64,000 nucleotides of DNA, taken from an uncultured Pseudomonadales bacterium (GTDB taxonomy: Bacteria; Patescibacteriota; Microgenomatia; UBA1400; PJMF01). Position numbers and translations under genes: made by a program. The notes beneath the pieces were generated by a model. It saw only the letters and a list, made by a program, of their open reading frames with translations, made no database searches and was not told the DNA's origin. The DNA lies in the NCBI GenBank assembly GCA_964620965.1, contig CAZUHV010000002.1, positions 117,452 through 181,451 on the forward strand, given 5' to 3'. Below, piece by piece: positions 1 to 64,000 of the stretch; position 1 is the first letter of the stretch, and the number at the start of each line of letters is the position of its first letter.

Positions 1-1495
1 TAATCCAAAAGATATTGAATACTTACATCCAAAACTAAAACCTGTGTTTGAAGAAACTTATGGAGTTATGGTCTACCAAGAGCAAGTTATGGAAATATTT
101 TCCGTTATGGCTGGCTACTCACTTGGGGAAGCTGACATGATTCGCCGCGCTATGGGTAAAAAGAAAATTTCTATCCTAGACGCAAATAAAAAACGCTTTG
201 TGCTTGAATCTGGCAAGCGCGGTTATTCCAAAGAAATAGCAGAAAAAGTTTGGCAATATATTATGGCCTTTGCAAACTATGGTTTTAACAAAGCACACGC
301 CGCAAGTTACGCTATGATTTCCTACCAGACTGCATACCTTAAAGCCAACTATCCAGTAGAATACATGGCCGCTCTAATGAGTGTTGAGGCTGCATCAAGC
401 TCTATGAATGCGGAAGAAAAAATCTCTGCCGCCATCGAAGGAAGCAGGAAAATGGGCATTATTATTCTTCCACCAGACCTTAATAAATCGAGCGATAACT
501 TTACCATCGAGGAAAACAAAAATTCACTAGAAGGCCTAGCAATTCGCTTTGGTTTAAGTGCAATTAAACATGTTGGAAGCAAAGCAATCGAGAATATTTT
601 GGAAACCCGCAAAGAAGTAAAAAAATTCAACTCACTTACTCAGTTTATTCATAAAACAGATAGTAGAAAAGTAAACAAAACAACACTAGAAACCCTCATT
701 AAAGTTGGAGTTATGGATAAGTTCGGTAATAGATCTAGTATGTTAGAAAATCTCGAACAAATTAGAACTACTGCCTCTCAACTACAATCTGATATTGAAG
801 GCCAAGATTCTCTTTTTGCCAATGTTGCAGCTTCAGATGACACTCTAGAAGACTCTTTCCCAGAACTACCAGAATACCCTCAGCAAGAATTGCTCTCATT
901 TGAAAAAGAATTTTTAGGTTTATACCTTACCGAACACCCAATGGCTCAGCAGTTGAAAGCTGTTACAAAAAATGCAGATAAAGAAATTGGCGATTTAGAT
1001 GTCACAATCCATAAAGATAAAACATTTAAGTTTGGCGGAATTCTTTCAAAAGTCAGAACAATTTTAACTAAAACAAAACAACAACCAATGGTATTTGCGA
1101 GATTAGAAGACAATAGTGGAGCAATCGATATCGTAATTTTTCCAAGAACATTTGAAGAAGCAAAAGAGCTCATTCATGATGATGCCGTTGTACTTGTCAA
1201 AGCAAAAGTTGATGAACGAGAAGGGGAAATACAATTATTGGTTGAAAAAGTAAGTGCCCCTTCAGAAACTCAGTTAACACATGAAGGATCTGACCTTCAT
1301 AAAGAAATCTTTGTTCCTAGAAAAACATCTAAAGAAACACTACAAGAATTAGGAAAATTACTCAAAGCACATCCAGGCTCTCAAACGGTTTTAATCTTGA
1401 TTCCGAATGGCTCTAAACCACAAAAAATGTTGCTTCCATATGGAGTCAATTGGAATAAAGAGCTCGAGAAAAAGATTGCAGAGTTACTTAAATAG
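1..1495 (+). CDS. dnaE: DNA polymerase III alpha subunit, C-terminal portion; the 5' end lies before the window
   Basis: The frame is open from the window edge, and the track ORF from 44 reads MFEETYGVMVYQEQVMEIFS...GEADMIRRAMGKKK...FNKAHAASYAMISYQTAYLKANYP, which is typical of the DnaE fingers/OB region. It ends with TAG at 1493-1495. Confidence 0.85.
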   Translation, partial: NPKDIEYLHPKLKPVFEETYGVMVYQEQVMEIFSVMAGYSLGEADMIRRAMGKKKISILDANKKRFVLESGKRGYSKEIAEKVWQYIMAFANYGFNKAHAASYAMISYQTAYLKANYPVEYMAALMSVEAASSSMNAEEKISAAIEGSRKMGIIILPPDLNKSSDNFTIEENKNSLEGLAIRFGLSAIKHVGSKAIENILETRKEVKKFNSLTQFIHKTDSRKVNKTTLETLIKVGVMDKFGNRSSMLENLEQIRTTASQLQSDIEGQDSLFANVAASDDTLEDSFPELPEYPQQELLSFEKEFLGLYLTEHPMAQQLKAVTKNADKEIGDLDVTIHKDKTFKFGGILSKVRTILTKTKQQPMVFARLEDNSGAIDIVIFPRTFEEAKELIHDDAVVLVKAKVDEREGEIQLLVEKVSAPSETQLTHEGSDLHKEIFVPRKTSKETLQELGKLLKAHPGSQTVLILIPNGSKPQKMLLPYGVNWNKELEKKIAELLK

Positions 1496-1542
1496 ATACG
1501 TAAATATAGCGAGGTCGAAAACTAATACACCACGATTGCACT

Positions 1543-1570
1543 TTGCATTAAAAAAATATGTTGGTATAAT
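1543..1570 (+). promoter_or_regulatory. sigma70-like promoter TTGCAT-N16-TATAAT with an extended -10 (TGgTATAAT), upstream of pyrG
   Basis: TTGCAT lies at 1543-1548 and TATAAT at 1565-1570, with a TG at 1562-1563. The pyrG ATG at 1579 sits about 8 nt after the -10, so the transcript is probably leaderless. Confidence 0.45.
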
Positions 1571-1578
1571 ACAATTCC

Positions 1579-3285
1579 ATGAGCATTCATGGTAATTTAA
1601 TCAACAAAATCAAAAAATCCCCTAATACAAAATACATTTTCGTCTCTGGAGGTGTTCTCTCTGGACTTGGAAAAGGCATTACTGCTGCATCTTTAGGCCT
1701 CCTGCTTAAAAATCGTGGTTATAGTGTTACAAATATTAAGTGTGAGAATTACCTTAATATAGATTCAGGAAACATTAATCCTGTAGAACATGGAGACGTT
1801 TTCCTTTGTGAGGATGGCCTAGAGGCAGATCTAGATTTAGGTTCCTACGAAAGATTCTTAGGTGAAGAAGTCGGCCACAAAAACTTTACAACCTTAGGAC
1901 AAATTTATTCTTCTGTTATTGAAAACACAAAAAACCTTGCATATGGTGGAGCAACCGTTGATGCATGGCTCTATATTCCTCAAGAAGCGATCAGAAGAAT
2001 TAAAGCTGCGGGAGAAGGCTTTGATCTTTGTTTAGTTGAACTTGGTGGAACTGCTGGAGAATACCAAAATGTCATTTATTACGAAGCATACCGTATTATG
2101 AACCTCCAATCTCCTCAAGATACCCTTCACATTCATGTGACATACTTCCCAAACCCTTCACACATTAATGAGTTGAAATCAAAACCAACACAACTTTCTG
2201 TTGGAATCTTAAACTCTATGGGAATTCAACCAGATTTTATTGTTGGTAGAGGCGAGCTTCCAATTGATGACAAACGAAAAGAAAAAGTAGCATTCTTTTG
2301 TAACATGAGCAAGGATGACGTTATAAGCAATCCAGATTGCGATAGCATCTATGAACTTCCTCCTATTTTGGCAGAACAAAATTTTGATGCTAAAGTTTTA
2401 CAAAAACTTGGCCTTTCTGAAAGAAAACAAGACTTAAGTGAATGGAACAAGTTCCTTGAAAAACTGAAAAGTGATAAAAAACATTCTGTAAAAATCGCTA
2501 TTATCGCAAAATACCTTTCTACTGGAGACTACGAACTCACAGATTCTTATGTTTCACTTATTGAGTCTCTCAAATTTGCAGCACTCCACACAGACGCAAA
2601 AATGGAATTACTTTTTGTAAAAGCAACAGATGTTGAAAAAAAAGACAAAAAAGCTATAGAAATGATGAAATCTGCAGATGGAATTATTGTCCCAATTGGT
2701 TGGGGAGAGCGTGGAGTTGAAGGGAAAATTTCTGCAATTACCTATGCAAGAGAAAATAAAGTGCCATATCTTGGACTTTGTTATGGAATGCAACTCGCAT
2801 CTGTAGAATATGCTCGAAATGTGGTGGGTCTCACAGGAGCACACACAAAAGAAGTTGATCCAAACACTCCACATCCAGTAATTCATGACATTCCTTTTGA
2901 AGAGAAATATCAAACTATCAAAGGTGAAGGTGCAAGTATGAGACTTGGAGCTTATGATTGTATTCTTAAGCCTGGTACATTAGCATACAAAATTTATAAA
3001 AAACATCATGCATTCAAAGATGAAAGAAAAAATCTCATTTCTGAACGCCACAGACATAGATTCGAATTTAACAACGACTATAGAAAACCTTTAGAAGACG
3101 CAGGTTTTGTTATTTCTGGCACCTCTCCGGATGATTTCTTTGTAGAAATGATAGAACTTCCACAAGAAAAACACCCATTTTTCTTGGCAACTCAAGCGCA
3201 TCCAGAATACAAATCTATGCCTCTAAAACCACATCCAATTTTTGTAGAATATTTAAAGGCTGTGATTGAACAGTCAAATAAGTAA
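1579..3285 (+). CDS. pyrG: CTP synthase
   Basis: N-terminal synthetase motif YIFVSGGVLSGLGKGITAASLG and C-terminal glutamine amidotransferase motif GLCYGMQLA with HRHRFE. Length is 568 aa. Confidence 0.95.
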   Translation: MSIHGNLINKIKKSPNTKYIFVSGGVLSGLGKGITAASLGLLLKNRGYSVTNIKCENYLNIDSGNINPVEHGDVFLCEDGLEADLDLGSYERFLGEEVGHKNFTTLGQIYSSVIENTKNLAYGGATVDAWLYIPQEAIRRIKAAGEGFDLCLVELGGTAGEYQNVIYYEAYRIMNLQSPQDTLHIHVTYFPNPSHINELKSKPTQLSVGILNSMGIQPDFIVGRGELPIDDKRKEKVAFFCNMSKDDVISNPDCDSIYELPPILAEQNFDAKVLQKLGLSERKQDLSEWNKFLEKLKSDKKHSVKIAIIAKYLSTGDYELTDSYVSLIESLKFAALHTDAKMELLFVKATDVEKKDKKAIEMMKSADGIIVPIGWGERGVEGKISAITYARENKVPYLGLCYGMQLASVEYARNVVGLTGAHTKEVDPNTPHPVIHDIPFEEKYQTIKGEGASMRLGAYDCILKPGTLAYKIYKKHHAFKDERKNLISERHRHRFEFNNDYRKPLEDAGFVISGTSPDDFFVEMIELPQEKHPFFLATQAHPEYKSMPLKPHPIFVEYLKAVIEQSNK

Positions 3286-3399
3286 TTTTCTAATTGCAAA
3301 ATCTGGCCTTTTCGAGTAAAATAATAAGCCTTGTAACAGAGCTTGACACACTGTTATAAGAAATCTCGACTTTTGATACAAAAATAAAGGAAAAATAAC

Positions 3400-3753
3400 A
3401 TGGCACAATACTTAAAATATAAAGACACAGATATTGCAGTTGGTGACACAGTTCGTGTACATCAAGAAATTACAGAAGGTGACAAAACTAGAATTCAAAT
3501 TTTTGAAGGATTAGTTATTGCAATCAAGAATACTGGAAATGGTAAATCTTTTACCGTTCGCAAAATTGGTTCAAATGGAATTGGTGTAGAAAAAATCTAT
3601 CCAATTAACATGCCTCAAATCAAAGACGTTGAAGTCAAACGTAAGGGTCATGTCAGAAGAGCTAAGTTATACTTCTTGCGTGAAAGACTTGGTAAAGCCG
3701 CAACCAGAATTAAAGAAAAAGACACTAACAACAAAACAGCTCAAGCTGAATAA
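3400..3753 (+). CDS. rplS: 50S ribosomal protein L19
   Basis: [29 protein letters not shown]...[22 protein letters not shown] is a classic L19. A Shine-Dalgarno AAAGGA precedes the ATG. Confidence 0.95.
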
Positions 3754-4159
3754 TTTTTCTTTAGGCATAAAAGGCGAAAAAATAGCCTGTGATTATTTAC
3801 TTTCTAAAAAATATAAAATAATCGCACAGAACATTAGAGTTAAAAATAACGAAATTGACATCATAGCGCTTGATACATTGCAAAATGAGCTGGTGTTTAT
3901 AGAAGTCAAAACAAGATCTAGTTTTTTGTTTGGAACTCCTGCATTTGCTGTTTCAAACAAAAAACTAAATAGTATGGTATTCGTTGCAAACCACTATTTG
4001 CAACAAAATAATTGCAATCTAGACTATAGATTTGATATTATAGCCATATCATATTTTGGAGAAAACAATTACAAAAATAATTGTGAATATAGTAAAACTG
4101 CGAATCTGCACAACGCTAAACCCAAAATAGAGCACTTTGAAAACATTAGCTGGCCGTAA
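3629..4159 (+). CDS. YraN-family (UPF0102) endonuclease-like protein; the true start is unresolved
   Basis: Core [34 protein letters not shown]...LVFIEVKTR matches the YraN/Holliday-junction-resolvase-like fold. The longest ORF starts at 3629 and overlaps rplS by 125 nt in another frame. There is no ATG, GTG or TTG in frame between 3694 and the conserved core, so the real start is probably non-canonical near 3746-3770. Confidence 0.65.
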
Positions 4160-4200
4160 TCTTATTACTGCCATAAGCCATTTTAGCTTTCGCTAACTAT

Positions 4201-4272
4201 GGCCCCATCGTCTAGCGGTTAGGACATCGGGTTTTCATCCCGGCAACCGGGGTTCGATTCCCCGTGGGGTCA
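4201..4272 (+). tRNA. tRNA-Glu (anticodon TTC)
   Basis: GGCCCCATCGTCTAGCGGTTAGGACATCGGGTTTTCATCCCGGCAACCGGGGTTCGATTCCCCGTGGGGTCA folds as a cloverleaf. The acceptor stem GGCCCCA/TGGGGTC has 7 bp, the anticodon loop is TTTTCAT, a GGTTCGATTCC T-arm is present, and CCA is not encoded. Confidence 0.85.
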
Positions 4273-4336
4273 CACACATTTTTCCTCTGGAATTTTTTAT
4301 ACCCTAAAATGAACATTGAACCATTTTCAAATATCT

Positions 4337-4672
4337 TCAAGATAGCTCTAAATAGGACTTTTTGATCCAGTTGACCAGCTCTTGATCAACTTCTCTTGCT
4401 TCACTTAGGCGAATAGTGTTATGAAATCTATTGGCAGAAACTTGCTCGGTTTTAGTAACTCTTGAAGATTTTATAGCTTCAGTAGTGACAATATTAAGAT
4501 CAAGCCATTTGGTTTTAGGATGCACACCAAGAAAAGCAACTCTGCTTACTATGTGAATTGAAGTTTTTTTATGCTCTATCTTAACTGGTCCAAGCTTTTC
4601 CACACTTTGCATAATTGCCTGGTAGATGGCCATTACTTCTAAGTTTTTACCTTTAAAAAGTTGTTCTTCCAT
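4337..4672 (-). CDS. hypothetical small protein (possibly a DUF1801/DUF5655-like fold)
   Basis: A 111-aa ORF from MEEQLFKGK; the longer 125-aa form would overlap the next gene. No catalytic motif was recognised. Confidence 0.5.
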   Translation of the reverse strand: MEEQLFKGKNLEVMAIYQAIMQSVEKLGPVKIEHKKTSIHIVSRVAFLGVHPKTKWLDLNIVTTEAIKSSRVTKTEQVSANRFHNTIRLSEAREVDQELVNWIKKSYLELS

Positions 4673-4673
4673 A

Positions 4674-4991
4674 TTATCTTTTGTTACTGATCTTACCAAT
4701 AGTAGCGCCACCAATAATTCCCATAATCAGAATTGGGGCATAGGAACCCGTAATCATGGCCGTAGGAAAACTAATAAGCAAGCTGACAATAATGCCTTTG
4801 AGAAATCCTGGAACTGGCAATGAGACAAAGGGGATGAGGAATCCTATGGCGAAACGCTGGAGAAAGGCACTAGAAATCGCAAGTGATTTATTTTCAAATT
4901 CTAGTGGCAGCATGAGAAGTGAATCAACGAGACCAAATGAAATGCCATAGATTGTGGCTAGTAAGTAGTTGTTATTTTGATTGGTTTTCAT
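4674..4991 (-). CDS. hypothetical integral membrane protein (about 3-4 TM segments)
   Basis: A 105-aa ORF with hydrophobic segments (LLATIYGISFGLVDSLLMLPL, FAIGFLIPFVSLPVPGF, IIVSLLISFPTAMITGSYAPILIMGIIGG). Confidence 0.5.
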   Translation of the reverse strand: MKTNQNNNYLLATIYGISFGLVDSLLMLPLEFENKSLAISSAFLQRFAIGFLIPFVSLPVPGFLKGIIVSLLISFPTAMITGSYAPILIMGIIGGATIGKISNKR

Positions 4992-5177
4992 TACAGATTA
5001 ATTATCTCATACTCGTTTTCACCAGTAAACAATTTACGAAACTGTTCAAGTTTAGCTAACAATGGTTCAAACTGTTGAGCCTTAGGGTCACATTTTCACC
5101 TTTTTGCTCATTGATTTTCTTTTCATTTTCTATGTATTATTATCTTAGTCGACAATTAGTATTGTTCGGCTCGTTAT

Positions 5178-6218
5178 ATGAGAAAAAATCTAAATAATAC
5201 TTTTTATCTTTCTTTCTTGGCAATTTTGTTTGTTCTTGTGTTTTTAGCAACTCCTCAAAAAGCCTCTGCTGCCCAACTTACGGAAGGATATCTCAGACTC
5301 AATAGAATGAAAGCTTCAACTGCTACCGGAGGCACAGTCTGTGCAAAGATGGCAACAACAGCTGGAACAGACGCTAAAATAAAGGTTACTTTCCCAACAG
5401 GCTTTACAGTAAACTCTACTGCAAGCAACTGGACTGTTACCACTTCCAATCTTCCAGAAAATGGAAGTGCAATGCCAGGTATAGATACTGCAACTGCAGT
5501 ATCTGGACAAACAGTAACTTTCCCGATCTCAGACATTTCTTCAAACTCAACACTATATTGTTTTAACTTTGCAAGTTCTAGCACATTAACTACAAGTACA
5601 GCAGGAAACGACAAAACGGGTTCTATCTCTGTCACTACAAGTGGTGACTCAGAAATAGATGGTGGTATTTATGCAACCTCAGTTATCTCTGATGACCAAG
5701 TAGTTATTACTGCTACTGTTCCTGCAACATTTAGTTTCGCCTTAGGATCTAACACTCAATCACTCGGAACACTTTCAACTGGAAGTGTAAGCTCAGGATC
5801 TGGTGTGAGTGTCACAATTGGAACTAATGCTGGTAATGGTTGGATTGGTTGGGTACTCAGTGCAAATGCCGCCCTTAATTCTGCTGCAACAAGTGATGCT
5901 ATTTCTACGACTGGCTCTGTAGATAACTCCCCTAGCACTCTCTCTGCTGGAACCGAAGGATATGTTTTAGATGCAGATCTTACTTCCGATTCTGCGACAA
6001 GTGGCACTGGAAGTGTGACAATTGATGCAGAATATAATGGCACAACAACAAGTCAAGGTGGAACCCTTTCGACAACATTTACAGAATTCGCCTCTGCAGA
6101 TGGACCAACAGATAGTGACGTTATCACACTTGTCCCTAGAGTTGCAATTTCTGCCTTAACCCAAGCTGCTACAGATTACACTGACACTCTCACAGTTGTT
6201 GCTGCTGGACACTTCTAG
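5178..6218 (+). CDS. secreted Ser/Thr/Gly-rich cell-surface protein, paralogue A
   Basis: Signal peptide MRKNLNNTFYLSFLAILFVLVFLATPQKASA|AQ, then low-complexity beta-rich sequence ending ...ATDYTDTLTVVAAGHF. The C-terminal roughly 100 aa are paralogous to 8864..9907. Confidence 0.7.
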   Translation: MRKNLNNTFYLSFLAILFVLVFLATPQKASAAQLTEGYLRLNRMKASTATGGTVCAKMATTAGTDAKIKVTFPTGFTVNSTASNWTVTTSNLPENGSAMPGIDTATAVSGQTVTFPISDISSNSTLYCFNFASSSTLTTSTAGNDKTGSISVTTSGDSEIDGGIYATSVISDDQVVITATVPATFSFALGSNTQSLGTLSTGSVSSGSGVSVTIGTNAGNGWIGWVLSANAALNSAATSDAISTTGSVDNSPSTLSAGTEGYVLDADLTSDSATSGTGSVTIDAEYNGTTTSQGGTLSTTFTEFASADGPTDSDVITLVPRVAISALTQAATDYTDTLTVVAAGHF

Positions 6219-6241
6219 TCTTTATGTCATAGTATTCAAGT

Positions 6242-7375
6242 ATGAGGATTCGACTTAAGTACATATTTTTTTTGTTTTTCTTAATAGCACAGTTATTCTT
6301 TGTTAATACAAAAATTGCTTTCGCCCAAACTGAAACTAGTGAACCAGAGGCAACCGAATCTGCTCAAGAATTTATATATATCGAACCAAATTCAGAACCA
6401 CTCAACCTTACAATTTCTCCTGCAACCTTACTATTAGATACAAAACCAGGAAACCCAGTAAATACTTCTTTTCAAGTCTTTAATAATTCTACAGAAACTG
6501 AGTATCTTAAAATTGACTTACTCACATTTGGTGCAAATGCCACTGGAGACGAACCGGTTATCAAGCCCTTCGAACTAGGAGATGATTCCGAATCTTGGCT
6601 CACTTTTGATAATAAAAACATAACAGTTCAACCAAAAACTTGGAAAACTGTTCACGTAACCTTTTCTCCACCAGAATCTGCAGCGCTTTCATACTACTAT
6701 TCAATAGTAATTTCAAGACAAACCTCACAAACCATAAAAGAAGGAGAAACAAACGTTGTTGGAGCTCCTGCTTTGCTATTACTTGCTACTGTTCAATCTC
6801 CATACGCAAAGCAAGAGTTACAGTTGAAAAGCTTCAAAACTACAAAAAAAATATTTGAGTTTCTTCCTGTGGAATTTGAGTTAACAATACAAAATACAGG
6901 AAATGTACATCTTGCTCCAGTTGGTAACATATTTATAGATAGCAGCAGAGAAAAAGATGTTGGATTGATTCAAATAAACAGAACAAATGGTCTCATACTT
7001 CCAGGCTCAACAAGAACATATACACTAAGGTGGGAAGACGGATTTCCAGTTTTTGCCGATAAACAAGTAGATGGCTCTATAGTAACTGACTCAGCCGGAA
7101 ATCCAAAGAAAGAACTCAAATGGGATTTTTCTAAAGCAAACTTTTTTAGGTTTGGAAAATACACTGCACACCTTTTATTTATTTTTGACAACGGAGAAAG
7201 AGACGTCCCAACAGAGGCTAAACTATCATTTTGGGTCCTACCATATAGGATACTTGTTATCTTTGGTTTAGTTGGAGGTACAACTATTCTTGGGATAGCC
7301 ATCCCACTAGTACTTATATTTAAACGTATGCGAAAACAAAATGAAAAAAAACAAACTCCCACTGAAACTAAATAG
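6242..7375 (+). CDS. secreted beta-sandwich protein with a C-terminal transmembrane anchor (CscA-like, DUF916/DUF3324-type architecture)
   Basis: N-terminal signal peptide, a LTISPATLLLDTKPGNP...FQVFNNS segment, a TIQNTGNVHLAPVGNIFID motif, and a C-terminal TM ILVIFGLVGGTTILGIAIPLVLIF followed by a basic tail KRMRKQNEKK. Confidence 0.65.
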   Translation: MRIRLKYIFFLFFLIAQLFFVNTKIAFAQTETSEPEATESAQEFIYIEPNSEPLNLTISPATLLLDTKPGNPVNTSFQVFNNSTETEYLKIDLLTFGANATGDEPVIKPFELGDDSESWLTFDNKNITVQPKTWKTVHVTFSPPESAALSYYYSIVISRQTSQTIKEGETNVVGAPALLLLATVQSPYAKQELQLKSFKTTKKIFEFLPVEFELTIQNTGNVHLAPVGNIFIDSSREKDVGLIQINRTNGLILPGSTRTYTLRWEDGFPVFADKQVDGSIVTDSAGNPKKELKWDFSKANFFRFGKYTAHLLFIFDNGERDVPTEAKLSFWVLPYRILVIFGLVGGTTILGIAIPLVLIFKRMRKQNEKKQTPTETK

Positions 7376-8279
7376 ATACTTTCATATTCTTTTTCTATTT
7401 ATTTTTATATACTTCTTTCCAAAAGCAGTATTTGCACAAGAATCTCTTACTGTTTCGCCTGCATACCAAGAAGTAGTTCTTGAACCTCAAAATGATTCTA
7501 GTGAGTTCAGTATCTCTATCAGAAATGACACAAAAATAGCAGAGTCTTTCGAACTATTTGCTGTTGAGTTTCCTTCTGGTGCACAGTTTGGATCACTTGG
7601 ATTTATTGATTTTGATTCAAGCGATATTAAACAACAGCCGAGCTACATTTCATTTGACACTCAACAGTTTGTTGTTGATCCAAATACTTCAAAAGAAATT
7701 CACGCTACTATCGAAAACCGAGCAAGCTTAAAACCAGGTGGAACGTATCTTTCTGTTATTATTCGATCCTTGAGAGAAAAAAATAGCTCTGGGCAAACAA
7801 TTCTTCCAGCATTCGCTTCTCAACTTCTAATTCGAAAAACTGAAGGTGAGATAAAAAATATTTCACTTAAAACTGTCAGCGATACAGACAAAATTATATC
7901 ATTTACGATCCCAAAAACTGTAAAACTGTTATTTGAAAATAATGGAAATGTACACCTCATTCCTAGAGGAGAAGTGCGAATCGATACAGTATTTGGTGAA
8001 ACAATAAGTCAAGGAATAATTAATGAATCATCTTCTTATGTATATCCAGATAGTCAAAAAGAAATTACTGTACAGCTTTCTCAAGTAAATAAAAAAATAC
8101 CAATCTCGCTCATCACAATTACTGCTTTTGGCTCAGCCAATTCTATAGAATATAGAGCAGAACACTCATATATTTATATCAACCCATACTTTGTGGGCAT
8201 ATCCGCAACACTTTTTTTCTTGTTTATACTCTATGCATTCAAAAAGATAAAAAAACAACCAAAACATGAAACTGAATAA
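7341..8279 (+). CDS. second CscA-like secreted protein with a C-terminal TM anchor; paralogue of 6242..7375
   Basis: Signal peptide, LTVSPAYQEVVLEPQND...FSISIRNDT, ENNGNVHLIPRGEVRID motif, and C-terminal TM YFVGISATLFFLFILYAF plus KKIKKQ. It overlaps the previous gene by 35 nt. Confidence 0.65.
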   Translation: MKKNKLPLKLNRYFHILFLFIFIYFFPKAVFAQESLTVSPAYQEVVLEPQNDSSEFSISIRNDTKIAESFELFAVEFPSGAQFGSLGFIDFDSSDIKQQPSYISFDTQQFVVDPNTSKEIHATIENRASLKPGGTYLSVIIRSLREKNSSGQTILPAFASQLLIRKTEGEIKNISLKTVSDTDKIISFTIPKTVKLLFENNGNVHLIPRGEVRIDTVFGETISQGIINESSSYVYPDSQKEITVQLSQVNKKIPISLITITAFGSANSIEYRAEHSYIYINPYFVGISATLFFLFILYAFKKIKKQPKHETE

Positions 8280-8844
8280 AGTTATTTTAATCTGTACAAC
8301 TGTATTTTTTGTTATACTTTTTAGTATATACCTGTGGGGAAATACACCAAATTCCGGTGAAATCATTAGCACAGCTCAAACCACACAATTAAATGAAGAT
8401 CTAGAAATTAAAACTAATACAGAAGAAAAAAATTCTTGTTTTTCATTTTTTCATGATCAAAACATTACTCAAATCAAAACAGAAGAATTCGATACAACTT
8501 GTATCATTCGAGCAAAAGTCGAAAAACCAATTGGACAACTGAGCATTTCTGTTGTTCAAAATACAGAAAATAAAAACTTTGACTTAGCAGAACAAACCGG
8601 AGTAACCTTACGAAAAAGTTTGCCCGATATCTACACACAAGAAATAAATATCCAAAACAAGCCAAAATTTTTTGAAAACGATAGCAATTTCAACTCAATT
8701 ATTTTTACTAATAAAACAGAAATTACAGGATTTTTTACTCAATCGAACAAACTCCTTACCGTTTCTATCCACGATGTTGCTACAATAAATGAAGAAGTTA
8801 TTTCTATCTTTGAAGAAACTCTTGATGGAGTAACAATTTATTAA
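8266..8844 (+). CDS. hypothetical signal-anchored protein
   Basis: A 192-aa ORF with an N-terminal hydrophobic segment ILICTTVFFVILFSIYLW. It overlaps the upstream gene by 14 nt, which suggests an operon. Confidence 0.5.
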   Translation: MKLNKVILICTTVFFVILFSIYLWGNTPNSGEIISTAQTTQLNEDLEIKTNTEEKNSCFSFFHDQNITQIKTEEFDTTCIIRAKVEKPIGQLSISVVQNTENKNFDLAEQTGVTLRKSLPDIYTQEINIQNKPKFFENDSNFNSIIFTNKTEITGFFTQSNKLLTVSIHDVATINEEVISIFEETLDGVTIY

Positions 8845-8863
8845 GTACCACTAAACAAAAGTA

Positions 8864-9907
8864 ATGAAGCCAAAACTGCTGTTTTTATTATTATTCTTTG
8901 TAATACCAGCTAGTACAAATTATAAACTAGACGCACATGGTATTGGATCGGGTGGGGGAATCACAAATTCATCATCTTATTCATTACTAGGAACAACCGG
9001 AGAACAATCTAGTAAAACAGAGGGATCTTCATACTCTGTTTGGTCTGGGATTCAATTTGCCGAAATGGCAAATACTCCACCTGCACCAACATTTGTTAAT
9101 GAAGATTCATACTATAATAAGCTAAGAATTACACTTGATACTGGAAATAATCCAACAGATACCCTCTACGCAATAGCAATTTCTACAGACAGTTTTACCA
9201 CAACAGAATATGTACAGTCGGACAACACTGTTGGCTCCACACTTGGAAGTGAAGATTGGCAAACATATGCAGATTGGGGAGGAAGTAGTGGTGAATTCGT
9301 TGTAGGGCTTGATGCTGATACAACCTACCAAGTAAAAGTAAAAGCAATTCAAGGAGATTACACAGAAAGCCCATATGGACCAAGTGCTTCTGCAGCAACT
9401 TCCGCTTTAACACTTTCTTTTGATATTGATGTCAGTTCAATTGATGAGGAAACAGCCTCACCTTATGAAGTTTCTTTAGGTTCACTCAATCCCGACACTG
9501 TTATCACGGCAACAGATAAAATATGGCTCGATCTTTCAACAAATGCAAATAATGGAGCAGTCATTTATGTGGCTGGCAGTACCGGAGGTTTATACAGCAA
9601 CTCTACAGCACACACTATCTCTGGTGTCAGTGCAGATTTAACTGGAGTATCAGAAGGATTCGGCTTAAAATCTGCAAGTGTTGCTGAAAGCAGCGGAGGT
9701 CCCTTAACTGCTGTTTCTCCATATAATGGTAGTAGTGATACTGTTGGTACTATAGCAACAACACTTGCATCTTTGTATAATACCTCTACTGCACCAATTA
9801 GTGCTGCAAGAGGGTCAATAGATATCAAAGCAAAGGCACAGTCACTCACACCTTCTGCAACAGACTATGCTGAGACTTTGACGTTCATTGCCGCAGCTAA
9901 TTTTTAA
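8864..9907 (+). CDS. secreted Ser/Thr/Gly-rich cell-surface protein, paralogue B
   Basis: Signal peptide MKPKLLFLLLFFVIPAS. The C-terminal region EGFGLKSA...YNGSSDT...ATDYAETLTFIAAANF aligns with the C-terminus of 5178..6218. Confidence 0.7.
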   Translation: MKPKLLFLLLFFVIPASTNYKLDAHGIGSGGGITNSSSYSLLGTTGEQSSKTEGSSYSVWSGIQFAEMANTPPAPTFVNEDSYYNKLRITLDTGNNPTDTLYAIAISTDSFTTTEYVQSDNTVGSTLGSEDWQTYADWGGSSGEFVVGLDADTTYQVKVKAIQGDYTESPYGPSASAATSALTLSFDIDVSSIDEETASPYEVSLGSLNPDTVITATDKIWLDLSTNANNGAVIYVAGSTGGLYSNSTAHTISGVSADLTGVSEGFGLKSASVAESSGGPLTAVSPYNGSSDTVGTIATTLASLYNTSTAPISAARGSIDIKAKAQSLTPSATDYAETLTFIAAANF

Positions 9908-9982
9908 TCAAAAAATTCCACCGTTTCGGACTTTGTTCTACTAGTTAATAGCGTAGAGAAATTGCTATATTGACAAGGTAAT

Positions 9983-11833
9983 ATGTTTAATAAAAACCAC
10001 TGGTTAGCTGGTCTTGTTTTTGGTAGTGTACTCATGCTCTTTTCAGTGGTATTTTTTAATCCAATTTTTGCTGCAACAGGAATTAATGAAAACATACATT
10101 TTCAAGGCAAAGTAGTAAATACAGACGGCACAAATGTAGCAAATGGAGACTACGATTTTGTCTTCAAACTCTATACTGTAGATTCTGCGGGAACTGCCAT
10201 TTGGACAGAAAATAGAACTTCTGCAAACCAAGTCACAGTCACCGATGGGGTCTTTAGCGTAGACTTGGGATCTGTGACTGCACTACCTGGTTCCGTTGAT
10301 TTTAATACCGATAATATTTACTTGGGTGTTGAATTTAACGGGGATGGAGAGATGAGTCCAAGAATCCAATTTACTGCTGTTCCATATGCTCATAATGCCG
10401 CAAAAGTTGGGGGACTTACTGTTACAGATACAACAAGCACTCTTACAATTCCAAGTGGTATAACTGTTGCTTTTTCTGGCTCAAATGATACAACTTTTAC
10501 AACATCAGGATCTACTAACGTAACACTCCCAACAACCGGTACACTTGCAACTCTTGCAGGGAGTGAAACTTTGACAAACAAAATTATTGGAAACACAGGT
10601 CTTACTTTTTCTGGAGCAACTACAGACATTACAACAGGAACCAACGAACACCTTTCAATTATGCCAAATGGAACTGGAAATGTTGGTATTGGAACTACCA
10701 ATCCATCAGAAAAACTGTATGTTTACAACTCTGTTAATAATCAAACTGGTTTTGTAGTTAGCAATGATAACTCCGGCAGTGCAGCTCAAGCCTTCTTTGC
10801 TATTGGTAGCAATCCTACAGCGAATCCATGGAATGGAGTATTTTTTCAGCACTATGGAGCAAACTTTACACCAAATGGCTTAAGAATGCCTAGTTCAACA
10901 ACAATAATTGGTGGTGGAAGCAATGGCTTAAGTATTGGAACAGATAATAGTTCTTCACTAAACTTTTTTACTAGTGGTGTTGCAAGTGGGGCAGATATGA
11001 CGTTAAATAGTAGCGGAAACTTAGGTATTGGAACAACAAACCCTACAGAACTACTACACGTTAATGGAAATATTAGAGCTAATGGATCAGTGGCTGGAGT
11101 AACAACTCTAGCAAGCTCTGGAGACTGGACTTGGACTGCGACAACACCAAACATTACAATTAACTCTGCTGAAGTTTTTACTATCACTGATGGCACTGAT
11201 ACTTTTACAGTTAATACCTCCGGCTCATTATTCTCATTCTTAGACGGATCTTCAAATGGGTTTACATTTGACGCTGATACAGGCCCTCTATTCGCTGGTA
11301 CAGCAAGACCTGCAAGAAAAGAAAAACTCGTACCAGAATATCCAGGTGCAGTACTTACCGGAGACGGAAGTAATAATACTGGAACTATGACTTCAGACTT
11401 CTGTGAACAAGGTGCACATGCCGATATCCCTGATATAAACACCACAACTTGTAATACGTCTGGAGATATCCACAACTACTACAGCTGGACTACCAATCAA
11501 GGATCTGCTCAAGATTATGACATTTGGGTGCGCTGGAGAATTCCAGATAACTTCGCCGTATGGGATTCAAACCCAATCCAAGTATATGCAAAACGTACAG
11601 ATACAACTAATAATGCAGTTACTGCGTTCGTATACGACACGGCTGGTGCCTTAAACAATGCCGGAGGCACCCAAATCGCTGGAACAACTTGGACGCAAAC
11701 AGCTATCTCTCTTTCTGGAGGCACTTGGACTGCTGGCTCTTATGTAACTATCAGAATAACCGTAGCCGCTGATACTGGAGGGGATAGTGTGCAAGTTGGA
11801 GAAATAAACCTTAACTACCTTACGAATAATTAG
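9983..11833 (+). CDS. secreted fibre-like surface protein with repeated GN[VL]GIGTTNP motifs
   Basis: Signal peptide ...PIFA|ATG. The repeats GNVGIGTTNPSEKLYV and GNLGIGTTNPTELLHVNGNI are of the type seen in tail-fibre-like proteins. The sequence is Thr/Ser/Gly-rich and 616 aa long. Confidence 0.7.
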   Translation: MFNKNHWLAGLVFGSVLMLFSVVFFNPIFAATGINENIHFQGKVVNTDGTNVANGDYDFVFKLYTVDSAGTAIWTENRTSANQVTVTDGVFSVDLGSVTALPGSVDFNTDNIYLGVEFNGDGEMSPRIQFTAVPYAHNAAKVGGLTVTDTTSTLTIPSGITVAFSGSNDTTFTTSGSTNVTLPTTGTLATLAGSETLTNKIIGNTGLTFSGATTDITTGTNEHLSIMPNGTGNVGIGTTNPSEKLYVYNSVNNQTGFVVSNDNSGSAAQAFFAIGSNPTANPWNGVFFQHYGANFTPNGLRMPSSTTIIGGGSNGLSIGTDNSSSLNFFTSGVASGADMTLNSSGNLGIGTTNPTELLHVNGNIRANGSVAGVTTLASSGDWTWTATTPNITINSAEVFTITDGTDTFTVNTSGSLFSFLDGSSNGFTFDADTGPLFAGTARPARKEKLVPEYPGAVLTGDGSNNTGTMTSDFCEQGAHADIPDINTTTCNTSGDIHNYYSWTTNQGSAQDYDIWVRWRIPDNFAVWDSNPIQVYAKRTDTTNNAVTAFVYDTAGALNNAGGTQIAGTTWTQTAISLSGGTWTAGSYVTIRITVAADTGGDSVQVGEINLNYLTNN

Positions 11834-11835
11834 AT

Positions 11836-14800
11836 ATGCATATGCTCTTCCAACAACTCGCAAAAATTAAACTTAAGAAAAAAATACTTGTTAAGTCAAC
11901 AAGATTTGTTTTAGCACTCTGGTTTATTATTTCTAACTTTTTGTTTGGCTTTCCAATTGACTACATTTTAAAAACACCAGTTGTGATTCAACAAGCGAAA
12001 GCAAATTCAAACACCTATGACTTTACTGACTGTGGCAGCACCTGTGATACTGACACCGGGTGGTGGGCATCTGACGATGATGTCGATCAGTTTCCGTTTG
12101 GTGGAGTTACAGCAAATCGAAACACACATGCAGAAGCAGACGATACAAACTATTCTAATATGGCAAACTCAGATGATACTTATGCAGTAGCAACTAATCC
12201 AAGCACTGGAGATGAAGTATTCAGCTGGTTTGAAATGACCATTACTGAAACGCCAAGCACTATTAAACAACTTGACTTTACTTTTGAAGGGTATCCTAAC
12301 ACTACTGCCTCACCATTTCAAATTTATGTCAAAACCGCCGCTGGTGCCTATGAATCTGATGCTTCATGGACTGCGCTTTCTGGACCAACAACAATTGCAG
12401 CTGGTACTGACACAACGATAACTCGTACACTCAAAGATAATATTACTGATTACATCGATGGAAATGGCAAAATAGTTTGGGGTGTCTACCAATCTGTATC
12501 AGCGCTTACCGTTAATATCGACTACGCAAAAATTGACGTTACATACCATCCAGTTGATTTAGAAGGATACAGATGGAGAAATGATGACGGCAACGAAACT
12601 GGCGCTACTTGGCTGGCAGATCAAGACAGCAATATTACTCAGCCAACAGCAACCAATACTAGACTGCGCACACTCATTAACTCAACGGGTACCGCTGATC
12701 CAGATACAAGCCAATATAAACTTGAATATAAACGTTCTACTGACAGTACTTATGTCCCAGTCGAGGTCACAACTCCCACAGATGTCACACCGACAATAGA
12801 ATCATGGTCTTCTGGTGCTTCAACTACAACTAATGCGTCTACTCATGCCATCACAATGCCTTCTGGAATTACTGCTGGTGATTTGCTTATCATAGTTTTT
12901 TCAACAGATGGTGTCGCAGATATTACCATCACAGCTGGTGATTGGATTGAACTAAGTCAAGCTCAAGGAAGTGGCGTTTCTAGTGGTATTTTTTATAAAT
13001 TTGCAACGGGCTCTGACACTGCAACGGTTGCAACTGGTTCAGAACAGACTTCCCATATTGTCTATAGAATTAGTGGTGCTAGTATGCCATATATTGCCCA
13101 AACAACTGGAAATAGTACTAACTCAGATCCACCAAATTTAGATACTGGCACTTCTCGAAACTATTTGTGGCTTGCTACTGCAACACATGATTCTACTGTT
13201 GTTGCATCAGCTGCGCCAACAAACTACTCAAATCTACATACCCAAGCTGCTGCAGGAACTGGTGGAGCATCTACGAGTACTGCAGAACGAGCTGCAACTG
13301 CCTCAAGCGAAAACCCAGGTACTTTTACTAGCAATACAGAGCAATGGGTTTCTTTTACAATTGCAATTCCTTCTTCAAGTATGGGAATACATTGTGCAAC
13401 CGCTCCAACAACCCAAGGTACAACAAGTGTTGTTATAAACTATCCAACGGATATAGCTGTCGGTGATCTCATGGTTCTGGGCATTGCAAATAAACATACT
13501 CCAAATGGTCCAACAACTCCCACTGGCTGGACTGCTGCCTCAAACTACCAAGCCTCAGGGAGTGGAGGTATTGATGGTCTAGACAGTGGAAGTGTGTACT
13601 CGTCAGTTTATTACAGAATTGTTGATGGTACAGAAAAAGGTACTTTTACTGTGAGTGTTCCCTCTGGAAATGCATCTATTGGCAGAATTTTGACGTATCG
13701 AAAGGAAGTCGGCAAAGAATGGGATGTTGCCATGTCAAATGGATCAGACAATACTCCAGATACCTCTTGGTCAATCACTGCTGGTTCTGACCCTGGAATA
13801 ACTGCTGGAGACATGGTCTTAGCGGTCAGTGCAATGAATACTGATCCCTATGGATATAACACACAAACCTTAGCAGCAACTGGCGTAACTTTTGACAGTG
13901 CAGAAAAAGAAGTCGGTGAGACAAATAGTACTGCTGGTAATGACCTTGAAATTGTTTTTTCAAACCATTTTGCGATTTCTGGCACCAGTAGTGCTGCTCC
14001 AACATACACTATGACAGCTAGTGGTTCTACTGCCAGTGGTCCTGCTGGAGCAACTGTTTTTGTGAGAATCCGCCAAAGAACTGCTCCAATCACTTTGTCT
14101 GCAAGTACTCATATTACTGCAAGTGGTGATAATACTACTGCTTTATTAACTCCTCCAGCAGGAAAAACTACTGGTGACTTTCTTACTGGTCGTATGCAAG
14201 ATGATGAAAATCCCGCAGATACTATTAACCTCTCTTCTAGCCAATACACAGAACTAGAATGGAATATTATTGCAACAAGTACGGCTGTGAATGATGAAAT
14301 TTACCAATTTAGAGTAACTGTAGGAGGTGTGCCAATTACTACTTACTCTGTAACACCACAGTGGACAATCGGTACTGCTGGAACGGCAGACCTTAATCAA
14401 ATTCATTACCGCTGGAGAAATGATGATGGCACAGAAGGATCATCTGGCTGGTACGATTCAAACTGGGTGTATAGAAAAAAGCTCACAATTGATAATACAG
14501 ATGTGGCAGGTAGTTCTAACCTCACCAACTTTCCTGTCTTGATTAACTATACACACGCTGATTTAAAAGATACAACCAACTCTGGTCACGTAGCACAATC
14601 AGATGCTGGTGATATTCTGTTTACTAACTCTGCGGGTACTAAACTTGACCATGAAATTACCAAATATGTGCCATCAACAGGTCAAGTAATTGCTTGGGTA
14701 GAAGTTGATGTTTTAGACTATGACGATGACACAGAAATTTATATGTACTATGGTTACGGTGCGGCTAGTGACCAATGGAATATAAGCGGAACTTGGAGCA

Positions 14801-16584
14801 ATGGCTATGTTATGGTGCAACATTTTAACGAAACTTCAGGAACTCACTTTGACTCTACTTCCAATAATAATGATTCAACCTCTGTGACTGTCACAACACA
14901 AGGTACTGCCACAGCCCAAATTGATGGAGCTGATGATTTTAATGGTTCTAATAACTATGTTGCCGTTGGTGATTCCAATTCACTAGATGTTACAAATTTT
15001 ACTATTTCTGGATGGTTTTCTATTGATACATTTCCTGGAACAGATCAATACAATAATATTCTTGATAAACAAGCCTATTTCCTTGAAGTAACAGATAACG
15101 ACGAATTTGACTGTGGAGTATACGATGGAAGTTTTTCTGAACATAACTCTGGTACCGCAAATCTCTCAACCGGAACTTACTACTATCTTGCCTGTGCATA
15201 TGATGATACGGGGGATACTGTTAGATTATATAAAAATAGTACTGAAGTATTAAATGAAGCTGCAACCAAAACACCAGCAACAAATAATATCGATATTGGT
15301 ATATACGCTCTTAGCGGAAATTTAGGCCAACAGCTCGACGGTCAAGCTGATGAGCTGGTTCTATCTAATGTCGCCCGTTCTGCGGATTGGCTCAACACCG
15401 AATACAACAACCAAAGTAATCCTGGAGTTGGAGGCTTTCTCACCAGTATAGGCACTGAAGAAACCGAAGGAACGGGCGCAACCTGGTTAGCGAATGAAGA
15501 CACGGCAGTTACAGATATTGCTAAAGAAACAAACGTAAGAATAAGATTTATGGTTTCTAATGAAGGTGGTGCTACATCAGATGCTACAGCATACCAATTA
15601 GAAGTTGCAGAAACTGGTACTTGTAGTGGTGGAACATATGCTGCTGTCCCAACTGACACGAGTGGAGACTGGCAAGTTTCGGCCTCAGCACATTTTACAG
15701 ACGGAGATCCCACAACAAATATTGCAAGTGGTCTAGCAGATGAAAACACAACTTTTGTTGCTGGACAAATTAAAGACACTGGCAACACTACAGGAAATAT
15801 CACATTAGCAGATACAGAATTTACAGAAATAGAGTTTTCCATTCAAGCTACAACCAATGCTACTGACGGTGGCTCGTACTGCTTTAGATTAAATGGTGCA
15901 GATACGTTCACTGAATACGCACAAGCCACACTCGAGGGAGGGGCAAGCCCCGTTTTTTCACTGAGTGCCTATCGATTTTATGATCAAACAGCTTCAGAAA
16001 ATGTCACAAACCCTTGGGGAAATCCTACTATTGCTGAAAATACACTACTTGCTCTTCTGCCAGCAACTAACACTCCTCCAGGAAATAGAGAAGATATAAG
16101 ACTAAGAGTTGGCATATCAGTTAGTACTGGGGCACTCTCCGCAACGAGTCAACAATTTAAATTACAATACAAGTCAGGCACTGATGCAAACTGTACTACA
16201 GGGTCATGGACTGACGTTGGAACGTCTATTAGTAGTGAAACATGGAGATACTCTACAACAGGTATCACTGACGGTACAACGCTGACAGCTCTTAAATTAT
16301 CTGGAAGTGATGTATTAGGCGTGTATGTAAAATCAAATCCAAGCGCAACAAACCCAAATGCTGTAGCTGTTGGAGAAACAGTTGAATATGATTTCAACTT
16401 TAAAGGCTTTAGTGCTGCATCAGCAACCACATATAGCTTTAGAGTTGTCGAAAGTGATGGAACTCCTTTAACAACATACACCTACTGTCCGACTCTTACA
16501 ACAAAAGCCGCTACAGAACAAGAATTACGGCACGGAAACGTGTTTTCTAATGAGACAGAACAAGGATTTACCCGTGCAAATTAG
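11836..16584 (+). CDS. giant (1582 aa) surface protein with Ig-like repeats and DUF2341 and LamG/concanavalin-like modules
   Basis: N-terminal TM FVLALWFIISNFLFGF. Repeated domain-start motifs appear: EGYRWRNDDGNETGATW, IHYRWRNDDGTEGSSGW and GTGATWLANEDTAV. A DUF2341-like segment reads WVYRKKLTIDNTDVAGSSNLTNFPVLINY...GDILFTNSAGTKLDHEI...IYMYYGYG. A LamG-like segment follows: FNGSNNYVAVGDSNSLD...FTISGWFSID...YYLACAYDDTGDTVRLYKNS. Confidence 0.8.
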   Translation: MHMLFQQLAKIKLKKKILVKSTRFVLALWFIISNFLFGFPIDYILKTPVVIQQAKANSNTYDFTDCGSTCDTDTGWWASDDDVDQFPFGGVTANRNTHAEADDTNYSNMANSDDTYAVATNPSTGDEVFSWFEMTITETPSTIKQLDFTFEGYPNTTASPFQIYVKTAAGAYESDASWTALSGPTTIAAGTDTTITRTLKDNITDYIDGNGKIVWGVYQSVSALTVNIDYAKIDVTYHPVDLEGYRWRNDDGNETGATWLADQDSNITQPTATNTRLRTLINSTGTADPDTSQYKLEYKRSTDSTYVPVEVTTPTDVTPTIESWSSGASTTTNASTHAITMPSGITAGDLLIIVFSTDGVADITITAGDWIELSQAQGSGVSSGIFYKFATGSDTATVATGSEQTSHIVYRISGASMPYIAQTTGNSTNSDPPNLDTGTSRNYLWLATATHDSTVVASAAPTNYSNLHTQAAAGTGGASTSTAERAATASSENPGTFTSNTEQWVSFTIAIPSSSMGIHCATAPTTQGTTSVVINYPTDIAVGDLMVLGIANKHTPNGPTTPTGWTAASNYQASGSGGIDGLDSGSVYSSVYYRIVDGTEKGTFTVSVPSGNASIGRILTYRKEVGKEWDVAMSNGSDNTPDTSWSITAGSDPGITAGDMVLAVSAMNTDPYGYNTQTLAATGVTFDSAEKEVGETNSTAGNDLEIVFSNHFAISGTSSAAPTYTMTASGSTASGPAGATVFVRIRQRTAPITLSASTHITASGDNTTALLTPPAGKTTGDFLTGRMQDDENPADTINLSSSQYTELEWNIIATSTAVNDEIYQFRVTVGGVPITTYSVTPQWTIGTAGTADLNQIHYRWRNDDGTEGSSGWYDSNWVYRKKLTIDNTDVAGSSNLTNFPVLINYTHADLKDTTNSGHVAQSDAGDILFTNSAGTKLDHEITKYVPSTGQVIAWVEVDVLDYDDDTEIYMYYGYGAASDQWNISGTWSNGYVMVQHFNETSGTHFDSTSNNNDSTSVTVTTQGTATAQIDGADDFNGSNNYVAVGDSNSLDVTNFTISGWFSIDTFPGTDQYNNILDKQAYFLEVTDNDEFDCGVYDGSFSEHNSGTANLSTGTYYYLACAYDDTGDTVRLYKNSTEVLNEAATKTPATNNIDIGIYALSGNLGQQLDGQADELVLSNVARSADWLNTEYNNQSNPGVGGFLTSIGTEETEGTGATWLANEDTAVTDIAKETNVRIRFMVSNEGGATSDATAYQLEVAETGTCSGGTYAAVPTDTSGDWQVSASAHFTDGDPTTNIASGLADENTTFVAGQIKDTGNTTGNITLADTEFTEIEFSIQATTNATDGGSYCFRLNGADTFTEYAQATLEGGASPVFSLSAYRFYDQTASENVTNPWGNPTIAENTLLALLPATNTPPGNREDIRLRVGISVSTGALSATSQQFKLQYKSGTDANCTTGSWTDVGTSISSETWRYSTTGITDGTTLTALKLSGSDVLGVYVKSNPSATNPNAVAVGETVEYDFNFKGFSAASATTYSFRVVESDGTPLTTYTYCPTLTTKAATEQELRHGNVFSNETEQGFTRAN

Positions 16585-17191
16585 AATAATTACTTTTGCA
16601 ATATTTTTTCTTTTTTTAGTGTTTATAACATACAACTTGTTTTTTGTTCCAGATGATCATTCAAAATCAGAAGGGTCAACTCTCGCTCTTTCAAGTGATG
16701 GTTCAAAAACAGATATATTTATTCAAGATAGTGAGACTCTCATACCTATCTCTACAGCAAGTGCAAATCATAATGAAGCATTCTCCAGAGGAGACTTTAT
16801 AGTCTGGATAGAAGAATCTCAATATAAAAGTGAAAAAGTTGTCGTTCGGTATCATGTTCCTACACAAACTACTATCTACATAACTTCACTTGGAAGTTCA
16901 CAGAAACCTAAAGTTAGTACAGAAGGTTATGTTGTATGGCAAGAATGGATAGATGAAACCTGGCAGATTTTTTACTTTGATGGTTTGACCAGCAAACAAA
17001 TAACTCACAGTAGTTCGAGCTCTCTTAATCCAGATATTTCTGGAAATACAGTTGTGTATGCTAGAAAAAATGAATCTAACACATGGGAAACTATTGAATT
17101 TTCCCTTAAAAATAACACTGAAAAAGTGGTTAAATCTGGAATTGAAGCTAAAAATCCCTATTTTTATGGCACAAAATTATTTTTTCGCTGA
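16550..17191 (+). CDS. hypothetical signal-anchored protein (beta-propeller-like fragments)
   Basis: A 213-aa ORF with N-terminal TM IITFAIFFLFLVFITYNLFF. It overlaps the end of the giant gene by 35 nt and ends with TGA. Confidence 0.5.
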   Translation: MRQNKDLPVQIRIITFAIFFLFLVFITYNLFFVPDDHSKSEGSTLALSSDGSKTDIFIQDSETLIPISTASANHNEAFSRGDFIVWIEESQYKSEKVVVRYHVPTQTTIYITSLGSSQKPKVSTEGYVVWQEWIDETWQIFYFDGLTSKQITHSSSSSLNPDISGNTVVYARKNESNTWETIEFSLKNNTEKVVKSGIEAKNPYFYGTKLFFR

Positions 17192-19897
17192 AAAATGAAT
17201 TTCATGTAAATATACACTGATTTCGGTATTTAGATAAAGTAAAAAATTTCCCAAAGAAAGCACTAAAAATGGAATTGCATAGTGTTTTTCATATACAAAA
17301 ACAAATAGTATTGCAGTTACTAATGACAAAAGTAAATTAATTTCCAATGCGCTGTCTAAAAAGTGCTTTAACAAAGATATTACTAACGAAAAATAGGATT
17401 TCTGAGCACTCTCTTTTTCAAGTTTTAATAGAGTACTTTCTTCAACTTCTGGCTTAAGATCAATCGACTGTGGAGCATAACCAGGAGCTACAACAGAAGC
17501 TGTAAGTGCTTCATCTAAGCTTTTTGGTACAAAAACCAATCCGTTTCTATGAACCTGTATCAGACTCTTTATCTGACCAGCAGAATCTTGAACTGTCACA
17601 ACTGCATTTCTCACCAACCGCTCAGTCTGAGTATCAACAAGCTTAATTTTATAATACTGACTTCCACCAACAACTAAGGTCTTCTTTTTACTAAAAATAA
17701 ATCTATGGTGGTGCAAAACAGAATGCAGTAATGTTCTTACCGAAAAATGAGATCGGGTTAAAAATCCAAACAAAGTAAGCGGGGTAGTAATACATAAAGT
17801 TAGCAGTGTAATCAATGTCAGCGTTGCATGAGACTCAGATTCCTTTTTCAAAAAGGTAACAAATAACTCAGTCTTTATTTTTGCTGTTTCAACATGATAT
17901 TCCACAGTTTTAAAGTATGGAAAGTATTCTTTTTCTAAATACAGTTGTGGGTAAAAAGTTGCGTTTGTAGTGTCAAATTCTAGAGATTGAGGGACATACC
18001 CAGTACTTTCAACCTCAATAAAATACTTGCCTTTAGGAAAAATAATGTCAATGCTACCTGCTGAGTTTGTAACATATTTTTCAAAAAAATCATATAATTT
18101 TGTAGTCTCATTATATTTTTTTATGTTCACTTTAGCTCGTTCAATCGGAAGTTTTGAGGCAGAATCATATACAGAAAAAGGTTGTACTACTAACAACTTT
18201 CCTAGACTAATATTTTTTTTGCTTCCAGCAAATGATTCTAAAGTTAGATACACCTGATATTTTCCAGGAATGTGTGGAATGGTCAAAGACCCAGACCAAA
18301 TCCCGTTTTGGATTTGGCTTATCTGAGATCCATACTGTGATTCTCCAAGTACTAAGCCTAAATCAATATCTGTTATTGTTTGTAGATATAAAGTTACCGA
18401 CTTTGTATCAAAACCTTCTAACAGTGGCAAAATAACTTCAAGCTCACTTCCTGCAGGAATGAGTAAATATTCCGGATCACCTAAGGAAGGAGAAAAAATA
18501 GGTTTTCCTTTCGAACTAACTGTAAAAGAAGTAAGTGTTACTGGATATGAGTCACTTGCTGTTAAAAATGCTAGTCGTTCAGAGCTACTTTGAACTCCAT
18601 TTTGAATTGAACTCAATAAGACATGGTATTCTTTATCTGGAAACAAATTATCTAAAACCAAGCTGTGGACCTTCTGTATTTGTAGTGACTCAAACACCTC
18701 TAACTTGGTCCCATCAACTGAGTAAACCGTCGCAGTTAGAGTACCAGGAGTATTCAAAATAACCTGCAACTCAGCAGATGTGCTCTCTACCGCAACTATT
18801 TTGTATGATACATACCCCGAAGATGCAGTTGTAGTAACTGCTGTTTGGCTTGTTGTACTTGCAGCCGGCGAAGAAGTTGGGGTAGGTGTACTCCCAGTAT
18901 TTGAAGTCGAAGATCCAGAAGAGCTTGAAACATACTTATAACTCACTTCACTTGTACTGTCTGTTGTGGTAACTGGATTTGTAATACGACTATTCACTTG
19001 AGCTGTTACTTCAGAGGACCCTGTATATTGAGCTGTAGTTTTTAGTATAAATGAGACTGTTTGGTTTTGAGTATTACCAGGAATTGCTGAAATCGTCCAA
19101 GTAATTGTTCTGTTGGTTAAGTTGATAACCGGCTCTGTATTATTATAAGCATCAGTGGCACTCCCAGCTACGTACTCAAAAAGGTCTACTGATGGAGAAC
19201 CAGCTCCAAAAATCGTCCCTTGTTCCCATTCTGCGACAATCGTTAGAGGTGTTGAAAAATCGTACTCAGTTCCATAAGTGATCACATACTCAATCTGCGT
19301 ATTCTGAGGAATTTGAGTTACTGAATCCTGCGTACTAATAACTGCAGAAAAATCAGAAATAGGAGGCAAAACTTGACCTGTAACAACTATTTGATCGTTT
19401 GAAACTACTGGAACAACTATGTCGACTAGATCAACTTGAGAACCACCTTGCCTTGTTTCTAACTGCCAAATATATTCACTAGAACTTCCTTGAGTACTTG
19501 GGTTGTTAGTTATTCCTCCAGTGATATAAAAACCATACGTTATTCCAACAGATAGATCCCCACTTGGAAACACTACTGTCTGCCCAGATTTTTGAACTGC
19601 TGTTCCAATACCTGGCCATGCAGTAATACCACTTGGTAGACCTGAAGTTGAAACTGTATATGAGCTCGCTACACTTGATATTGTCCATAAATTTGAAATC
19701 GTAACAGCTACTTGATCTTCAGTAACTCCTACACTTGAAACTGTTGCTGTAATCAAAACTGGAAGAGGAACACTTGAAACCTTATTTCTCTCTGGTCGAA
19801 CTGTTGCATTAGAAAAATCTGCCAAAACAGACTGGGGAATAAACAAAAAAAAGACCAACAAAAAGAAAGCTGTGACTCGACAGATAAGTTGTTTCAT
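17177..19897 (-). CDS. large (906 aa) secreted/anchored surface protein with carboxypeptidase-regulatory-like (Cna-B-like) domains and C-terminal TM helices
   Basis: Signal peptide MKQLICRVTAFFLLVFFLFIPQSVLA, long Ser/Thr-rich tracts, and a KYFIEVESTGYVPQ-type beta-sandwich. C-terminal hydrophobic segments flank a His-rich loop (LHSVLHHHRF). It is convergent with the plus-strand cluster. Confidence 0.75.
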   Translation of the reverse strand: MKQLICRVTAFFLLVFFLFIPQSVLADFSNATVRPERNKVSSVPLPVLITATVSSVGVTEDQVAVTISNLWTISSVASSYTVSTSGLPSGITAWPGIGTAVQKSGQTVVFPSGDLSVGITYGFYITGGITNNPSTQGSSSEYIWQLETRQGGSQVDLVDIVVPVVSNDQIVVTGQVLPPISDFSAVISTQDSVTQIPQNTQIEYVITYGTEYDFSTPLTIVAEWEQGTIFGAGSPSVDLFEYVAGSATDAYNNTEPVINLTNRTITWTISAIPGNTQNQTVSFILKTTAQYTGSSEVTAQVNSRITNPVTTTDSTSEVSYKYVSSSSGSSTSNTGSTPTPTSSPAASTTSQTAVTTTASSGYVSYKIVAVESTSAELQVILNTPGTLTATVYSVDGTKLEVFESLQIQKVHSLVLDNLFPDKEYHVLLSSIQNGVQSSSERLAFLTASDSYPVTLTSFTVSSKGKPIFSPSLGDPEYLLIPAGSELEVILPLLEGFDTKSVTLYLQTITDIDLGLVLGESQYGSQISQIQNGIWSGSLTIPHIPGKYQVYLTLESFAGSKKNISLGKLLVVQPFSVYDSASKLPIERAKVNIKKYNETTKLYDFFEKYVTNSAGSIDIIFPKGKYFIEVESTGYVPQSLEFDTTNATFYPQLYLEKEYFPYFKTVEYHVETAKIKTELFVTFLKKESESHATLTLITLLTLCITTPLTLFGFLTRSHFSVRTLLHSVLHHHRFIFSKKKTLVVGGSQYYKIKLVDTQTERLVRNAVVTVQDSAGQIKSLIQVHRNGLVFVPKSLDEALTASVVAPGYAPQSIDLKPEVEESTLLKLEKESAQKSYFSLVISLLKHFLDSALEINLLLSLVTAILFVFVYEKHYAIPFLVLSLGNFLLYLNTEISVYLHEIHFSAKK

Positions 19898-19973
19898 ACT
19901 ATATATAATAATGACATATACTTTACTTGCTTGTCATGAGGAAACTATAGTATGATCAGCGATACAGGAATTT

Positions 19974-20684
19974 ATGACTAAAAAGAAACTTTTTGGAACA
20001 GCTGTACTCATTGTTTTATTTGTTGCTATTACTGCAACAGCAGCATATTTTTACTGGCAATATTCTCAAGTAGTAAAAAAGAACTCTACAACAGAAGTCA
20101 CACAATTAGTAACAGAAATTGGGGAAATTATGCTATTACCTAATTCTTTACCAACAGTTGCAACAGTAACAGAAAAAGAAAAACTTGAACCCCAAAGCTT
20201 TTTCAAGAATGCAGAAAATGGAGACAAAGTTCTCCTCTATATTGAAGAAAAAAAGGCCATATTGTACAGGCCGTCTATAAAAAAGATTATTGAAGTCTCA
20301 CCAATTCAATCTGACACTACTGCTCAAAATCAACTTGAACAAACTATTAGTAACACCACAACCGACAGTGCTGCAGAAACAGAGCAAGAAGCTGAACCTG
20401 TGCCAACTATTGTGTTATATAACGGCACAGAAACGCCTGGAATTACTAGTAGTGTCGAAAAATCATTATCCTCACTTCCATTTGAGTTCGAGGTCCTAGA
20501 AAAAGAAAATGCTCAAGAAAATACATATGAAGAAACTAGAGTATTTGATATCAGTGGGAAATACTCTGATAAAGCGGAAGAAATTGCAAAAACATTAAAT
20601 GTAACTGTAGAAACAGAACTGCCAAGTAGTGAAAAAGAACCAAAATCTGATATTCTTATTATTGTTGGAAAAGATAGGTTATAA
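19974..20684 (+). CDS. membrane-anchored LytR_C-domain protein
   Basis: N-terminal TM LFGTAVLIVLFVAITATAAYFYW. The C-terminal region PTIVLYNGTETPGITSSVEKSL...ILIIVGKD resembles the LytR cell-envelope-related C-terminal domain. Confidence 0.6.
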   Translation: MTKKKLFGTAVLIVLFVAITATAAYFYWQYSQVVKKNSTTEVTQLVTEIGEIMLLPNSLPTVATVTEKEKLEPQSFFKNAENGDKVLLYIEEKKAILYRPSIKKIIEVSPIQSDTTAQNQLEQTISNTTTDSAAETEQEAEPVPTIVLYNGTETPGITSSVEKSLSSLPFEFEVLEKENAQENTYEETRVFDISGKYSDKAEEIAKTLNVTVETELPSSEKEPKSDILIIVGKDRL

Positions 20685-20686
20685 AA

Positions 20687-20715
20687 TTGACTTTTGAGCA
20701 GTTTTGTTGTATAAT
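20687..20715 (+). promoter_or_regulatory. sigma70-like promoter TTGACT-N17-TATAAT
   Basis: TTGACT lies at 20687-20692 and TATAAT at 20710-20715, about 75 nt upstream of the 20790 ATG. Confidence 0.45.
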
Positions 20716-20789
20716 AATGCTGTTTGATGTCACTAAAATAATACAACTATTTATCACATCAAAGACAAAAAATCCTCCCAAAAAAAATT

Positions 20790-21359
20790 ATGAAACAAAA
20801 CTTTATGTCTGGAATGATGATTGCGGTGCTTCCTTTAGGACTTGCAACACATCAAAATCAAACACTCAGTTCTCAATTACAAATACAGAATCAACAACAA
20901 GTTCGCTGTGAAGCAATCTCTAGTATTGAGTTTCCACAATCCAAAACCCTGTCTATAAGTGAAAAAAAAATTGATTTGGAACTATTTGTAGAGAAACAAG
21001 ATCCAGTAACTCCTCAACCCGTTGTGAAAAAAGCACCTGTAGCAGCTCCAGAGGAGCTAGAACAGTTATTCACTAAATACTCCGCTGAGTATGGTATTTC
21101 AAGTGATGCTTTAAAAGTTATCGCAAACTGTGAATCTCACTATAATCCAAATGCACTTTCTAAAAATGGTTTATATGGTGGTATGTTTCAGTTCTCTGCA
21201 AGTACCTGGAGATCAACTAGAAAAGCGATGGGCTTAGATGAAAATCCTGACCTTCGTTTTAATGCAGAAGAAGCTATTAGAACTACTGCATATACAATCT
21301 CAAAAAACGGAGTTGGGGCTTGGCCTCATTGTGGAAAAAAAGTTGCTATAACAGAGTAA
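20790..21359 (+). CDS. transglycosylase-like domain protein (Rpf/transglycosylase-like family), secreted
   Basis: The ANCESHYNPNALSKNGLYGGMFQFSASTWRS motif matches the transglycosylase-like (CES..G..QF...TW) domain. The N-terminus has a hydrophobic signal. Confidence 0.7.
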   Translation: MKQNFMSGMMIAVLPLGLATHQNQTLSSQLQIQNQQQVRCEAISSIEFPQSKTLSISEKKIDLELFVEKQDPVTPQPVVKKAPVAAPEELEQLFTKYSAEYGISSDALKVIANCESHYNPNALSKNGLYGGMFQFSASTWRSTRKAMGLDENPDLRFNAEEAIRTTAYTISKNGVGAWPHCGKKVAITE

Positions 21360-21403
21360 ACATTTTATACTTTACAATTTCTAAACTGTGATACAATCGC
21401 AGT

Positions 21404-21967
21404 ATGAAAACACATAATCCAGAAGTAGAGATCAACCTAGAAAATTTCGAAGAACAATACAGAACTATTACTGCAAGGATTCGACCGTTACTAACCGTTA
21501 GAAATCCACAAAATCTCATAAATGGCATTACTCCTCAGGAACTTGGTCAGTTACACAATATTGCACAATTTGATGCAAAAACTCAGGACTTATTCAATCA
21601 GTTAGTTTCTGGAAAAATAACTAATGAATGGAAAGCGTTTGCTATTTTTACTCGTTTTAAAGATATAAGTCTTAAAAGCTTTCAACAAATGACAGAATCC
21701 CAAAAAATGAAACTTGCCCTAGAAGCTTTAGCTCTAGCTACTGCTGCTAAATATTACCTTGCAAGGTTATATCTTTCAGACAAGAAAAAATACTTTATTA
21801 TGGTTGAATATATGGGTGATATTGTTCCTTCATATTGGACGGAACTTGGTGATGCAGGGGCAAGCTCTCTCCATACCTGCCTCACTACTCCCGCTCAAAG
21901 CAGAACTTCCAAAGATGAATGGATTGTCTCAGCTTTATCTGGAAATAACGTGCGACTGCATATTTAG
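21404..21967 (+). CDS. hypothetical protein
   Basis: A 187-aa ORF. A TGaTACAAT extended -10-like element at 21389-21397 lies 6 nt before the ATG. No motif was recognised. Confidence 0.5.
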   Translation: MKTHNPEVEINLENFEEQYRTITARIRPLLTVRNPQNLINGITPQELGQLHNIAQFDAKTQDLFNQLVSGKITNEWKAFAIFTRFKDISLKSFQQMTESQKMKLALEALALATAAKYYLARLYLSDKKKYFIMVEYMGDIVPSYWTELGDAGASSLHTCLTTPAQSRTSKDEWIVSALSGNNVRLHI

Positions 21968-23187
21968 GCTAGCTGCTTGTTATTTTTATAAGATTCGGCA
22001 ATTTTGGTATACAACTGAATAATCTCATCCTTTGTTGGATTTGAAGAACAACTTTTAAGTATTCTTCTTGCTAATGGACCTTTTTCTAAAATGGTTTGCA
22101 AAATCTGAGCAAACTCTGAATGTTGCAACCGTAACTGTTTCATAAAAGGGGAGAGTATTATTTGTAATAATTCTTGAGCTCTAACTGGTTGTGTAATACC
22201 AAACTGTTCTAAATACTTTTCATTTGAAATAATCGCAAGTTCACCATCTTTAATAGTAGCAGTAAGTATTTCATACAATTCATCTGTAGGAACAGTTTTT
22301 TGTGCTTCAAATGACATCCATCTTTCCAAAACTAACTCATTTAAAATAAATACTACTGCTGATGAAACCGCGATATCTACATCAGGAGATTCCTGTGCAT
22401 CGATAAGTCTAATCTCTAGTGTATTTCTATCAAATCTTGCTATACAACCTCTAGAATTGAGCTGCTCTGTTTGTAAAATTTTCTCTTTGTCATAAGGAGC
22501 TATATCTGTATACATGCCTTTTAGCATTGCTTGATAAGAAGCAAAATCATAGATTTGTTCAGGAATAATTTTTCCTGTTATAGAAGCAACCTTTTTTTGA
22601 TTTGTTCTATACACTTCTAAACGACTATCTATAAAACCTGTATTTTTTCCTTCCAAAAAAGGAGATGATGCAGCCAACGCAGGAATAAGTGGCAAAACTA
22701 ACCTAATTCCAGCTAATAATCTTGCGAATTCTGCTTCAGTGTTAAAAGGAATGTTTATGTGTACACTTTGCAAGTTTGCAAAACCATGAGTATAACAGTT
22801 AAAAACAGTATGGTATGCAAGATAGTGCTCATGGTATTTTCCTGGCCAAAGTTGGGTTTGTGTTTTTGGATCCATAAATGGATGAGCTCCTGTTGGCAAT
22901 AGCAAGGCTGAAAATCTATCAGCAATTACATTACATTTTTGCATTGCAGTATGAAACTGATCTGCCATTTCTTTTGAAAGCACGCCTGGTTTTGATACCT
23001 TGAATTCAATTACATGATTGACCAATTCATTGGACCAAGTTATTGGTCCATCTACAAACTCAACGCTTGGCTCACCATTTATAGCTTCAAGAATTTTGTC
23101 TGCAACAGAACTTATCTCAAAAGAGTTTTTTGAAACAACTGCTGTTTCTATTTCAATACCAAGTGGAGTTTCGAGCAAATTTTTCAT
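21964..23187 (-). CDS. carboxylate-amine ligase of the glutamate-cysteine ligase family 2 (GCS2/YbdK-like)
   Basis: LQSVHINIPFNTEAEFARLLAGIRLVLPLIPALAASSPF and NLQSVH...P are characteristic of GCS2. Length is 407 aa. Confidence 0.7.
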   Translation of the reverse strand: MKNLLETPLGIEIETAVVSKNSFEISSVADKILEAINGEPSVEFVDGPITWSNELVNHVIEFKVSKPGVLSKEMADQFHTAMQKCNVIADRFSALLLPTGAHPFMDPKTQTQLWPGKYHEHYLAYHTVFNCYTHGFANLQSVHINIPFNTEAEFARLLAGIRLVLPLIPALAASSPFLEGKNTGFIDSRLEVYRTNQKKVASITGKIIPEQIYDFASYQAMLKGMYTDIAPYDKEKILQTEQLNSRGCIARFDRNTLEIRLIDAQESPDVDIAVSSAVVFILNELVLERWMSFEAQKTVPTDELYEILTATIKDGELAIISNEKYLEQFGITQPVRAQELLQIILSPFMKQLRLQHSEFAQILQTILEKGPLARRILKSCSSNPTKDEIIQLYTKIAESYKNNKQLA

Positions 23188-23217
23188 AATTCGAGCCTAA
23201 ATTACCCATAAAAAAAT

Positions 23218-24693
23218 TTAAATAATAACACTCTTAATTTGAGTTATTTTATTATATCGTTGTACAAAACTTTCCAAAACAGTTGTATATAGCTCATCTT
23301 TTAAAACCCTATCTTCGGAATTAGAATCTAGATTTGGATTGTCGTTTATTTCGATTACATATACCATGTCATCAACAACTTTTAGATCAACTCCGTACAG
23401 CCCATCTCCAATAAATTTTGTAGCTTTTAATGCCGTTTCAACAACTTTTTTTGGAACCATATATATCGGAAGAGTTTCATACTTTCCCCAATTATTATCT
23501 TCATTTGTCCAGTCGTAAATTTGCCAATGGTCTTTAGCCATATAGTATTTACATGCAAATAATGGCTTACCATCTAAAACTCCAATGCGCCAATCATACT
23601 CTGTTGGCATAAACTTCTGTGCAATCACAACATCTGAATCTTTCAATAATTCAGAAGCTTTAACTAAAAATTCTTCTTTTGAATTAGCCTTTGTGACTCC
23701 CATTGAAAAAGATCCATCGGGCTGTTTTAAAACACAAGGATACTGTATTTCTTGAGATACCTTTTTTAAGTTTTTCTTGTAAATAATATGAGTTTCTGGA
23801 GTTAAAATTTTTTCTTGAGTAAGTATTTCATTAAGATATACCTTATTTGTACACTTCAATATTGAGATTGGATCATCAATAACTACCATACCTTCTGTTT
23901 GTGCAAACCGGGCAAATTTGTAAGTATAGTGATTTACCGCAGTTGTTGCACGAATAAACAAAGCATCATAACTCGAAAGATCTTCATAATCATCTTTCGT
24001 AATAAGCTCTGCCCTAATATTCATCGTATCTGCAATTTTAATAAATTTATCCAAAGCTGCTTGGTCTGAAGGAGGCTCTTTTTCTTGAGGATCAACTAAA
24101 ATTGCAAGATCAATATATGGACGTACAATTTGTCTTTTTGAATGAGCTTTTTTAGAAAAATAGTCTTTTGCAAAATCAATTAAATATTCCATGTGAGACT
24201 CAGGAATTGAGCTAATACTAATCGGAGATAAATTTTGAATTTCCCAAACACCATCATGCTTCACAAAACTCGCTTTTAGTAGTGGAGCCTGAAATAAATC
24301 ATAGAGCTCTTTGCTGAGTTTGTCGTACTGTTTACTTATATTTCTGCTAAAGTAAATACTTAACTCAAACTTATTTGACTTAATATGCTTGAGCGACTGC
24401 TGAAACAAAAGTTCAAGTTCTTCCGATATAGATCTAATAATTGTTTGCGATTTAAAGTCCTGAATCGCAGAGACACTTGGAAACACTTTATGGCCTCTTG
24501 CGTCTGCAAGTAAGGATACGTAATATCCCCATGATTGGTATTTGTACGAAGAACACAAGTTATACACTGTAGCCTTTTGTTGCCCAGAATATTCAGAAGA
24601 AGTTAAGTAATCTCTAGAAGATACAATCTTAATTTTTTCTAAGGAAAGCGGAAATGTCTTTGGATTATCAACAACAATAATAGTTGTGTGCAT
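23218..24693 (-). CDS. RimK-type ATP-grasp amidoligase with an approximately 230-aa N-terminal domain of unknown function
   Basis: The C-terminal half (YPCVLKQPDGSFSMGVTKA...VVIAQKFMPTEYDWRIGVLDGKPLFACKYYMAKDHWQI...YVIEINDNP) fits the RimK/GshB ATP-grasp fold. It lies 30 nt upstream of the GCS2 gene on the same strand. Confidence 0.75.
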   Translation of the reverse strand: MHTTIIVVDNPKTFPLSLEKIKIVSSRDYLTSSEYSGQQKATVYNLCSSYKYQSWGYYVSLLADARGHKVFPSVSAIQDFKSQTIIRSISEELELLFQQSLKHIKSNKFELSIYFSRNISKQYDKLSKELYDLFQAPLLKASFVKHDGVWEIQNLSPISISSIPESHMEYLIDFAKDYFSKKAHSKRQIVRPYIDLAILVDPQEKEPPSDQAALDKFIKIADTMNIRAELITKDDYEDLSSYDALFIRATTAVNHYTYKFARFAQTEGMVVIDDPISILKCTNKVYLNEILTQEKILTPETHIIYKKNLKKVSQEIQYPCVLKQPDGSFSMGVTKANSKEEFLVKASELLKDSDVVIAQKFMPTEYDWRIGVLDGKPLFACKYYMAKDHWQIYDWTNEDNNWGKYETLPIYMVPKKVVETALKATKFIGDGLYGVDLKVVDDMVYVIEINDNPNLDSNSEDRVLKDELYTTVLESFVQRYNKITQIKSVII

Positions 24694-24770
24694 ACTTTTG
24701 TGATATTAGAAATAGATCATAACATAATTTAAACACAATACTATAGCTAAACTATGCTATCCTTAAAGTT

Positions 24771-25499
24771 GTGAAGAAAATCACTTTTTTTATTTTATCG
24801 GCGGTATTTTTTTTACTTGGTTTTGCTTCTGTTTTTCTTCCTAAAAAACAGTACTGTGCAAACTCAATTTCTTGTATTAAAAACCTTGAAACAGAAGTTG
24901 ATAATACTCAAACAGCAACTTTTTTGGGTCAAGAAATTTCCCCACCAAAAATATACCTCTCAAATGAAGATGCAATGATTCCAAACCAGGTACTTGGCGT
25001 TGAGTCACAAGCAGAACTTGAAACAAATGATATTAAAAAACATATTTATGTAGACCTTAAAAACCAAACACTCTATGCATATGAAGGCAACGAGCTTTAT
25101 TTTCAAACTTTAGTTTCTACGGGAAAGTGGGGAAGAACTCCAACTGGAACTTTCAAAATTTGGATAAAAATTCGTGCACAAAAAATGTCTGGAGGTAGTG
25201 GAAATGATTATTACTATCTACCAAATGTGCCATATATCATGTTCTTCTACAATTCTGAAGTCTCTAAAGATCGCGGATTTAGTCTGCATGGAACATACTG
25301 GCATAATAATTTTGGTCATGCTATGAGTCATGGATGTGTGAACTTAAGAACCATAGATGCAAAAGTTCTCTATGACTGGACAACACCCGCTACTACTGCA
25401 ACAACGACTCGTGCAACTTCAGAAAATCCTGGAACTGAAATTACAATTTGCGATGAATTAGAAATAATTCAAGGGGAAACACCAAAATGCCTAGAATAA
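24771..25499 (+). CDS. L,D-transpeptidase (YkuD family), membrane-anchored
   Basis: N-terminal TM ITFFILSAVFFLLGFASVFL. The catalytic motif HGT...SHGCVNL is present. Confidence 0.8.
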   Translation: MKKITFFILSAVFFLLGFASVFLPKKQYCANSISCIKNLETEVDNTQTATFLGQEISPPKIYLSNEDAMIPNQVLGVESQAELETNDIKKHIYVDLKNQTLYAYEGNELYFQTLVSTGKWGRTPTGTFKIWIKIRAQKMSGGSGNDYYYLPNVPYIMFFYNSEVSKDRGFSLHGTYWHNNFGHAMSHGCVNLRTIDAKVLYDWTTPATTATTTRATSENPGTEITICDELEIIQGETPKCLE

Positions 25500-26182
25500 A
25501 AACAGTTTTTCTTTTTTTATTTTTCTTTGTTCTTGTGTTTCTAGGATCGTTTTTTGGAGCAAAGTATCTGCTGAACAAAGAACAAAGCACTCAGATAAGT
25601 GCCTCAGAAACAATGATTCTTGATACTCTAGAGTATGAAACTAACCAAAATACTCAACCAGTCCAAACTCCTCAAATTAGAATCGAATCTCAAACAACTT
25701 CTGCAACTCAAATCGCACCTCAGGGAGAATTTTTACTAACCTTAGATGTAAAAAATCAGAACTATACCGTTTACAAAACAGAAGTTAATCAACTACAGAT
25801 TGTGGATGAAAAAAATTCTGAAATTAAGCCAAAAGAATTTTTATTTTCTGAAAAACTACAAAGTGGGGAAACAATTAGTATCCCATTTAATACTTGGTCT
25901 CCAGATAATAAATACTTCTTTTTGAAAAAATCATCTCTTAACACAACAGACTTTCTTGTATTTAAAGCTACAGGAGAAAGTTTTTCAGAAACACCATACC
26001 TCAATATCACGGAACTTTTTTTGAAAAGAGAATTTCCATATAAAATTAAAGATGTAACAGGCTGGGCATCAAATGCATATGCAGTTGTTCAAACAATAAA
26101 TCCAGAAACAATGCAAAACGGGCCATCTTATTGGTTCAATGTTTATAACGGAGGATTTATTCAACTCTCATCTAGTTTTTAA
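25487..26182 (+). CDS. hypothetical signal-anchored protein
   Basis: A 231-aa ORF with N-terminal TM VFLFLFFFVLVFLGSFFGA. It overlaps the ldt gene by 13 nt. Confidence 0.5.
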   Translation: MPRIKTVFLFLFFFVLVFLGSFFGAKYLLNKEQSTQISASETMILDTLEYETNQNTQPVQTPQIRIESQTTSATQIAPQGEFLLTLDVKNQNYTVYKTEVNQLQIVDEKNSEIKPKEFLFSEKLQSGETISIPFNTWSPDNKYFFLKKSSLNTTDFLVFKATGESFSETPYLNITELFLKREFPYKIKDVTGWASNAYAVVQTINPETMQNGPSYWFNVYNGGFIQLSSSF

Positions 26183-26198
26183 AAACACTCACTATTCA

Positions 26199-27719
26199 CT
26201 AGTGTGTATTCTGTTGCCACGTTCCTTGTGGGGTATTTCTTCTAATTGGAGATGGATCTAAAGCCTGAAATTGTTCAATATCTTCAACACTTCTAAAAAC
26301 TAGCGATAAAATTATGTCTTCTGTTAGGTTATGTACATGAAATGGAACCGTTGGAACTCCGTATGGCAAATGATTTTTATACGCTTTTTTGATCTCGCCT
26401 TCAACAAATGATGGCATTTGAAATGGAAGCATTTTGTTATCTAAATATTTTGTTCGAGCTGAGGCCTCACCTCCATATGGTTTGAAATACTCACCGCCTT
26501 CATCAACGTAATACAACATCCCACCAGGAGACTCAACTGTGCCTCCAGCAACTGCGCGAGAAACTCCAATTCCAGAAGCTCCGAGCGCAAGAGTAGTTGC
26601 AATGTGATCACTCGCTCCACCTTCTACAATTACTGGTATCGAGATCTCACCACGAAGTTCCCAAAGCAAAATTGGCCAATCAATAACACTGCCACTTCTT
26701 ACCCCAGTTATGCACCTTCCACCGCCTCCAATACCAATGTATAGACCATCAGCACCAGCTTCTTCTATTTGTTTTGCTTGTAAAACATCTACTACCTGAC
26801 CAGCAAAAATTTCAACTTCTTGGCCAAACTCTTTCCTTAAAGCCTGGACTGTTCTAACTACAGACAAACCAGGTTCTGGTGAATACACTCTAAAAGTTCT
26901 AATACCAATTTTATATAAAGCTTTTCCTCGTATAATTGCTTTTGCTGGATCAGCATCAAGTACTCCCATAACATTGTGCTTCCAGTGATCAAGTAAAAAT
27001 TGTTTTTCATAATAACTACGACCAATCAACACTTCGCTTTCTTCTAATGCTGTAAAAACTTGCTTTGCTAAATCTACCTGACGAGAAATTTCATTAAATG
27101 GACCATTTCTTGGAACTCCAATAAGAGAAAGGCACTGTGCCATTGTTGAAATCGCATACACACTTCCCCAAGCATCGGGCATTGCAGAACCAACCAGTAT
27201 CGAGCGTGCATATTTTCCTAATTTAACAAAAGGACCATTATTTAGTCTAAACTTTCGAGACACTCTCTCACGCTGAGAACCTACAACTCTTATACCTAAA
27301 TCAGAAATAGAAAGTGCCAATTCTTCTGCAATTGTTTGTTCCATTACCTTGCTTTTAATTTTGGGAGGAGCAACAAATGGTTTCTTTTGAATTTTTTTTA
27401 AAGCTGAAATTCTTTCTGGATGATTAAAAATCTCGAGAAAATATTGACGAACTCTTAAAATCGTAATCATTTCTTTTACAGGGAGCATGCCACGCTGTTT
27501 ATATTCCAAGAAATCAAACGGGGTTTTCAGCAACCCTTGACTTGGGTATGCATTACTGTTTTCTTGACTTTCTGTATACCAATACTTCAGGTATTCTGTA
27601 AGATTTTTTTCAAAAGGTTCTAACTTTTCCAAAATAAATTTTTCCCAAAGTTTCGAATCTCGAAAAGAATTAAAAGGTAAATCTTTAATATTCATGCCAG
27701 AGTACATAGTAACAACCAA
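26199..27719 (-). CDS. IMP dehydrogenase/GMP reductase-family TIM-barrel protein with an approximately 170-aa N-terminal extension
   Basis: GSAMPDAWGSVYAISTMAQ (compare the IMPDH SAAMDTVTE motif), a Cys loop GIGGGGRCITGVRSG, and PVIVEGGASDHIATTLALGASG. Length is 506 aa. Confidence 0.6.
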   Translation of the reverse strand: MVVTMYSGMNIKDLPFNSFRDSKLWEKFILEKLEPFEKNLTEYLKYWYTESQENSNAYPSQGLLKTPFDFLEYKQRGMLPVKEMITILRVRQYFLEIFNHPERISALKKIQKKPFVAPPKIKSKVMEQTIAEELALSISDLGIRVVGSQRERVSRKFRLNNGPFVKLGKYARSILVGSAMPDAWGSVYAISTMAQCLSLIGVPRNGPFNEISRQVDLAKQVFTALEESEVLIGRSYYEKQFLLDHWKHNVMGVLDADPAKAIIRGKALYKIGIRTFRVYSPEPGLSVVRTVQALRKEFGQEVEIFAGQVVDVLQAKQIEEAGADGLYIGIGGGGRCITGVRSGSVIDWPILLWELRGEISIPVIVEGGASDHIATTLALGASGIGVSRAVAGGTVESPGGMLYYVDEGGEYFKPYGGEASARTKYLDNKMLPFQMPSFVEGEIKKAYKNHLPYGVPTVPFHVHNLTEDIILSLVFRSVEDIEQFQALDPSPIRRNTPQGTWQQNTH

Positions 27720-27742
27720 AAGTACCTTTAGGCAATAAGTAT

Positions 27743-28930
27743 TTACTGAAGCTTCGCTACAACTTTTTCTACCAGCGTATCAACCAAATTTGGATAGAAT
27801 GGTGAAACTATAACATTTTCCCTGCTTGGTTCTTCTATCAGCGAAGCAAGAGCCTGTACCAAAGCTATCTTAACTTCCATTGTAATTCTTTTAAGTTGTA
27901 GTGTATGAGCAATCTTAAAAATTGCAGGAAAAGCCAAAATATTATTTATTTGGTTTGGAAAATCACTTCTTCCAGTTGCAATAACGTATGCACCTGCTTC
28001 TTTTGCTAAATCAGGCATAATCTCGGGATCTGGATTTGCCATTGCAAATACTATAGATTTTTCAGCCAAATTTTTTACTAACTCTTGAGAGATAGAACCT
28101 GGTCCAGATACTCCCACAACGACATCAAATCCCTTAAGTACTTCTTCTGGACTTCCCTGTAACTGCGTTTTATTACTGATACCAGCGACTGCCTGTTTGT
28201 ATACATTTAAATCAGATCTTCCAGAAAAAATTGCTCCTTTACTATCAAATACAACCAAATCTTTTACTCTTGGTAGACCAGCAACGTAAGAACAACTACC
28301 AGCTCTACAATTAACTCCAAGTAGCATCTTTGAAACAGCCAATCCTGCTGCACCAGCACCAATTACACCAACTCGTAAATCTTCATAGTTTTTTCCAACA
28401 ACTTTTGCAGCATTCATCAATGCTGCTGCAACAACAATTGCAGTTCCATGCTGATCGTCATGAAAAACGGGAATTCCTAAATCTTGCAAAGATTCTTCTA
28501 TCTCAAAACAGTTTGGAGCTTTAATATCCTCTAAATTTATGGCACAAAAAGTTGGCGCAACTTGTCGAACAAACTCAATAACTTCCTCACTCTTTTTTGT
28601 ACGAATCACAAGAGGAAATGAATCTAATCCAGAAAACTGTTTAATCAACAATGATTTTCCTTCCATGACAGGCAAAGCTGCCTCTGGGCCGATATCGCCT
28701 AAACCAAGTACAGCGGTTCCGTTAGAAATTACTGCAACAGTTCTTCCGTTTAAAGTAAGCTCACGAGAAAGCTCTGGATTTTCTGCAACAACTCTAGAAA
28801 CTGCTCCCACACCTGGTGTGTAGGCTAATGAAAGCTCAGCTGAGTTAGTAATAGAAACCCTCGAAGTAACTTCTAGTTTTCCTTGATTTTTTTTATGCAG
28901 TTCTACTGCAGCTTGAGAAACATCTGCCAT
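27743..28930 (-). CDS. NAD(P)-dependent malic enzyme (short MaeB-type)
   Basis: LSLAYTPGVGAVSRVV, VAVISNGTAVLGLGDIGPEAALPVMEGKSLL and the Rossmann motif VIGAGAAG. It lies 23 nt upstream of the IMPDH-like gene. Confidence 0.85.
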   Translation of the reverse strand: MADVSQAAVELHKKNQGKLEVTSRVSITNSAELSLAYTPGVGAVSRVVAENPELSRELTLNGRTVAVISNGTAVLGLGDIGPEAALPVMEGKSLLIKQFSGLDSFPLVIRTKKSEEVIEFVRQVAPTFCAINLEDIKAPNCFEIEESLQDLGIPVFHDDQHGTAIVVAAALMNAAKVVGKNYEDLRVGVIGAGAAGLAVSKMLLGVNCRAGSCSYVAGLPRVKDLVVFDSKGAIFSGRSDLNVYKQAVAGISNKTQLQGSPEEVLKGFDVVVGVSGPGSISQELVKNLAEKSIVFAMANPDPEIMPDLAKEAGAYVIATGRSDFPNQINNILAFPAIFKIAHTLQLKRITMEVKIALVQALASLIEEPSRENVIVSPFYPNLVDTLVEKVVAKLQ

Positions 28931-28972
28931 ATTTTCCTTTTGTTATCTATTCCCAAAGTATCAGTATACCAG

Positions 28973-29719
28973 CTATTTATACATTTCTCTTAACAAAGCT
29001 CTCACTAGAGGATGGCCAAAAATACCAATGTTTTGCACAGTTTCCCAATATAATTTTTGTTCATCCCCAGAACCAAAACTATCAATTACTATTGTCTGTT
29101 TATCGGCGATTGGTAATTTATATGCTTGCACTAATCCTGAATCAAGCTCGTTTACTCTATAAATTATTTTTGGCAAACCATTGATTTCTTGTCTTGTTGA
29201 GAATTGAAACTCTTGACCAACTTTATTATACAAAAGTTTGGCTCGTAAACGGGCAATCGTAGCTCCAAGCACTGCTGCCCATTCAAATGCTGCATCACTA
29301 GAATAACCTTTACCAAGAATTGTTTCTTCTAATCTCTTTCTTTTAGAGTAATTTAACTTATGTAGCAACCTAATGCCTTTCCAAATTTGCTCTCCAATTT
29401 CGAGTAACTCAGTTGCTAACTTTTCAGGAGATTCTACAGATCCCACAAAATATCCCTCTAAACCCGTTCTACAAGTAACTCTTGTTTCATTTTTTTTGCC
29501 ATTAAGTGGAACTCCCGCTAATCGAATGGCTTGCCAGCGAAAATATGCTTCATCCATTCCGTGAGATTTTTGTTCAGCAAGAGGAAGCTTGCCAGCAGAC
29601 AATCCAGTTTTAACTAACTTACTTAAGGGAACATCTTTATTTGCTATCAAGATTTCATTTGATCTCAAACCTAATTGAGACTCTGCAAAAAGGTGTGATT
29701 CAATACTATGCAGGGACAT
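28973..29719 (-). CDS. hypothetical protein
   Basis: A 248-aa ORF with no recognisable motif. Confidence 0.5.
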   Translation of the reverse strand: MSLHSIESHLFAESQLGLRSNEILIANKDVPLSKLVKTGLSAGKLPLAEQKSHGMDEAYFRWQAIRLAGVPLNGKKNETRVTCRTGLEGYFVGSVESPEKLATELLEIGEQIWKGIRLLHKLNYSKRKRLEETILGKGYSSDAAFEWAAVLGATIARLRAKLLYNKVGQEFQFSTRQEINGLPKIIYRVNELDSGLVQAYKLPIADKQTIVIDSFGSGDEQKLYWETVQNIGIFGHPLVRALLREMYK

Positions 29720-29806
29720 ATTACCTTTCTAAGGATTACCCACTACTATGTATCTTCAATATGTAATCTACACCTAAAAAAAATTTTTGATATTATTGAA
29801 TTTAAG

Positions 29807-30286
29807 TTATGATATATTTATAATAATAAATTTGGTCTCTCCAGTTGGAGTTTGAACAATAACTTGATCGCCAACTTTTTTACGCAATAATGCTTTTCCA
29901 ATTGGGCTTGTATAAGAAATTTTTCCTTTCGATGGATCTGATTCATGTTCACTCACAATTAAAAACGTTTTTTGCTTTTTAGTTTCGTCTAACTTCTCAA
30001 CCGTTACCGTACTCCCAAAATCAATCAAACCTTTAGGAGTAGCCTGTTTGGGAGCTGGAAAACCTTGTAGTAAAAGTTGTTTGTATCTTCGAAGTTCCCT
30101 TGAAACATTTCCAAGCTCAAACTTAGCATATTTGTACGCACCATTTTCTGAAAGATCTCCCATTGCACGAGCTTCTACTAAACGTTGCATCACTTGTTCT
30201 CGTTCTTCAGAAAGTTCTGTAACTTTTTGTTGCATCTCCTTATATTTTTTAGGAGTAAATGGAATTGTCTTTAATACTTTTTGCAT
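29807..30286 (-). CDS. greA: transcription elongation factor GreA (copy 1)
   Basis: GDLSENGAYKYAKFELGNVSRELRRYKQLL (coiled-coil tip) and a C-terminal FKBP-like domain ...GDQVIVQTPTGETKFIIINI. Confidence 0.85.
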   Translation of the reverse strand: MQKVLKTIPFTPKKYKEMQQKVTELSEEREQVMQRLVEARAMGDLSENGAYKYAKFELGNVSRELRRYKQLLLQGFPAPKQATPKGLIDFGSTVTVEKLDETKKQKTFLIVSEHESDPSKGKISYTSPIGKALLRKKVGDQVIVQTPTGETKFIIINIS

Positions 30287-30292
30287 AGATTG

Positions 30293-31090
30293 CTATGCAA
30301 GTGTAGCACTGGTCGCCCTTTTTAACTGGACAAATTTAAAGATGCTAAACAGAACATTCAGAATAAGTAAGTTCATAAGATATGGTAATGGTAATTTAAA
30401 CGCGGACCAAACTGCAAGAGTTCCTCCAAGAATTACCCCATATACCCATTCTTGGGCGTCTATAAGTGGAGTTGTTTTTGGTTCGGTTGCCATAAGTAAC
30501 AGGAAAAAAGCAAATGTACCTTCTAAAATTGTTGTAATTGGAAAACTTCCTTGAAGCAGATATCCAAGAAATAAAAAACTTGCTGTGGTTGCGACTAATG
30601 TTGGAATCTTTTGATATCTTTTAATAATATATAAACCAACTGGAAGAGTGATCAACATTGCAGCACTAATACCAAACTCAGTGAATCGGGGAGAAAAACT
30701 AACTCCCCACCAAGTAGTAGTTAATCCAAACAGATACAATAAACTCAAGCTCACTGCAGCAGGATTAAAAATCGGGTGATGTTGCACACGAATAAAAATT
30801 TTAAATAAAAATGTTAGCAAACCCAGCGCAACTACAAGCAGAGTAGGAGCAGAGGGGTCAGCAAGAAGTAACAAAATTAAAAGGGTAATTGCAATATTAT
30901 CCCACTGAACTTTAATATCCCTCAACTTCATAAATAAAAAAGTAGGAATAACAAAGCTTGCCCCTAATATGAAAAATCTTGTTAACTCTGCAGAATAAAA
31001 ACTAGAACCCTTTAATAACACTGCTAAAGCATATAAAAAGCCTAAAAACAATGTTGTAATCTCAGATGGTTTAAGAAATCTCATACTCAT
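30293..31090 (-). CDS. hypothetical polytopic membrane protein (about 8 TM segments)
   Basis: A 265-aa, highly hydrophobic ORF containing an MATEPKTTP segment. Confidence 0.55.
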   Translation of the reverse strand: MSMRFLKPSEITTLFLGFLYALAVLLKGSSFYSAELTRFFILGASFVIPTFLFMKLRDIKVQWDNIAITLLILLLLADPSAPTLLVVALGLLTFLFKIFIRVQHHPIFNPAAVSLSLLYLFGLTTTWWGVSFSPRFTEFGISAAMLITLPVGLYIIKRYQKIPTLVATTASFLFLGYLLQGSFPITTILEGTFAFFLLLMATEPKTTPLIDAQEWVYGVILGGTLAVWSAFKLPLPYLMNLLILNVLFSIFKFVQLKRATSATLA

Positions 31091-31130
31091 ACTATAATGA
31101 AATTAGAAACTAAAAAAAAGGAGTAAAGAT

Positions 31131-31565
31131 ATGACAAAAAAAGTCTGGTTAATCGGTGCAGTTTTTGCTGTTGCAGGAGGAGTATATCTAGGCACAATCC
31201 TCAGTAATTCTTCTATGCTCTCATTTTTAGAAACTCCTGGAAAAACAGAAACAGAACAAGTGGCAGTTGCAGAAAGCCCATGGACAAAAGCTGAAAATAA
31301 ATTGAGCACCAAACTTGAGTATGAAAGCCCTGCAGGACAAGAAATTAATACTATTACTATCGCAGTAGAAAACGATACTATTACAAGTTTTGAGATGACT
31401 ATTGAAACAAAAAATGATGTCAGTATCGCTTATCAAAAAAAGTTTGTTGCAGAAGTTGAAAAAACAATAATCGGTAAAAAAGTTTCAGAAATTTCTCAAC
31501 TCGATACAGTTGCTGGAGCAAGCCTTACAACTAAAGCATTTACTGCAGCATTTATGCAGATATAA
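31131..31565 (+). CDS. membrane-anchored FMN-binding (FMN_bind) domain protein
   Basis: N-terminal TM LIGAVFAVAGGVYLGTIL. The C-terminal QLDTVAGASLTTKAFTAAF resembles the D.VSGAT.S flavinylation motif of NqrC/RnfG-type FMN-binding domains. Confidence 0.55.
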   Translation: MTKKVWLIGAVFAVAGGVYLGTILSNSSMLSFLETPGKTETEQVAVAESPWTKAENKLSTKLEYESPAGQEINTITIAVENDTITSFEMTIETKNDVSIAYQKKFVAEVEKTIIGKKVSEISQLDTVAGASLTTKAFTAAFMQI

Positions 31566-31623
31566 ATAAAATATCCTTTTACTGGTACTTTATTCTAATG
31601 TATATACGGTACAATGGTGCTTC

Positions 31624-33171
31624 ATGCCAAAACCAGTCATCGACACCACTGCACAAAAAGCACTTGATCTTTTAGAAAATAGCAAAAAACATATTTTTAT
31701 AACTGGAAATGCTGGAACAGGAAAATCCACTCTACTAGAGTACTGGCGTTCAAAAACAAAACAAAATATTGCAGTACTGGCCCCAACCGGAGTTGCTGCA
31801 CTAACAATTAAAGGACAAACAATACACTCATTCTTTGGATTTAGACCAGATATAACTGTTCAAAAAATTTATAAATTTTATAGAAAAAAAGATAAAAAAG
31901 GACTCTACAAAAAACTAGACACTATTGTGATTGACGAAATTTCTATGGTTAGAGCCGATCTTCTTGATTGTATTGATCAGTTTTTAAGAATGCATGGAAA
32001 AAACGAAAACGAGCCATTTGGAGGAATTCGAATGGTTTTTATAGGAGATTTGCATCAACTTCCTCCCGTTGTTACTACAAAAGAGCAAGATATTTTTACA
32101 AACTACTATAAAACTCCATACTTTTTTTCCTCAAATGTTTTTGAAGAGCTTGAACTAACATTTATAGAACTAAAAAAAATATATCGTCAAAGTGATCAAG
32201 AATTTATAGAAATACTTGCAGCAATGCGAGAAAATGCAGTATCAGAACCGCAACTTGAAAAACTCAATTCTAGATTTGATCCACAGTTTGAAACCCCAAG
32301 TAATAAATTCTTCATAACACTAACAACAACAAACAAAACTGCACAGAAAATTAATGAATACCATTTGGCAAAAATTTTTAATGAGCGCTATACCTATTCT
32401 GGTAAAGCAGATGGGAAATTTGATGCAAAATATTTACCAACATCCGCAACTTTAGAGCTAAAAACTGGGGCTCAAATTATGATGGTTGCCAATGATAAAA
32501 AGGGCAGATGGGTAAATGGCTCATTGGGAAAAATTACTGCTATTCAGGCAGATACAAAAGGTGGTTCGGATTTCATTACTGTAGAACTAGAAGACGGCCA
32601 TGAGGTTCAAGTTGAGCCATATACTTGGGAAATGTTTAACATGCAATACAACCCCGCAACCGACAAATTGCAAACCGAAGTTGTAGGAACATATACCCAA
32701 TATCCACTCACACTAGCTTGGGCAATCACAATTCATAAAAGTCAGGGAAAAACATTTGATAATGTTATTATCGACTTTGGTTGGGGAACATTTGCACATG
32801 GACAAGCCTATGTTGCACTTTCAAGATGTACAAGCCTAAAGGGGATTGTATTAACCAAGCCATTTGCACAGAACTTCATTATTATTGATCCACACGTACA
32901 CGCTTTCTTAACAACCTTCAAATACCTTACAAATACTCAACAAGATAAAAACCTTGAGCAACAAGCAATTTTTTCCATTATCTTAAAAGCAATCAATGAT
33001 GGCAACCTGTTAACATTTAAAGATGAACAACAAAATACCAGAACTGTAAAACCATACGAACTTGACCAAGAAAAAAAACTGCTCATTGGGCATTGCTTTA
33101 CACAAAATGAAATACTTGAATTTGATCTCAACAAAATCACAGAAATCAAAGAGCTATTAGGGGTTTCGTAA
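31624..33171 (+). CDS. PIF1/RecD-family ATP-dependent DNA helicase
   Basis: Walker A FITGNAGTGKSTLL, motif II TIVIDEISMV, and C-terminal IHKSQGKTFDNVII / AYVALSRCTS, which are typical of the PIF1/RecD2 superfamily 1 clade. Confidence 0.8.
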   Translation: MPKPVIDTTAQKALDLLENSKKHIFITGNAGTGKSTLLEYWRSKTKQNIAVLAPTGVAALTIKGQTIHSFFGFRPDITVQKIYKFYRKKDKKGLYKKLDTIVIDEISMVRADLLDCIDQFLRMHGKNENEPFGGIRMVFIGDLHQLPPVVTTKEQDIFTNYYKTPYFFSSNVFEELELTFIELKKIYRQSDQEFIEILAAMRENAVSEPQLEKLNSRFDPQFETPSNKFFITLTTTNKTAQKINEYHLAKIFNERYTYSGKADGKFDAKYLPTSATLELKTGAQIMMVANDKKGRWVNGSLGKITAIQADTKGGSDFITVELEDGHEVQVEPYTWEMFNMQYNPATDKLQTEVVGTYTQYPLTLAWAITIHKSQGKTFDNVIIDFGWGTFAHGQAYVALSRCTSLKGIVLTKPFAQNFIIIDPHVHAFLTTFKYLTNTQQDKNLEQQAIFSIILKAINDGNLLTFKDEQQNTRTVKPYELDQEKKLLIGHCFTQNEILEFDLNKITEIKELLGVS

Positions 33172-33261
33172 TCTTATTAACTTCTCACTTGCACAGTAGC
33201 GCCATCTTCGATATAAATTAGTAATCTTATATTTTGAAAATCACTTTTAGAAGGGTTACTA

Positions 33262-33570
33262 ATGTCAAAACAGAAAACACCAAAGTATCTTGATGAGGCA
33301 TTCGAACAAGTTGCAGCAGAACTACTGGCAACTTTCTTAAAAAAACATAAGGACTATGGTAAGGGCAACATAATCTCCATAAAAGAACTTGGAATAACTT
33401 TCAGAATTAGCGAAAAAGCAGAACGTCTTAAAAATCTCCTTATGAGCCCAAACCAACCAGAAAATGAGTCAATCGACGACAGCTGGACAGACATTGGCGT
33501 GTATGCAATTATTGGGATATTATTCCGACGCGGGTGGTTCGAAAAACTCGAAGTGAGACAAGAAAAATAA
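33262..33570 (+). CDS. hypothetical small helical protein
   Basis: A 102-aa ORF lying between the convergent helicase and kinase genes. It shows weak MazG-like all-alpha character (EAFEQVAAELL...KDYG). Confidence 0.4.
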   Translation: MSKQKTPKYLDEAFEQVAAELLATFLKKHKDYGKGNIISIKELGITFRISEKAERLKNLLMSPNQPENESIDDSWTDIGVYAIIGILFRRGWFEKLEVRQEK

Positions 33571-33585
33571 TTTTTTTCTGAAAAA

Positions 33586-34512
33586 CTAGTTTTTTTCAGC
33601 AATAGCCATTTTTAATGCTCCAAAAACAGGTGCAGTATCTGGAACAATAATCTTGATTTGTGGATATACTGCCTTTAGTTGTTCAGAAACTTGAGTATAA
33701 ATATAGTCTACACTCAGGACAGCTCCAGAAAGCACTAAATCAAATTTTTGTAATTCTAATTTTGTTGCAACAGTCTGAATCATTGTAATAATATCCTGCA
33801 CTGTCCAATCAAAAATATCTTTTGCAATTGCATCTCCTTGTTCAAAAGCTTTTGAGCAAAGCAGAGCTAACTCAGCAACCTCGATTTTAGTTAATGGAGG
33901 ATGGTAAACTGAAGTCTTTAAATCTGCAATAGATGCTATTCTAAAATGTTCGCACACTAAGTCTTCCAACATACTTTTCGAGCGTCTTCCATCAAAACTT
34001 TTTACAGCTTCTCTTAAAACATGTCTTCCAATATCATAGCCCGAACCTTGATCTGCAAGCAAGTAATCCATACCAGAAACTTTTGCATATCCACCAGCTT
34101 GGTTAACGCCATAACAAATGCTTCCCGTACCAGCAACCATAATCACAGCATCAGCACTGTCTGTACCATTCTTTAATGCAATGATACTATCATTCATTAA
34201 TTGGAATTTTTTGATTTTATAGTGTGCAATTGCCCTGTTAAAAACTTCATAAGACTGTTCATATTCACTTTGAGAATCAATGCCAGCCAGACCCATCACT
34301 AAAACTTCAAAACCTGTTTGTTCAGACTCTGGAAGCATCTCTATTGCCTGTCTAATTGCTTCAATCAAGTTGAAACTTGCTGCCCCAACAGAAGTAGAAG
34401 TTAGGTTTGTAGGACCTGCTAAACCTCTTCCTACAACAGCTCCATTCTCATCTGCACAGACTGCATCTGTTTTAGTTCCACCTCCATCAACTGCTAAAAA
34501 GTATTTTGCCAT
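33586..34512 (-). CDS. BadF/BadG/BcrA/BcrD-type ATPase (N-acetylglucosamine-kinase-like sugar kinase)
   Basis: N-terminal FLAVDGGGTKTDAVCADENGAVVGRGLAGPTN matches the ASKHA kinase fold. Confidence 0.7.
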   Translation of the reverse strand: MAKYFLAVDGGGTKTDAVCADENGAVVGRGLAGPTNLTSTSVGAASFNLIEAIRQAIEMLPESEQTGFEVLVMGLAGIDSQSEYEQSYEVFNRAIAHYKIKKFQLMNDSIIALKNGTDSADAVIMVAGTGSICYGVNQAGGYAKVSGMDYLLADQGSGYDIGRHVLREAVKSFDGRRSKSMLEDLVCEHFRIASIADLKTSVYHPPLTKIEVAELALLCSKAFEQGDAIAKDIFDWTVQDIITMIQTVATKLELQKFDLVLSGAVLSVDYIYTQVSEQLKAVYPQIKIIVPDTAPVFGALKMAIAEKN

Positions 34513-34514
34513 AA

Positions 34515-36524
34515 TTATAATTCATGAACTGGTAGAGCAATTCCAGCTGCTTCAAGTTCTAAATCTTTCTTTTTTTGCAGATACAAAAGAACAGTTTTTA
34601 TATAAACCGCATGACTCCACACGAGTGGAGTAGCAGACTCTGATGAGCCTGTATATGGATTCATTTGCTCTGCTAATATTCCTGATGGGTATTTATGACC
34701 GCAAACCCAATCAAATGTTTGCAAAGCAAAATCTAAGTCTTCTTGAGTTACCTGTTTTTTTGATAATCTTCTTTGAGCTTCCCACAAAGTAGTAATAAAC
34801 CAAGGATTTGATTTATCTGTAGATTTAAAGTAATTATCATGTTCGTAGCGAATAATGCCTCCAACAGTTGCTGGATTTGAAAGTCGCTCCATAACCTGTT
34901 TATGTGTGTCTTTAAACAATCCATGATCTTGGTCTAGCATGCCAAAATACCATAAGCCAAACAAAGTGCTTGCATCAACAATCTCCGTTAAAACAACTTT
35001 ACCCTCAACATAATTTGCATTTCTCACAAAAGACTTCAGTTTTGTACTATACAAGTGTTCTAGTGCAGCGTTTTTAATTTTTTTTGCTGCTTCTTTGTAT
35101 TCGCGCATATGGTTTCGCTTATCAAGCAATTCAGAAAAATGAGCTGCCGCCATCAACCCACCATACACACAAGCACAGGTATATGTTGAAACTCCAATTT
35201 TTTCTTCCCAGAGATCATAAGAGGGGAGTGGAAGACCGGTTTCTTCATCAACAAAATGAATCAAAAATTGAGCAATCTTTTCTATGAGTGGTTTATATAA
35301 AGATTCTATAAATTCTAAATCTTTGGTTACTTCATAGTGCTTCCAAAGTGCATGTATTACAGCTGCACTTTCATCTTCTTGAATTGGGAGCTGCAAAATT
35401 TTATCTTTCAGCCATTCACTTTGGGACGTTGTTGAATGCCAAGTAGAACCTAATGCCTTATCTGGCCTAAACCTATGGTGCAGATATCCATCTGGATGTA
35501 AGACATCTTTACAAAAAAGAAAAAATTCCTTTGTGATCTCGTGATACCCAGCTGCATCAAGTGATTCCACGATAAATGCGGCATCTCTTGGCCACATATA
35601 GGAATAGTCATCTTTTCCGAACTCAATCATCTCGCTATCTGCAGATGCAATAACACTACCACCAGTATCAAAATGAGATCTCAACACAAATAGAGAAGTG
35701 TCATACATGCGTTTGTGTTCTTTACTTAAAAGCTTTGTATCTTCGTTTTTAGTACCCAACCAAGCAATCCAGTAACTTTCTGTAGAATGCAACATACCTT
35801 CTGGAGTTTTTCGTAAAACCATATCATTAAGTTCGTATGCTTCTTCTAGTGTCTTTGCTGCAGTAATCCAATAAAATACACGTGATTTTTTCTTTTGTTC
35901 ACAAGACGTACAAAATCGAACAACAGAGTCTACACTCCCATGCTCTACAGCATTTTTTGTGAGATGACCATCTTCAGCATCTTTATACGAACCTTCTTTG
36001 CCTTCATATTGATACGCCCCAACAGTGTAATCATCAATTGCAGTCCCTTGCTCTGTACGCCCATTCACAATGAATACACGCCTGCCTTTATAGTGCACAA
36101 CTGCGTTATGAGTTGGATCGTAAAATGCGGTATTTCTTTTTTTTGTTTCACTAATATGAAAAATTTGATGAAAAAATAGTTTCACATCTATAAATTCATC
36201 TCCATGATTATAAATGTCTACTTGTCTTAAAAAGACATTACTTTCATTGTATACACTGTCTTCCATCACAAGAGAAACATTGAGCTTTTGATTTTTACAA
36301 ACTAAATATCCGACCATTGTTTCTGGTTTATACCCTAGTGATATTTCCCAAGAGCCATCGTCAAGCCAAGAAAAAGTATCGTTAACACTAATGCCTATTT
36401 TATGTTTGTGACCAGCAACATGATTCTCAAGACCTACATAAGGATAATAAAAATCCCTTACAAAACCATACTGGTCTAAACAAACTAATAACGAACCGTT
36501 TCCTAGCGTTAATGCACGTGCCAT
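34515..36524 (-). CDS. glycoside hydrolase family 15-like (glucoamylase/glucodextranase-related)
   Basis: A 669-aa ORF with an N-terminal beta-sandwich and an (alpha/alpha)6-type region. The motifs YMWPRDAAF and GYLHHRFRPD were read as GH15-like. Confidence 0.65.
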   Translation of the reverse strand: MARALTLGNGSLLVCLDQYGFVRDFYYPYVGLENHVAGHKHKIGISVNDTFSWLDDGSWEISLGYKPETMVGYLVCKNQKLNVSLVMEDSVYNESNVFLRQVDIYNHGDEFIDVKLFFHQIFHISETKKRNTAFYDPTHNAVVHYKGRRVFIVNGRTEQGTAIDDYTVGAYQYEGKEGSYKDAEDGHLTKNAVEHGSVDSVVRFCTSCEQKKKSRVFYWITAAKTLEEAYELNDMVLRKTPEGMLHSTESYWIAWLGTKNEDTKLLSKEHKRMYDTSLFVLRSHFDTGGSVIASADSEMIEFGKDDYSYMWPRDAAFIVESLDAAGYHEITKEFFLFCKDVLHPDGYLHHRFRPDKALGSTWHSTTSQSEWLKDKILQLPIQEDESAAVIHALWKHYEVTKDLEFIESLYKPLIEKIAQFLIHFVDEETGLPLPSYDLWEEKIGVSTYTCACVYGGLMAAAHFSELLDKRNHMREYKEAAKKIKNAALEHLYSTKLKSFVRNANYVEGKVVLTEIVDASTLFGLWYFGMLDQDHGLFKDTHKQVMERLSNPATVGGIIRYEHDNYFKSTDKSNPWFITTLWEAQRRLSKKQVTQEDLDFALQTFDWVCGHKYPSGILAEQMNPYTGSSESATPLVWSHAVYIKTVLLYLQKKKDLELEAAGIALPVHEL

Positions 36525-36533
36525 ATATTTAGT

Positions 36534-37721
36534 TTAAATCATTCTTTCTTGTAAGTCAGCTAATACTATTGAAAATCGCCTGTATGCCTCATAAGGAGAG
36601 TCATACGGGCTAAAATATGCATGAACGTCTCCATCTGCAGCCCACTTTGTACACATGTAGTAAAAGTGATCGCTTGTCTGTAGTTTGCGCCAATCTGCAA
36701 CTAATTGTTTGTTTTTTTGTAAATGAATCTTTTTTTCAATCTCATACATTTTCTTGAGACTATCTTTTTGTAAGTCATTTGCAATCCACGCAGTTAAATC
36801 TCTATCAACATCTGCCCAAGAAATTGGCTCTGGAACGTCATAGAGAGGTAATTCTTGCTTTGATTGCAAGCTCTCGATTACCATTGTTGGTGTTACAAAC
36901 ACATTCCTTTTTTGTCGTATCGATTGCACTACAAATTCCTTGAAAAATTCGAAGATCCCAGTATCTTCCCACTGGTGTTCTCCAAATGTTTCAAAGTCCA
37001 TAAAGAGATTTATTAAATCAGACCCTTGATACGTCCCGAGCCAATCAAGATAAGTTTCTGAGGTTAGAGGATATGAAATCCAAGATTTTTCTGAAAACCT
37101 AAATGCTATATCATCTGACAACTGGGCATGCTTAAGCAGTAATGGAAGTTTATTTTTTGTTTTTCCAACAAACACTTGAGTTCTCGTTTTACCGTTCAAA
37201 TATCTATCAACAGCTTCTGTAAGACAAGCAATATACCCAAGATCCTCAACTGCTTGTCCAATAGCATTTGAATATATCAACTCAGTATTTCGAAAAACCT
37301 TCGGCGTAACAGAAAATAATTTTTTTACTAATTTGTCATGCTGTTTTACTTGATACTCAAATTCTTCAGGGGAATACAAACTTGCAAGAGAGTGATGGTA
37401 TGTTTCTGCTAATACTTCAACCTGCCCAGTATTTACAAGTTTTTGTAATAATGTAACTACTTTAGGAGCAAATTCTAAAGCTTGTTCTAAAAATACCCCT
37501 GTGGCAGAAAAACTAAAATAAAAATCTTTATTTTTTCTTGCTAAATCAAGCAACAAAGTTAACATTGGAATATATGATTTATGAGCAACTTTTTGGAATA
37601 TTTTTCTATTCAGCTCTTCTTGGCGAGTAAAATACTCTTTTTTCAAACCAATATCAAAAACTGAAACGTCCGCAAGTCTATATGGTTGATGTAACTCTAA
37701 ATAAATACATACATTTGCCAT
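36534..37721 (-). CDS. glycoside hydrolase family 57-like alpha-glucan enzyme
   Basis: The start was chosen at MANVCIYLELHQPYR, which fits the GH57 N-terminal HQP motif. The longer ORF form would overlap the upstream gene. Confidence 0.6.
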   Translation of the reverse strand: MANVCIYLELHQPYRLADVSVFDIGLKKEYFTRQEELNRKIFQKVAHKSYIPMLTLLLDLARKNKDFYFSFSATGVFLEQALEFAPKVVTLLQKLVNTGQVEVLAETYHHSLASLYSPEEFEYQVKQHDKLVKKLFSVTPKVFRNTELIYSNAIGQAVEDLGYIACLTEAVDRYLNGKTRTQVFVGKTKNKLPLLLKHAQLSDDIAFRFSEKSWISYPLTSETYLDWLGTYQGSDLINLFMDFETFGEHQWEDTGIFEFFKEFVVQSIRQKRNVFVTPTMVIESLQSKQELPLYDVPEPISWADVDRDLTAWIANDLQKDSLKKMYEIEKKIHLQKNKQLVADWRKLQTSDHFYYMCTKWAADGDVHAYFSPYDSPYEAYRRFSIVLADLQERMI

Positions 37722-37722
37722 A

Positions 37723-39033
37723 TTACTTTTGACCCAAAAATGCTTTTTTATACACCTCTTGAACTTTTTGAGCACTAGATTTCCAGGTTTGCTTTGCAAG
37801 ATCACTCAGTTGACCTTGTACTTGCCGTTCAGCTAACTCCTTTTGTGAAACTAAATCAACGATAGATTCCGCCATCTTCTTGATATCCCAAAAATCTAAA
37901 GAAATTGCGTGAGGCAAAACTTCGCTTACACCAGCATTTTTAGAAACAATAACTGGGGTATGCCTTTGCGCTGCTTCTAAAGCAACCAATCCGAATGGCT
38001 CAGAAATCGATGGCATCACAAATACATCGGCCCTATTCAGTAATTTTCTTCGTTGCTCATCTCGCACAAAACCACTAAATACTACAGAGGCACTCAAACC
38101 ACCTTCAGCAGTTTTTGATAAAAGCTCATGGTACATATCTCCATTACCAGCAACAACAAATAAAGCATCTGGTATTTTCTTCAAAACTTCATATGCAAGG
38201 TCTAAGAAATAAGAAACCCCCTTTTGAATTGTTAATCTGCCCATAAAAGCAATCACTGGTCGTTTTGGCGCAAAATGATGCACTCCTTTTTCTACGGGAT
38301 ATTGAAGGTCAGAAATACCGTTATGAACAACTGTAATCTTCTTTGGATCAACTCCATATTTTTGCTCAAGCAACTTTTTTGTGTAGTGGCTCACTGCAAT
38401 AACATGATCTGCTTGATTCATACCCATGTATTCGATATTAGCAATGTACTGATTTCCGTCAGAAAGACCCGATCTATCAAACTCTGTTGAGTGAACATGA
38501 GCAATAAGTGGTTTCCCTGTTTCTTTCTTGAGTTGCTGACCTGCAGGAAACGACATCCAATCATGAGCATGAATTACTTCAAAATTTTTGTTTGGGTCTG
38601 AACCAACTTTCCCAACAACTTCTGCATATTCTGTAACCTGTTTTTCAAGCTGATTAGTGGATAGTTTTCTTAACTTATTTAAATCAAAAGAATAGCCTGA
38701 ATTGTCTTGAACTTCTGTTTGCTGACACATTTCAGGAACAATAAAGTCAGAAGAGTAAGCTAAAAATGGAGGCCCTTCCCAATGAGTATGAACACAAAAC
38801 TGGCCTTTTTTTTGACAATTACAGTGAGAATTCTTCCAGTTATCATGAACACAATAATGCATATCCATATGTCCAACAGCGTGTTTTGATTCATATGGCA
38901 ATGAAAAATGAACCTTTGTTTCTTCTTGTGCAAGGGCATGGGTAAGTCCTTCACAAGCGACTCCAAGACCTCCACTATTATGTGGAGGATATTCCCAACC
39001 AATCATGAATACACTCTTTTTATGTTTAGACAT
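37723..39033 (-). CDS. GT-B glycosyltransferase (glycogen/alpha-glucan synthase-like) with a Cys/His-rich insertion
   Basis: N-terminal MIGWEYPPHNSGGLGVA is glycogen-synthase-like. The insert reads HMDMHYCVHDNWKNSHCNCQKKGQFCVHTHW. The start at 39033 (MSKHKK) was chosen because an RBS-like AAAGGT precedes it. Confidence 0.7.
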   Translation of the reverse strand: MSKHKKSVFMIGWEYPPHNSGGLGVACEGLTHALAQEETKVHFSLPYESKHAVGHMDMHYCVHDNWKNSHCNCQKKGQFCVHTHWEGPPFLAYSSDFIVPEMCQQTEVQDNSGYSFDLNKLRKLSTNQLEKQVTEYAEVVGKVGSDPNKNFEVIHAHDWMSFPAGQQLKKETGKPLIAHVHSTEFDRSGLSDGNQYIANIEYMGMNQADHVIAVSHYTKKLLEQKYGVDPKKITVVHNGISDLQYPVEKGVHHFAPKRPVIAFMGRLTIQKGVSYFLDLAYEVLKKIPDALFVVAGNGDMYHELLSKTAEGGLSASVVFSGFVRDEQRRKLLNRADVFVMPSISEPFGLVALEAAQRHTPVIVSKNAGVSEVLPHAISLDFWDIKKMAESIVDLVSQKELAERQVQGQLSDLAKQTWKSSAQKVQEVYKKAFLGQK

Positions 39034-39191
39034 ACCTTTACCGTACTTTTGCCTCACAGCAAAATAAAACACCACTCACGTGCTTTATTTAATAGTACCT
39101 TTTTTTCATAGCTTTTTTCAAGCCCAATTTCAGAGGTATATAGAAATTTTTATAACTAATACTAACCTATTGATTTCTGTTTTTTTTAATA

Positions 39192-39230
39192 TATTATTCA
39201 ATTGATATTATTTGATATATTATTGATATA
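39192..39230. repeat. four phased direct repeats TTGATAT(A/T)T spaced 9-11 bp apart in the divergent promoter region
   Basis: Copies lie at 39192, 39202, 39213 and 39222, with a degenerate fifth copy near 39160. They sit about 80 nt upstream of the 39314 gene. Confidence 0.6.
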
Positions 39231-39313
39231 TTTGATATATTAATATATAATTATGGGACATTAAATGTGCTACCCAGTTAAAACAGCACATAGAAAGAAA
39301 AAAAGAGTAACCT

Positions 39314-40333
39314 ATGAATAAAACAAAACTTTTGTCTTTACTCATGATTGCAACCGGAATCGGTTTAGTCTTAAGTAAACCAATTGGAAACGCAAATGCT
39401 GAAACTGTTTGGCCAACTTCCCTAGCAGATTGTCAAGCAAGATTCCCTGAAGGAATTAGTTTTTGCCACGCAACCCATGCAGAAAACAATCCATATAATT
39501 TCCATTATAGCCAACCTTGTACTGCTGCTTTTGGCAGTGGACATGGTAACAGTGGTCATTTTGAAGAGGATGGTACTCCTGCAGCCGGGCATGAATTTCC
39601 AGAAATAGGAACAGCAGATTACTTTACTGACGACAGATCTTGTGGCCAAGATGAACCAGTTTGTGAAGAAACAGTAACCTGTTCCGATGCTTGTAGAGTA
39701 GAAGATGAAACCATTAGAGGCAACTGTGGACCAATTGTTTGTGAAGCAAATGCTCCAGAGGTTGAAACTTGTCCTTCTGAGTGCGGATATCAAGGTGGTT
39801 TAGTATCAGATGGTGAATGCGGATATATCGAATGCTCAGCTACAGAAAATTGTGAAGAAGAGCCTACTCCTACTCCAACCCCTACACCAGTAAATAATAC
39901 TAAAAATTCATTTTCTACAATTGACCCAAGCTGTGACTCAAATGCAGTAACTGCAATCGAAAAAATTACAGAAAATGGTCAGAATAAAGCAAATGTAAGA
40001 GTTGTGTTTAAATACAACGGTGTTGAAAAAATTGCGTTTACAGACACAAACGGTGAAGCAAAAGTCTCCTTTGACTACACAGGTGATAACTTCGTAGACG
40101 TTATGCCTGATGGCTTTGCTTCCGATGCACACTACATAACCAAAGAAACAAATTGTTCCGAAACTCCAAGTGAAAACGGACAAGTTCTTGGTGCTTCAAC
40201 AGAAGGTCAAGTTTTAGGTGCAACAACCTATGCTGAGACAGGTGTCGCTGAAGATGTTATGATGTCTATACTAGGATTAGCTGGAGCAGGTATGTTCTCT
40301 ACTGGCTTAGTGTTGAATGTCAAAAAGAAGTAA
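39314..40333 (+). CDS. Cys/His-rich secreted surface protein with a C-terminal sortase sorting signal
   Basis: Signal peptide LLSLLMIATGIGLVLS. A Cys-rich N-terminal domain of about 20 Cys is followed by a PTPTPTPTP linker and a beta-sandwich. The C-terminus has YAETG, then the hydrophobic stretch MMSILGLAGAGMFSTGLVL and a KKK tail. Confidence 0.7.
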   Translation: MNKTKLLSLLMIATGIGLVLSKPIGNANAETVWPTSLADCQARFPEGISFCHATHAENNPYNFHYSQPCTAAFGSGHGNSGHFEEDGTPAAGHEFPEIGTADYFTDDRSCGQDEPVCEETVTCSDACRVEDETIRGNCGPIVCEANAPEVETCPSECGYQGGLVSDGECGYIECSATENCEEEPTPTPTPTPVNNTKNSFSTIDPSCDSNAVTAIEKITENGQNKANVRVVFKYNGVEKIAFTDTNGEAKVSFDYTGDNFVDVMPDGFASDAHYITKETNCSETPSENGQVLGASTEGQVLGATTYAETGVAEDVMMSILGLAGAGMFSTGLVLNVKKK

Positions 40334-40937
40334 AAAAATCAAAGACAAGAAAATAAATAAAGACGCCCCAACACTACTTTTGCTAGTGGGGGCGTTTTTT
40401 ATGCTTATTTCTGCTGCGCATTGGCATTTGAAATATCAAGCTCTTTCTTTAGATAAACAATTGCTTGAACAATATTCTGAAGCAAAACAGAGTGACACAT
40501 CTGGAATGATACCAACTCATATATTCATTCAATGGTTTATTGACACCTCCATAACTGAACAACTTTTTAATAACGAAAACTGGACAATCTCCGATACGGA
40601 GGCTTCTTACCTTTCTCAGTCAGCAAAGCCTGGAGAAAAAGGAAATATTATCATCTACGGACACAATAAACGATCGATTATGGGAAACATTAGAGCCTTA
40701 AAAGGTAACGAAATCATTATACTAACAACTAAGGATGGATCTGTTCATCAGTACAAAATTGAAAAACTCATCGAAGTAAATCCAAACCAAACTGAATATC
40801 TAGAGCCAACCCAAGAAGAAACCTTAACTTTGTACACATGTTCTGGATTTTTAGATAGCAAAAGATTTATTGTGCAAGCAAAACCAATTGTTACGCCCGT
40901 CGAAAAAACAGAGGACACATCTCAACTTGATCAATAG
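40317..40937 (+). CDS. sortase (transpeptidase)
   Basis: N-terminal TM LLLLVGAFFMLISAA. It carries a catalytic His (IIYGHN) and the TLTLYTCSGF Cys motif. It overlaps the substrate gene by 17 nt. Confidence 0.8.
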   Translation: MSKRSKKIKDKKINKDAPTLLLLVGAFFMLISAAHWHLKYQALSLDKQLLEQYSEAKQSDTSGMIPTHIFIQWFIDTSITEQLFNNENWTISDTEASYLSQSAKPGEKGNIIIYGHNKRSIMGNIRALKGNEIIILTTKDGSVHQYKIEKLIEVNPNQTEYLEPTQEETLTLYTCSGFLDSKRFIVQAKPIVTPVEKTEDTSQLDQ

Positions 40938-41616
40938 AAGTTTCCCCAATTTTTGTTCTTCGCAAAGAAACAACAGTAGCCCCAACTCCAAGTTCAGTCC
41001 CAATATCATGTGCCAAAGAGCGGATATATGTCCCAGAGCTACATGAAACTTTAAAGCTAAAAGTTAGTTTCTTTTGAGCCTCATTTTTTTCAAAATCTGT
41101 TAATTGCAAATTATAAATTTGTACGGTTCTTTTAGGTAAGTTTTCTAGTATCTCATTTGCCATTTTTTGAGCAGCTTCATTTTTTTTAGCTTCTCTAGCA
41201 ATTTCATAGAGTTTTTTTCCTTGTTTTTTAACAGCAGAGTAAATTGGAACGGCTTGCTGAATTTCTCCAGTAAATTTTAAAAGTGTTTTCTCAAGCTGGT
41301 CTTTTGTTATCTGAACAATATCACTCCAATCTGCAGTTTTAAGAACTGTCCCGTCAATATCATAAGAATCTGTCGTTATACCAAGTTGGGCTGTGCACTC
41401 ATATTCTTTATCTTGTTTAAGATACTGATTTTGAAGTCGTGTATACTTTCGGCCAATCAACAAAATAAGTAATCCTGTCGCCAACGGATCAAGTGTACCT
41501 GTATGTCCAACTTTTTTTATTCCAGATAATTTTCTGGCCCAATTAACAACTCTATGGCTACTAACACCAGTGGGCTTATCAACAAACAGTATTCCTTCTT
41601 GTAAAATCTTTTCCAT
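40891..41616 (-). CDS. truB: tRNA pseudouridine(55) synthase TruB
   Basis: GILFVDKPTGVSSHRVVNW...GHTGTLDPLATGLLILLIG. The start was chosen at MEKILQEG; the longer ORF form would run almost up to the divergent tkt gene. Confidence 0.8.
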   Translation of the reverse strand: MEKILQEGILFVDKPTGVSSHRVVNWARKLSGIKKVGHTGTLDPLATGLLILLIGRKYTRLQNQYLKQDKEYECTAQLGITTDSYDIDGTVLKTADWSDIVQITKDQLEKTLLKFTGEIQQAVPIYSAVKKQGKKLYEIAREAKKNEAAQKMANEILENLPKRTVQIYNLQLTDFEKNEAQKKLTFSFKVSCSSGTYIRSLAHDIGTELGVGATVVSLRRTKIGETSIDQVEMCPLFFRRA

Positions 41617-41657
41617 CTTGAGCTGCATTATACAGATAGAGTAGACTGACATATAGC

Positions 41658-42635
41658 ATGGATAAGCTTGCCCAAGCACTTACCGGTTCAAAACATAATT
41701 CTGATTCTCCAAGAACAGTTGGAAATCTTGTACATGTTCATAAAAAACACTTAGATACACAACACACAATCCAAGAAATAGCAGCTCTTGCAACTTTAAT
41801 TCGTAAACAAATTATTTTAATGCTTTTAGAAGCAGAAAGTGGTCATAGTGCAGGAGCACTGGGAATGACAGATGTTTTTGCTGCATTATATTTTGGAGTT
41901 CTCAAACATAATCCTTTGAAACCTGACTGGGAAGAACGAGATCGAGTCATCCTTTCTAATGGGCACATCTGTCCTGTTTTGTATGCAACACTCGCTGAAT
42001 GTGGCTACTTTCCAAAATCTGAGTTAAAAACATTAAGAAAATTGGGCTCAAGATTACAAGGCCACCCTCATTTTATGGCAAATCAAAACAACTCTGAGAT
42101 TGAACATCCAGAGAATATTCCTGGATTAGAAAACACTTCAGGACCATTAGGACAAGGATTATCTCAAGCAATTGGCATAGCTACGGCATTAAAACTCAGC
42201 CAAAAACCTAACTACGTCTACTGTTTCATGAGCGATGGAGAATTACAAGAAGGCCAGAACTGGGAAGCCTTTTTGTATGCTGCAAATAAAAAACTTAATA
42301 ACTTAACAGTCCTGATAGATAGAAATGGTATCCAAATTGATGGATATACAGAACAAATACTTCCACTCGAATCTATAATTGAAAAATTTAAAAGCTTTAA
42401 CTGGAATGTCCAAAGCATCAATGGACATAACATTGAAAACATTATTGAAGCTTTACAAACAACAAAAAATTATAGACTTGGACCAAGCATTATCATTTGC
42501 CAGACGATACCTGGAAAAGACGTAGATTTTATGGAGAACCTTCCAGAATGGCATGGAAAACCTCCAAACAAAAAACAATCGAAAGATGCACTGGATGATT
42601 TAAGGAGTCTTAAAGGAAGAATTTGGTGGGAATAA
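41658..42635 (+). CDS. transketolase, N-terminal (TPP-binding) subunit
   Basis: SGHSAGALGMTDVFAALYF and NGHICPVLYA..G, ending at the junction where full-length Tkt would continue. Length is 325 aa. Confidence 0.85.
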   Translation: MDKLAQALTGSKHNSDSPRTVGNLVHVHKKHLDTQHTIQEIAALATLIRKQIILMLLEAESGHSAGALGMTDVFAALYFGVLKHNPLKPDWEERDRVILSNGHICPVLYATLAECGYFPKSELKTLRKLGSRLQGHPHFMANQNNSEIEHPENIPGLENTSGPLGQGLSQAIGIATALKLSQKPNYVYCFMSDGELQEGQNWEAFLYAANKKLNNLTVLIDRNGIQIDGYTEQILPLESIIEKFKSFNWNVQSINGHNIENIIEALQTTKNYRLGPSIIICQTIPGKDVDFMENLPEWHGKPPNKKQSKDALDDLRSLKGRIWWE

Positions 42636-42651
42636 ATAACCAAAAAAAAGT

Positions 42652-43644
42652 ATGGAAAAAAAACTCGGCACTACTAGAGATGGATTCGGAAAAGCACTTG
42701 TTGAAATAGGTACTCAAAATGTGCAAGCCGTTGTGTTGTGTGCTGATCTAACTGAATCAATGAGAGCTCATTGGTTTAAAAAAGAATTCCCAGATAGATT
42801 TTTAGAAATGGGAGTACAAGAAGAAAACATGGTTGGAGTGGCTACTGGGCTCTCACTTGAAAATAAGATTCCTTTTGCTTGTAGTTACTCTGTTTTTTTA
42901 GTAAATAATGCACTTGGCCCTATTAGGGCAAGTGTTTGCTATACAAATGCAAATGTCAAACTAATTGGTGGACACGCTGGTATCACCACCGGAGAAGATG
43001 GCGCGACTCATCAAGCTCTTGAAGATATTGCCACGATGCGTGTTCTGCCCAACATGACAGTTATAGTCCCCGCAGATCAAGAGGAGTCGCGCCAAGCTAC
43101 ACATGCAATCTTAAAACATGTTGGACCGTGTTATTTACGAGTTGGAAAATTTAAAACTCCAATCATTACCTCAAATCACGAAGAGCCGTTCAAAATCGGG
43201 AAGGCAAGAGTACTTCGTGAAGGAAGCGACATCACAATTATTACTTGTGGAAACTTGGTTCATATTGCACTTGAAGTTGCTGAAATACTTTGTCAAGGAA
43301 AAAATGGAGAGCCAGACATTTGCGTTGAAGTGATTAACATGCATACAATTAAACCAATTGATACAAAAGCTATCTTAAGCTCTCTTGAAAAAACACATGC
43401 TCTTATAACCTTTGAAGAGCACCAAGTACATGGCGGATTAGGTTCAGCAGTTCTGGAAGTAGTCGCTACTGAAAATCCAAACTTATTAGTAACTCCTGCA
43501 ATCGCAATGGGTATCAAAGATACGTTTGGCCAATCTGGAAAAGATCAAGAACTCCTCAAACACTACGACCTAAACCACGACTCACTTGAAAAGGCTATCA
43601 AAAAAGTAGTAAGCTTAAAACAGAAAAAAAACTATGAAAGATAA
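42652..43644 (+). CDS. transketolase, C-terminal (pyrimidine-binding/C-terminal domain) subunit
   Basis: FGKALVEIGTQNVQAVVLCADLTES...FLEMGVQEENMVGVATGLS matches the Tkt middle and C-terminal domains. Length is 330 aa. Confidence 0.85.
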   Translation: MEKKLGTTRDGFGKALVEIGTQNVQAVVLCADLTESMRAHWFKKEFPDRFLEMGVQEENMVGVATGLSLENKIPFACSYSVFLVNNALGPIRASVCYTNANVKLIGGHAGITTGEDGATHQALEDIATMRVLPNMTVIVPADQEESRQATHAILKHVGPCYLRVGKFKTPIITSNHEEPFKIGKARVLREGSDITIITCGNLVHIALEVAEILCQGKNGEPDICVEVINMHTIKPIDTKAILSSLEKTHALITFEEHQVHGGLGSAVLEVVATENPNLLVTPAIAMGIKDTFGQSGKDQELLKHYDLNHDSLEKAIKKVVSLKQKKNYER

Positions 43645-44554
43645 CGGATATAAAGTTTCAATTATTGGCTGTGGTAAGGTTGGTATGACAACTGCATACT
43701 CACTGCTTCATGACGGCGTCATTAATGAATTACTCCTAGTTGGCAGATCTAAAGAAAAAATCATTGGTGAGCAACTCGACCTCGAACATGGTTTGAGCTT
43801 TATGCATCACGTAAAAGTTGATTCTACTGATGACTACAAAGACCTTAAAAATAGCGACATTGTCATTTTTACTGCCGGAGCTGCACAAAAACCAGGAGAC
43901 ACAAGACTAGATCTAACCCAAAAAAATCTAGCAATTATCGAAGACGTTATTCCAAAAATTGTTGCGAACGCTCCAGACGCAGTGATTTTGATCGTAACAA
44001 ATCCTGTTGATATCCTTACGTACCGTGCATATCAGATTGCAGGACTTCCAAAAGGAAGAATTTTTGGTTCCGGAACAACTCTAGATACGGCACGTTTTAG
44101 ATTTCATTTATCTGAATTCTTAAAACTTAACCCAAAAAGCATTCATGCATATGTACTTGGAGAACATGGAGACCATTCATTCCCAGCCATATCTAGTGCC
44201 TCAGTCGGTGGACAACCACTTTCTACACTACCGGGATTTTCTGAAGAAAGAGTAGAGCGCGCGTATCTTGCTGCAAGGAATGCAGCATATAAAATTATTG
44301 CCTCAAAAGGAGCCACTTATTATGCAATTGGTGCTGTTGTCGCCCATATTGTTAGAAAAATTTTAACTGATGCAAAATCTATCCTACCAGTTTCAGTTCC
44401 ACTACATCAGTATCATGACATTAGTGGAATCGCTTTAAGTGTGCCTTGTGTAGTTGGAAGAAATGGAGTAGAAAAAACTCTAGAAATCAAGCTCTCTTGG
44501 GATGAAAAACAGAAGCTTCACCAGGCAGCAGAAACTCTTAAAAAATTTCTATAG
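43634..44554 (+). CDS. L-lactate/malate dehydrogenase (LDH/MDH family)
   Basis: VSIIGCGKVGMTTAYSL is the Rossmann motif, with IFTAGAAQKPGDTRLDL and GEHGDHSFPA nearby. Confidence 0.8.
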   Translation: MKDNGYKVSIIGCGKVGMTTAYSLLHDGVINELLLVGRSKEKIIGEQLDLEHGLSFMHHVKVDSTDDYKDLKNSDIVIFTAGAAQKPGDTRLDLTQKNLAIIEDVIPKIVANAPDAVILIVTNPVDILTYRAYQIAGLPKGRIFGSGTTLDTARFRFHLSEFLKLNPKSIHAYVLGEHGDHSFPAISSASVGGQPLSTLPGFSEERVERAYLAARNAAYKIIASKGATYYAIGAVVAHIVRKILTDAKSILPVSVPLHQYHDISGIALSVPCVVGRNGVEKTLEIKLSWDEKQKLHQAAETLKKFL

Positions 44555-44599
44555 GATTGGCAATTACTTAAATTGTCTGCTAAAAGTTATAAAAAATAA

Positions 44600-45460
44600 T
44601 TATAATTGACATACCGGGCAAAAATATGTGCCCCTACCACCAATTTTGATTTTTTGAATCTTTTTTGAGCAATTTTGACAGGGTTCGCCTTCTTTTCCAT
44701 ATACTCTGACTTTTTCTTGATATTTCCCAGCAAAACCATCAACCGTTCTATAATTATCTATTGTCGCACCACCAAGCTCTATCCCTAAAGAAATTACTTC
44801 TTTGAGTGAATCTAAAAGTATCTCTATTTCAGATTTGGATAAACTGTTTGCACTTCTTCTTGGGTCAATCTTTGCTAAATGCAACCCATCACATGCATAA
44901 ATATTACCAACTCCGGAAATTATTGAGTTATCCATAATAACTTGTTTAATATTTCTATTTGTCTTTTTGAGTTTCTCTGCAAAATATTCTAAAGTTGCAG
45001 CTTGTGTATGAACGTCTGGTCCATACTTTTCAAACTCTTTTTGGACCTCTAAATCTGTTGCAACTTTTACCCAACCAAAGATCCTCATATCATTAAAAAA
45101 AAGTTTACTCTGCTCCTGATTTTCTTCACTCAAAGAAAACTGAATTCTTGAGTGTTTACTTGGTAACTCAGAAACCCAATCTGCTGTTGGATGCCCACCT
45201 CCAAGTCGTGCTCCATCTGCCCCAATAAAAATAAACTGGCCAGTCATTTTTAAATGAGCTAAAAGATTACTATTATCTGTTAACTGAATCCTAATTAACT
45301 TAGCTCTTCTGGAAACTGAACAAACTTGCTTGCCTACTACAAACTCTAGTGCTCCTTGAAAACTTTTAGGATGCAAAACAGTAACTTCGTCAATGTATTT
45401 TCCAGGCAAAACTTGACTTAGTCTCCTCACAATCGTCTCAACTTCTGGAAGTTCTGGCAT
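44600..45460 (-). CDS. mutM: formamidopyrimidine-DNA glycosylase
   Basis: N-terminal MPELPEVETI and a C-terminal zinc finger CQNCSKKIQKIKIGGRGTYFCPVCQ. Confidence 0.9.
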   Translation of the reverse strand: MPELPEVETIVRRLSQVLPGKYIDEVTVLHPKSFQGALEFVVGKQVCSVSRRAKLIRIQLTDNSNLLAHLKMTGQFIFIGADGARLGGGHPTADWVSELPSKHSRIQFSLSEENQEQSKLFFNDMRIFGWVKVATDLEVQKEFEKYGPDVHTQAATLEYFAEKLKKTNRNIKQVIMDNSIISGVGNIYACDGLHLAKIDPRRSANSLSKSEIEILLDSLKEVISLGIELGGATIDNYRTVDGFAGKYQEKVRVYGKEGEPCQNCSKKIQKIKIGGRGTYFCPVCQL

Positions 45461-45837
45461 TATCTTTTTCTTTTATCAATCTTATCTAACCTTTTTGAGA
45501 TATTAATTGGTCTTAAACCAAGTTGAGTTCTCATTGTTGTTGCAATATATACAATCCAATCTCGTAGTGAATGTTTTTCTTCTCCCAAAGCTTCTTCATA
45601 CAAACTGAGTAAGCGTTTTTCTAGTTGAAACATTCTTTGCTTTAATTTACGTTGTTTGTGTTTTTTAGTATTTTCTTGAGAGAAATCTACAACATCAGTT
45701 TGCAGTTCTTGAAACTTTAATTTAGCCTGCTGCAGTCTTTCTGTAAGAGGGGTAGGTTCAACAACTTGCCAATCTTCAAAGAAATAGCCTGGAACAGAAC
45801 AACCTGCTTCTAACATACCTGTACGACCAGTAATCAT
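45460..45837 (-). CDS. hypothetical protein (basic, coiled-coil-rich C-terminus)
   Basis: A 125-aa ORF whose stop overlaps the mutM start (ATGA). Confidence 0.45.
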   Translation of the reverse strand: MITGRTGMLEAGCSVPGYFFEDWQVVEPTPLTERLQQAKLKFQELQTDVVDFSQENTKKHKQRKLKQRMFQLEKRLLSLYEEALGEEKHSLRDWIVYIATTMRTQLGLRPINISKRLDKIDKRKR

Positions 45838-45949
45838 AGCGACCTTTCTTCTAGCTTAATTACCCAAATTATACACAGCATCCTATTTTTTTGTTGCTTT
45901 GTTTTTCTTACGACCTTATTGTCAAGGTTAAAGGTAAAGAAATTATATT

Positions 45950-45987
45950 GTGGAATAAAAAATAGCCCCAAAGGGGCTAAAAACATT
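45950..45987 (-). terminator. rho-independent terminator downstream of tRNA-Lys
   Basis: On the minus strand, AGCCCC-TTT-GGGGCT forms a hairpin followed by ATTTTTTATT. Confidence 0.45.
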
Positions 45988-46064
45988 TGGTGAGTCCGCT
46001 GGGACTCGAACCCAGGACGCACAGCTTAAAAGGCTGTCGCTCTAACCGACTGAGCTACGGACCC
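45988..46064 (-). tRNA. tRNA-Lys (anticodon TTT), CCA encoded
   Basis: The reverse complement GGGTCCGTAGCTCAGTCGGTTAGAGCGACAGCCTTTTAAGCTGTGCGTCCTGGGTTCGAGTCCCAGCGGACTCACCA folds as a cloverleaf with anticodon loop CTTTTAA. Confidence 0.85.
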
Positions 46065-46200
46065 TCACAAATAATGTTAATCAAGAAGGGTATTATAGCA
46101 AAGAATACCTTAAAAGAGAACAATTAAAAACAATATAAATAATAAGTCTTGCAAAATCTCGAGTTTTTTAAGATACTAGATACATACCATCTAAAATCTT

Positions 46201-48138
46201 ATGCTTAATACAAAAAAATTACTCTACATATTGCCAGATCTAGCTTATATCGCAGAACTACTCCCTGCGAAGAAGGAGTATACTTTTTCTATTCAGGCGT
46301 TTAAACAAATAAATGGTGAATTCATTACCGAAAATGAGCTTATCCCAACAAGCATTGAAAAATTATTCTCAAAACTAGAAAAAGAAGAATATCACCTGGT
46401 ACTCCCAGATTTTCTATTTACAAATACCATCGTCAATGTCGAAGGAACTTCTAAAACAGCTGTTCTTGAACATGTTGAAACAAATTTGCTTCCAGACTTA
46501 GAACTTTCCAAAGATACGCATGAAATTGAGACAACTGTTCTTACAAGCTTCAAAGGCAATTCAAAGGTTCAAATTTCAGCAATAGAGAAAAGTGTTCTTG
46601 CTCCATTAAGAGCAATGGTCAAAAAATCAGAAGTGAAAATTTCAGCTGTTTCTCCACTTTCTTGGATAATCAAAGCCATAGTTTCACTCGAACCATCTAT
46701 CACAGTTTTACAAATGGGTTCACACCTCTATGCGGCTCAACACTACATAGGAGTTGATCAAGCAAGTAGCTTTCCGTTAGAAGAGTACGACGCAATCGTA
46801 GAAACAATTAAAACACTCAAAGGGGCAGAGCCGTCTATCCAGTCTGTCTATTTAGCATCAAGTGCTCTAGTTGAAGAAGATATTAAAGATAAACTTTCTG
46901 ATACATTACCTATACAACAGCTAGCTACTTTTAAAGAAGATGACTCTAAAATGCCTTCTTATGTTAAATTCATCATAGAATCATCAATGAGAACTTTGTC
47001 GATTCCTGATTTTCCTGTTCCTCAGTTTGAGTTAGGTAAACCAAGTGAGGAAGACCTCAATTCTCTGACAACCCCTATCCCTGTCACAAAAACCGAAGAT
47101 TCAGAAGAAATAACAGATAATTCTGAAGACACATTACCAGAACCTTCTGTTCCAGAAAAAGTAAAAGAAACTGAACTTTTAGGAAAAACTGAAACAAGTA
47201 GTAAAACAGTTGAACCTGCCTCAACGGATCTACCAGCTCCTTCTATGGTGCCTCCAGTAGTACCTCCAGAGTCAGAAGATTCAGAGAAAGAGACTATGCC
47301 TGAAGATACAAAAAAAGCTACCAAACCTGAGGTAACGGAAACAGAAAGTAAAGAAGAGGCTGAACTCCCATCAATCCCAGAAATAGAAACTACACCTGAA
47401 GTAGAAGCAGATACCGATCAAACAGAAAGTGCTGAAACTAAATCTGATGAAGTCAAACCAATTGCAACAGATAGTTCTGAAACCAAATCACAAGAAAAGA
47501 GCGAAATTGACCTTTCACAGTTCGCAAATAAAGAATCAGATGATGACAATGGTCTTGCTGTAGAAAGTACGACTCCAAGTAAAACTTCAGAAACGCCTGA
47601 GGCTACCCCTATTAAAAATCTTGACAAACCACAAAAAAAGGTTATAAAGAACTCATCAGGAGTAAATAATATGCTCAAAATGGTTTTCATAACAGTCGCT
47701 GTTTTCTTTATTACAATCGCAATCGGTGTAGGCGTTGGACTTGGGTTATTGAAAATGTCTGATAAACAACCTAAAGAGACTGCATCCACAGTTGTTGAAA
47801 CTACCCCAGAACCTACCGCAACTCCTACTCCAACCCCAGAACCCGTTGAGATCAAAAAAGATGAGCTTTCTATACTTGTTGTTAACGCAACAACAAAAGC
47901 TGGATACGCAGGTAAAATAAAGACGCTTTTAGTTGCTGCAGAAATCGAAGATATCTCTGCGGGTAATGCCAAAGGAGAGTATGAAGAAGGCACTGATTAT
48001 GTTCTTATGAAAGAAGAAAATCCATCTTTACAAAAACTTCTTGAAGAATCAACAGAGCTTACTTTTGAGTATTCAGCAGATATCGAAACAGAAGACGCAG
48101 CTGGCAAATATGATGCGGTCATAGTTCTGGCAAAGTAA
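46201..48138 (+). CDS. membrane protein with a cytoplasmic N-terminal domain, a long acidic Pro/Glu/Thr-rich linker, one TM, and an extracytoplasmic LytR_C-like domain
   Basis: TM FITVAVFFITIAIGVGVGLGLL. The C-terminal ILVVNATTKAGYAGKIKTLL...YDAVIVLAK is LytR_C-like. The linker is rich in PE/TE/TPTPTPEP. Confidence 0.6.
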   Translation: MLNTKKLLYILPDLAYIAELLPAKKEYTFSIQAFKQINGEFITENELIPTSIEKLFSKLEKEEYHLVLPDFLFTNTIVNVEGTSKTAVLEHVETNLLPDLELSKDTHEIETTVLTSFKGNSKVQISAIEKSVLAPLRAMVKKSEVKISAVSPLSWIIKAIVSLEPSITVLQMGSHLYAAQHYIGVDQASSFPLEEYDAIVETIKTLKGAEPSIQSVYLASSALVEEDIKDKLSDTLPIQQLATFKEDDSKMPSYVKFIIESSMRTLSIPDFPVPQFELGKPSEEDLNSLTTPIPVTKTEDSEEITDNSEDTLPEPSVPEKVKETELLGKTETSSKTVEPASTDLPAPSMVPPVVPPESEDSEKETMPEDTKKATKPEVTETESKEEAELPSIPEIETTPEVEADTDQTESAETKSDEVKPIATDSSETKSQEKSEIDLSQFANKESDDDNGLAVESTTPSKTSETPEATPIKNLDKPQKKVIKNSSGVNNMLKMVFITVAVFFITIAIGVGVGLGLLKMSDKQPKETASTVVETTPEPTATPTPTPEPVEIKKDELSILVVNATTKAGYAGKIKTLLVAAEIEDISAGNAKGEYEEGTDYVLMKEENPSLQKLLEESTELTFEYSADIETEDAAGKYDAVIVLAK

Positions 48139-48271
48139 CAAATTGTCTCTTGCCCTTAAAAAAAAGCACGATATAATTCTTTTTGTGTATGCATATCTAG
48201 TATGCATTCACGTTGTTGGTTAAATAAGAAACTTAAAGTAGTAGATAATATTTAATAAAAAGAAAAACAAC

Positions 48272-49216
48272 ATGTCAGCAAGTGGTTTACACATCTCAAT
48301 TTCAGCTGAAAAGCTGTTCTCAGTAGGTAACTTGGTTATTACCAATTCAATGTTTACAAGTATGGTTGTCAGTGCAATTCTCATTGCCTTTGCATTCGCA
48401 GTAAACATGCAACTTAAGAAGACAGATAGACCAAGAGGGCTTCAAAACTTCGCAGAATTCATTATTGAAGCACTTCACGGGTTAGTAAACGGAGTAACGG
48501 GTGACTTGAAAAAGACCCGTCTTTTTTTTCCTGTTATTGCGAGCTTCTTCCTTTGGATTTTACTTAATAACTGGCTTGGACTCGTTCCTGGTGTAGGCAC
48601 TATCAGAATTGTCGAAAAATCTGAAGAAACTACAGAAGAATACATGGAAATTCAAGAAACAGAACAAGAAGAAACAGTAAAAGAAATCGAAGAACATTCC
48701 GGACTCATTGAAACAGTGCACGCTTCAGAACCCGTTGTTGAAGAAATAAGTTCTGAAGTAGTTGAATTAGAAGAATCTGTTGAACATACAGAAGAAACCG
48801 TTGCGCATGGTCCAAAATATGTTCCTGTCTTTAGACCTGGAACAGCCGACCTCAACACAACCTTAGCATTAGCAATAGTTTCCATCTTCATTACTCAAGT
48901 CTTTGGTATCAAATACTTAAGTCTTGGATACTTCAAAAAATTTATCAACTTCTCGAACCCAATTATGTTTTTTGTTGGAATTCTTGAATTAATTTCAGAG
49001 TTCGCAAAAATTATTTCATTTGCGTTTCGTCTATTTGGAAACATTTTTGCAGGAGAAGTCTTACTTGTTGTTCTTGCTTTCTTAGTTCCAGTAGTTGTCC
49101 CAATGCCATTTTATGGTCTTGAGCTCTTTGTCGGATTTATCCAAGCATTGGTCTTTTCAATGCTTTCATTAGTATTCTTCAACATGGCAACCCACAGCCA
49201 CGAAGGAGAACATTAA
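48272..49216 (+). CDS. atpB: F0F1 ATP synthase subunit a, with an acidic insertion of about 80 aa
   Basis: C-terminal FRLFGNIFAGEVLLVVLAF...FVGFIQALVFSMLSLVF contains the conserved Arg helix. The insert EETTEEYMEIQETEQEETVKEIEEHSG... lies in a loop. Confidence 0.85.
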   Translation: MSASGLHISISAEKLFSVGNLVITNSMFTSMVVSAILIAFAFAVNMQLKKTDRPRGLQNFAEFIIEALHGLVNGVTGDLKKTRLFFPVIASFFLWILLNNWLGLVPGVGTIRIVEKSEETTEEYMEIQETEQEETVKEIEEHSGLIETVHASEPVVEEISSEVVELEESVEHTEETVAHGPKYVPVFRPGTADLNTTLALAIVSIFITQVFGIKYLSLGYFKKFINFSNPIMFFVGILELISEFAKIISFAFRLFGNIFAGEVLLVVLAFLVPVVVPMPFYGLELFVGFIQALVFSMLSLVFFNMATHSHEGEH

Positions 49217-49278
49217 AGATAAATAGTAGTAGTAAATTAGTAAAAAGTAAAAAATATTAATAGTAGGAGAAAAAAATT

Positions 49279-49494
49279 ATGACAACCGAATTTGCAGTCG
49301 CATTCGTTATGGGTCTTGGTTCTATTGGTCCAGCTTTCGCAATTGGTATGCTTGTTTCAAAAGGTCTTGAAGCAATTGGAAGAAATCCAGAAGCTGCAAG
49401 CAAAATCCAAACAAACATGATTCTTGGTATCGCATTTGCTGAAGCTATCGCTATCTACGCACTTGTTGTTGCTTTGATTTTAAAATTTGTTTAA
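49279..49494 (+). CDS. atpE: F0F1 ATP synthase subunit c
   Basis: GLGSIGPAFAIGMLVSKGLEAIGRNPEA...LGIAFAEAIAIYALVVALIL, with SD AGGAG upstream. Confidence 0.9.
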   Translation: MTTEFAVAFVMGLGSIGPAFAIGMLVSKGLEAIGRNPEAASKIQTNMILGIAFAEAIAIYALVVALILKFV

Positions 49495-49525
49495 TAGTTA
49501 TAAGGTCAAACAGTAAAGGAAATAT

Positions 49526-50011
49526 ATGGACATTCAATTAACACAAATACTGTTTCAAGCTATTAACTTTTCTGTAGTTTTAGGTGCATTAACATTTTTA
49601 CTATACAAACCAGTGTTAAAAATGTTTGATGAAAGATCACAAAAAATTGCTGAAGGTCAAAAAGCAGCTGAAACAGCTATAAAAGAAAAAGATGAACTTG
49701 AATCATCTAGAAAAAAGATGGAGTCAGATCTTAAAAAAGAAAGAGCACAAGTACTTAAAGAAGCTCAAGAAGAAGCTAAAGCTAAAGCACAAGACATTGT
49801 AGCTAACGCAAGAAAAGAAGCAAAAGAAGAAAAATCAAAATTGATTGATTCTTGGGAAACAGAAAAAGCTGCATTACTTAAATCAGCAAAACAAGACATG
49901 GCAGATGCTGTTGTCGCGGTTTCAGCTAAAGTAATTGGTAAAGCGCTTGATGCAAAAGCACAATCAAAATTGATTGATTCTGAATTAGAAACAATCTTAA
50001 AGAGTTTGTAA
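49526..50011 (+). CDS. atpF: F0F1 ATP synthase subunit b
   Basis: N-terminal TM followed by a long charged coiled coil; this is position 3 in the operon. Confidence 0.8.
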   Translation: MDIQLTQILFQAINFSVVLGALTFLLYKPVLKMFDERSQKIAEGQKAAETAIKEKDELESSRKKMESDLKKERAQVLKEAQEEAKAKAQDIVANARKEAKEEKSKLIDSWETEKAALLKSAKQDMADAVVAVSAKVIGKALDAKAQSKLIDSELETILKSL

Positions 50012-50013
50012 TT

Positions 50014-50250
50014 ATGAAATCAATATTAAAAGTCACTGTCACATCAGCAGTTTCATTAACAAGTTCACAAGTTAAAAAAATTACTGATGCAGTGGAAAAA
50101 AAACACAAAGAAAGTACAGTCGAGTTAAAACAAGTTGTTGATCCTTCTGTTATTGCAGGATTAAAGATTACTGTTGGATCAGAAGAAATTGATGCAACAG
50201 CATATTCAAAACTTGAAAAACTCCACTTACAAATTAAACAAAGTTTGTAG
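50014..50250 (+). CDS. atpH: F0F1 ATP synthase subunit delta, truncated (78 aa, C-terminal-domain-like only)
   Basis: It sits between atpF and atpA. VVDPSVIAGLKITVGSEEIDATAYSKLEKL resembles the delta C-terminal region. The approximately 100-aa N-terminal helical-bundle domain is absent. Confidence 0.6.
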   Translation: MKSILKVTVTSAVSLTSSQVKKITDAVEKKHKESTVELKQVVDPSVIAGLKITVGSEEIDATAYSKLEKLHLQIKQSL

Positions 50251-50261
50251 TAGAGGCATAC

Positions 50262-51791
50262 ATGAAAAAAAATTCAAAACAAAGTTTTAACCTTTCTATT
50301 GCCGACTTGGTAAGTCAATCAACAGTTACAATCGAAAAGCAAACTGTTGGTACGGTCAAGGCATATGGTGATGGAGTTGTAAAAGTTACCGGTTTAGATG
50401 ATGTTCGAGCTGGAGAGTTAATTGATTTGGGAAATAATCAATTTGGTTTGGCATTGAACTTAGAAAAAGAGGAGACAGGTATCGTTGTTTTGGGTGATGC
50501 TTCTCACTTGAAAGCAGGAGCTACTGTTAAAAAGACTGGAAGAATTCTATCTATTGGTGTTGGCGACGACATTTTGGGAAGAACAGTTGACGTTTTAGGA
50601 AGAGTACTTGACGGTGGAACAGCTATCTCAATTGAAAAAAACATGCTTTTAGAAAAAAAAGCTCCTGGAATTATGCCTCGCCAATCAGTTTCTGTTCCTA
50701 TGCACACCGGTCTTAAAGCAGTAGACGCTTTAGTCCCAATTGGTAGAGGACAACGTGAACTTATTATTGGTGACAGATCCACAGGTAAAACTGCAGTTGC
50801 TTTAGGAGCGATCCTAAACCAAAAAGGAGAAGACTTAATTTGTGTTTATGTTTGTATCGGTCAAAAAAGATCATCTTTGGCTCAAACCATTGAAGTCTTA
50901 GACAAAGCCGGCGCAATGGAGTACACAACCGTTGTTTCTGCAACTGCTTCAGTTTCTGCAGCAGAACAATTCTTAGCTCCATACGCAGGTCAAGCTGTTG
51001 CTGAATACTTCCTAGACAAAGGAAAAGACGTTTTAATTATTTTTGATGATCTCACCAAACATGCACAAGCATATCGTGAAATTTCACTTTTGCTCAAACG
51101 TCCTTCTGGTCGTGAGGCATATCCTGGTGACGTTTTTTATCTTCACTCAAGATTACTAGAAAGAGCATGTAGACTAAACAAAGACAATGGTGGTGGTTCT
51201 ATTACAGCATTACCTATCATTGAAACACAAGGTAATGACGTTTCTGCATTTATTCCAACAAACGTTATTTCTATCACAGATGGTCAAATTTATCTTGAAT
51301 CAGACCTATTTAACGCAGGTATGAAACCAGCTATTAACGTTGGTCTTTCAGTTTCTCGTGTTGGTGGTGCTGCTCAGGTTAAAGCAACCAAACAAGTTGC
51401 TGGTACTATGAAGCTCGACCTTGCTCAATTTAGAGAACTCCAAGCTTTTGCACAATTTAGTTCAGACTTAGACGACAAAACAAAAGCCCAACTTGATAGA
51501 GGTGAAAGAGTTAATGCGATCCTTAAACAAGGATGGGATAAACCACTTAAAATGGAAGAACAGGTTGTTGTTATATACGCAGCTGTCAAAGGTTATTTAG
51601 ATAAAGTAGCAGTTGATGACATTCAAAAATGGGAAGCAGCATATCTTGAAACAATCAAAGGTTCTTACCAAGTAATATTAGAAAGTATTGTCAAAGAACA
51701 AAAACTTACTGAAGAAACCGAAGCTCAGCTCGTGGATGCAATACAAACTTTCAATAACATGCATTCTGAACTAGTTTCTCAAGAAGAGTAA
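50262..51791 (+). CDS. atpA: F0F1 ATP synthase subunit alpha
   Basis: P-loop GDRSTGKTAVALGAILNQ, with a beta-barrel N-terminus and a helical C-terminus. Confidence 0.95.
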   Translation: MKKNSKQSFNLSIADLVSQSTVTIEKQTVGTVKAYGDGVVKVTGLDDVRAGELIDLGNNQFGLALNLEKEETGIVVLGDASHLKAGATVKKTGRILSIGVGDDILGRTVDVLGRVLDGGTAISIEKNMLLEKKAPGIMPRQSVSVPMHTGLKAVDALVPIGRGQRELIIGDRSTGKTAVALGAILNQKGEDLICVYVCIGQKRSSLAQTIEVLDKAGAMEYTTVVSATASVSAAEQFLAPYAGQAVAEYFLDKGKDVLIIFDDLTKHAQAYREISLLLKRPSGREAYPGDVFYLHSRLLERACRLNKDNGGGSITALPIIETQGNDVSAFIPTNVISITDGQIYLESDLFNAGMKPAINVGLSVSRVGGAAQVKATKQVAGTMKLDLAQFRELQAFAQFSSDLDDKTKAQLDRGERVNAILKQGWDKPLKMEEQVVVIYAAVKGYLDKVAVDDIQKWEAAYLETIKGSYQVILESIVKEQKLTEETEAQLVDAIQTFNNMHSELVSQEE

Positions 51792-51792
51792 T

Positions 51793-54077
<2,285 letters not shown>

Positions 54078-54079
54078 TT

Positions 54080-54502
54080 ATGAAACATATTTTGTTAACT
54101 GTTGTCTCACAAGAAAAACAGTTACTCAAAACACAAGTCGAACAAATCACAGCTCCTACAGTAACTGGTGAAATCACTGTTTTGCCTGAGCACATTGGCT
54201 TATTTAGTAAACTCGAAACCGGGGAGCTCAAATACATTGTTGATGGTAAAGAAGAATCTCTCGTTATTTCTGATGGATTTATTACTGTATCTCCAGACAG
54301 TACTGTAACAATAATGGTAGACACTGCAAAATTCGCACGAGATATTTCCCTTGCTAAAGCTGAAGAAGCTGTTCAAGCTGCAAAAGAGACTATCAAAGCA
54401 TCTCCAGAAGACCGAAGAGAACTATTAATGGCGGAAGCATCATTAAAGCGTGCATTACTAGAAATCAGAGTTGCTCAAAAAACACGAAAAACTTCAATTT
54501 AA
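54080..54502 (+). CDS. atpC: F0F1 ATP synthase subunit epsilon
   Basis: 140 aa at position 8 in the operon. The N-terminal beta-sandwich (VVSQEKQLLKTQVEQITAPTVTGEITVLPEH) is followed by a helical hairpin. Confidence 0.85.
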   Translation: MKHILLTVVSQEKQLLKTQVEQITAPTVTGEITVLPEHIGLFSKLETGELKYIVDGKEESLVISDGFITVSPDSTVTIMVDTAKFARDISLAKAEEAVQAAKETIKASPEDRRELLMAEASLKRALLEIRVAQKTRKTSI

Positions 54503-54546
54503 CTAAAAAAAATAAACCAATTTCCAGAGTAAACTATAAAAAAAAC

Positions 54547-54574
54547 TTGCTGAATAAAAAAACTACTATATACT
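54547..54574 (+). promoter_or_regulatory. putative promoter TTGCTG-N16-TATACT for greA copy 2, giving a near-leaderless transcript
   Basis: The hexamers lie at 54547-54552 and 54569-54574. The ATG at 54585 is about 3-4 nt from the predicted transcription start. Confidence 0.3.
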
Positions 54575-54584
54575 ATTCACTGTT

Positions 54585-55073
54585 ATGACAAATACAAAAA
54601 TAGCCATAAATAACCAAATCGAAATAACAAAAGAGGGTTTAGAAGAAATTAAAGCTGAACTCCAAGAGCTTGCTGACGTCAAGTTACCAGCAATTATTAA
54701 GCGTGTAGCAAAAGCCCGTGAACATGGAGATCTCTCAGAAAATGCAGAGTACCATTCTGCTCGAGATGACCAACAGCTTATGCAAGCACGTATCGATGAA
54801 CTACAAAACATTGTTGACAATGCTGTCGTAGTTAAAAACACCAGAAGCCAAAACAAAGTTGGCATGGGCTCTGTTGTAACAATTCAAAAAGTTGGTACTA
54901 AAAAAGATAAAACTGTTTCTATCGTTGGCGAATTCGAAGCTGACCCAGCAGCAAATAAAATTTCTAGTGGATCTCCATTAGGGGCTGCTTTAATCGGTAA
55001 GAAGAAGGGTGACCGTATTTTAGTGAAAGCTCCAGCGGGGGAAATAGAGTACGAAATTATAAAAATTCAATAA
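54585..55073 (+). CDS. greA: transcription elongation factor GreA (copy 2)
   Basis: REHGDLSENAEYHSARDDQQLMQARIDELQN and a C-terminal FKBP-like domain. Confidence 0.8.
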   Translation: MTNTKIAINNQIEITKEGLEEIKAELQELADVKLPAIIKRVAKAREHGDLSENAEYHSARDDQQLMQARIDELQNIVDNAVVVKNTRSQNKVGMGSVVTIQKVGTKKDKTVSIVGEFEADPAANKISSGSPLGAALIGKKKGDRILVKAPAGEIEYEIIKIQ

Positions 55074-55086
55074 AAAGAAAAAAGAT

Positions 55087-55118
55087 AAGCCCCGCACCAA
55101 GCGGGGCTTTTTATTATT
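55087..55118 (+). terminator. rho-independent terminator
   Basis: AAGCCCCGC-ACCAA-GCGGGGCTT forms a hairpin followed by TTTTATTATT. Confidence 0.6.
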
Positions 55119-56186
55119 ATGCTAGATGTAACAAAATTATTTATGAAAATTGTCCAGATTGATAGTGTTTCTGGTGAAGAAGAAAAAATGGCACACTACC
55201 TCCTTGATTTCTTCAAAAATGATTGCAAACTCCATCCGACAATTGACTCAAGTAATAACGTGTTTATTCAAACACAAGGAGTTGGAGAACCAATCTTTTT
55301 CAACTGTCATTTAGACACTGTAGAACCTGGCAGAAACATTGTTCCAGTACTCAATAACGGCATCATTACAAGTAAAGGAAATACTATACTTGGGGCAGAT
55401 GATAAAGGGGGAGTAGCAGCTTTAATGTCTGCCATTCAGTATATTTCCCAAAACAAAAATACTTCTTGGAGACCACTCGACATTTTGTTTACAACTTCAG
55501 AAGAAACAGACTCTTATGGTGCAAAAAATTTTGATAAATCAAAAATTAGAGCAAAAATTGGCTATATTTTTGATGGTACTGGGCCAGTTGGGGACATCAT
55601 GTCTGCAGCACCATATTACGCAACATTTGACATTAAAGTGCGTGGTAAAGCTGCTCACGCTGGATACCCTGAAAAAGCTATCCCAGCTCTTCCAGAAACA
55701 CTCAACTTAATTCAGTTACTCAGGGCACTTCGAACAAAAAATGCTCTCGTTAACATTGGAGAAGTGTATGGGGGAACAGCAAGAAACACCGTCATTGGAA
55801 CAATGCATATAAAAGGAGAAATTAGAAGTTTTTATAAAACTACATTTGAAAAAACTGTGAGAGAGGTTAAAAAAATTGTAGGTCAAAAATACAACTGTGA
55901 ACTCTACTCTGAACTCATTATTGTTAATCCAGGATATATTTTTGATAAAAAAATTCTAAACCCAGTTAAGAAACAACTTGAGACCTTTTTAAACAGAAAA
56001 GTATCTGTAAAAAAATCTTTTGGAATTTCTGATGCAAACATATTCAATGAAGATCTTAAAAAACTCACTGTCATTAACTTGGGTGACGGAAGCTCTCACG
56101 CACACACAACAAGAGAGTCAGTTACTGTAGAAGCACTCGAAACAATGCGTGATTTAATCCTAAAACTAGCCAAAAATCAGGAGTAA
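55119..56186 (+). CDS. M20/M42-family metallopeptidase (deacylase/aminopeptidase-like)
   Basis: FNCHLDTVEPG, GADDKGGVAALMSA and SEETDSYGA are the metal-ligand motifs of the M20 family. Confidence 0.7.
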   Translation: MLDVTKLFMKIVQIDSVSGEEEKMAHYLLDFFKNDCKLHPTIDSSNNVFIQTQGVGEPIFFNCHLDTVEPGRNIVPVLNNGIITSKGNTILGADDKGGVAALMSAIQYISQNKNTSWRPLDILFTTSEETDSYGAKNFDKSKIRAKIGYIFDGTGPVGDIMSAAPYYATFDIKVRGKAAHAGYPEKAIPALPETLNLIQLLRALRTKNALVNIGEVYGGTARNTVIGTMHIKGEIRSFYKTTFEKTVREVKKIVGQKYNCELYSELIIVNPGYIFDKKILNPVKKQLETFLNRKVSVKKSFGISDANIFNEDLKKLTVINLGDGSSHAHTTRESVTVEALETMRDLILKLAKNQE

Positions 56187-56190
56187 AATA

Positions 56191-58323
56191 ATGTATAATC
56201 AAAACACAGAAAATCAAAAAAATAATCAAGCAAATCAAACAAAAAGGACTGCCGGTATGTCAAGAATGGATGAAACAATTCAAGCTAAAACTGAAAAACG
56301 CGAGCAACTTGAATCTTTAGGAATTAACGTACACCCATATTTATATAATAAACAACAAACTATTGCTCAAGCGAGAGATATGATGGATGAATCAGTACAA
56401 ACTGCTGGTCGCATAATGTCTATTCGTGCGCATGGAAAAGTTATTTTTGCTGACCTTCAAGATTCTACTGGAAATATTCAAATCATGGTCCGAAATACCG
56501 AAGTCTCAGAAACTGATTTTAATTGGCTTAAAACTTTGGTTGATAGAGGAGATTATCTTGGTGTTGAAGGTACTGTCACAACTACAAAAACTGGTGAAGT
56601 AACTATTTTAGCCTCAAAATATGAACTGTTAAGCAAAGCACTCCGCCCAATTCCAACAGAATGGAATGCTGCAGACAACAAAGAAGCTCGTTTTAGAAAA
56701 CGATATGTCGATATGCTCATTAACTCTGATACAAAACGAGTTTTAGACGCACGTTGGCTGATCACAAAAGAAGTAAGAAGATTCTTACAAGATCAACATG
56801 ACTTTGTTGAAGTCGAAACTCCAATTTTACAACCTTTATATGGTGGAACCAACGCAACTCCTTTCACTACTCATATGAATGCATTAGATTGCGATTTTTA
56901 CCTCCGCATTGCTCCAGAACTATACCTAAAAAGACTCATTGTTGGAGGATATGACAGAATCTTTGAAATTGCTCGTAACTTTAGAAATGAAGGAATTGAC
57001 CAAACACATCAACCAGAATTTAGCATGATTGAATGGTATGAAACCTATGCTGACTACCACAGAATGATGAATGTTGCCGAAGATTTAGTCCGCCACCTGG
57101 TGTTTCAGCTCTATGGTAACTACACAATTACTGTGGGTGATGTTAAAGTAGACGTTGAAGCTCCATGGCCAAGAGTTCGTATGGATGAAGCTCTTATACA
57201 ACATGCAAACATTGATTTTGCAAATCTTTCTGATGAAGAAGTGCAAAAATTGATGGAAAAACATTCAATTAAATTGAAAAGCGCTTATACTAGAGGTAAA
57301 GCTTTATTTGCGTTATTTGATGAGTTAGTCACCCCACACTTAATTGCTCCAATTTGGATTATCGACTATCCAAGAGATATTAGTCCACTTTCAAAACAAC
57401 ATCGAAAAAATCCAGAACTCGCTGAAAGATATGAAGCATATATTGGTGGTAAAGAACTCGCTGATGGTTGGAGCGAGATTGTTGACCCAATTGACCAAAG
57501 AAATATCTGGGAAAACGAACAAGCGAATATGCGACATGGCGACACCGAAGCTCATCCACTTGATGAAGATTTCCTTGAGGCTATGGAACATGGTATGCCT
57601 CCACTTGGTGGCATTGGAATGGGCATAGACCGCTTAGTGATGTTCCTAACAAACACTTGGAGTATTAAGGAAGTAATAGCATTTCCAACATTACGGCCTT
57701 TAAACCCACTCACTTCACAAAATGCATCTGGAAACTCAACTAACCATACACAAACTACTCAAAATGGGGCAAGCTCAATAAATGATTCTAATATTACTTT
57801 ACCTCCAAGAGAAGAAGCAGAAAGACTTGTTGAAAAGTATATTACAGACGAGGCACTCAGAAACCATTGCAGAATGGTTGCTCAAGCCATGCAGGCATAT
57901 GCAAAAAAGCTAGGTGTAAACGAAGAGCTATGGTATCAAACAGGATTGTTGCATGACCTTGATTGGGAAATGTACCCAGATGAACATCCAAACAAAGCAA
58001 TCTCTGATATTCTTACCAATTATCCACAAGAATTATTAGATGCAATCGCAGCCCATGCTCCAGACAGAACTGGAAAAGAACCACAAACACAATTAGAACG
58101 CTATCTATTTGCTTGTGACGAAATTTGTGGCTTTATAAATGCTGTCTCACTAATGCGTCCAGAAGGTTTTGAAGGAATGAAACCAAAATCAATAAAAAAG
58201 AAACTTAAAACTAGACAATTTGCTGCCAACGTAAGTAGAGAAGACATTGCGGAAGGGTTAACATTGATTGGTAAATCAGAAGATGAGCATTTTTCCTTCT
58301 TGATTAATGTATTTAATAAATAA
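56191..58323 (+). CDS. lysS: lysyl-tRNA synthetase (class II) fused to a C-terminal HD-domain hydrolase
   Basis: Residues 1-540 are LysRS (OB fold, motif 2 FRNEGIDQTHQPEFSMIEWY, motif 3 GGIGMGIDRLVMF). Residues of about 560-710 carry H...HD (NHCRMVAQAM...GLLHDLDWE) and a second His cluster. Confidence 0.85.
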   Translation: MYNQNTENQKNNQANQTKRTAGMSRMDETIQAKTEKREQLESLGINVHPYLYNKQQTIAQARDMMDESVQTAGRIMSIRAHGKVIFADLQDSTGNIQIMVRNTEVSETDFNWLKTLVDRGDYLGVEGTVTTTKTGEVTILASKYELLSKALRPIPTEWNAADNKEARFRKRYVDMLINSDTKRVLDARWLITKEVRRFLQDQHDFVEVETPILQPLYGGTNATPFTTHMNALDCDFYLRIAPELYLKRLIVGGYDRIFEIARNFRNEGIDQTHQPEFSMIEWYETYADYHRMMNVAEDLVRHLVFQLYGNYTITVGDVKVDVEAPWPRVRMDEALIQHANIDFANLSDEEVQKLMEKHSIKLKSAYTRGKALFALFDELVTPHLIAPIWIIDYPRDISPLSKQHRKNPELAERYEAYIGGKELADGWSEIVDPIDQRNIWENEQANMRHGDTEAHPLDEDFLEAMEHGMPPLGGIGMGIDRLVMFLTNTWSIKEVIAFPTLRPLNPLTSQNASGNSTNHTQTTQNGASSINDSNITLPPREEAERLVEKYITDEALRNHCRMVAQAMQAYAKKLGVNEELWYQTGLLHDLDWEMYPDEHPNKAISDILTNYPQELLDAIAAHAPDRTGKEPQTQLERYLFACDEICGFINAVSLMRPEGFEGMKPKSIKKKLKTRQFAANVSREDIAEGLTLIGKSEDEHFSFLINVFNK

Positions 58324-58700
58324 AAGTCGGGCCTCGTAGCTCAAAGAGTAGAGCAGTGCGATTTATCGCGAAGATACAAGTGCAATTCTTGTTGGGTCCA
58401 CAAAAATCAAGATGGCTAAACCAAAACTAACATCTCATTTGCCGTCATGATATAATTATCGAACAAAAGCATTTGAAACAGTTAGCAACTGTTGATGGTT
58501 CGCACCAATGCTGCTTGGGGTAAAAAACCAAGCCGGGTAAGCCCGTAACCGCAGGAAAAAGCTAATTTAGAGGTGGCACCGTCTGCGCTTTTGTGAGAAA
58601 TCACAAAACAGACCCTCTCAAGTATCAAGTATATTGGTACTGGGAAGTGTTTATTCCTTTAAAAAATATTCCCATACCAATACAACAAGAGGAGGTCACA
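58324..58700 (+). promoter_or_regulatory. T-box-like riboswitch leader of serS
   Basis: A stem-I-like helix GGGCC...GGGTCC lies at 58328-58398 and carries AGAGTAGAG (a GA/AGTA-like element) and an AGU in a loop. AATTTAGAGGTGGCACCGTC at 58564-58583 resembles the T-box consensus AATTAGGGTGGNACCGCG. A strong SD AAGAGGAGG lies at 58686-58694. Confidence 0.5.
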
Positions 58701-59972
58701 ATGTTGGATATTCAATACATTCGTGATAACAAAGACGTAGTAAAAAAAGGTTGTGAAAACAAACAGCTTGATTCTAGTGTAATAGATGAGTTGCTTTCTG
58801 TAGATAAAAAAAGGAGAGAATTGCAGGTTCAGGTCGATGAGCTGAGAAGACAAAGCAATGAACATGCAAGAATTATTAAAGAGGCAGTTCATAGCGGTAA
58901 CAAACCAACTCCTGAGCAAATTGAAAAAGGCAAAGAAATTAAAGTAAAAATTCAAGAAATTGAACCAGAACTTAAAATTGCAGAAGAAGAATTTGAAAAA
59001 CTTATGTATCAGATTCCTAATGTTCCTGCAGAAGATGTCCCAGTTGGGTCAGATGAATCTGGAAATGTTGTTGAACGTGAAGTTGGTGATAAACCAAACT
59101 TTGATTTCGAACCAAAACAGCACCACGAGCTTATGGAAAACCTTGATATGTTGGATACAACTAGAGCAGTAAGAGTTGGTGGTTTCAGAGCTTACTTCCT
59201 TAAAAATGACGCACTTTTGCTTGAACAAGCCGTTTTAAACTATGCGTTAAAACTATTAGTAACCGAAGGCTTTACTCCAATGTCTGCTCCAATTTTAGTA
59301 AATGATGAAGCAATGTGGGGTACAGGGTACTTCCCATGGGGGAGTGAAGATCATTACAAAACCCAAGATGGACAAATCTTAGCCGGAACTGCAGAAGTGG
59401 CACTCACTGCATACAGAATGGGAGAAACACTCACAGAAAAAGAACTTCCAGTTAAAATGTGTGGACTCTCTCCTTGTTTTAGAAGAGAAGTAGGAACTTA
59501 TGGCAAAGATACACAAGGAATTATCCGTGTCCATCAATTTAATAAAGTTGAACAAGTTGTTTATACTGTTGCAGACGAAGCAGAAACAAGAAATTGGCAT
59601 GAAAAAATGACAAACTTTTCAGAGACTCTTTTACAAAATCTTGAGTTGCCATATCAAGTTTTGCGAATGTGTACAGGTGATATGGGGGCAGGACAAAGAA
59701 AAAAGTATGACGTTGAAACATGGTTCCCAGGACAAGGAAAATACCGAGAAACCCACTCTGCAAGTTATTTTAATGACTTCCAAGCAAGAAGACTTAATAT
59801 TAAGTATCAAGCAAAAGACGGTACTACCAAATACGTCTATACATTAAATAATACTATGGCTGCAACTCCTAGACTACTTGGAGCAATTATTGAGAATTAT
59901 CAACAGAAAGACGGTAGTATCAAAGTACCAAAGGTTTTGGTACCATTTATGGGTAAAGAAGTAATAAAATAG
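58701..59972 (+). CDS. serS: seryl-tRNA synthetase
   Basis: MLDIQYIRDNKD is followed by an N-terminal coiled coil and class II motifs (FRREVGTYGKDTQGIIRVHQFNKVE, GQGKYRETHSASYFNDFQARR). The start at 58701 was chosen because of the SD. Confidence 0.9.
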   Translation: MLDIQYIRDNKDVVKKGCENKQLDSSVIDELLSVDKKRRELQVQVDELRRQSNEHARIIKEAVHSGNKPTPEQIEKGKEIKVKIQEIEPELKIAEEEFEKLMYQIPNVPAEDVPVGSDESGNVVEREVGDKPNFDFEPKQHHELMENLDMLDTTRAVRVGGFRAYFLKNDALLLEQAVLNYALKLLVTEGFTPMSAPILVNDEAMWGTGYFPWGSEDHYKTQDGQILAGTAEVALTAYRMGETLTEKELPVKMCGLSPCFRREVGTYGKDTQGIIRVHQFNKVEQVVYTVADEAETRNWHEKMTNFSETLLQNLELPYQVLRMCTGDMGAGQRKKYDVETWFPGQGKYRETHSASYFNDFQARRLNIKYQAKDGTTKYVYTLNNTMAATPRLLGAIIENYQQKDGSIKVPKVLVPFMGKEVIK

Positions 59973-60041
59973 CCTAGCTTGTTGGCAGTAAATTTGCTAC
60001 AATGCCAGCTCAATACAAATCTATAACTAGATAGGTACCGT

Positions 60042-63002
60042 ATGTTTAAATTTATTAAAAACCTCTTTGATGAAGATAAAAAGACCCTTGATAAGTATCA
60101 AGTTATCGTTGATCAAATCAACGAACTTGAACCAAATATCAAGAAACTTTCTGATGCAAAGCTTGCCGCACAAACTAAAAAATTAAGAAAAATTATTGCA
60201 GAAAGCTTAGAAGCTGGAAAATCAGAGGCAGAAACCCTTGATGAAATCCTCCCAGAAGCATTCGCAACTGTTCGTGAAACATCCAGAAGAGTTTTAGGTA
60301 TGCGCCACTTTGATGTGCAAATCATTGCTGGAATTGCATTACATAAAGGAAGTGTTACTGAACAAAAAACCGGTGAAGGTAAAACCTTAACTGTTACCGC
60401 ACCTCTCTACCTCAATGCATTGCTTGGAAAAGGAGCACACCTTATTACAGTTAATGACTACTTAGCAGAATTAGGCTGTGGTTGGATGGGGCAAATTTAT
60501 CACTTTTTAGGCTTAACAACTTCTGTTATTGTTCATGACCATTCTAGAAAATATAATCCAGAAATTGATAGCGAAAACAGAGGAGATGAAAGACTCGAGC
60601 ACTTTGAAGAAATTTCCAGAAAAGATGCATACCTTTGTGATATCACCTATGGAACAAACAATGAGTTTGGCTTTGACTATCTTCGAGATAACATGGTCCA
60701 AACCCTCGAGAGAATGGTTCAAAGAGTCGATACCCCACATCACTATACAATTGTTGACGAAGCAGACTCTATTTTAATTGATGAAGCTCGTACTCCACTC
60801 ATTATTTCTGCACCAGATGCTGCTCCAACAAGAATGTACACAGAGTATGCAAAGATGGTTAATACTCTTACAAATGAAGTTGATTATGTTGTTGATGAAA
60901 AAGCAAGAACTGCAACGCTTACCGATCTTGGTGTCAAACGTATTGAACAAAAAATTGGTGTAAAAAATCTCTATGAAGAAAGCTTTGACACCATTCACCA
61001 CATTGAATCTGCATTAAAAGCAAAAGCACTTTTTGAGAGAGATAAACATTACATTGTTCGTGAAGGTGAAGTTGTTATTGTTGATGAACATACTGGAAGA
61101 TTAATGTTCGGCCGCAGATATTCAGAAAGTCTACATCAAGCAATCGAAGCAAAAGAAGGCGTGCAAATTCAACAAGAATCTAAAACACTTGCAACTATTT
61201 CTATTCAAAACTACTTTAGACTCTATGAAAAACTCAGTGGTATGACTGGTACAGCTGTAACTGAAGCAGAAGAGTTTGAAAAAATTTATTCCCTGACTGT
61301 GCTTCCAATTCCTACAAATGTTGCGGTAGTTCGTGATGATAAAACTGACGTTGTCTATAAAAATACAGCAGGAAAATACTCTGCAATAGTTTCTGAGGTA
61401 CAGCGTATTCATGAAGCTGGTCAGCCAATAATGATTGGTACAAAATCTATTGAACATAACCAAATCATTTCCAACTTCTTAAAACGTAAAAAAATAGAAC
61501 ATCAAGTTTTAAATGCTAAGAACCACGAAAAAGAAGCTTTCATCATTGCTGATGCAGGTAAAAAAGGAGCAATAACTGTTGCTACAAATATTGCTGGTCG
61601 TGGTGTTGACATCGTTTTAGGTGGAGCAAAACCAGAACTCAAAGATTATAGAAAGACTACTACTACCAAGTCGGAACCTACAAAAGAAGACTGGAAAAAA
61701 GCAGAAGATCTTGGAATTTCACTTCCTCCTTCTGTAAATCCTAAAAACTACAAACTCAAAGAGTATGCTGCTGCATTAGCAAAGTGGCAAAAGGAGCATG
61801 ACGAAGTTGTTGCACTTGGTGGTTTATATATTCTTGGTACAGAACGCCATGAATCAAGACGTATTGATAACCAGCTCAGAGGTCGTGCTGGACGTCAGGG
61901 AGATCCTGGTACTTCACAATTTTTTGTTTCATTAGAAGACGAAATTATGCGTATCTTTGGTGGCGAACAAATTGCCAAAGTTATGGAAATGCTTAAGATT
62001 GAAGAAAACCAACCGATCGAACACGCAATGGTGAGTAAATCAATTGAATCAGCGCAAGTGAAAGTTGAAGGATTTTTCTTTGATCAAAGAAAACGTTTAG
62101 TTGAGTTCGATGACGTTATTAATAAACAAAGAGACATCATCTATAAAAGAAGAAAGCGTTTACTTACCCAAGCTGAGCAAGATATGGATCCAGAATCTGA
62201 AGGTGTTCAGACACTACATGATCAAATCATGAGCTATATAGAGAGCGAAATTACTCATATTGTAAGCGTCTTTGCTCCTCAAGGGTTTACAGAAGAAGAA
62301 TATAGAGCACTTATTAAAGAGTTTAGTAAAATTATTCCATTTAACAATGAATCTCAAGAACAACTTGTAAAAAATATTTCTGCTGAAACAGAGACTGATG
62401 CAATTATAGAAAAACTCAAAAAAGTTGCACACGACACCTACAAAGCAAAAGAACGAGCTACTGGAGAGCAAGAAACAAGAGACCTAGAAAGAATTGTTAC
62501 ACTTTCTACTCTAGATGAAAAATGGATGGAACACATAGATGCAATGGATTCATTACGACAAGGAATTTGGCTTCGAGGTGACAAACGCACTGTACTTTCT
62601 GAATACAAAAAAGAGAGTTTTGCTATGTTTGAAAGCTTGATAGCAAACATCGAATCAACCATTGTTAATAAAATCTACAGAGTTCAATTTACTAATAGAA
62701 TGCCAGTACAACCAAGAGTTGATCTCTCAAAAGCCGTAGAACAAAAACAAGATGTGGGAGAAAGTTTGTCTCAAGAAGTAGCTGCTGTTTCATCAAAAGA
62801 ACAACCAAATAAATCAATGGCAACTACTACTAAGGGTTCAACAAGTGACTTAGCGGCTGTTCTTGCCAAAGCAAAAACAACTTCAAAGGTTAATACCGCA
62901 ACTGCAAAAGAAAAAATTAAGCGCAACGACCCATGTCCTTGTGGAAGTGGTAAAAAATACAAAAAATGTGGTTTAATCAATGCTCCTGAGCATAGAGGAT
63001 AA
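60042..63002 (+). CDS. secA: preprotein translocase ATPase SecA
   Basis: Walker A TGEGKTL, DEADSILIDEARTPLIIS and a C-terminal zinc-binding CPCGSGKKYKKCG. A TGCTACAAT extended -10-like element lies at 59995-60003. Confidence 0.95.
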   Translation: MFKFIKNLFDEDKKTLDKYQVIVDQINELEPNIKKLSDAKLAAQTKKLRKIIAESLEAGKSEAETLDEILPEAFATVRETSRRVLGMRHFDVQIIAGIALHKGSVTEQKTGEGKTLTVTAPLYLNALLGKGAHLITVNDYLAELGCGWMGQIYHFLGLTTSVIVHDHSRKYNPEIDSENRGDERLEHFEEISRKDAYLCDITYGTNNEFGFDYLRDNMVQTLERMVQRVDTPHHYTIVDEADSILIDEARTPLIISAPDAAPTRMYTEYAKMVNTLTNEVDYVVDEKARTATLTDLGVKRIEQKIGVKNLYEESFDTIHHIESALKAKALFERDKHYIVREGEVVIVDEHTGRLMFGRRYSESLHQAIEAKEGVQIQQESKTLATISIQNYFRLYEKLSGMTGTAVTEAEEFEKIYSLTVLPIPTNVAVVRDDKTDVVYKNTAGKYSAIVSEVQRIHEAGQPIMIGTKSIEHNQIISNFLKRKKIEHQVLNAKNHEKEAFIIADAGKKGAITVATNIAGRGVDIVLGGAKPELKDYRKTTTTKSEPTKEDWKKAEDLGISLPPSVNPKNYKLKEYAAALAKWQKEHDEVVALGGLYILGTERHESRRIDNQLRGRAGRQGDPGTSQFFVSLEDEIMRIFGGEQIAKVMEMLKIEENQPIEHAMVSKSIESAQVKVEGFFFDQRKRLVEFDDVINKQRDIIYKRRKRLLTQAEQDMDPESEGVQTLHDQIMSYIESEITHIVSVFAPQGFTEEEYRALIKEFSKIIPFNNESQEQLVKNISAETETDAIIEKLKKVAHDTYKAKERATGEQETRDLERIVTLSTLDEKWMEHIDAMDSLRQGIWLRGDKRTVLSEYKKESFAMFESLIANIESTIVNKIYRVQFTNRMPVQPRVDLSKAVEQKQDVGESLSQEVAAVSSKEQPNKSMATTTKGSTSDLAAVLAKAKTTSKVNTATAKEKIKRNDPCPCGSGKKYKKCGLINAPEHRG

Positions 63003-63022
63003 ACAACTTTTGCCGCAATTAG

Positions 63023-63031
63023 TGCTACAAT
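63023..63031 (+). promoter_or_regulatory. extended -10-like element TGCTACAAT 7 nt upstream of the prs ATG (leaderless start)
   Basis: The motif also lies upstream of secA (59995-60003) and, as TGaTACAAT, at 21389-21397. Confidence 0.3.
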
Positions 63032-63037
63032 GAATGC

Positions 63038-63934
63038 ATGAAGATAATTTCTGGAACCTCTAATCGTGCCTTAGCTCAAAACATTGCGAAGCGACTTAAT
63101 CTCAAGTTAGTCGATGCTGAGATCAGTAAATTTAAGAATGGTGAAAAACGGGTTTGGATCAAAGAAGACTTAAATGGTGAAAATGTCGTGGTTGTTCAAT
63201 CCTTTTCAAACCCAGTTGATGAATATATTCTCGAATTTCTACTCATTGCGGATGCACTCGAAAGAGCAGGAGCAAGACATGTAAACTTGATACTTCCTTG
63301 GATGGGATATTCTTTACAAGACAAACTCTTTAGACACGGTGAACCAATAGCAGCAAAAGTTGTTGCTGATTTAATCTCTAATGCTTATGTTAAAAGAGTA
63401 CATTTGCTTGATCTTCATAACACTAGCATTCCAGGTTTTTTTGCTATTCCAACACATCATCACTCTCCAATTGAGCTATTTAAAGAATATATTAAAAAGA
63501 ATTTAGATCTTAAAAATGCAATTGTTGTTAGTCCAGATTTTGGAGGACTCAAACGAGCAAGGGTCCTTGCAGATGAACTTAATTTAGATCTAGTAAATGT
63601 AGACAAACACAGAAACTTACATACAGGCAAAGTCACTCCTATGGGAATTTCTGGAGACGTTGCTAACAAAATCTGTCTTATTTATGATGACATCATTAAT
63701 ACTGGCAGCACAGTTGTCGAAGTTTCTAAATTCCTAAAACAACATAAAGCAAAAGAAGTACACTTTTTGGTTACACATGGTGTGTTTGCAGGAAATGGTT
63801 TAACCCTTATGACAGATGAAAGCATTAATTCAATAGTGATTTCAGATTCAATCTTTCACCAAGAACTTCCCGAAAAAATCAAAGTACTAGATACTTCAGA
63901 ACTTTTTGCAAAAGCTTTAAAAACTTGGATTTAA
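63038..63934 (+). CDS. prs: ribose-phosphate pyrophosphokinase
   Basis: KFKNGEKRVWIKEDLNGENVVVVQS and a PRPP-binding loop VSPDFGGLKRA...DDIINTGST. Confidence 0.9.
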   Translation: MKIISGTSNRALAQNIAKRLNLKLVDAEISKFKNGEKRVWIKEDLNGENVVVVQSFSNPVDEYILEFLLIADALERAGARHVNLILPWMGYSLQDKLFRHGEPIAAKVVADLISNAYVKRVHLLDLHNTSIPGFFAIPTHHHSPIELFKEYIKKNLDLKNAIVVSPDFGGLKRARVLADELNLDLVNVDKHRNLHTGKVTPMGISGDVANKICLIYDDIINTGSTVVEVSKFLKQHKAKEVHFLVTHGVFAGNGLTLMTDESINSIVISDSIFHQELPEKIKVLDTSELFAKALKTWI

Positions 63935-64000
63935 TAGCTTTTTCTTAAAGAATTTGCTTTCTCATTGTCAGTAGCATATAATTCCTAATTACTAAAGATC

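Follow-up and report, generated by a model that had tools for sequence, protein, structure and literature searches.

Within the window, the whole stretch of 64,000 nucleotides that was analysed, the open reading frame listing places nine genes side by side: eight on the forward strand, namely G1 (5178-6218, 346 aa), G2 (6242-7375, 377 aa), G3 (7341-8279, 312 aa), G4 (8266-8844, 192 aa), G5 (8864-9907, 347 aa), G6 (9983-11833, 616 aa), G7 (11836-16584, 1,582 aa) and G8 (16550-17191, 213 aa), and the convergent G9 on the reverse strand (17177-19897, 906 aa). A scan for transmembrane and signal segments located a hydrophobic signal or anchor segment at the N-terminus of all nine products, with that of G5, which is shorter than the 19-residue scan window, read straight off the sequence. 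An earlier note had described all nine genes as encoding exported or membrane-anchored proteins, and both the coordinates and the N-terminal segments bear this out. The coordinates further give same-strand overlaps of 35 nt between G2 and G3, 14 nt between G3 and G4, and 35 nt between G7 and G8, together with a 15-nt overlap of G8 with the convergent G9. Because promoter and terminator scans of the cluster performed no better than on shuffled sequence, it is from the overlaps alone that we infer co-transcription of the cluster genes. The neighbourhood consists of genes related to the cell wall (LytR_C, SLT and YkuD), and within the cluster itself the reading frame listing and a Pfam search revealed no usher-like or sortase gene.

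G2 comprises a signal peptide, two Ig-like domains, a C-terminal transmembrane helix (aa ~335-360) and a basic tail. G3 is a second anchor of the same architecture and a paralogue of G2 (24% identity, E 1e-15 by BLASTP), confirming the proposed pair of beta-sandwich proteins with a C-terminal transmembrane segment and basic tail. When aligned by hhalign, the G2/G3 family matched the WxL-interacting proteins (WxLIP) with 99.05% probability (E 2e-18, 232 columns), the N-domain of the anchors matching DUF916 (96.5%, E 1e-9) and the C-domain DUF3324 (73%, E 3e-5), while cross-pairings stayed below 1% and a reversed control reached 6%. None of the cluster proteins matched DUF916 or DUF3324 up to the Pfam threshold; PF06030 was matched by 28 of 137 anchor-family members, and the strongest direct matches of a Firmicute-WxLIP HMM (down to E 1e-9) were G3-type reading frames. 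As judged by these profile comparisons, both anchors, G2 and G3, are membrane proteins with two Ig domains that are remotely homologous to WxLIP (DUF916 + DUF3324 + TM), and it is this one component that ties the cluster in evolution to the WxL/csc clusters of Gram-positive bacteria.

G1 consists of a signal peptide, an N-terminal Ig-like domain (aa ~36-181, nt 5283-5720) and a C-terminal domain, the CTD (aa 183-346, nt 5724-6215), which ends in ...AATDYTDTLTVVAAGHF. Its AlphaFold2 model comprises two beta domains (pLDDT 82), and it had no Pfam match and no PDB sequence match. G1 homologues form more than 1,480 clusters, and the 120 listed, from several Patescibacteria lineages, share ~57-83% identity; Cys55, Cys128, the mature N-terminal region and the terminal Phe are invariant in the family. 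In G5, a short signal peptide is followed by three short S-x-x-Y-x-L repeats, by a middle region judged fn3-like by eye, and by a CTD (aa 190-347, nt 9431-9904) ending in ...ATDYAETLTFIAAANF; no Pfam family was matched by its residues 1-200, its score against the HMM was E 1.7e-60, and its homologues number 897 clusters. The paralogy of G1 and G5 claimed in the earlier note holds for the C-terminal ~160 residues, that is, the CTD (29% identity, E 3e-7), and not for the remainder.

The CTD family extends to ~1,110 representative clusters. In all 150 listed representatives the domain lies at the C-terminus or within 5 residues of it, and in 143 of the 150 the final residue is F, Y or W. Its passengers in other genomes include DUF2341+LamG, NHL+TIG, TIG and weak fn3 modules; the DUF2341+LamG modules fused to a CTD in proteins P0408 and P0397 are of the same types as those of G7. 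One locus (L095) encodes a large CTD adhesin, a G1-like protein and three WxLIP-like proteins consecutively, and two fusion proteins link a WxLIP-like module with a CTD. The CTD is a domain not described before, and these arrangements suggest that it has a docking role.

G1 is conserved at a near-housekeeping level, beyond what a protein that is merely put on display would require; this counts against a purely anchoring system and could point to a polymer or lattice. G1 would then self-polymerise into a pilus-like fibre or S-layer-like lattice, with G2 and G3 as membrane-bound PapD/WxLIP-like chaperones or platforms capping an incomplete beta-sandwich until donor-strand exchange, and with G5 and G6 as minor or tip components, giving a chaperone-assisted filament without an outer-membrane usher. 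The invariant cysteine pair, mature N-terminal region and terminal Phe favour such a filament, as does the presence of two G1 copies in some loci, and the strictly C-terminal position of the CTD with its aromatic end recalls PapD systems, in which pilins are anchored via their C-terminal carboxylate. Chaperone-usher pili likewise pair PapD-like chaperones with donor-strand-complemented pilins (e.g. CsuC with CsuA/B or CsuE), and two G2 homologues bear the JGI name 'P pilus assembly chaperone PapD'. However, the cluster has neither usher nor sortase, its would-be chaperones remain fixed in the membrane by a transmembrane helix, and no donor strand was identified; Patescibacteria are usually described as having no outer membrane. 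Profile searches matched no TasA/Peptidase_M73 or pilin family, and comparison of chaperone-usher pili with the cluster proteins revealed neither a sequence-level relation nor the pilin N-terminal extension. Moreover, since the CTD also occurs on many unrelated large passengers, an anchoring module fits better than a polymerising pilin, and we rate self-polymerisation as possible though rather unlikely.

A close parallel is offered by the WxL/csc clusters of Bacilli (Siezen 2006, PMC1534035; Hassan & Williamson, PMC9772566, PMC10599100), to which the earlier note had likened the locus. Both kinds of cluster are tight and probably operonic, export all of their products, and encode a homologous membrane-anchored two-Ig-domain protein, with its C-terminal transmembrane helix and basic tail, beside at least two secreted partners that share a C-terminally placed domain; in other genomes, both include 'large' partners with modules for adhesion or glycan binding in their N-terminal parts. 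Unlike the WxL/csc clusters, which are confined to Bacilli and usually have one anchor, the Patescibacteria system is widespread in that group, has two or three anchors per cluster bearing a family-specific N-x-G-N-V-H-x-x-P-x-G motif, includes a MAT-like fibre gene as a constant member, and contains no LPXTG protein or sortase. Its CTD is not recognisably WxL and ends in an aromatic residue, not in a WxL-type motif followed by Pro. The likeness thus stands for the anchors and the parallel architecture and falls short at the CTD. The further remark that such loci are not expected in a CPR-like genome was overstated: DUF916-like and WxL-like proteins of Saccharibacteria are listed uncommented in the supplementary tables of two papers, and Table S5 of PMC10599100 gives DUF916 matches in TM7x and a Kazan genome.

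We considered whether the locus could be a genuine csc/WxL cluster that has diverged very far, its CTD a drifted WxL domain that binds peptidoglycan as in Firmicutes. Besides the solid WxLIP homology of G2 and G3, this would be consistent with a non-significant hhalign alignment that is collinear over 131 columns and whose best segment sets CTD AA-DYtdTLTv against WxL A--Y-ttLtW in the C-terminal strands, and with a 188-aa protein of Southlakia epibionticum, encoded beside a DUF916-like gene, whose top Foldseek match is a WxL-domain protein (TM 0.85). By eye, TNAxxGWxxWV in G1 also resembles the first WxL motif, v-D-RGt--GW-L-V. Against this, Pfam WxL (PF13731) was unmatched in every G1, G5 and CTD-family member scanned, hhalign assigned a probability of 0.5-1% (P 0.05-0.12) to a match of the CTD with genuine WxL proteins, in the range of the negative controls, both Trp-x-Leu motifs are missing from the aligned G5-type CTDs, and the solved WxL chain 9i25_A, from the WxL-WxLIP entry 9i25 (9i1y being a further PDB structure for the WxL/csc system), does not appear among the structural matches listed for G1. 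The CTD is therefore not detectably a WxL domain, and a drifted csc/WxL cluster appears improbable to us; the analogy between CTD and WxL is one of position, synteny and fold class.

G6 is a fibre-type protein with a signal or anchor segment; its N-terminal module (aa ~12-240, nt ~10016-10702) is conserved and its C-terminal part varies. It matched NF053851 (Bdello_MAT_N) with E 2.8e-9 and 37-38 bits, under the cutoff of 60, and the same profile matched 44 of 48 G6-family members. Across loci, only the N-terminal ~230 aa of G6-type proteins are conserved, the C-terminus being hypervariable and the full length ranging from 370 to 2,380 aa. G6 resembles the Bdellovibrio mosaic adhesive trimer (MAT) fibres (PMC10769870, NF053851) in having a conserved beta-rich module that comes straight after the signal peptide and precedes a variable mosaic distal part; in MAT fibres, as their authors propose, one end is kept conserved for retention on the cell. 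By analogy with the epibiotic habit of cultivated Patescibacteria, the bacterium carrying the cluster, like Bdellovibrio, probably lives on other bacteria. Apart from its sub-cutoff score, G6 differs from MAT in lacking an S74 peptidase domain, as neither the peptidase S74 nor the tail-fibre profiles that had been suggested matched it; furthermore, its gene lies in synteny with a candidate docking system, while MAT has no known docking partner. The adjacent G7 has an N-terminal transmembrane anchor and, as predicted, DUF2341 (aa 923-1008, nt 14602-14859) and LamG (Laminin_G_3, aa 1036-1185, nt 14941-15390, E 7.7e-15) domains, both above Pfam thresholds, with no family match in the rest of its 1,582 aa. 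Homologues follow G6 in L002 and L003, where both domains are present, and, by phmmer, in L006, L007, L009 and L058; the fusion of such modules to a CTD in some genomes is a departure from DUF2341/LamG surface proteins. G7 is a probable glycan-binding adhesin, and the domain types of G6 and G7 suggest that both may bind a host.

The remaining genes are less uniformly distributed. G4, a small protein with an N-terminal transmembrane anchor encoded between the anchors and G5, had no family match in profile searches and has homologues in the same position in L004, L006, L007, L008, L013 and L081. G8 is also N-terminally anchored, as the earlier note had it for both small proteins, but pairwise comparison found no relationship between the two. 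It bears beta-propeller-type repeats (TIGR04275, E 1.2e-11, below its cutoff) and is peripheral to the cluster, seen only in close relatives, as close copies plus one weak homologue. In G9 the signal peptide is followed by an N-terminal domain like that of G1 (aa 33-176; 35% identity, E 9e-15), a Ser/Thr linker, and domains of the Ig and CarboxypepD_reg-like types; its transmembrane segments lie internally (near aa 695-713) and at the C-terminus (near 850-868); G9-like genes without the G1-like domain adjoin the cluster in L002-L004, L068, L069 and L081, their position and strand varying between genomes.

Such patchiness would suit a loose set of adjacent, unrelated surface genes with no common function. 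In GTDB species-representative genomes with loci anchored on a G1 homologue, however, 56 of 57 loci have G2/G3-type genes after G1, the G5-type gene is kept in 44 of 46 and the G6-type fibre in 38 of 41. The core of G1, G2, G3, G5 and G6 stays linked, in one of two fixed orders, in nearly all of the 79 species-level loci, and L002-L005 show the same order as here. G1 identity across syntenic loci spans 44-80%, so these are not near-identical copies of one lineage. Order conservation in relatives, a check the earlier note had proposed, thus extends to dozens of species and indicates a defined system. This synteny, together with the translational overlaps and the WxLIP-like/CTD fusions, contradicts the loose-collection reading, which we regard as highly implausible.

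The model that we favour, if only by a little over even chances, is that the WxLIP-like anchors keep CTD proteins on the cell surface as a platform for adhesive fibres. Two points weigh against it: the CTD lacks significant similarity to WxL, and a possibly related small cluster of S. epibionticum (SEML1_0625-0628) was non-essential for growth on the host by Tn-seq. In this model, G1, G5 and, in other genomes, large LamG, NHL/TIG or fn3 adhesins would leave the cell by Sec export, and their CTDs would then be captured by the G2/G3 ectodomains, possibly through beta-strand complementation as predicted by AlphaFold2 for WxLIP-WxL (PMC10599100) and as in PapD-like chaperones and pilins. Once captured, the CTD proteins would be tied to the membrane and wall. 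The platform would be made of G1, with its high conservation, and the MAT-like G6 would dock on it via its conserved N-terminal module and present a fast-evolving tip, which, with the LamG giant G7, may attach to glycans or to surfaces on the host cell that bears the epibiont. The cluster would accordingly represent the local copy of a surface-display operon conserved across the ultrasmall Patescibacteria (CPR), one that probably serves attachment.

The nine surface-protein genes that the earlier note had placed at 5178-19897 were recovered at identical coordinates in an ORF listing. Eight lie on the plus strand, namely G1 (5178-6218, 346 aa), G2 (6242-7375, 377 aa), G3 (7341-8279, 312 aa), G4 (8266-8844, 192 aa), G5 (8864-9907, 347 aa), G6 (9983-11833, 616 aa), G7 (11836-16584, 1582 aa) and G8 (16550-17191, 213 aa), and G9 (17177-19897, 906 aa) lies on the minus strand. 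G2/G3 and G7/G8 each overlap by 35 nt and G3/G4 by 14 nt, G6 and G7 are spaced by 2 nt, and the convergent G8 and G9 share 15 nt. Since a promoter and terminator scan of the cluster yielded site counts no higher than in shuffled sequence, it is the gene overlaps that point to probable co-transcription of the cluster genes. All nine products begin with a hydrophobic signal or anchor segment (short in G5, where it was read from the sequence directly). G2 and G3 end in a C-terminal TM helix with a basic tail, G9 carries internal and C-terminal TM segments, and the small protein G4 has an N-terminal TM segment as its anchor. The paralogy proposed for two gene pairs holds over the full length for G2 and G3 (24% identity, E 1e-15), and for G1 and G5 only over the last ~160 residues, to which their homology is confined (29% identity, E 3e-7); G4 and G8 are unrelated. 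Furthermore, the N-terminal domain of G1 (aa 39-181, 5292-5720) is a paralogue of that of G9 (aa 33-176, 19315-19801, minus strand) at 35% identity (E 9e-15). G9-like proteins of the related loci L002-L004 match G9 aa ~166-873 only and apparently lack the G1-like N-terminal domain.

Cell-wall and envelope genes follow the cluster (19974-25499), encoding a LytR_C protein (19974-20684), an SLT/transglycosylase (20790-21359) and a YkuD L,D-transpeptidase (24771-25499), with a GCS2 ligase and RimK-like ATP-grasp pair between them on the minus strand (21964-24693). On the other side of the cluster, a UPF0102/YraN-like ORF with a TTG start (3629-4159) overlaps the end of an L19-like gene (3400-3753) by ~125 nt; its true start is probably further downstream because its Pfam match begins at aa 49.

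Homologues of each of the three families searched numbered in the hundreds to thousands, and the few with a named source were labelled Patescibacteria (Woese-, Roizman-, Moran- and Andersenbacteria, Microgenomates). The G1 family comprises >1,480 clusters at 90% identity, with 57-83% identity among the 120 matches listed; when 26 homologues were aligned, the invariant or near-invariant features were a Cys pair, the N-terminal region of the mature protein and, as C-terminal motif, AATDYTDTLTVVAAGxF. Scanning one genome per GTDB species with two G1 peptide patterns yielded 181 species-level genomes, and 79 loci were kept. Mapping of the window proteins on these 79 G1 loci, counting those with enough flank, placed G2/G3-type genes directly downstream of G1 in 56/57 loci, a G5-type companion in 44/46 and a G6-type companion in 38/41, which establishes that anchors, CTD proteins (those sharing the ~160-residue C-terminal domain of G1 and G5) and fibre are co-located across loci. 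Two fixed gene orders were observed among the surveyed loci: that of the window, G1-G2-G3-G4-G5-G6-G7, recurred in L002, L003, L005, L006, L008, L009, L013 and L058, and G5-G1-G2-(G2)-G3-G6 was found in records labelled Moran-, Saccharibacteria, Andersen-, Berkel- and Paceibacteria. G9-like genes often adjoin the cluster, on either side. The expectation of a defined cluster whose neighbourhood is kept in relatives was thus confirmed. The cluster is a conserved, defined system, among the best-conserved exported gene sets seen in these genomes; with companions retained at these frequencies, we regard an ad hoc collection of surface genes as very improbable. Many cluster-bearing MAG records (L006-L013, L015-L034 and others) carry "uncultured Pseudomonadales" or "uncultured Bdellovibrionales" in their titles. 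We rejected these titles and treated the taxonomic labels of this set as errors because the G1 of one such record, L026, shares 90.6% identity with a Moraniibacteriota-labelled protein.

None of the nine proteins gave a WxL, DUF916 or DUF3324 match when scanned with Pfam and NCBIfam, and a direct Pfam scan of G2 and G3 gave weak Ig-like matches only. PF06030 (WxLIP_PGBD, equivalent to DUF916) recurred below threshold in 9/38 and 28/137 members of the G2/G3 family. As a comparison set, bona fide WxL clusters were retrieved from plasmids, seeded with an EfmWxLIP3 peptide of 49 residues that was pieced together from the mass-spectrometry data tabulated in PMC10599100. Aligned by hhalign with nine WxL-interacting proteins (WxLIPs), the 137-member CPR family matched over 232 collinear columns (probability 99.05%, E 2e-18). 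Its N-domain paired with DUF916 (probability 96.5%, E 1e-9) and its C-domain with DUF3324 (73%, E 3e-5), cross pairings of both domains stayed at <1%, and a reversed WxLIP control reached 6%. These profile alignments establish, at the level of sequence, G2 and G3 as homologues of WxLIP, and the WxLIP architecture, DUF916/PGBD followed by DUF3324/HBD and a C-terminal TM helix, is present in the cluster. Table S5 of PMC10599100 lists DUF916 matches in TM7x (5.9e-11) and a Kazan-group genome (5.2e-14), and Table S2 of PMC10633639 annotates the Southlakia epibionticum protein SEML1_0626 as DUF916-like on structural grounds; the abstracts and searched main-text passages of both papers do not mention these entries. 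Our literature search returned no paper discussing a WxL/DUF916-type cluster in Patescibacteria, such matches appearing in supplementary tables only. PDB sequence searches with the G1, G2 and G6 family profiles gave noise or nothing.

Within the second Ig domain of G2/G3-type proteins, the motif N-x-G-N-V-H-x-x-P-x-G is near-invariant, lying at 6893-6925 in G2 (aa 218-228) with the counterpart ENNGNVHLIPRG in G3; in the hhalign consensus, its first Asn alone aligns with a conserved Firmicute WxLIP residue. This motif could be a candidate site holding the C-terminus of a partner. Among the retrieved plasmids, WxL and DUF916 genes adjoin genes for CpaF/VirB11-type ATPases on Listeria pLIS25 (L092) and Bacillus mycoides p207 (L093), and on the former also a thioester-domain adhesin gene; these neighbours suggest that some WxL clusters are part of conjugation or Tad-like surface machinery.

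A CTD profile built from the ~160 residues common to G1 and G5 and searched against 1.84 billion proteins (E ≤1e-3) retrieved 1,110 representative clusters. The domain ended ≤5 residues from the protein C-terminus in 150/150 representatives listed and exactly there in 128/150, and the last residue was Phe, Tyr or Trp in 143/150, establishing both the existence of the CTD and its strict C-terminal placement. Carriers are mostly G1- or G5-sized, the largest having 2,564 aa, and the modules ahead of the CTD in large carriers comprise DUF2341+LamG, NHL propellers with TIG arrays, TIG arrays alone or weak fn3. Small CTD-only proteins, considered as an analogue of small WxL proteins, were rejected as evidence: many of the shortest representatives are genes truncated at contig ends, so that true CTD-only proteins are putative at most. 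In G5 aa 19-65 (8918-9058), three short repeats, S-x-x-Y-x-L...G, follow the signal peptide and also occur in the representative P0416 (aa 30-95); the region after these repeats appears fn3-like by eye in G5-type proteins.

No Pfam or NCBIfam family matched the CTD in any member scanned, and PF13731 (WxL) was absent from G1, G5, 26 G1 homologues and 7 large CTD proteins. The WxL set in the definition of Hassan et al. 2023, at least two proteins with PF13731 and two Trp-x-Leu motifs within four genes, was not found in the cluster. Comparison of the CTD with 12-16 real WxL domains by hhalign gave 0.5-1% probability (P 0.05-0.12), no better than negative controls, and was non-significant in local, greedy, global and enlarged-profile runs. 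The alignment was limited to the last beta-strand (AA-DYtdTLTv versus A--Y-ttLtW), and in G5-type CTDs Trp is missing from both Trp-x-Leu motif positions. A WxL HMM run against all local CPR proteins produced weak matches only (best E 0.0066), enriched for CTD proteins; since Thr-rich fibres were enriched as well, these matches are probably compositional. The csc/WxL likeness suggested in the earlier note therefore stands for the anchors G2 and G3 and is not supported for the CTD. The CTD is WxL-like in three respects, being C-terminal, encoded beside WxLIP-type genes and placed after adhesion modules; judged by its sequence, it is nevertheless a new family and not a recognisable WxL domain.

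According to Tables S1 and S2 of PMC10633639, Southlakia epibionticum has a small cluster, SEML1_0625-0628, encoding LPXTG-anchor-like Ig, DUF916-like, 188-aa and 1,284-aa fn3/RCC1 proteins, all non-essential in Tn-seq, with a growth advantage upon disruption of one; no mention of these locus tags was found in the main text searched. The tables give a WxL-domain protein as the best Foldseek match (TM 0.85) of the 188-aa protein beside the DUF916-like gene. This match is a lead towards a possible WxL relationship of the CTD, provided that the 188-aa protein is a member of the CTD family; that the locus is a true WxL cluster diverged past recognition nevertheless seems improbable to us, given the profile comparisons.

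In the 64-kb window, the CTD occurs only in G1 and G5, WxLIP-like modules only in G2 and G3, and the fibre module only in G6. At the related locus L095, a gene for a 1,300-aa DUF2341/LamG protein with a terminal CTD precedes a G1-like gene and then three genes of the WxLIP-like type, with a divergent G6-like fibre gene upstream. Moreover, the CTD-family proteins P0391 (1,131 aa; L097 2228-5623) and P0399 (707 aa) each combine a two-domain module of WxLIP-like type (aa ~40-348) with a C-terminal CTD in one chain, a Rosetta-stone type link between the families unless gene calling or assembly produced an artefact. Synteny and these two fusions suggest that the CTD may be bound by a WxLIP-like strand; for WxLIP-WxL, beta-strand complementation is an AlphaFold2 prediction in PMC10599100. 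We hypothesized that G2 and G3 capture the CTD of exported proteins in this manner, possibly with participation of its terminal aromatic residue. G1, and perhaps also G5, would form a conserved platform on which the conserved N-module of G6 docks, and the variable G6 tip and the LamG giant G7 would bind host-cell glycans. We lean modestly towards this model as a whole.

Its main rival is a G1 polymer, either a filament or a lattice, for which G2 and G3 serve as membrane-bound chaperones. Such a polymer better accounts for the housekeeping-level conservation of G1 but fits less well with a CTD on many unrelated passengers, and we consider it unlikely. More speculative is the proposal that G1 is the subunit of a Patescibacteria-wide pilus or lattice not recognised before, assembled without an usher by donor-strand complementation on anchored WxLIP/PapD-like chaperones and bearing the MAT-like fibre as its variable host-recognition tip. 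If this rather doubtful proposal were true, Firmicute WxL clusters, chaperone-usher pili and the present locus would all branch from a single ancient principle of strand complementation, and it would indicate the kind of docking partner to seek for Bdellovibrio MAT fibres, a partner still unidentified according to PMC10769870.

In the preferred model, in which the CTD proteins carry a docked fibre, the recognition elements would be G6 and G7. G6 aa 25-104 aligned with positions 5-82 of NF053851, the MAT N-terminal domain (E 2.8e-9; 37 bits, below the cutoff of 60), a profile matched at E ≤1e-3 by 44/48 G6-type proteins (best 5.6e-11). MAT fibres are characterised by this beta-rich N-terminal domain of ~130 aa behind the signal peptide and by variable, mosaic tips on a trimer, with an S74 protease/chaperone in some members. 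Across loci, the first ~230 residues alone are conserved and total length ranges from ~370 to 2,380 aa. As in MAT fibres, where, as proposed in PMC10769870, one end is kept for cell retention and the other is diversified, the G6 N-module is conserved and the C-terminus variable. The peptidase S74 and tail-fibre models suggested for checking the cluster proteins found no support in G6, with no Peptidase_S74 match in Pfam and no PHROG tail-fibre family match. The modules foreseen in the giant G7 were both detected above Pfam gathering scores, DUF2341 (PF10102) at aa 923-1008 (38.3 bits, cutoff 23.4) and Laminin_G_3 (PF13385) at aa 1036-1185 (55.8 bits, cutoff 27.6), establishing the domain content of a DUF2341 and LamG surface protein. 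G7 is anchored by its N-terminal TM segment; in other genomes, the same modules are CTD-tethered.

Among known systems, the WxL/csc cluster of Bacilli comes closest, and the locus shares with it a homologous anchor (G2/G3) and the same overall logic. It differs in the partner domain (the CTD takes the place of the WxL domain as C-terminal partner), in anchor number and phylogenetic range, and in having a constant MAT-like fibre and no LPXTG protein or sortase. In the WxL definition cited above, small LPXTG proteins of the CscD type are usual, not obligatory; Pfam and NCBIfam scans of the cluster returned neither an LPXTG family nor a sortase. With chaperone-usher pili the cluster shares the chaperone fold only: G2 and G3 are membrane-anchored, in contrast to the soluble periplasmic PapD-like chaperone, no usher ORF or family match was found in the cluster, and the full set of soluble chaperone, outer-membrane usher and donor-strand pilins was not present. 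A TasA/archaeal bundling pilus was rejected, with no PF12389 (Peptidase_M73) match in G1, G5 or homologues; the cluster likewise has no signal peptidase gene, whereas the jelly-roll subunit of TasA systems is often accompanied by a SipW-type signal peptidase and a TapA-like partner.

To our knowledge, host attachment in Patescibacteria is little understood beyond type IV pili. The cluster unites an anchoring principle that can be recognised (WxLIP), a new family of C-terminal domains, seemingly a general "address tag" of surface proteins, and a fibre whose tip evolves fast. It is therefore a concrete candidate, open to testing, for a determinant of host recognition and specificity. In addition, the WxLIP family now ranges far outside Bacilli, and its partner domain is either replaceable or able to diverge past recognition, which bears on the function and origin of WxL.

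Follow-up and report, generated by a model that had tools for sequence, protein, structure and literature searches.

A tandem pair of predicted membrane-anchored Ig-like proteins with a DUF916-related domain in a conserved surface gene module of Patescibacteria

Introduction

Which proteins hold surface structures on the membrane of Patescibacteria, and are they related to anchors known from other bacteria? A life attached to the cells of other organisms is assumed for this group and, apart from type IV pili, we know of almost nothing that has been established about the proteins that build their surface. The question is raised by two overlapping genes, here called A and B, in a window of 64,000 nt of Patescibacteria DNA (GenBank assembly GCA_964620965.1, contig CAZUHV010000002.1, positions 117,452 to 181,451). 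A preliminary description made from the sequence alone had read their products as tandem paralogues of the CscA type, i.e., of the DUF916/DUF3324 proteins that partner with WxL proteins and are also called WxLIP (PF06030 WxLIP_PGBD and PF11797 WxLIP_HBD; Lactobacillales, Bacillales). The function of WxLIP itself has been established experimentally only in part. In this study, we compared A, B and the products of their neighbouring genes with known families at the level of sequence, family profile, predicted structure and gene order.

Results

Genes A and B encode tandem paralogues

Both open reading frames were recovered on the plus strand as the preliminary description had placed them (Table 1), overlapping by 35 nt, with the ATG of B at 7341 and the TAG stop of A at 7373-7375. 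The translations also contained the two sequence features noted before, namely the N-terminal segment LT[IV]SPA (LTISPA in A, LTVSPA in B) and the shared motif N[TN]GNVHL[AI]P.G.[IV].ID, which reads NTGNVHLAPVGNIFID in A and NNGNVHLIPRGEVRID in B. BLASTP comparison of both proteins, reported earlier as paralogous, showed 24% identity across 268 residues (E 1e-15), and family profiles compared with hhalign after removal of signal peptide and transmembrane (TM) helix aligned over 208 columns (Prob 99.7, E 4.8e-26). A and B are true paralogues, with a similarity well beyond chance.

Table 1. Features of the A/B locus in the window (coordinates in nt; residues refer to the respective protein; AF2, AlphaFold2).
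Feature	Coordinates	Strand	Size or residues	Description	Basis
X1	5178-6218	+	346 aa	Secreted two-domain beta-sandwich protein, candidate cargo/partner of A	ORF, signal peptide, AF2
A	6242-7375	+	377 aa	Putative WxLIP-like type I membrane protein	ORF, hydropathy, AF2, Foldseek, Pfam per member, hhalign
A, signal peptide	6242-6325	+	1-28	Followed by acidic linker	
A, Ig-like domain 1	6404-6799	+	~55-186		
A, Ig-like domain 2	6800-7240	+	~187-333		
A, TM helix	7247-7315	+	~336-358		
A, K/R-rich tail	7316-7372	+			
B	7341-8279	+	312 aa	Paralogue of A	ORF, BLASTP, hydropathy, hhalign, Pfam per member
B, signal peptide	7341-7436	+	1-32		
B, ectodomain	7437-8174	+	33-278		
B, TM	8184-8240	+	~282-300		
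B, basic tail	8241-8276	+			
S	8266-8844	+	192 aa	Small N-terminally anchored protein	TM at residues 6-24 (hydropathy)
X2	8864-9907	+	347 aa	Secreted, fn3-like middle region, candidate second cargo	C-terminal match to X1
Fibre- or adhesin-like protein	9983-11833	+	616 aa	Conserved module in the first ~230 residues	
Giant surface protein	11836-16584	+	1582 aa	DUF2341 domain	PF10102, E 1.8e-9
Long X1-related protein	17177-19897	-	906 aa		X1 HMM

Topology and predicted fold

Hydropathy analysis bore out the signal peptides proposed for both proteins (KIAFA/Q in A, AVFA/Q in B) as well as a C-terminal hydrophobic segment, located at residues 337-355 in A, where it is followed by KRMRKQNEKKQ..., and at residues 282-300 in B, followed by KKIKKQPKHETE. 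Among the homologues, 85 of 91 for A and 44 of 47 for B keep the TM segment, and a tail of net positive charge (median +5; median length 13-18 residues) is present in 85/91 and 47/47, respectively. The AlphaFold2 model of A (pLDDT 91) displayed two beta-sandwich domains and a C-terminal helix (residues 335-369), the pLDDT of the F-G loop of domain 1 (residues 160-176) being below that of the rest of the domain. Based on hydropathy, the positive-inside rule and this helix, an N-out/C-in topology is predicted, so that A and B would be type I membrane proteins with a cleaved signal peptide, two Ig-like domains outside, a TM helix and a basic cytoplasmic tail. On balance, we favour this topology as part of the overall reading given below.

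A Foldseek search with the model of A revealed the two-domain Ig-like boomerang fold of PapD-like chaperones. The best matches were chaperone-usher chaperones, i.e., CfaA (6k73_B, 2.1e-10, TM score of 0.53 on the target) and further CsuC (3.4e-9), FimC (8e-8) and Caf1M (2e-7), with TM scores of 0.48-0.55 on the target. They were only marginally ahead of solved WxLIP structures, namely 9i25_C (2.2e-8), whose entry is titled as a WxLIP-long WxL complex, and 9i1y (3e-8 to 5e-8), the likeness to both groups being about equal.

Relation to WxLIP/CscA

WxLIP proteins consist of a signal peptide, two Ig-like domains, a TM helix and a basic tail (PMC10599100), an architecture found in A and B as well, at a similar size (312-377 aa vs. 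337-365 aa). The HMM check suggested in the preliminary description turned out negative for the two window proteins: neither matched PF06030 or PF11797 at E<=1, and Pfam and NCBIfam scans returned generic Ig-like matches only, all of them sub-threshold. Nothing meaningful emerged either when PDB sequences were searched with the profiles of both families. At the level of the families, 33 of 41 B proteins had PF06030 as their top Pfam family (best E 4.6e-6), with a match over about positions 21-120 of its 121 that was located alike within the protein, and 12 of 63 A proteins matched it as well. Ten B-family members scanned singly reached 14-21 bits, which is below the cut-off of 27.3.

For profile-profile comparison of the ectodomains, signal peptide and TM helix were removed and an alignment of 42 genuine WxLIP sequences (alignment A5) was used. 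The merged A+B profile matched the WxLIP ectodomains over 210 collinear columns (Prob 92.1, E 6.4e-7), with a reversed-profile control at E 0.48 and further controls (WxL domain, N- and C-domains of X1) all at E>0.1. The ectodomain of B alone resulted in Prob 80 and E 1.4e-5, and domain 1 alone matched the DUF916 region of WxLIP with Prob 87.4 and E 3.7e-6. A match of the full-length A family to true WxLIPs (Prob 78, E 1.8e-5), which came mainly from the TM helix, was discarded as evidence, because its E value worsened to 0.04 without signal peptide and TM helix. Domain 1 of A and B is a remote relative of DUF916, and the similarity continues collinearly into domain 2.

In the model of A, the position of DUF3324 is occupied by an Ig-like domain, which looks CARDB/DUF7507-like by sequence. 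PF11797 (DUF3324/HBD) was missing from the 25 Pfam families matched most often in A (63 members) and in B (41 members), and the direct comparison of domain 2 with WxLIP domain 2 gave a weak match over 38 columns (E 0.0018, Prob 15; cross-domain and reversed controls at 0.1-0.5). The conserved N-terminal motif of WxLIP, NQIDKxxxYFDLK (PMC10599100), is absent, the aligned position reading NLTISPATLLLDT in A and SLTVSPAYQEVVLEP in B, where the F/Y-x-[DE]-[LV]-x-L part is partly kept. Altogether, the CscA reading holds for the architecture and for domain 1, while DUF3324 was not recovered and the proposed partners carry no WxL signal (see below). Unlike genuine WxLIP, A and B stay under the Pfam thresholds. 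We nevertheless consider it somewhat probable, jointly with the topology given above and the role proposed below, that both are distant homologues of the Firmicutes WxLIP (CscA, DUF916-DUF3324).

The secreted neighbours X1 and X2

In X1, the C-terminal domain covers about residues 176-346, and its terminus, ...DYTDTLTVVAAGHF-COOH, is invariant, as are the residues D333, Y334, D336, T339 and F346. Its AF2 model reached a pLDDT of 89, and none of its more than 1480 homologues carries a Pfam domain. X2 possesses the same C-terminal domain (E 3e-7 between X1 and X2 over the C-terminal 153 residues) and ends in ...DYAETLTFIAAANF-COOH. Both proteins are built from a variable N-terminal part and a common, strictly C-terminal domain with the end ...DYTDTLTxxAAxxF-COOH.

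The preliminary description had suggested modelling a complex of A and B with these two proteins, encoded from 5178 and 8864; their reading as WxL partners was not supported. PF13731 (WxL) matched none of 62 X1/X2 members, and hhalign comparison of the C-domain with 208 real WxL domains gave E values of 0.13-0.39 in three set-ups, among them global mode and a reversed control, the sole aligned stretch being a 13-column C-terminal motif (E 0.39). With Pfam and profile-profile comparison all negative, no similarity of X1 and X2 to WxL was detectable, and their reading as WxL proteins was rejected. Two tryptophans are present in the C-domain of X1 (W222, W225) and none there in X2, which is without the conserved Trp-x-Leu pair of WxL proteins. 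The top 50 Foldseek matches of the X1 model contained no WxL chain; they were generic two-domain adhesins only (integrin legs, MSCRAMMs, PapG, CfaE), uninformative at TM scores of about 0.2. HMM searches of the X1 and X2 profiles against PDB sequences resulted in nothing meaningful either.

Some likeness to WxL proteins (CscB/CscC, ElrA) is seen in the overall design. In both cases, the domain lies at the extreme C-terminus behind variable N-terminal parts, two such proteins per cluster are encoded beside a WxLIP-like gene, and the C-terminal strand shows the motif Y-x-x-x-L-T (YTDTLTV in X1/X2, YxTKLTW in WxL). At the very end, where WxL proteins show ...P(G/A)N, X1 and X2 have an invariant aromatic residue; among 37 X2 homologues, 34 carry F or Y there. 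A mirror-tree comparison gave a weak hint at the pairings A-X1 and B-X2, and a Rosetta-stone search identified only A-B/B-B gene fusions and none joining an X protein.

Genome organization of the module

About 80 Patescibacteria loci (37-61% identity) keep the order X1-A-B-S, with X2 alongside, almost without exception; the group is assigned from the names that homologues bear. X1 immediately precedes A in 37 of 38 loci, and B follows A directly in 45 of 47; S follows B in loci with room, and in every locus X2 sits either behind S or ahead of X1. The module genes lie on one strand, a 4-nt overlap of A and B being the commonest arrangement across loci. Promoter and terminator scans remained at chance level. 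S displayed a CFSF motif and an invariant R116 and had no Pfam match; a reading as sortase was rejected for lack of a conserved Cys.

Downstream of the core genes, the N-terminal module of the 616-aa protein recurs in many loci, its residues ~10-240 being common to 31 related ORFs in CPR loci. This protein also revealed a weak match to NF053851 (Bdello_MAT_N; 37 bits vs. a cut-off of 60). The distal part of the cluster, with the giant protein, is variable; analogous giant DUF2341/LamG proteins take the same position in two other loci (L002 and L004), and the conservation of A and B is far above that of these adhesin-like giants. In the 906-aa protein, residues 4-357 matched positions 22-337 of the X1 HMM (iE 1.5e-69), and this X1-like N-terminal part is followed by a long middle and two C-terminal TM-like segments at 695-713 and 850-868. 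Based on homologues of 650-900 aa near the module in many loci, it is likely an accessory member of the cluster.

In comparison with WxLIP clusters, A and B are likewise encoded beside two secreted proteins with a common, strictly C-terminal domain. By definition, a WxLIP cluster has a minimum of two proteins with a WxL domain within four genes (PMC10599100); here, X1 and X2 flank A and B, and their common domain is not WxL. Further differences concern the number of anchors, with two paralogues per module here and one WxLIP with two WxL proteins as the commonest set in Firmicutes, the N-anchored S in place of the small LPXTG protein of csc clusters, and the host, which is a member of Patescibacteria, while 91% of WxL proteins are found in Firmicutes.

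Discussion

Based on these comparisons, we propose that A and B form the membrane-proximal part of a conserved surface module of Patescibacteria, X1-A-B-S plus X2, in which they would serve as docking sites at the cell surface for the co-encoded X1 and X2 and stabilise them there, via the C-terminal domain common to the latter two. Most likely, the long F-G hairpin of domain 1 (about residues 149-184 of A) would add a beta-strand to this C-domain, as was predicted, and has now been crystallised, for WxLIP and WxL. Each anchor may bind a cargo of its own, and the A/B/X base would display to the outside the variable fibre and giant proteins of the downstream genes. By analogy with WxLIP and WxL, we judge such tethering or stabilisation of X1/X2 by A/B to be somewhat more probable than its absence.

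A wider interpretation is possible, yet we hold it to be doubtful. The module would then produce a major surface structure of Patescibacteria, an S-layer-like coat or a short fibre, with X1 and X2 as building blocks. By strand complementation, A and B would keep them on the membrane, each anchor paired with its own cargo, and the variable fibre and giant adhesins would be plugged in for host contact. WxLIP-type anchoring would be ancient and would here use a non-WxL cargo domain, the Csc/WxL system of Firmicutes representing one specialised branch.

The structural matches of A also suggest an alternative, according to which A and B are membrane-tethered chaperones of the chaperone-usher type (PapD, FimC, CfaA, CsuC, Caf1M). 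They would cap an incomplete Ig fold of X1/X2 by donor-strand complementation and pass the subunits on to polymerisation of a pilus or fibre, in a cell without outer membrane or usher. The shared two-domain fold with CfaA, then CsuC, FimC and Caf1M as best Foldseek matches, the long F-G hairpin of domain 1 that could donate a strand, and the naming of two homologues as 'P pilus assembly chaperone PapD' by JGI would be in line with this, as would the conserved beta-strand and C-terminal aromatic residue at the end of X1/X2, an ending that resembles the C-termini of chaperone-usher pilins. However, PapD_N and PapD_C were neither among the 25 most-matched Pfam families of the 63 A and 41 B members nor among the families listed for A and B of the window, whereas WxLIP_PGBD was matched in both families at the frequencies given above. 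In addition, A and B are TM-anchored, while PapD-type chaperones are soluble; the module harbors neither an usher-like gene nor a gene for an usher-sized beta-barrel, and its host presumably has no outer membrane. A confident model was obtained for X1 as a monomer, with no partner present (pLDDT 89), and LT[IV]SPA presumably offers no counterpart to the Arg of the chaperone A1 strand that binds the subunit carboxylate. Thus, we consider chaperones of this type improbable.

Similarly small is the chance we give to A and B as stand-alone Ig-like surface adhesins or spacers, merely co-regulated with X1/X2 and not binding them directly. Sub-threshold matches to generic Ig-like or adhesion families would fit such a role (fn3_5 in 53, CARDB in 15 and DUF7507 in 13 of 63 A members). 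It is at odds with the near-invariant gene order and gene overlap in loci down to about 37% identity, with the homology to a family crystallised as a complex with the product of its neighbouring gene, and with the much stronger conservation of A and B compared to the giants downstream.

Finally, a cleavable sortase/exosortase-type signal leading to wall-linked mature proteins is very improbable, since the tripartite C-terminus and a [VIL]xP[WYF] motif directly ahead of the helix (88 of 91 homologues of A) are set against the presence of this motif in just 7 of 47 B homologues, its place in the A model, where it closes the last beta-strand and caps the helix, the long tails (median given above), the lack of a sortase-like gene in the module, where S has no conserved Cys, and the description of WxLIP homologues as TM-anchored.

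The anchor-and-cargo reading of A and B concerns a very widespread module: at E<=1e-3 the A profile retrieved 9160 cluster representatives, and at E<=1e-10 still 4240. The core module proteins belong to no Pfam or NCBIfam family, and the literature searched contained no paper mentioning WxL together with Patescibacteria. The five-gene surface module across these ultra-small bacteria is undescribed in the databases and literature searched. X1, A and B are defined targets for localisation, metaproteomics and complex prediction, and the link to WxLIP offers a concrete, testable mechanism, namely the binding of a secreted partner by a protein anchored in the membrane. For the biology of both groups, this would mean that a WxLIP-type system, regarded as a speciality of Lactobacillales and Bacillales, extends to a deep-branching phylum, in which it would operate with a different cargo domain.

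Genes A and B

The reading frames of the paired WxLIP-like proteins A and B (WxLIP: WxL-interacting protein, also CscA) overlap by 35 nt, as the preliminary description had stated, with the ATG of B at 7341 and the TAG of A at 7373–7375. The description's observations on the pair were confirmed as a whole. Both N-termini revealed a signal peptide with basic n-region, hydrophobic core, and AxA-type site (KIAFA/Q in A, AVFA/Q in B), both proteins carry a single C-terminal hydrophobic segment (A 337–355, B 282–300) followed by a K/R-rich tail, and the quoted motifs were recovered, namely LT[IV]SPA in A and B and NTGNVHLAPVGNIFID (A) versus NNGNVHLIPRGEVRID (B). They are paralogues, as shown both by BLASTP (24% identity over 268 residues, E 1e-15) and by comparison of the family profiles without signal peptide and TM helix (Prob 99.7, E 4.8e-26).

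Coordinates of the genes encoding A and B and of neighbouring genes in the window
Feature	Position	Strand	Remarks
X1	5178–6218	+	first gene of the run
A	6242–7375	+	ORF, 377 aa
B	7341–8279	+	ORF, 312 aa
S	8266–8844	+	192 aa, N-terminal TM segment
X2	8864–9907	+	shares C-terminal domain with X1
Fibre-like protein	9983–11833	+	616 aa
Giant protein	11836–16584	+	1582 aa, DUF2341
TM-bearing ORF	16550–17191		213 aa, N-terminal TM segment
X1-related protein	17177–19897	-	906 aa; X1 HMM positions 22–337 match N-terminal part, iE 1.5e-69

These topology signals hold across both families: of 91 A homologues, 85 have a C-terminal TM segment and 85 a net positive tail; of 47 B homologues, 44 have the TM segment and all 47 the positive tail. 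A and B are predicted to be exported and anchored by the C-terminal helix, with the tail on the inside of the cell; a rival reading of the same C-terminus is a cleavable sorting signal. Immediately before the TM helix, 88/91 A but only 7/47 B homologues carry the juxtamembrane motif [VIL]xP[WYF] (FWVLPY in the A of the window, residues 330–335, window positions 7229–7246), which might act as a structural cap or in recognition. In some database proteins (P0090, P0492, P0494), A and B, or two B units, are fused within a single ORF; if these fusions are genuine, their internal signal peptide must serve as a second TM segment.

Structure of A

An AlphaFold2 model of A based on 63 homologues (pLDDT 91) displayed two beta-sandwich domains (about 55–186 and 187–333) and a C-terminal helix (335–369). 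Its best structural matches were chaperone-usher chaperones, led by CfaA (2.1e-10) and followed by CsuC, FimC, and Caf1M (TM 0.48–0.55 on the target), while solved WxLIP structures scored slightly poorer (9i25_C 2.2e-8, 9i1y 3e-8 to 5e-8; TM 0.38–0.44). A rival explanation is that A and B are tethered chaperones serving a fibre built by strand exchange. At the sequence level, neither PapD_N nor PF11797 (DUF3324) was among the most-hit Pfam families of the A and B families.

Relationship to WxL-interacting proteins

The preliminary description had assigned A and B a CscA-like architecture with DUF916 (PF06030) and DUF3324 domains. In Pfam, the A and B of the window matched neither model at E<=1, and only sub-threshold Ig-like families appeared (fn3_5, Cep192, CFAP65). 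Genuine WxLIPs were collected starting from a 49-residue stretch of EfmWxLIP3 in the mass-spectrometry table of PMC10599100, which led to genes annotated as 'DUF916 and DUF3324' on Enterococcus plasmids, including a complete WxL cluster (L006). All 120 homologues of its WxLIP among the matches listed have PF11797 and PF06030, and 41 of them plus a Melissococcus WxLIP formed the reference alignment. A WxLIP-like peptide (36 residues aligned with EfmWxLIP3, 78% identical) was also encoded on plasmid CP069369.1 (25209–25316), where no gene is annotated; the record is labelled Klebsiella pneumoniae, an unexpected host, which may reflect mislabelling or transfer.

Comparison of the A-family alignment with this reference by hhalign yielded Prob 77.9 and E 1.8e-5 at full length, and E 0.04 after removal of signal peptide and TM helix, so that the first score came mostly from the TM helix and was rejected as evidence. 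Between these single-pass membrane proteins, the TM helix dominated the profile-profile score, and such comparisons should use ectodomains only. The bridge to WxLIP is the B family: its ectodomain matched that of WxLIP with Prob 80.1 and E 1.4e-5 (212 columns), and the merged A+B ectodomain profile with Prob 92.1 and E 6.4e-7 over 210 collinear columns, compared with E 0.48 for the reversed WxLIP profile and E>0.1 for other beta-sandwich profiles (WxL, X1-N, X1-C). Domain 1 matched the DUF916 region (Prob 87.4, E 3.7e-6), and the match of domain 2 to the DUF3324 region covered 38 columns and reached only E 0.0018. For controls across domains or with reversed profiles, E was 0.1–0.5. Independently of these comparisons, the curated PF06030 model was the commonest Pfam match in the B family (33/41 members, best E 4.6e-6), with near-complete model coverage at the same protein position but 14–21 bits, below the cut-off of 27.3, and was matched by 12/63 A members as well. 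The conserved WxLIP motif NQIDKxxxYFDLK is not present in A/B. Altogether, architecture and domain 1 mark A and B as remote homologues of WxLIP; by no curated threshold are they members, and their second domain is unrecognised.

Candidate cargo proteins

A C-terminal domain of some 150 residues is common to the secreted neighbours X1 and X2 (E 3e-7) and reaches the extreme C-terminus, X1 ending in DYTDTLTVVAAGHF and X2 in DYAETLTFIAAANF. D333, Y334, D336, T339, and F346 are invariant across X1 homologues, and the final residue is F in 56/61 X1 and F or Y in 34/37 X2 proteins. The partners had been expected to be WxL proteins, which was not borne out. PF13731 was found in 0/62 members, and profiles of the C-terminal domain of X1 and X2, built from up to 124 sequences, revealed no similarity to a WxL profile built from 208 short WxL proteins of 80 Firmicutes WxLIP loci (local E 0.13–0.39, globally nothing); the sole aligned stretch was the C-terminal AATDYTDTLTV against K.A..Y.TtLtW. 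The X1 model (pLDDT 89) matched generic two-domain adhesins only. Like WxL proteins, X1 and X2 combine a variable N-terminal part with a common domain always at the extreme C-terminus, and, as in WxL clusters, two such proteins adjoin a WxLIP-like gene.

Organization of the module

X1, A, B, the small neighbour S, X2, the 616-aa protein, and the 1582-aa DUF2341 giant form a tight same-strand run. Gene order was identical around four diverged A homologues, and ORF calling with family HMMs in 80 further metagenome loci placed X1 directly upstream of A in 37 of the 38 loci that extend far enough and B directly downstream of the last A in 45/47; in the remaining two, B comes after a larger gap. 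Behind B stands S, and X2 lies either behind S or ahead of X1; some loci have the order A-A-B (L004, L091–L093, L100, L102, L117, L126). A and B are co-inherited with X1, S, and X2 in a fixed order and with overlapping reading frames; a rival explanation takes A and B as independent adhesins. A homologues are from Patescibacteria (named ones: Woesebacteria, 'Patescibacteria group'), and named X1 homologues belong to Microgenomates, Moranbacteria, and Andersenbacteria. The module is large and phylum-wide: among 1.84 billion cluster representatives, the A profile matched 9160 at E<=1e-3, and still 4240 at E<=1e-10.

Homologues of S share little (mean identity about 19%) beyond a CFSF motif and one Arg, R116, that is invariant; as S has neither a family match nor a conserved Cys, a sortase was rejected.

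In the 616-aa protein, the first ~230 residues are conserved, being found again in 31 ORFs that lie downstream of the module, and the C-terminal part varies; a sub-threshold NCBIfam match (37 bits, cut-off 60) was to the domain at the N-terminus of mosaic adhesive trimer fibres from Bdellovibrio. The gene of the 1582-aa surface protein overlaps the 213-aa ORF by 35 nt, and, since neither product had homologues in the other loci fetched, this cluster end is variable. In the 906-aa protein, the X1-like part is followed by a long region common to 650–900 aa proteins near the module in many loci, with two TM-like helices near the C-terminus (695–713 and 850–868); perhaps it represents a relative of the cargo protein that is embedded in the membrane.

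Proposed function and comparison with known systems

We infer that A and B would keep X1 and X2 on the membrane surface via the domain that X1 and X2 have in common. To this domain, a strand might be added by the long F-G hairpin in domain 1 of the anchor (residues 160–176 in A, reduced pLDDT), which aligns with the WxLIP segment GG..F...hairpin...YVVALL; this analogy rests on the WxLIP-WxL complexes predicted by AF2 (PMC10599100) and, per the title of 9i25, crystallised. Distance-matrix correlations across 16 loci (partial r 0.42 for A-X1 and 0.31 for B-X2; crossed pairs -0.19 and -0.32) weakly hint at an own cargo for each anchor.

Among known systems, the Csc/WxL cluster of Lactobacillales and Bacillales comes closest. 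In contrast to it, the A/B module occurs in another host phylum, has two anchors instead of the usual one, carries a cargo domain that is not WxL and an anchor whose second domain is unrecognised, and has the N-anchored S in place of the small LPXTG protein. WxL proteins were reported as 91% Firmicutes, and the literature searched contained nothing tying WxL or DUF916 to Patescibacteria. The preliminary interpretation is partly supported. The module is huge and unannotated, and it offers a testable handle on the surface biology of Patescibacteria.

Follow-up and report, generated by a model that had tools for sequence, protein, structure and literature searches.

The giant gene in this 64,000-nucleotide stretch of DNA (the window) encodes a protein in which two of three copies of an all-β domain, here called W, are interrupted by other modules, a nested architecture that is established at the level of sequence profiles. 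We consider it fairly likely that the protein is a modular adhesin, anchored at its N-terminus (or secreted), that serves to recognise host cells and acts together with the products of its two partner genes. Judged by the names of homologs, its producer is an ultrasmall CPR/Patescibacteria bacterium of the Microgenomates/Woesebacteria type. The gene begins with ATG and occupies positions 11836..16584 of the plus strand, as do all features below in their own coordinates, and the ORF list confirmed the 1582-aa reading frame (plus stop codon) reported in the first-pass annotation. A protein identical to the product is present in NCBI. Because orthologs of 1592-1603 aa, 61-68% identical, are collinear with the protein from end to end, we conclude that the gene is intact and conserved and not an assembly artefact. 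No DNA-level repeats were found within the gene; the repeats of the protein are old and lie at the level of protein domains.

Examination of the N-terminus revealed a Lys-rich tail followed by a hydrophobic segment (aa 23-42; 11902..11961), and the orthologs are laid out alike. In a Kyte-Doolittle scan with 19-aa windows, values above 1.6 were obtained only for windows starting at aa 23-24, and the segment is a signal-anchor or a long signal peptide. The same scan found no hydrophobic anchor in the C-terminal tail (aa 1561-1582; 16516..16581). This tail, ...ELRHGNVFSNETEQGFTRAN, is conserved and is common to 16 homologs, among them proteins of other architectures that are 2673 and 1711 aa long. 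The single N-terminal hydrophobic segment supports the earlier description of a large surface protein, either secreted or anchored; judged by its sequence, the protein is probably membrane-anchored and on the cell surface.

The motif YRWRNDDG occurs exactly twice in the protein, at aa 245 and 858. Given the protein's own composition, this 8-mer is expected at about 1e-11 per position, and the second copy is therefore not due to chance. The motif had been proposed to open a repeated module, and each copy indeed forms strand A of a W domain, an all-β unit of ~165-190 aa with ~10 predicted strands that is represented by 4,839 cluster representatives in metagenomes. The analysis gave no support for describing this module as Ig-like. 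Pfam and PDB sequence-family searches with the W domain returned no match, and its size and strand number are a better fit to a jelly-roll than to an Ig domain. Foldseek gave weak matches to the reelin N-terminal region (E=4.5e-5, probability 0.82) and to CBMs, and a 6-copy W protein produced a sub-threshold Pfam match to Reelin_subrepeat-B. Reelin subrepeats and the β jelly-rolls of CBMs may be fold relatives of W, these hints being weak and accompanied by no significant sequence match.

Only one of the three W copies, W-C (aa 1376-1560; 15961..16515), is uninterrupted; it is a divergent copy that begins with AYRFYD. W-A consists of an N-terminal piece with the first YRWRNDDG strand and the next strands (aa 243-318; 12562..12789) and a C-terminal piece with profile matches to W-B and to the W HMM (aa 749-857; 14080..14406). 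In W-B, strand A, which is the second YRWRNDDG copy, stands by itself (aa 858-870; 14407..14445), and the remainder (aa 1214-1375; 15475..15960) begins with GATWLANED. GATW is found at aa 256 and 1214, and LANED at aa 1218. GTGATWLANED, previously read as marking a domain boundary, does not start a separate module but is the point at which W-B resumes after a 343-aa insertion.

Two kinds of profile comparison carry this assignment. Using hhalign on segments of the ortholog MSA, the N-terminal piece of W-A aligned with aa 1211-1256 of W-B (96% probability), its C-terminal piece with aa 1280-1366 of W-B (97.7%), and strand A of W-B with aa 245-259 (94.5%). The second comparison employed a W HMM of 191 positions built only from contiguous W copies of other proteins. 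The two pieces of W-A fell on complementary positions, 8-74 and 93-183, and when spliced produced a single 108-bit match spanning positions 8-183. Strand A of W-B alone mapped to positions 4-25, and the remainder scored 157.8 bits over positions 20-183; splicing strand A (aa 850-870) to the remainder raised the match to 180.7 bits over positions 4-183. W-C matched positions 4-190 with 154.8 bits and aligns column by column with contiguous W domains (alignment A4), and region 946-1129 of the homolog P0034 was matched by both the W-B and the W-C queries. The C-terminal half of the predicted model has a mean pLDDT of 58.8, with values below 50 at aa 845-872; it is the sequence profiles that suggest that strand A would dock onto W-B across the insert.

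The insertion in W-B, directly after strand A, is a DUF2341-LamG unit (aa 871-1213, 343 aa; 14446..15474). As the first-pass annotation had predicted, domain scans detected both components above their Pfam cutoffs: DUF2341 (PF10102) at aa 923-1008 (14602-14859; E=1.8e-9, 38.3 bits against a cutoff of 23.4), followed directly by Laminin_G_3 (PF13385) at aa ~1036-1185 (14941-15390; E=6.4e-15, 56 bits against 27.6). Laminin_G_3 was unreported in the whole-protein scan and was detected when aa 900-1215 were scanned alone. The 61-68% identical orthologs carry Laminin_G_3 in their precomputed annotation, and Foldseek matches to ConA/LamG lectin domains in the PDB confirmed the LamG fold. The edges of the unit are conserved ('WYD.NW.YRK' ... 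'G[TS][EQ]E'), and the unit is free-standing in other proteins. The pair recurs with the same edges in Woesebacteria and Thorarchaeota proteins, in agreement with the suggestion that this combination is typical of archaeal and CPR surface proteins. DUF2341, as well as its pairing with LamG, has been described in giant Patescibacteria proteins (PMC11809585), and adhesion or host interaction has been proposed for these and other large DUF2341/LamG surface proteins of Patescibacteria and DPANN/Asgard archaea (PMC11809585, PMC4858521). The present protein likewise has DUF2341 followed by Laminin_G_3 within a large secreted protein of an ultrasmall symbiont; at 1582 aa it is mid-sized within this class, and pilus genes are not adjacent. 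It differs in that the unit is inserted within W-B rather than being a free bead on a string.

As proposed for DUF2341 proteins, the giant protein could be a type IV pilus tip adhesin (PilY1-like/MJ1470-type) that is delivered and displayed by a pilus. Part of the literature on Saccharibacteria describes episymbiosis driven by type IV pili, and in P0237, a W-domain protein with 13 copies of the domain, an N-terminal pilin methylation motif falls just short of its cutoff (21.1 bits, cutoff 21.2). However, inspection of the giant protein's N-terminus revealed no class III (pilin-type) signal sequence, and neither those of the window's larger ORFs that were scanned nor the four related loci yielded a pilus gene. 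Moreover, the relative P0005 lacks exactly aa 871-1213, with the sequence running unbroken across the junction (YRWRNDDGDETSS|GATW); DUF2341 is absent, yet everything else in the protein is retained, as is the operon. We therefore consider pilus delivery improbable.

The central loop of W-A contains two paralogous domains, I1 (aa 321-512; 12796..13371) and I2 (aa 520-748; 13393..14079), which match each other in hhalign with 91.7% probability. I1 resembles phage tail-module proteins, being 45% identical to the phage-encoded P0119 (E=8e-42) and 33% identical to the phage-encoded P0172 (E=2e-17). These relatives are stand-alone proteins of 220-260 aa encoded on ~40-kb phage contigs. At locus L003 the gene follows tape-measure, hub, and host-specificity genes and precedes a lysin gene, and at L004 and L005 it adjoins terminase, portal, and capsid genes. 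A Foldseek search of a viral structure library matched minor tail proteins over ~465 aligned columns, the model resembling in fold those of Mycobacterium phages MrMiyagi and Rope; since Foldseek gives no query ranges, these matches were assigned to I1-I2 from their aligned lengths and the separate sequence evidence. Single-domain matches in this library had target-normalised TM values of 0.59-0.70, and a phage phi812 baseplate chain was also matched in the PDB. The I domain had no match in PHROGs or among annotated phage records. Sequence comparison nonetheless establishes the homology of the I domain to phage proteins, and gene position alone suggests its putative receptor-binding role.

These similarities, together with a tail-fibre-like upstream partner, would also be expected of a phage- or tailocin-derived receptor-binding protein belonging to a prophage or to a tail-like particle that has been domesticated, rather than to a cell-surface adhesin. 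The surroundings of the gene argue against this origin. The locus is flanked by housekeeping genes; the ORFs scanned in the window included neither phage nor pilus genes, and specifically none for a capsid, terminase, portal, tape-measure, sheath, or integrase protein, and a PHROG search with every segment of the giant protein and with the neighbouring genes gave no match. The same operon is found in five genomes with differing chromosomal surroundings. An N-terminal membrane or signal segment is also atypical of virion proteins. The setting of the giant gene is cellular, not phage, and we regard a phage particle origin as very improbable. In contrast to phage tail proteins, the giant protein is a cellular, probably membrane-anchored protein with two I copies embedded in a loop.

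The giant gene is the middle member of a conserved chromosomal trio, between a tail-fibre-like (MAT-like) gene and a gene for a ~210-aa membrane protein. The stop codon of the upstream partner (616 aa; 9983..11833) lies 2 nt before the giant-gene ATG. This partner matched NCBIfam Bdello_MAT_N with E=2.8e-9 and 37 bits, under the 60-bit cutoff, and weakly matched PDB entry 8ol4 (E=0.0032) over a GN(L/V)GIGTT motif. A homolog is present in the upstream cluster at four other loci, abutting the giant gene in three of them, and the C-terminal ~250 aa are 72-76% identical in three of the four. The downstream partner (213 aa; 16550..17191) overlaps the 3' end of the giant gene by 35 nt and contains an N-terminal TM segment and β-propeller-type repeats (TIGR04275, E=1.2e-11, below cutoff); at each of the four other loci a homolog, 29-48% identical, is the next gene downstream.

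The N-terminal domain (Nt, aa 55-242; 11998..12561) is all-β and was modelled with a pLDDT of ~77-90. Nt is the best-conserved region of the protein (mean column identity 68%, alignment A5); two Cys and many acidic residues in it are invariant. It had no match to Pfam or PDB sequences and is present in 10 of 47 homologs. Nt, the I1-I2 pair (aa 321-748), W-C ('YRFYD'), and the conserved C-terminal tail were not part of the earlier description. The N-terminal half of the protein shows weak fold likeness to alginate- and chondroitin-binding CBMs, CBM22, and CBM4, and LamG-like domains accompany glycosidases such as AbnA and sialidases, as might be expected of a secreted carbohydrate-active protein with CBM-like modules that target catalytic polysaccharide degradation. 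Pfam, NCBIfam, and PDB sequence searches found no catalytic domain in any segment, however, and non-catalytic all-β modules account for the whole length, making a degradative role highly improbable.

The protein is Thr/Ser/Ala/Gly-rich and all-β, it is encoded near genes for a LytR_C protein and a transglycosylase, and the surrounding cluster encodes conserved secreted proteins. These features are also consistent with a structural envelope or S-layer-type protein without a specific ligand, its jelly-roll and lectin-like folds serving as building blocks or binding the cell's own wall. Natural variants make this unlikely. Close relatives differ strongly, with I1, the DUF2341-LamG unit, and W-B each present or absent; P0014, for example, lacks I1, and P0044 has a Gly_rich_2 domain in the same loop, between its W-N and W-C pieces. 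The same modules are also found in phage tail-module proteins and in proteins that carry a fibre chaperone domain, for example P0035 (Peptidase_S74). The strong variation in modules among close relatives points to a ligand-facing adhesin rather than a lattice-forming protein.

The adhesin reading has parallels in two known systems. The mosaic adhesive trimer (MAT) fibres of Bdellovibrio, a bacterium living on bacteria, are phage-tail-fibre-like, have exchangeable binding modules, and recognise prey surface glycans (PMC10769870). Module swapping is likewise evident among relatives of the giant protein, and the MAT-type matches of the upstream partner, under curated cutoffs, are a further likeness. 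In contrast, the giant protein itself lacks a MAT signature, is no β-helical trimeric fibre, and belongs to a CPR bacterium rather than a deltaproteobacterial predator. The giant adhesin MpIBP of Marinomonas (PMC5550230) presents ligand-binding modules on a stalk of β-sandwich repeats. Both proteins combine repeated β-rich scaffold domains with a few distinct binding modules; compared with MpIBP, the giant protein has no RTX/T1SS signal, three scaffold domains instead of >100, and modules that are nested rather than strung between the repeats.

Because the loops of the W domains carry inserted binding modules, we propose that the giant protein is most likely a host-attachment protein. The three W domains would form a scaffold, on which W-A would display the tandem I1-I2 pair in its central loop and W-B the lectin-type DUF2341-LamG unit in the loop that immediately follows strand A, with Nt and the C-terminal tail completing the protein. 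The giant gene would be co-transcribed with the MAT-like and small membrane-protein genes, and their products probably act together. Surface location, ligand binding, co-operation with the neighbours, and host attachment are all inferred: for an episymbiont that lives on its host, the giant protein would recognise and hold host-cell surface structures, most likely glycans.

The giant-protein gene starts with ATG, occupies positions 11836..16584 (+) and encodes 1582 aa. An identical protein in NCBI is encoded on a 351-kb contig. Three collinear orthologs, 1592-1603 aa long, share 61-68% identity with it, which shows that the gene is conserved and intact. Those homologs that bear names belong to Candidatus Woesebacteria and the Microgenomates group, which would fit a Microgenomates/Woesebacteria-type source within the CPR (Patescibacteria), and a CPR genome is also in keeping with the ~36% GC and the compact set of housekeeping genes. 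A scan for promoters and terminators returned background levels only. The protein does contain the motifs quoted in the first-pass annotation: YRWRNDDG lies at aa 245 and 858, GATW at 256 and 1214, and LANED at 1218. Arithmetic from the protein's own composition gives the 8-mer YRWRNDDG a chance expectation of ~1e-11 per position, so its second copy did not arise by chance. Self-BLAST of the giant protein found no internal repeats, and profile methods were thus required to see them.

Our first iterated HMM searches, with 47 homologs, were dropped because they drifted and merged neighbouring domains, as in a match at 257-396. The repeat domain begun by YRWRNDDG, here called W, was mapped instead from hhalign comparisons of the ortholog alignment and from an HMM of contiguous copies. 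Pairwise comparison of segments cut from the four-ortholog alignment matched aa 253-297 to 1211-1256 (96% probability), 753-845 to 1280-1366 (97.7%) and 245-259 to 858-872 (94.5%). The C-terminal module (aa 1376-1560), which begins with AYRFYD, proved to be a divergent W member when aligned by MAFFT with contiguous copies from other proteins. The W HMM was built from contiguous copies only, leaving out the rows of the giant protein and its closest ortholog, and was used to score in-silico constructs. Piece 240-318 matched HMM positions 8-74 with 52 bits and piece 749-860 matched positions 93-183 with 60 bits; spliced together, the two gave one domain over positions 8-183 with 108 bits. Region 1205-1378 covered positions 20-183 (157.8 bits), and placing 850-870 before 1214-1378 extended the match to positions 4-183 (180.7 bits), while aa 1370-1582 matched positions 4-190 (154.8 bits). 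At the level of sequence profiles, these scores show that the giant protein has three W domains, of which the first (W-A, 243-318 and 749-857) and the second (W-B, 858-870 and 1214-1375) are interrupted.

Natural variants confirm these insertions. Apart from the missing aa 871-1213, homolog P0005 (1250 aa) follows the giant protein collinearly, and it reads ...IHYRWRNDDGDETSS followed directly by GATWAESEDT..., unbroken. Homolog P0014 is without I1, the first of the two domains inserted in W-A, and the entire W-B unit is missing from P0006, P0009 and P0018. In P0044 the Pfam domain Gly_rich_2 (565-770) sits between pieces that align to aa 245-309 and 734-849 of the giant protein, so the central loop of W carries an unrelated insert there. 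The locus thus offers clean natural cases of domain-in-domain insertion, with inserted and un-inserted states in close relatives. The model of the N-terminal half (aa 45-875) reached a pLDDT of 77.6 and a pTM of 0.69. In the model of the C-terminal half, aa 845-872 have a pLDDT below 50, too low to judge in 3D the predicted docking of strand A (858-870) onto the rest of W-B.

W, the domain of the YRWRNDDG repeat, forms a large family. At a threshold of E<=1e-3 an exhaustive W profile search retrieved 4,839 cluster representatives (881 at E<=1e-30). The proteins are up to 7,591 aa long, and 21 copies occur in one of 6,179 aa; the named matches fall in Patescibacteria and Parcubacteria groups. 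No Pfam family covers W in the giant protein or in six multi-copy members, and the W profile has no match among PDB sequences. In the searches made, the repeat accordingly appears as a domain family lacking a Pfam model, one that could be defined as new. The searches did not establish that these modules are Ig-like. W measures ~165-190 aa with ~10 predicted strands, against the ~100-aa, 7-9-strand Greek-key sandwich of Ig/fn3-type domains, and has no Ig or fn3 Pfam match; a Foldseek match to the Ig-like domains of PrgB (probability 0.51, rmsd 43 A) is a whole-chain artefact. Two weak hints, a Foldseek match to the N-terminal region of reelin and a sub-threshold Reelin_subrepeat-B match, would suggest a jelly-roll. 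Among the proteins from the exhaustive search, P0237 (2536 aa) combines 13 W copies with an N-terminal prokaryotic N-methylation (type IV pilin) motif that scores 21.1 against a cutoff of 21.2 bits, and some W-repeat proteins may be giant pilin-like proteins.

The first-pass annotation had also placed DUF2341 and LamG folds in this protein, and domain scans found both, within the unit that interrupts W-B (871-1213). DUF2341 (Pfam PF10102) matches aa 923-1008 over HMM positions 1-79 of 84, with 38.3 bits against a cutoff of 23.4, a result repeated on the isolated segment. Scanning aa 900-1215 alone identified Laminin_G_3 (PF13385) at aa ~1036-1185, covering HMM positions 1-149 of 151 with 56 bits against a cutoff of 27.6, and the same family is precomputed for orthologs P0002-4. 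Laminin_G_3 is absent from the hmmscan output for the whole 1582-aa protein, an example of how real domains can drop out of whole-protein scans of multi-domain, Thr/Ser-rich proteins. The AlphaFold model of aa 845-1582 is of only moderate confidence (mean pLDDT 58.8), with values of 75-88 in the DUF2341 part. Foldseek comparison of this model with the PDB returned only ConA/LamG-type lectin jelly-rolls, with E-values down to 4e-9 in a region of only moderate pLDDT. They include the Hc-N domains of clostridial neurotoxins and NTNHA, the lectin domain of trans-sialidase, and domain 4 of AbnA (5hon_A; target-normalised TM 0.67, rmsd 4.4). These matches support a ConA-like beta jelly-roll fold in the giant protein. 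There is specific evidence against the alternative that the protein is a carbohydrate-active enzyme. A whole-protein sequence search of the PDB gave nothing significant.

The edges of the DUF2341-LamG unit are conserved ('WYD.NW.YRK' ... 'G[TS][EQ]E'). Nesting in W is confined to the orthologous group of the giant gene; other proteins carry the unit free-standing. At the related locus L001, a 708-aa gene product (5740-7866) joins a homolog of window ORF 8864-9907 to the back of another DUF2341-LamG unit, so the lectin unit has been shuffled among genes of the cluster.

The two domains inserted in W-A, I1 (aa 321-512) and I2 (aa 520-748), are paralogous (hhalign 91.7%). A profile of 24 copies found 228 proteins, many of them stand-alone, 220-260 aa long and encoded on contigs of ~36-45 kb. 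I1 shares 45% identity with the phage-encoded protein P0119 (E=8e-42) and 33% with the phage-encoded P0172 (E=2e-17), the two I-domain proteins whose phage-contig contexts were inspected. P0119 lies in a tail module with the order Phage_tail_T, TMP_2, DUF2460, Phage_BR0599, Phage-tail_3/Rcc01698_C, two ORFs, P0119, one ORF and Amidase_2. P0172 adjoins a terminase, an ORF of portal size (595 aa) and a weak match to a capsid family. Both phages resemble those of Proteobacteria, one being most like the PhiJL001, Caulobacter and Rhodobacter types and the other like Rhizobium and Xylella podoviruses. The large terminase on the P0172 contig (L004 11761-14226, 821 aa) includes LAGLIDADG_3, which suggests an intein or homing-endonuclease insertion.

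Structure comparison of the N-terminal-half model gave only weak PDB matches, to a phi812 baseplate chain and several CBMs, and 63 matches at E<=1e-3 in a viral structure library. The latter include mycobacteriophage minor tail proteins, aligned over ~465 columns, which is close to the length of the I1-I2 tandem, together with several phage proteins of ~200-250 aa with target-normalised TM of 0.59-0.70; as the output carries no query ranges, we assigned these matches to I1-I2 from their aligned lengths. Other carriers of the I domain are an Armatimonadetes 'tail fiber domain-containing protein' that includes the chaperone domain Peptidase_S74 and, from a scan of a genome collection, a Lewinellaceae protein; the domain is also found beside DUF6701. 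The I-domain profile found nothing significant among PDB sequences, and tblastn of I1 and P0119 found no counterpart in 50,697 annotated phage records, so the domain has no annotated name. By sequence homology, the inserted I domains have a phage tail-module origin or kinship. That homology to P0119 and P0172 would also be expected if the whole giant protein were derived from a phage or tailocin, but specific evidence opposes this reading: the surroundings are housekeeping, PHROGs matched no segment of the protein and no neighbour, and no phage Pfam families occur among the window ORFs scanned. A prophage was rejected on the same grounds. Two further candidates were also rejected, a defence system because PADLOC had no match for any segment or neighbour, and a DGR target because no repeat of >=40 nt within the 64-kb window involves the giant gene.

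The N-terminal domain (aa 55-242) is strongly conserved and all-beta, and its invariant positions include two cysteines and numerous acidic residues. Neither Pfam nor the PDB sequences offered a relative, the latter also when searched with the domain's own profile. Before it lies the sole hydrophobic segment of the giant protein (aa ~23-42), behind a Lys-rich N-tail. Were the protein a pilus-tip adhesin, a rival account of an attachment role, a pilin-type (class III) signal peptide and pilus genes would be looked for. There is no N_methyl match, and by inspection the N-terminus is Lys-rich and then reads FVLALWFIISNFLFGF, with no G|F..E motif; type IV pilus ATPase, platform and pilin families are likewise missing from the window ORFs scanned and from the related loci, which speaks against this account. 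A sortase substrate was rejected too, since the C-terminus (...ELRHGNVFSNETEQGFTRAN) has no LPXTG and no hydrophobic segment follows aa 42; a sortase gene occurs upstream in L001 only among the related loci. The tail (aa 1561-1582, window 16516-16581) reads ...(Q/E)LRHGNVF..E.E.GFTRA(D/N), contains no hydrophobic segment and is kept in 16 homologs of several architectures, including proteins of 2673 and 1711 aa. One possibility is that it acts as a signal for sorting, docking or secretion. A purely structural envelope protein is a further alternative with specific evidence against it.

The giant gene lies in a tightly packed trio. The upstream gene (9983-11833 (+), 616 aa, product secreted) ends 2 nt before the ATG of the giant gene, and a downstream 213-aa ORF (16550-17191 (+)) overlaps its 3' end by 35 nt; the product of the latter has an N-terminal TM segment and beta-propeller-type repeats (TIGR04275, sub-threshold). 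All four related loci retain homologs of the two flanking genes, and in them the ~210-aa protein is always directly downstream (29-48% identical). The fibre-like upstream gene abuts the giant-gene homolog in three of the four; in L006, a 317-kb Microgenomates-type contig, a second W protein stands between. There, W proteins of 1114 aa (6651-9995) and 1311 aa (10001-13936) lie in tandem behind the fibre-like gene, so the locus can expand by paralog duplication; a 1162-aa PKD/LamG/GSDH protein follows the pair. The C-terminal ~250 aa of the fibre protein are 72-76% identical in three loci and better conserved than the giant protein. Its aa 25-104 match the N-terminal model of Bdellovibrio MAT (NCBIfam NF053851, Bdello_MAT_N) at E=2.8e-9 and 37 bits, below the 60-bit cutoff. 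It carries the motif GN(L/V)GIGTT...L.V.GN twice (DNA repeat 10666-10723 / 11005-11062), at which it aligns weakly with PDB 8ol4 (E=0.0032). MAT fibres, which are phage-like, lie on the cell surface and serve to recognise the glycans of prey (PMC10769870).

Further out, a ~900-aa reverse-strand protein and a LytR_C protein are present in three of the four related loci. Genes 5178-6218 (+) and 8864-9907 (+) encode secreted proteins of ~346 aa with a common C-terminal domain ending in TDY(T/A)(D/E)TLT..AA..F; these may be fibre or pilin-like subunits. The N-terminal ~170 aa of the 5178-6218 product are shared with a 906-aa reverse-strand ORF (17177-19897). Between 5178-6218 and 8864-9907, the paralogs 6242-7375 (+) and 7341-8279 (+), conserved in loci L001 and L007, each encode a signal peptide, Ig-like regions (sub-threshold fn3_5, Cep192 and CFAP65 Ig matches only) and, at the C-terminus, a TM segment followed by a basic tail. 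We take this layout to be like that of the membrane-anchored partners in Gram-positive WxL surface-protein clusters, a likeness with no Pfam support. The other ORFs scanned are housekeeping genes, among them DNA polymerase III alpha, CTP synthase, transketolase, LDH, an ATP synthase subunit, tRNA synthetases and SecA. At 58330-58400 (+), Rfam finds a third tRNA with 37 bits, a score that exceeds the gathering threshold; ARAGORN lists none there.

We consider the giant protein to be, quite plausibly, an N-terminally anchored modular adhesin that acts with its fibre-like partner in host-cell attachment. The W domains would serve as the scaffold, two permissive loops would display the binding modules, namely the I1-I2 pair and the DUF2341-LamG unit, and the giant protein and the fibre-like protein would together attach to the host cell. 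We infer its localisation, ligand binding and role in attachment from the N-terminal segment, family knowledge of the LamG lectin fold, the tail-module position of phage I-domain genes, and the literature on DUF2341-rich giant CPR proteins (PMC11809585; PMC4858521). Large DUF2341/LamG surface proteins have already been described in CPR. What goes beyond them is the large non-Pfam W family, the two insertions with un-inserted counterparts, and the phage-kin I domains beside a MAT-like fibre gene.

We know of no cultured representative of the Microgenomates. How CPR episymbionts, ultrasmall bacteria living on host cells, identify and bind their hosts is described as largely unknown in PMC12206443. 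The locus provides a testable candidate, a conserved three-gene unit that pairs a tail-fibre-like protein with a modular protein bearing phage-type and lectin-type modules. A bolder and rather unlikely proposal is that the operon is a dedicated Microgenomates-type CPR host-recognition apparatus with receptor-binding modules borrowed from phages, usable for predicting hosts. The I domains would then let the episymbiont dock onto the surface receptors used by its host's phages, and W would act as a previously unrecognised display scaffold whose two permissive loops exchange modules (I, DUF2341-LamG, Gly_rich_2), so altering the host range. If this were true, the hosts of uncultured CPR lineages could be predicted from how closely the I domains in CPR genomes resemble those of co-occurring phages.

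Follow-up and report, generated by a model that had tools for sequence, protein, structure and literature searches.

A probable reduced, two-gene version of a widespread RLAN-ATP-grasp and GCS2 amidoligase operon in a Patescibacteria chromosome

The two adjacent ligase genes described here are very probably (probability of about 0.9) a widespread bacterial amidoligase operon reduced to two genes; the core of such operons is an RLAN-containing ATP-grasp ligase of the RimK/LysX clade and a dedicated GCS2-type ligase. The window, the whole 64-kb stretch of DNA that was analysed, is part of a Patescibacteria (Woesebacteria-like) chromosome. Operons that combine an RLAN-ATP-grasp gene with a GCS2 gene are of a widespread and already catalogued kind, of which the window holds a stripped-down copy. 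The RLAN/RimK-like ATP-grasp and COOH-NH2 (GCS2) ligase neighbourhood is reportedly included in the computational catalogue of Iyer, Abhiman, Burroughs and Aravind (2009, Mol Biosyst 5:1636). The features of the locus, in positions of the window, are as follows.

23218..24693, minus strand: ATP-grasp gene, first of the pair; 491 aa, RLAN plus RimK-type ATP-grasp ligase (ORF and Pfam domains)
24181..24615, minus strand: RLAN domain, residues 27-171 (Pfam PF14401)
23236..24114, minus strand: complete RimK/LysX-type ATP-grasp catalytic module, residues ~194-486 (profiles, invariant motifs, Foldseek)
23188..23217, minus strand: intergenic spacer of the pair, 30 nt (sequence and promoter/terminator scan)
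21964..23187, minus strand: GCS2-superfamily carboxylate-amine ligase gene; 407 aa (ORF and Pfam GCS2)
24694..24770, no strand assigned: divergent intergenic region between the ATP-grasp and YkuD genes, 77 nt (coordinates and sequence)
24771..25499, divergent from the ATP-grasp gene and 77 nt away: YkuD L,D-transpeptidase gene

The initial annotation had placed two tandem genes on the minus strand with a 30-nt gap, and an L,D-transpeptidase gene adjacent and divergent; both placements agree with the ORFs found. The promoter/terminator scan of the 30-nt spacer found no terminator-like site between the ATP-grasp and GCS2 genes, and an AGG is present about 8 nt ahead of the GCS2 ATG, which is consistent with co-transcription of the pair. 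The 77-nt divergent region is presumed to be the promoter region of the pair; promoter-like matches in the scan were not commoner than in shuffled sequences. The pair is flanked in the window by the YkuD gene on one side and an unrelated 187-aa ORF on the other, and SLT transglycosylase and LytR_C genes are also nearby. Three independent assemblies contain identical ATP-grasp and GCS2 genes, therefore mis-called ORFs are unlikely to be the source of the RLAN match or of the GCS2 adjacency.

The N-terminal part of the ATP-grasp protein had been described as a domain of approximately 230 aa with no recognisable motif, and was expected to be novel. A profile search instead identifies residues 27-171 as the known Pfam family RLAN (E=4.3e-47, 160 bits against a cut-off of 25, covering profile positions 2-147 of 150), while the rest of the ~230 aa includes part of the catalytic module. 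RLAN is present in 748 clusters at 50% identity, and no mention of RLAN or PF14401 was found in the literature searched. Beside RLAN, the protein matches the Pfam domains RimK, Dala_Dala_lig_C and ATP-grasp_3, with a score of 34.7 against a cut-off of 21 for the RimK-type ATP-grasp (PF08443). By these domain matches it is a member of the RLAN-containing RimK-like ATP-grasp family (PF14401 + PF08443). There are more than 8000 homologues, with 50-79% identity over 97-100% of the length. Full-length identity to "RimK family proteins" of many phyla is 50-57%; entries of this name from Pontibacter, Rufibacter and others share 52-57% identity over 97-100% of the query. Conservation is about 55% identity across phyla, and reaches 79% between two CPR genomes in which SecA is about 70% identical.

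The catalytic module is closest to RimK and LysX, the best curated matches, and at the superfamily level the earlier assignment to a RimK-type ATP-grasp is upheld. The model TIGR00768 (rimK_fam) matches residues 213-457 with E=7e-21, and its 74.7 bits are below the cut-off of 143.4, so that RimK proper, the poly-alpha-L-glutamate ligase of S6, was rejected as an identification. The start of this match at residue 213, together with the AF2 secondary structure, indicates that residues ~194-280 are the N-terminal, pre-ATP-grasp part of the RimK-type module. Other curated models are likewise under their cut-offs: the LysX equivalog scores 69 against 276, the GshB models NF003573 and NF009110 score 27.7 against 272 and 54 against 408, and all Ddl models are far below, TIGR01205 (36.7 against 245.65) being ranked after RimK and LysX. 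The glutathione synthetase subfamily model PRK12458 is a weak match (E=1e-14). In a profile search of the PDB the top matches were LysX (3vpd, 8e-11) and RimK (7qyr, 2e-9), with Ddl at 2e-7. The sequence profiles thus place the ATP-grasp with RimK/LysX rather than with Ddl or biotin carboxylase. Residues K323, Q359, R369, D436, E448 and N450 do not vary among 44 ATP-grasp sequences and align with the VLK, QEY, R, D and E-x-N positions of LysX; judged by this alignment, the ATP/Mg2+ motifs of the module are intact. The AF2 model of the whole protein has a pLDDT of 87. With Foldseek, the catalytic module has a TMt of 0.74-0.83 to ArgX, LysX and RimK, and Ddl is about as close as RimK.

The invariant residues of RLAN include Y29, N45, Y50, Y52, G56-L61, R66 and P72, among which there is no Lys or Asp/Glu-x-Asn ATP/Mg motif. 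This suggests that the domain is probably non-catalytic. The AF2 model of RLAN (pLDDT 88, pTM 0.81) has its best Foldseek matches in ArgX, LysX, Asp1 kinase, synapsin, Ddl and RimK (E=3e-5, TM ~0.54), and by Foldseek, the one method to indicate it, the predicted fold may resemble a degenerate ATP-grasp. A copy of the ATP-grasp module detectable at the sequence level was sought and the idea dropped: a comparison of the N and C halves of the protein by hhalign had E=0.37, and an RLAN-only profile had only chance-level matches (E=0.2) to PDB sequences.

The 407-aa product of the downstream gene matches Pfam GCS2 (PF04107) with E=5.7e-28 and 98.6 bits against a cut-off of 21, over profile positions 1-277 of 291, in agreement with the earlier GCS2-type assignment at the superfamily level. 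The NCBIfam YbdK/GshA models are all far below cut-off: PRK13515, the best, scores 58.7 against 371, TIGR02050 57.8 against 176.4 and gshA_cyano 41.3 against 249. There are 38 invariant columns across 32 orthologues, for example E12, E14, E54, H58, E61, H102 and H134, and also R246, R251, E258 and R260. A profile of the subfamily had no PDB chain at E<=1e-3. The protein belongs to a distinct GCS2 subfamily, the genes of which are practically always paired with an RLAN-ATP-grasp gene. Neither ligase comes near any curated equivalog cut-off, and so the curated models give no specificity that could be assigned to either.

Of 80 genome loci, drawn from many phyla, 64 have the GCS2 gene directly downstream of the RLAN-ATP-grasp gene on the same strand, and the spacing in these 64 is likewise tight, mostly 30-96 nt. 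When the search was started from GCS2, 66 of the 67 metagenome loci that could be assessed had the ATP-grasp gene directly upstream. So consistent a pairing greatly exceeds what chance would give, and this co-occurrence supports the earlier suggestion of a functional two-ligase cassette. With the placement of the ATP-grasp beside RimK/LysX, both refuting conditions named in the initial annotation are decided in its favour. The usual operon has four genes, in the order C39-like cysteine peptidase, RLAN-ATP-grasp, GCS2 and FGase-like amidohydrolase. The C39-like gene is present in 66 of 80 genome loci and 42 of 49 metagenome loci, the FGase gene in 44 of 80 and 45 of 62. The operon is frequent among Proteobacteria, for example in Legionella, Nitrosomonas, Thiobacillus and Azospirillum; culturable carriers include Pontibacter ruber, Blastopirellula marina DSM 3645, Thiobacillus thioparus DSM 505 and Legionella adelaidensis. 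Its genes have the PGAP names "RimK family protein", "glutamate-cysteine ligase family protein" and "N-formylglutamate amidohydrolase". Some loci without GCS2 have a GNAT acetyltransferase fused to, or beside, the RLAN-ATP-grasp gene; the best named match of this partner is RimI, a protein acetyltransferase. Stand-alone homologues of the ATP-grasp protein are found in P. aeruginosa and in phage contigs, and the ATP-grasp therefore has no strict need for GCS2. No small ORF that might encode a ribosomal precursor or carrier peptide is conserved near the operon; the small ORFs that recur all fall within the conserved genes, in a different reading frame or on the opposite strand, and were rejected as candidates. 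The literature searched held no mention of the four-gene combination, and a search on PA1345 gave nothing useful.

The locus in the window shares with the catalogued neighbourhood its architecture, the GCS2 gene directly downstream and 50-57% full-length identity. It differs in its Patescibacteria host and in the absence, here and in close relatives, of the C39-like peptidase and FGase genes, for which tblastn found no match at E<=1e-4 in the whole window. The closest relatives (75-79% identity) also have the bare ligase pair, in differing flanks, and in the tree they form one clade nested within the four-gene family. Both hydrolases have very probably been lost in the Patescibacteria lineage of the window. 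At one locus, L085, a C26 gamma-glutamyl-hydrolase-type gene adjoins the ligase pair.

Stepwise, ATP-dependent synthesis of a small peptide by this reduced operon is, as a whole, given about an even chance of being its function. The more detailed mechanism is proposed tentatively, at somewhat less than even odds: two cytoplasmic ligases acting in sequence would build a small, probably glutamate-containing, N-capped peptide. Both enzymes would use ATP to convert a carboxylate into an acyl-phosphate, which would then react with an amine. GCS2 would act first, N-capping an amino acid through an amide, probably of the gamma-glutamyl type, and the ATP-grasp would next add one or more amino acids, in all likelihood glutamate-like ones, to the alpha-carboxylate left free. 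RLAN would serve as a non-catalytic docking module for substrate or partner, and the two hydrolases, where present, would trim or recycle the product. A glutamate-like substrate is favoured because RimK, LysX, MptN, CofF, GshB and GshA all add or act on glutamate, and because of the C26-type gene at L085. The GNAT partner would be another route to N-acylation of the amine, which fits a logic of N-capping followed by extension. The role of RLAN is inferred, as are substrates, reaction order and product, the last three purely so because the literature searched held no biochemical study of any family member. The absence of a conserved small ORF nearby, as a ribosomal precursor, counts for a small peptide. 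Against it count the unusually high conservation of the ATP-grasp, which could mean a conserved macromolecular substrate, the stand-alone ATP-grasp homologues, the RimI match of the GNAT partner, and the C39-type peptidases, the usual substrates of which are peptides or proteins.

Among known systems, Ngg/AsnO, which make the osmolyte N-acetylglutaminylglutamine amide, offer a functional analogy only. In tblastn searches of 72,556 plasmids, neither the window protein (E<=1e-10) nor a GNAT-fused relative (E<=1e-3) had a match in S. meliloti, whose pSymB we take to carry ngg; given that presumed location, Ngg is not detectable as a member of the RLAN family in this plasmid collection. The shared feature is capping before ligation, as in the GNAT variants: Ngg N-acetylates one glutamine and joins it by a peptide bond to another (PMC8070244). 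Earlier work summarised in PMC4431377 indicates that ATP-grasp and COOH-NH2 ligases encoded in one operon frequently carry out peptide ligations one after the other. Two other candidates were rejected. Klebsiella CfmP is a TupA-like ATP-grasp outside the RLAN-ATP-grasp family, and for anti-phage defence PADLOC gave only a 32-residue fragment match (E=2e-4) to PDC-S43, and none for GCS2.

The main rival to small-peptide synthesis is protein tagging, which is possible and rather unlikely. Here an RLAN-guided ATP-grasp would attach amino acids such as glutamates to a specific protein, at its C-terminus or on a side chain, in the way that RimK modifies ribosomal protein S6, and GCS2 would add a different residue or prime the site; the C39-like and FGase-like enzymes would be erasers, or proteases that uncover the acceptor by processing. 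RimK and LysX/ArgX, the closest relatives by curated models and by structure, do act on protein C-termini: those of S6 and of LysW, the carrier protein of the amino-group carrier pathway. RimK is of the same ATP-grasp clade by profile and has a similar fold (TMt 0.74-0.78), and LysX/ArgX are the best structural match of the catalytic module and among its best sequence matches. The extra RLAN domain, highly conserved and rich in aromatic residues, could be a protein-recognition module, and the cross-phylum conservation of the ATP-grasp and the RimI match also favour tagging. The window protein differs from RimK in its RLAN domain, its obligate GCS2 partner and its sub-threshold TIGR00768 score, and from LysX/ArgX in its low LysX score, in the absence of a small LysW-like gene nearby, and in an operon that lacks genes for the lysine or arginine pathways. 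Neither a conserved gene for a candidate substrate nor a conserved small ORF is found with the operon, yet the RimK substrate gene is not adjacent either. GCS2-family enzymes of known activity ligate free amino acids, and FGase-family enzymes hydrolyse small N-acyl amino acids, both of which argue against tagging. The operon partners of RimK are RimA and RimB. According to PMC11957791, the Pseudomonas RimK operon combines a ligase with the trimming protease RimB; this logic, a point in favour of tagging, is like that of the canonical four-gene form with its peptidase genes.

A glutathione-like thiol, made by GCS2 as gamma-Glu-Cys and extended with a third residue by the ATP-grasp, had been suggested for an organism of reduced genome and is improbable. 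What stands of the suggestion is the shared superfamilies: the glutathione route (GshA or GCS2-type GshA/EgtA/YbdK, then GshB) likewise pairs a glutamate-cysteine-ligase-superfamily enzyme with an ATP-grasp, and a two-step acyl-phosphate logic, with an isopeptide and then an alpha-peptide bond, is plausibly common to both. The weak NCBIfam matches include glutamate-cysteine ligase models as well as PRK12458, and a two-enzyme pathway would be economical in a Patescibacteria genome. What is disfavoured is the specific product. The GshA, YbdK and GshB scores are all far under cut-off, RLAN is present, GCS2 can be replaced by a GNAT, and the two hydrolases of the four-gene operon have no role in glutathione synthesis. 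The ATP-grasp gene also comes first in the gene order, and the Proteobacteria in which the operon is common generally have canonical glutathione genes. Still less credible is a cell-wall role, in which the pair would work with the adjacent L,D-transpeptidase to produce or alter a stem or bridge peptide of peptidoglycan. It draws on the YkuD, SLT and LytR_C genes of the window and on the closeness of Ddl-type ATP-grasps to RimK in Foldseek, whereas the profiles prefer RimK/LysX over Ddl (7e-21 against 4e-11; in the PDB 8e-11 against 2e-7) and every Ddl model is far below cut-off. Homologues of YkuD, SLT, LytR_C or the two unidentified flanking ORFs are absent beside the pair in all 87 other loci, for the first three including the 75-79% identical relatives, and the cell-wall reading is largely refuted because this linkage is not conserved.

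The pair belongs to a large and tightly organised family that has more than 8000 close homologues and extends over many phyla. The ligases have been kept without their usual hydrolases in a reduced CPR genome, and so mark the functional core of the operon; the pair has been retained in a CPR lineage in which its ATP-grasp evolves more slowly than SecA. RLAN could be an ATP-grasp copy that has degenerated. The locus is not exceptional; it is chiefly of use as a compact candidate for finding the product of the operon. A bolder proposal, which is unlikely, is that the bare pair is a self-sufficient minimal pathway to a non-ribosomal peptide that contains glutamate, such as a thiol, an osmolyte or a signal, or else to a new protein tag. 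RLAN, as a degenerate copy of an ATP-grasp, would then be a pseudo-enzyme and dock GCS2 so that the first product passes straight to the second ligase. If true, this would provide the first chemistry for thousands of "RimK family proteins".

Two tandem ligase ORFs are present on the minus strand, 30 nt apart and exactly where the initial annotation had placed them. No terminator-like hairpin was seen in a scan of the 30 nt gap. The pair and its immediate flanks are as follows.

21964-23187, minus strand, GCS2-type ligase gene (ORF, 407 aa)
23218-24693, minus strand, RLAN-ATP-grasp gene (ORF, 491 aa)
77 nt upstream of the ATP-grasp gene, divergent, YkuD L,D-transpeptidase gene (ORF and domain match)
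21404-21967, plus strand, 187 aa ORF, converging on the GCS2 gene and overlapping its last 4 nt

The 187 aa ORF has no match in Pfam, NCBIfam or PADLOC and is conserved only in two contigs of the same species (L001 and L002). Identical copies of the 491 aa protein are found in three independent metagenome assemblies, at least two of which also have an identical GCS2 protein and the same gene context; the pair is therefore not an assembly artefact. The window is ordinary chromosomal DNA, containing genes for DnaE, CTP synthase, ATP synthase, LysRS, SerRS and SecA. For its SecA, identity is 86% to a protein from a 'Patescibacteria group bacterium' and about 75% to proteins of Candidatus Woesebacteria. 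A weak tRNA match (58330-58400, plus strand; Rfam 37 bits, gathering score 29) is located just after the LysRS-HD gene, and ARAGORN called no tRNA there. Three further genes are almost without family matches.

9983-11833, plus strand, 616 aa product
11836-16584, plus strand, 1582 aa product
17177-19897, minus strand, 906 aa product

The 616 aa product matches, below threshold (37 bits against 60), the N-terminal domain found in 'mosaic adhesive trimer' fibre proteins of Bdellovibrio, and the 906 aa product resembles a Ser/Thr-rich surface or membrane protein. All three may encode proteins that an episymbiotic CPR cell uses at its surface or for attachment.

The ~230 aa N-terminal domain of the ATP-grasp protein, initially described as having no recognisable motif, consists of a Pfam domain and the N-terminal sub-domain of the ATP-grasp module itself. 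In a Pfam search, residues 27-171 match RLAN (PF14401, 'RimK-like ATPgrasp N-terminal domain', E=4e-47), and the complete three-part ATP-grasp module occupies residues ~194-486. The locus belongs to a known family, computationally described and publicly annotated, of which Iyer et al. reportedly gave the computational description in 2009; a literature search found no experimental work on the operon family. The protein has >8000 close homologues. These are typically 52-57% identical over 97-100% of the length, occur in Bacteroidota and other phyla, and are named 'RimK family protein' by NCBI. Nearly all of the 748 representatives (clusters at 50% identity) in a census with the RLAN region alone are ~490 aa proteins with an N-terminal RLAN, ~650 aa proteins with RLAN from near residue 160, or gene fragments. 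AF2 models residues 1-200 with confidence (pLDDT 88, pTM 0.81), and the best Foldseek matches of this model in the PDB are themselves ATP-grasp enzymes: ArgX, LysX, Asp1/PPIP5K kinases, synapsin, Ddl and RimK (E=3e-5 to 1e-3, probability about 1.0, query-normalised TM about 0.5). In our reading of the model, the secondary-structure order of RLAN appears to parallel parts of the catalytic module of the same protein.

Sequence profiles agree in grouping the ATP-grasp with the RimK side rather than with Ddl, as the initial annotation had proposed. Among curated models, all scoring far under their cut-offs, rimK_fam (7e-21), LysX (3e-19), a glutathione-synthetase subfamily (1e-14) and MptN (8e-14) rank ahead of D-Ala-D-Ala ligase (4e-11). 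A 44-sequence profile against PDB sequences gives LysX 8e-11, RimK 2e-9 to 7e-8 and Ddl 2e-7. These clades are not resolved when the full-length AF2 model (pLDDT 87) is compared by Foldseek, with TMt 0.74-0.83 for ArgX/LysX, 0.74-0.78 for RimK and 0.64-0.78 for Ddl; the RimK/LysX placement therefore rests on the sequence profiles. The ATP/Mg2+ motif residues K323, Q359, R369, D436, E448 and N450 show no variation and correspond to the LysX motifs in the alignment; the enzyme is therefore probably active. The 407 aa partner covers almost the entire Pfam GCS2 profile (E=5.7e-28). It scores far under cut-off against all YbdK/GshA models (best 58.7 bits against 371), plant GCL and YbdK are matched by the single sequence at about 1e-4 only, and the subfamily profile has no PDB match at E<=1e-3. 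These similarities place it in a divergent GCS2 subfamily. An alignment of 32 orthologues has 38 invariant columns with many Glu, His and Arg residues, including E12, E14, E54, H58, E61, H102, H134, R246, R251, E258 and R260, a pattern that fits an active ligase.

The co-occurrence of the two genes extends well beyond this genome. A scan of one genome per species found 80 RLAN-ATP-grasp loci in Bacteroidota, Planctomycetota, Proteobacteria, Nitrospirota, Spirochaetota, Verrucomicrobiota, Fibrobacterota and others. In 64 of these the next gene downstream, on the same strand, is GCS2, usually at 30-96 nt, and 2 more loci end too early for it to be assessed. In the reciprocal search of metagenome contigs from GCS2, RLAN-ATP-grasp is directly upstream in 66 of 67 assessable loci. 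The two genes are a conserved functional unit. Neighbour clustering places a Peptidase_C39-like cysteine peptidase gene (~235 aa) directly upstream of the pair (66/80 genome and 42/49 metagenome loci), and an FGase gene (N-formylglutamate amidohydrolase family, ~240 aa) is directly downstream of GCS2 (44/80 and 45/62). PGAP names in the Legionella adelaidensis operon are 'RimK family protein', 'glutamate-cysteine ligase family protein' and 'N-formylglutamate amidohydrolase'. Neither hydrolase has a homologue within the 64 kb of the window.

Most loci without GCS2 are either associated with a GNAT acetyltransferase or have no ligase partner nearby, the latter including P. aeruginosa. In loci L020 and L081 the GNAT forms an N-terminal fusion with the RLAN-ATP-grasp protein, and it is a separate gene just upstream in L027 and L054. 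An Orn/DAP/Arg decarboxylase-family gene, not GCS2, follows in the latter two (L027 9943-11208; L054 4123-6273 region), which may point to a substrate of diamino-acid or polyamine type for this variant. L054 also carries a dihydrodipicolinate synthase-family gene and a CBS-domain gene there. Two PLSDB 'plasmid' records, L088 (NZ_CP133752.1) and L090 (NZ_AP026896.1), resemble chromosomal DNA; one is Aeromonas caviae (4.9 Mb), and in the other, from P. aeruginosa, which has pagP and a glutamate/aspartate ABC transporter cluster, the stand-alone homologue adjoins an aminotransferase gene, with no GCS2. IMG/VR viral contigs, from phage or prophage, also carry related genes.

L171-L176, about 5001-5870, RLAN-less RimK-type ATP-grasp
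L178, 9-512 (contig end), RLAN-less RimK-type ATP-grasp
L177, 5001-6161, 386 aa form keeping only the first ~60 RLAN positions, adjoined by SNF2-helicase and DHH genes

The RLAN-less viral ATP-grasps are 37-46% identical to the catalytic module of the window's protein; the two examined in detail are 292 aa (L173) and 311 aa (L171). A GNAT-like match is just upstream in L173-L176, confirmed by Pfam as a separate 149 aa gene in L173. Close by are a gene for a phage integrase (L173) and one for an SU10-type portal (L171).

The closest ATP-grasp relatives, in loci L084 and L085 (79% and 75% identity), also have the bare two-gene form, with different flanks. The malic-enzyme, GreA and IMPDH-like neighbours of the window recur in L084 in shuffled order. 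In a rough neighbour-joining tree, made without support values, the window, L084, L085, L086 and L087 form one clade nested inside the four-gene family, and the loci with a confirmed GNAT partner (L020, L081, L027 and L054) form a separate clade. The simplest reading is that both hydrolase genes were lost in the window's lineage. Between the window and L084 the ATP-grasp (79%) is more conserved than GCS2 (62%) and the SecA of the presumed L084 genome (70%), and is therefore under strong constraint. Two neighbouring genes are of note.

Window 26199-27719, minus strand, 506 aa protein (L084 counterpart 8787-10286, 79% identity)
L085 5123-5881, minus strand, Peptidase_C26/class-I GATase of gamma-glutamyl-hydrolase type, divergent and adjoining RLAN-ATP-grasp

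In the 506 aa protein the one family match is partial, to an IMPDH/GMP-reductase barrel (residues ~286-425, far under all cut-offs), and the N-terminal 285 aa are unassigned; in L084 the counterpart is directly downstream of GCS2 on the same strand after a 67 nt gap. This shared neighbour may reflect either lineage synteny or a functional link. The C26 gene, a single observation, is a possible stand-in for the missing hydrolases.

The pair comprises two cytoplasmic ligases with intact motifs that are obligately paired, with the C39-like and FGase hydrolases as frequent but dispensable partners and GNAT as an alternative one. The likeliest building block of the product is glutamate, since handling of glutamate is common to the curated relatives (RimK, LysX, MptN, CofF, GshB and GshA) and to the FGase family, and a C26-type hydrolase gene adjoins the pair in L085. 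GCS2 and the ATP-grasp would work one after the other on the same product. N-acylation of an amino acid would be the part of GCS2 (and of GNAT in the variant loci), extension of the free carboxylate that of the ATP-grasp, and trimming or recycling of the product that of the hydrolases where these are present. Earlier computational work, summarised in PMC4431377, holds that operon-linked ATP-grasp and COOH-NH2 ligases carry out peptide ligations in succession.

The main rival to sequential ligation is RimK-like protein tagging, with a protease as in the RimK/RimB system (PMC11957791). The RimK/LysX affinity of the ATP-grasp, the C39 partner and the high conservation favour tagging; the lack of a substrate gene linked to the pair and the small-molecule character of GCS2 and FGase enzymes speak against it. 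Nor was a small conserved ORF for a precursor or carrier peptide found, all recurrent small ORFs being shadows inside conserved genes. A glutathione-like thiol, suggested initially, is a possible product, for which superfamily membership is the one positive indication. The initial alternative of a cell-wall peptide, drawn from the adjacent YkuD gene, is not supported by the comparison of loci: homologues of YkuD, SLT transglycosylase, LytR_C, the 231 aa ORF and the 187 aa ORF are beside the pair in none of 87 others. The YkuD adjacency is local to the window's species. What is new here is a reduced, hydrolase-less form of the operon, in Patescibacteria.
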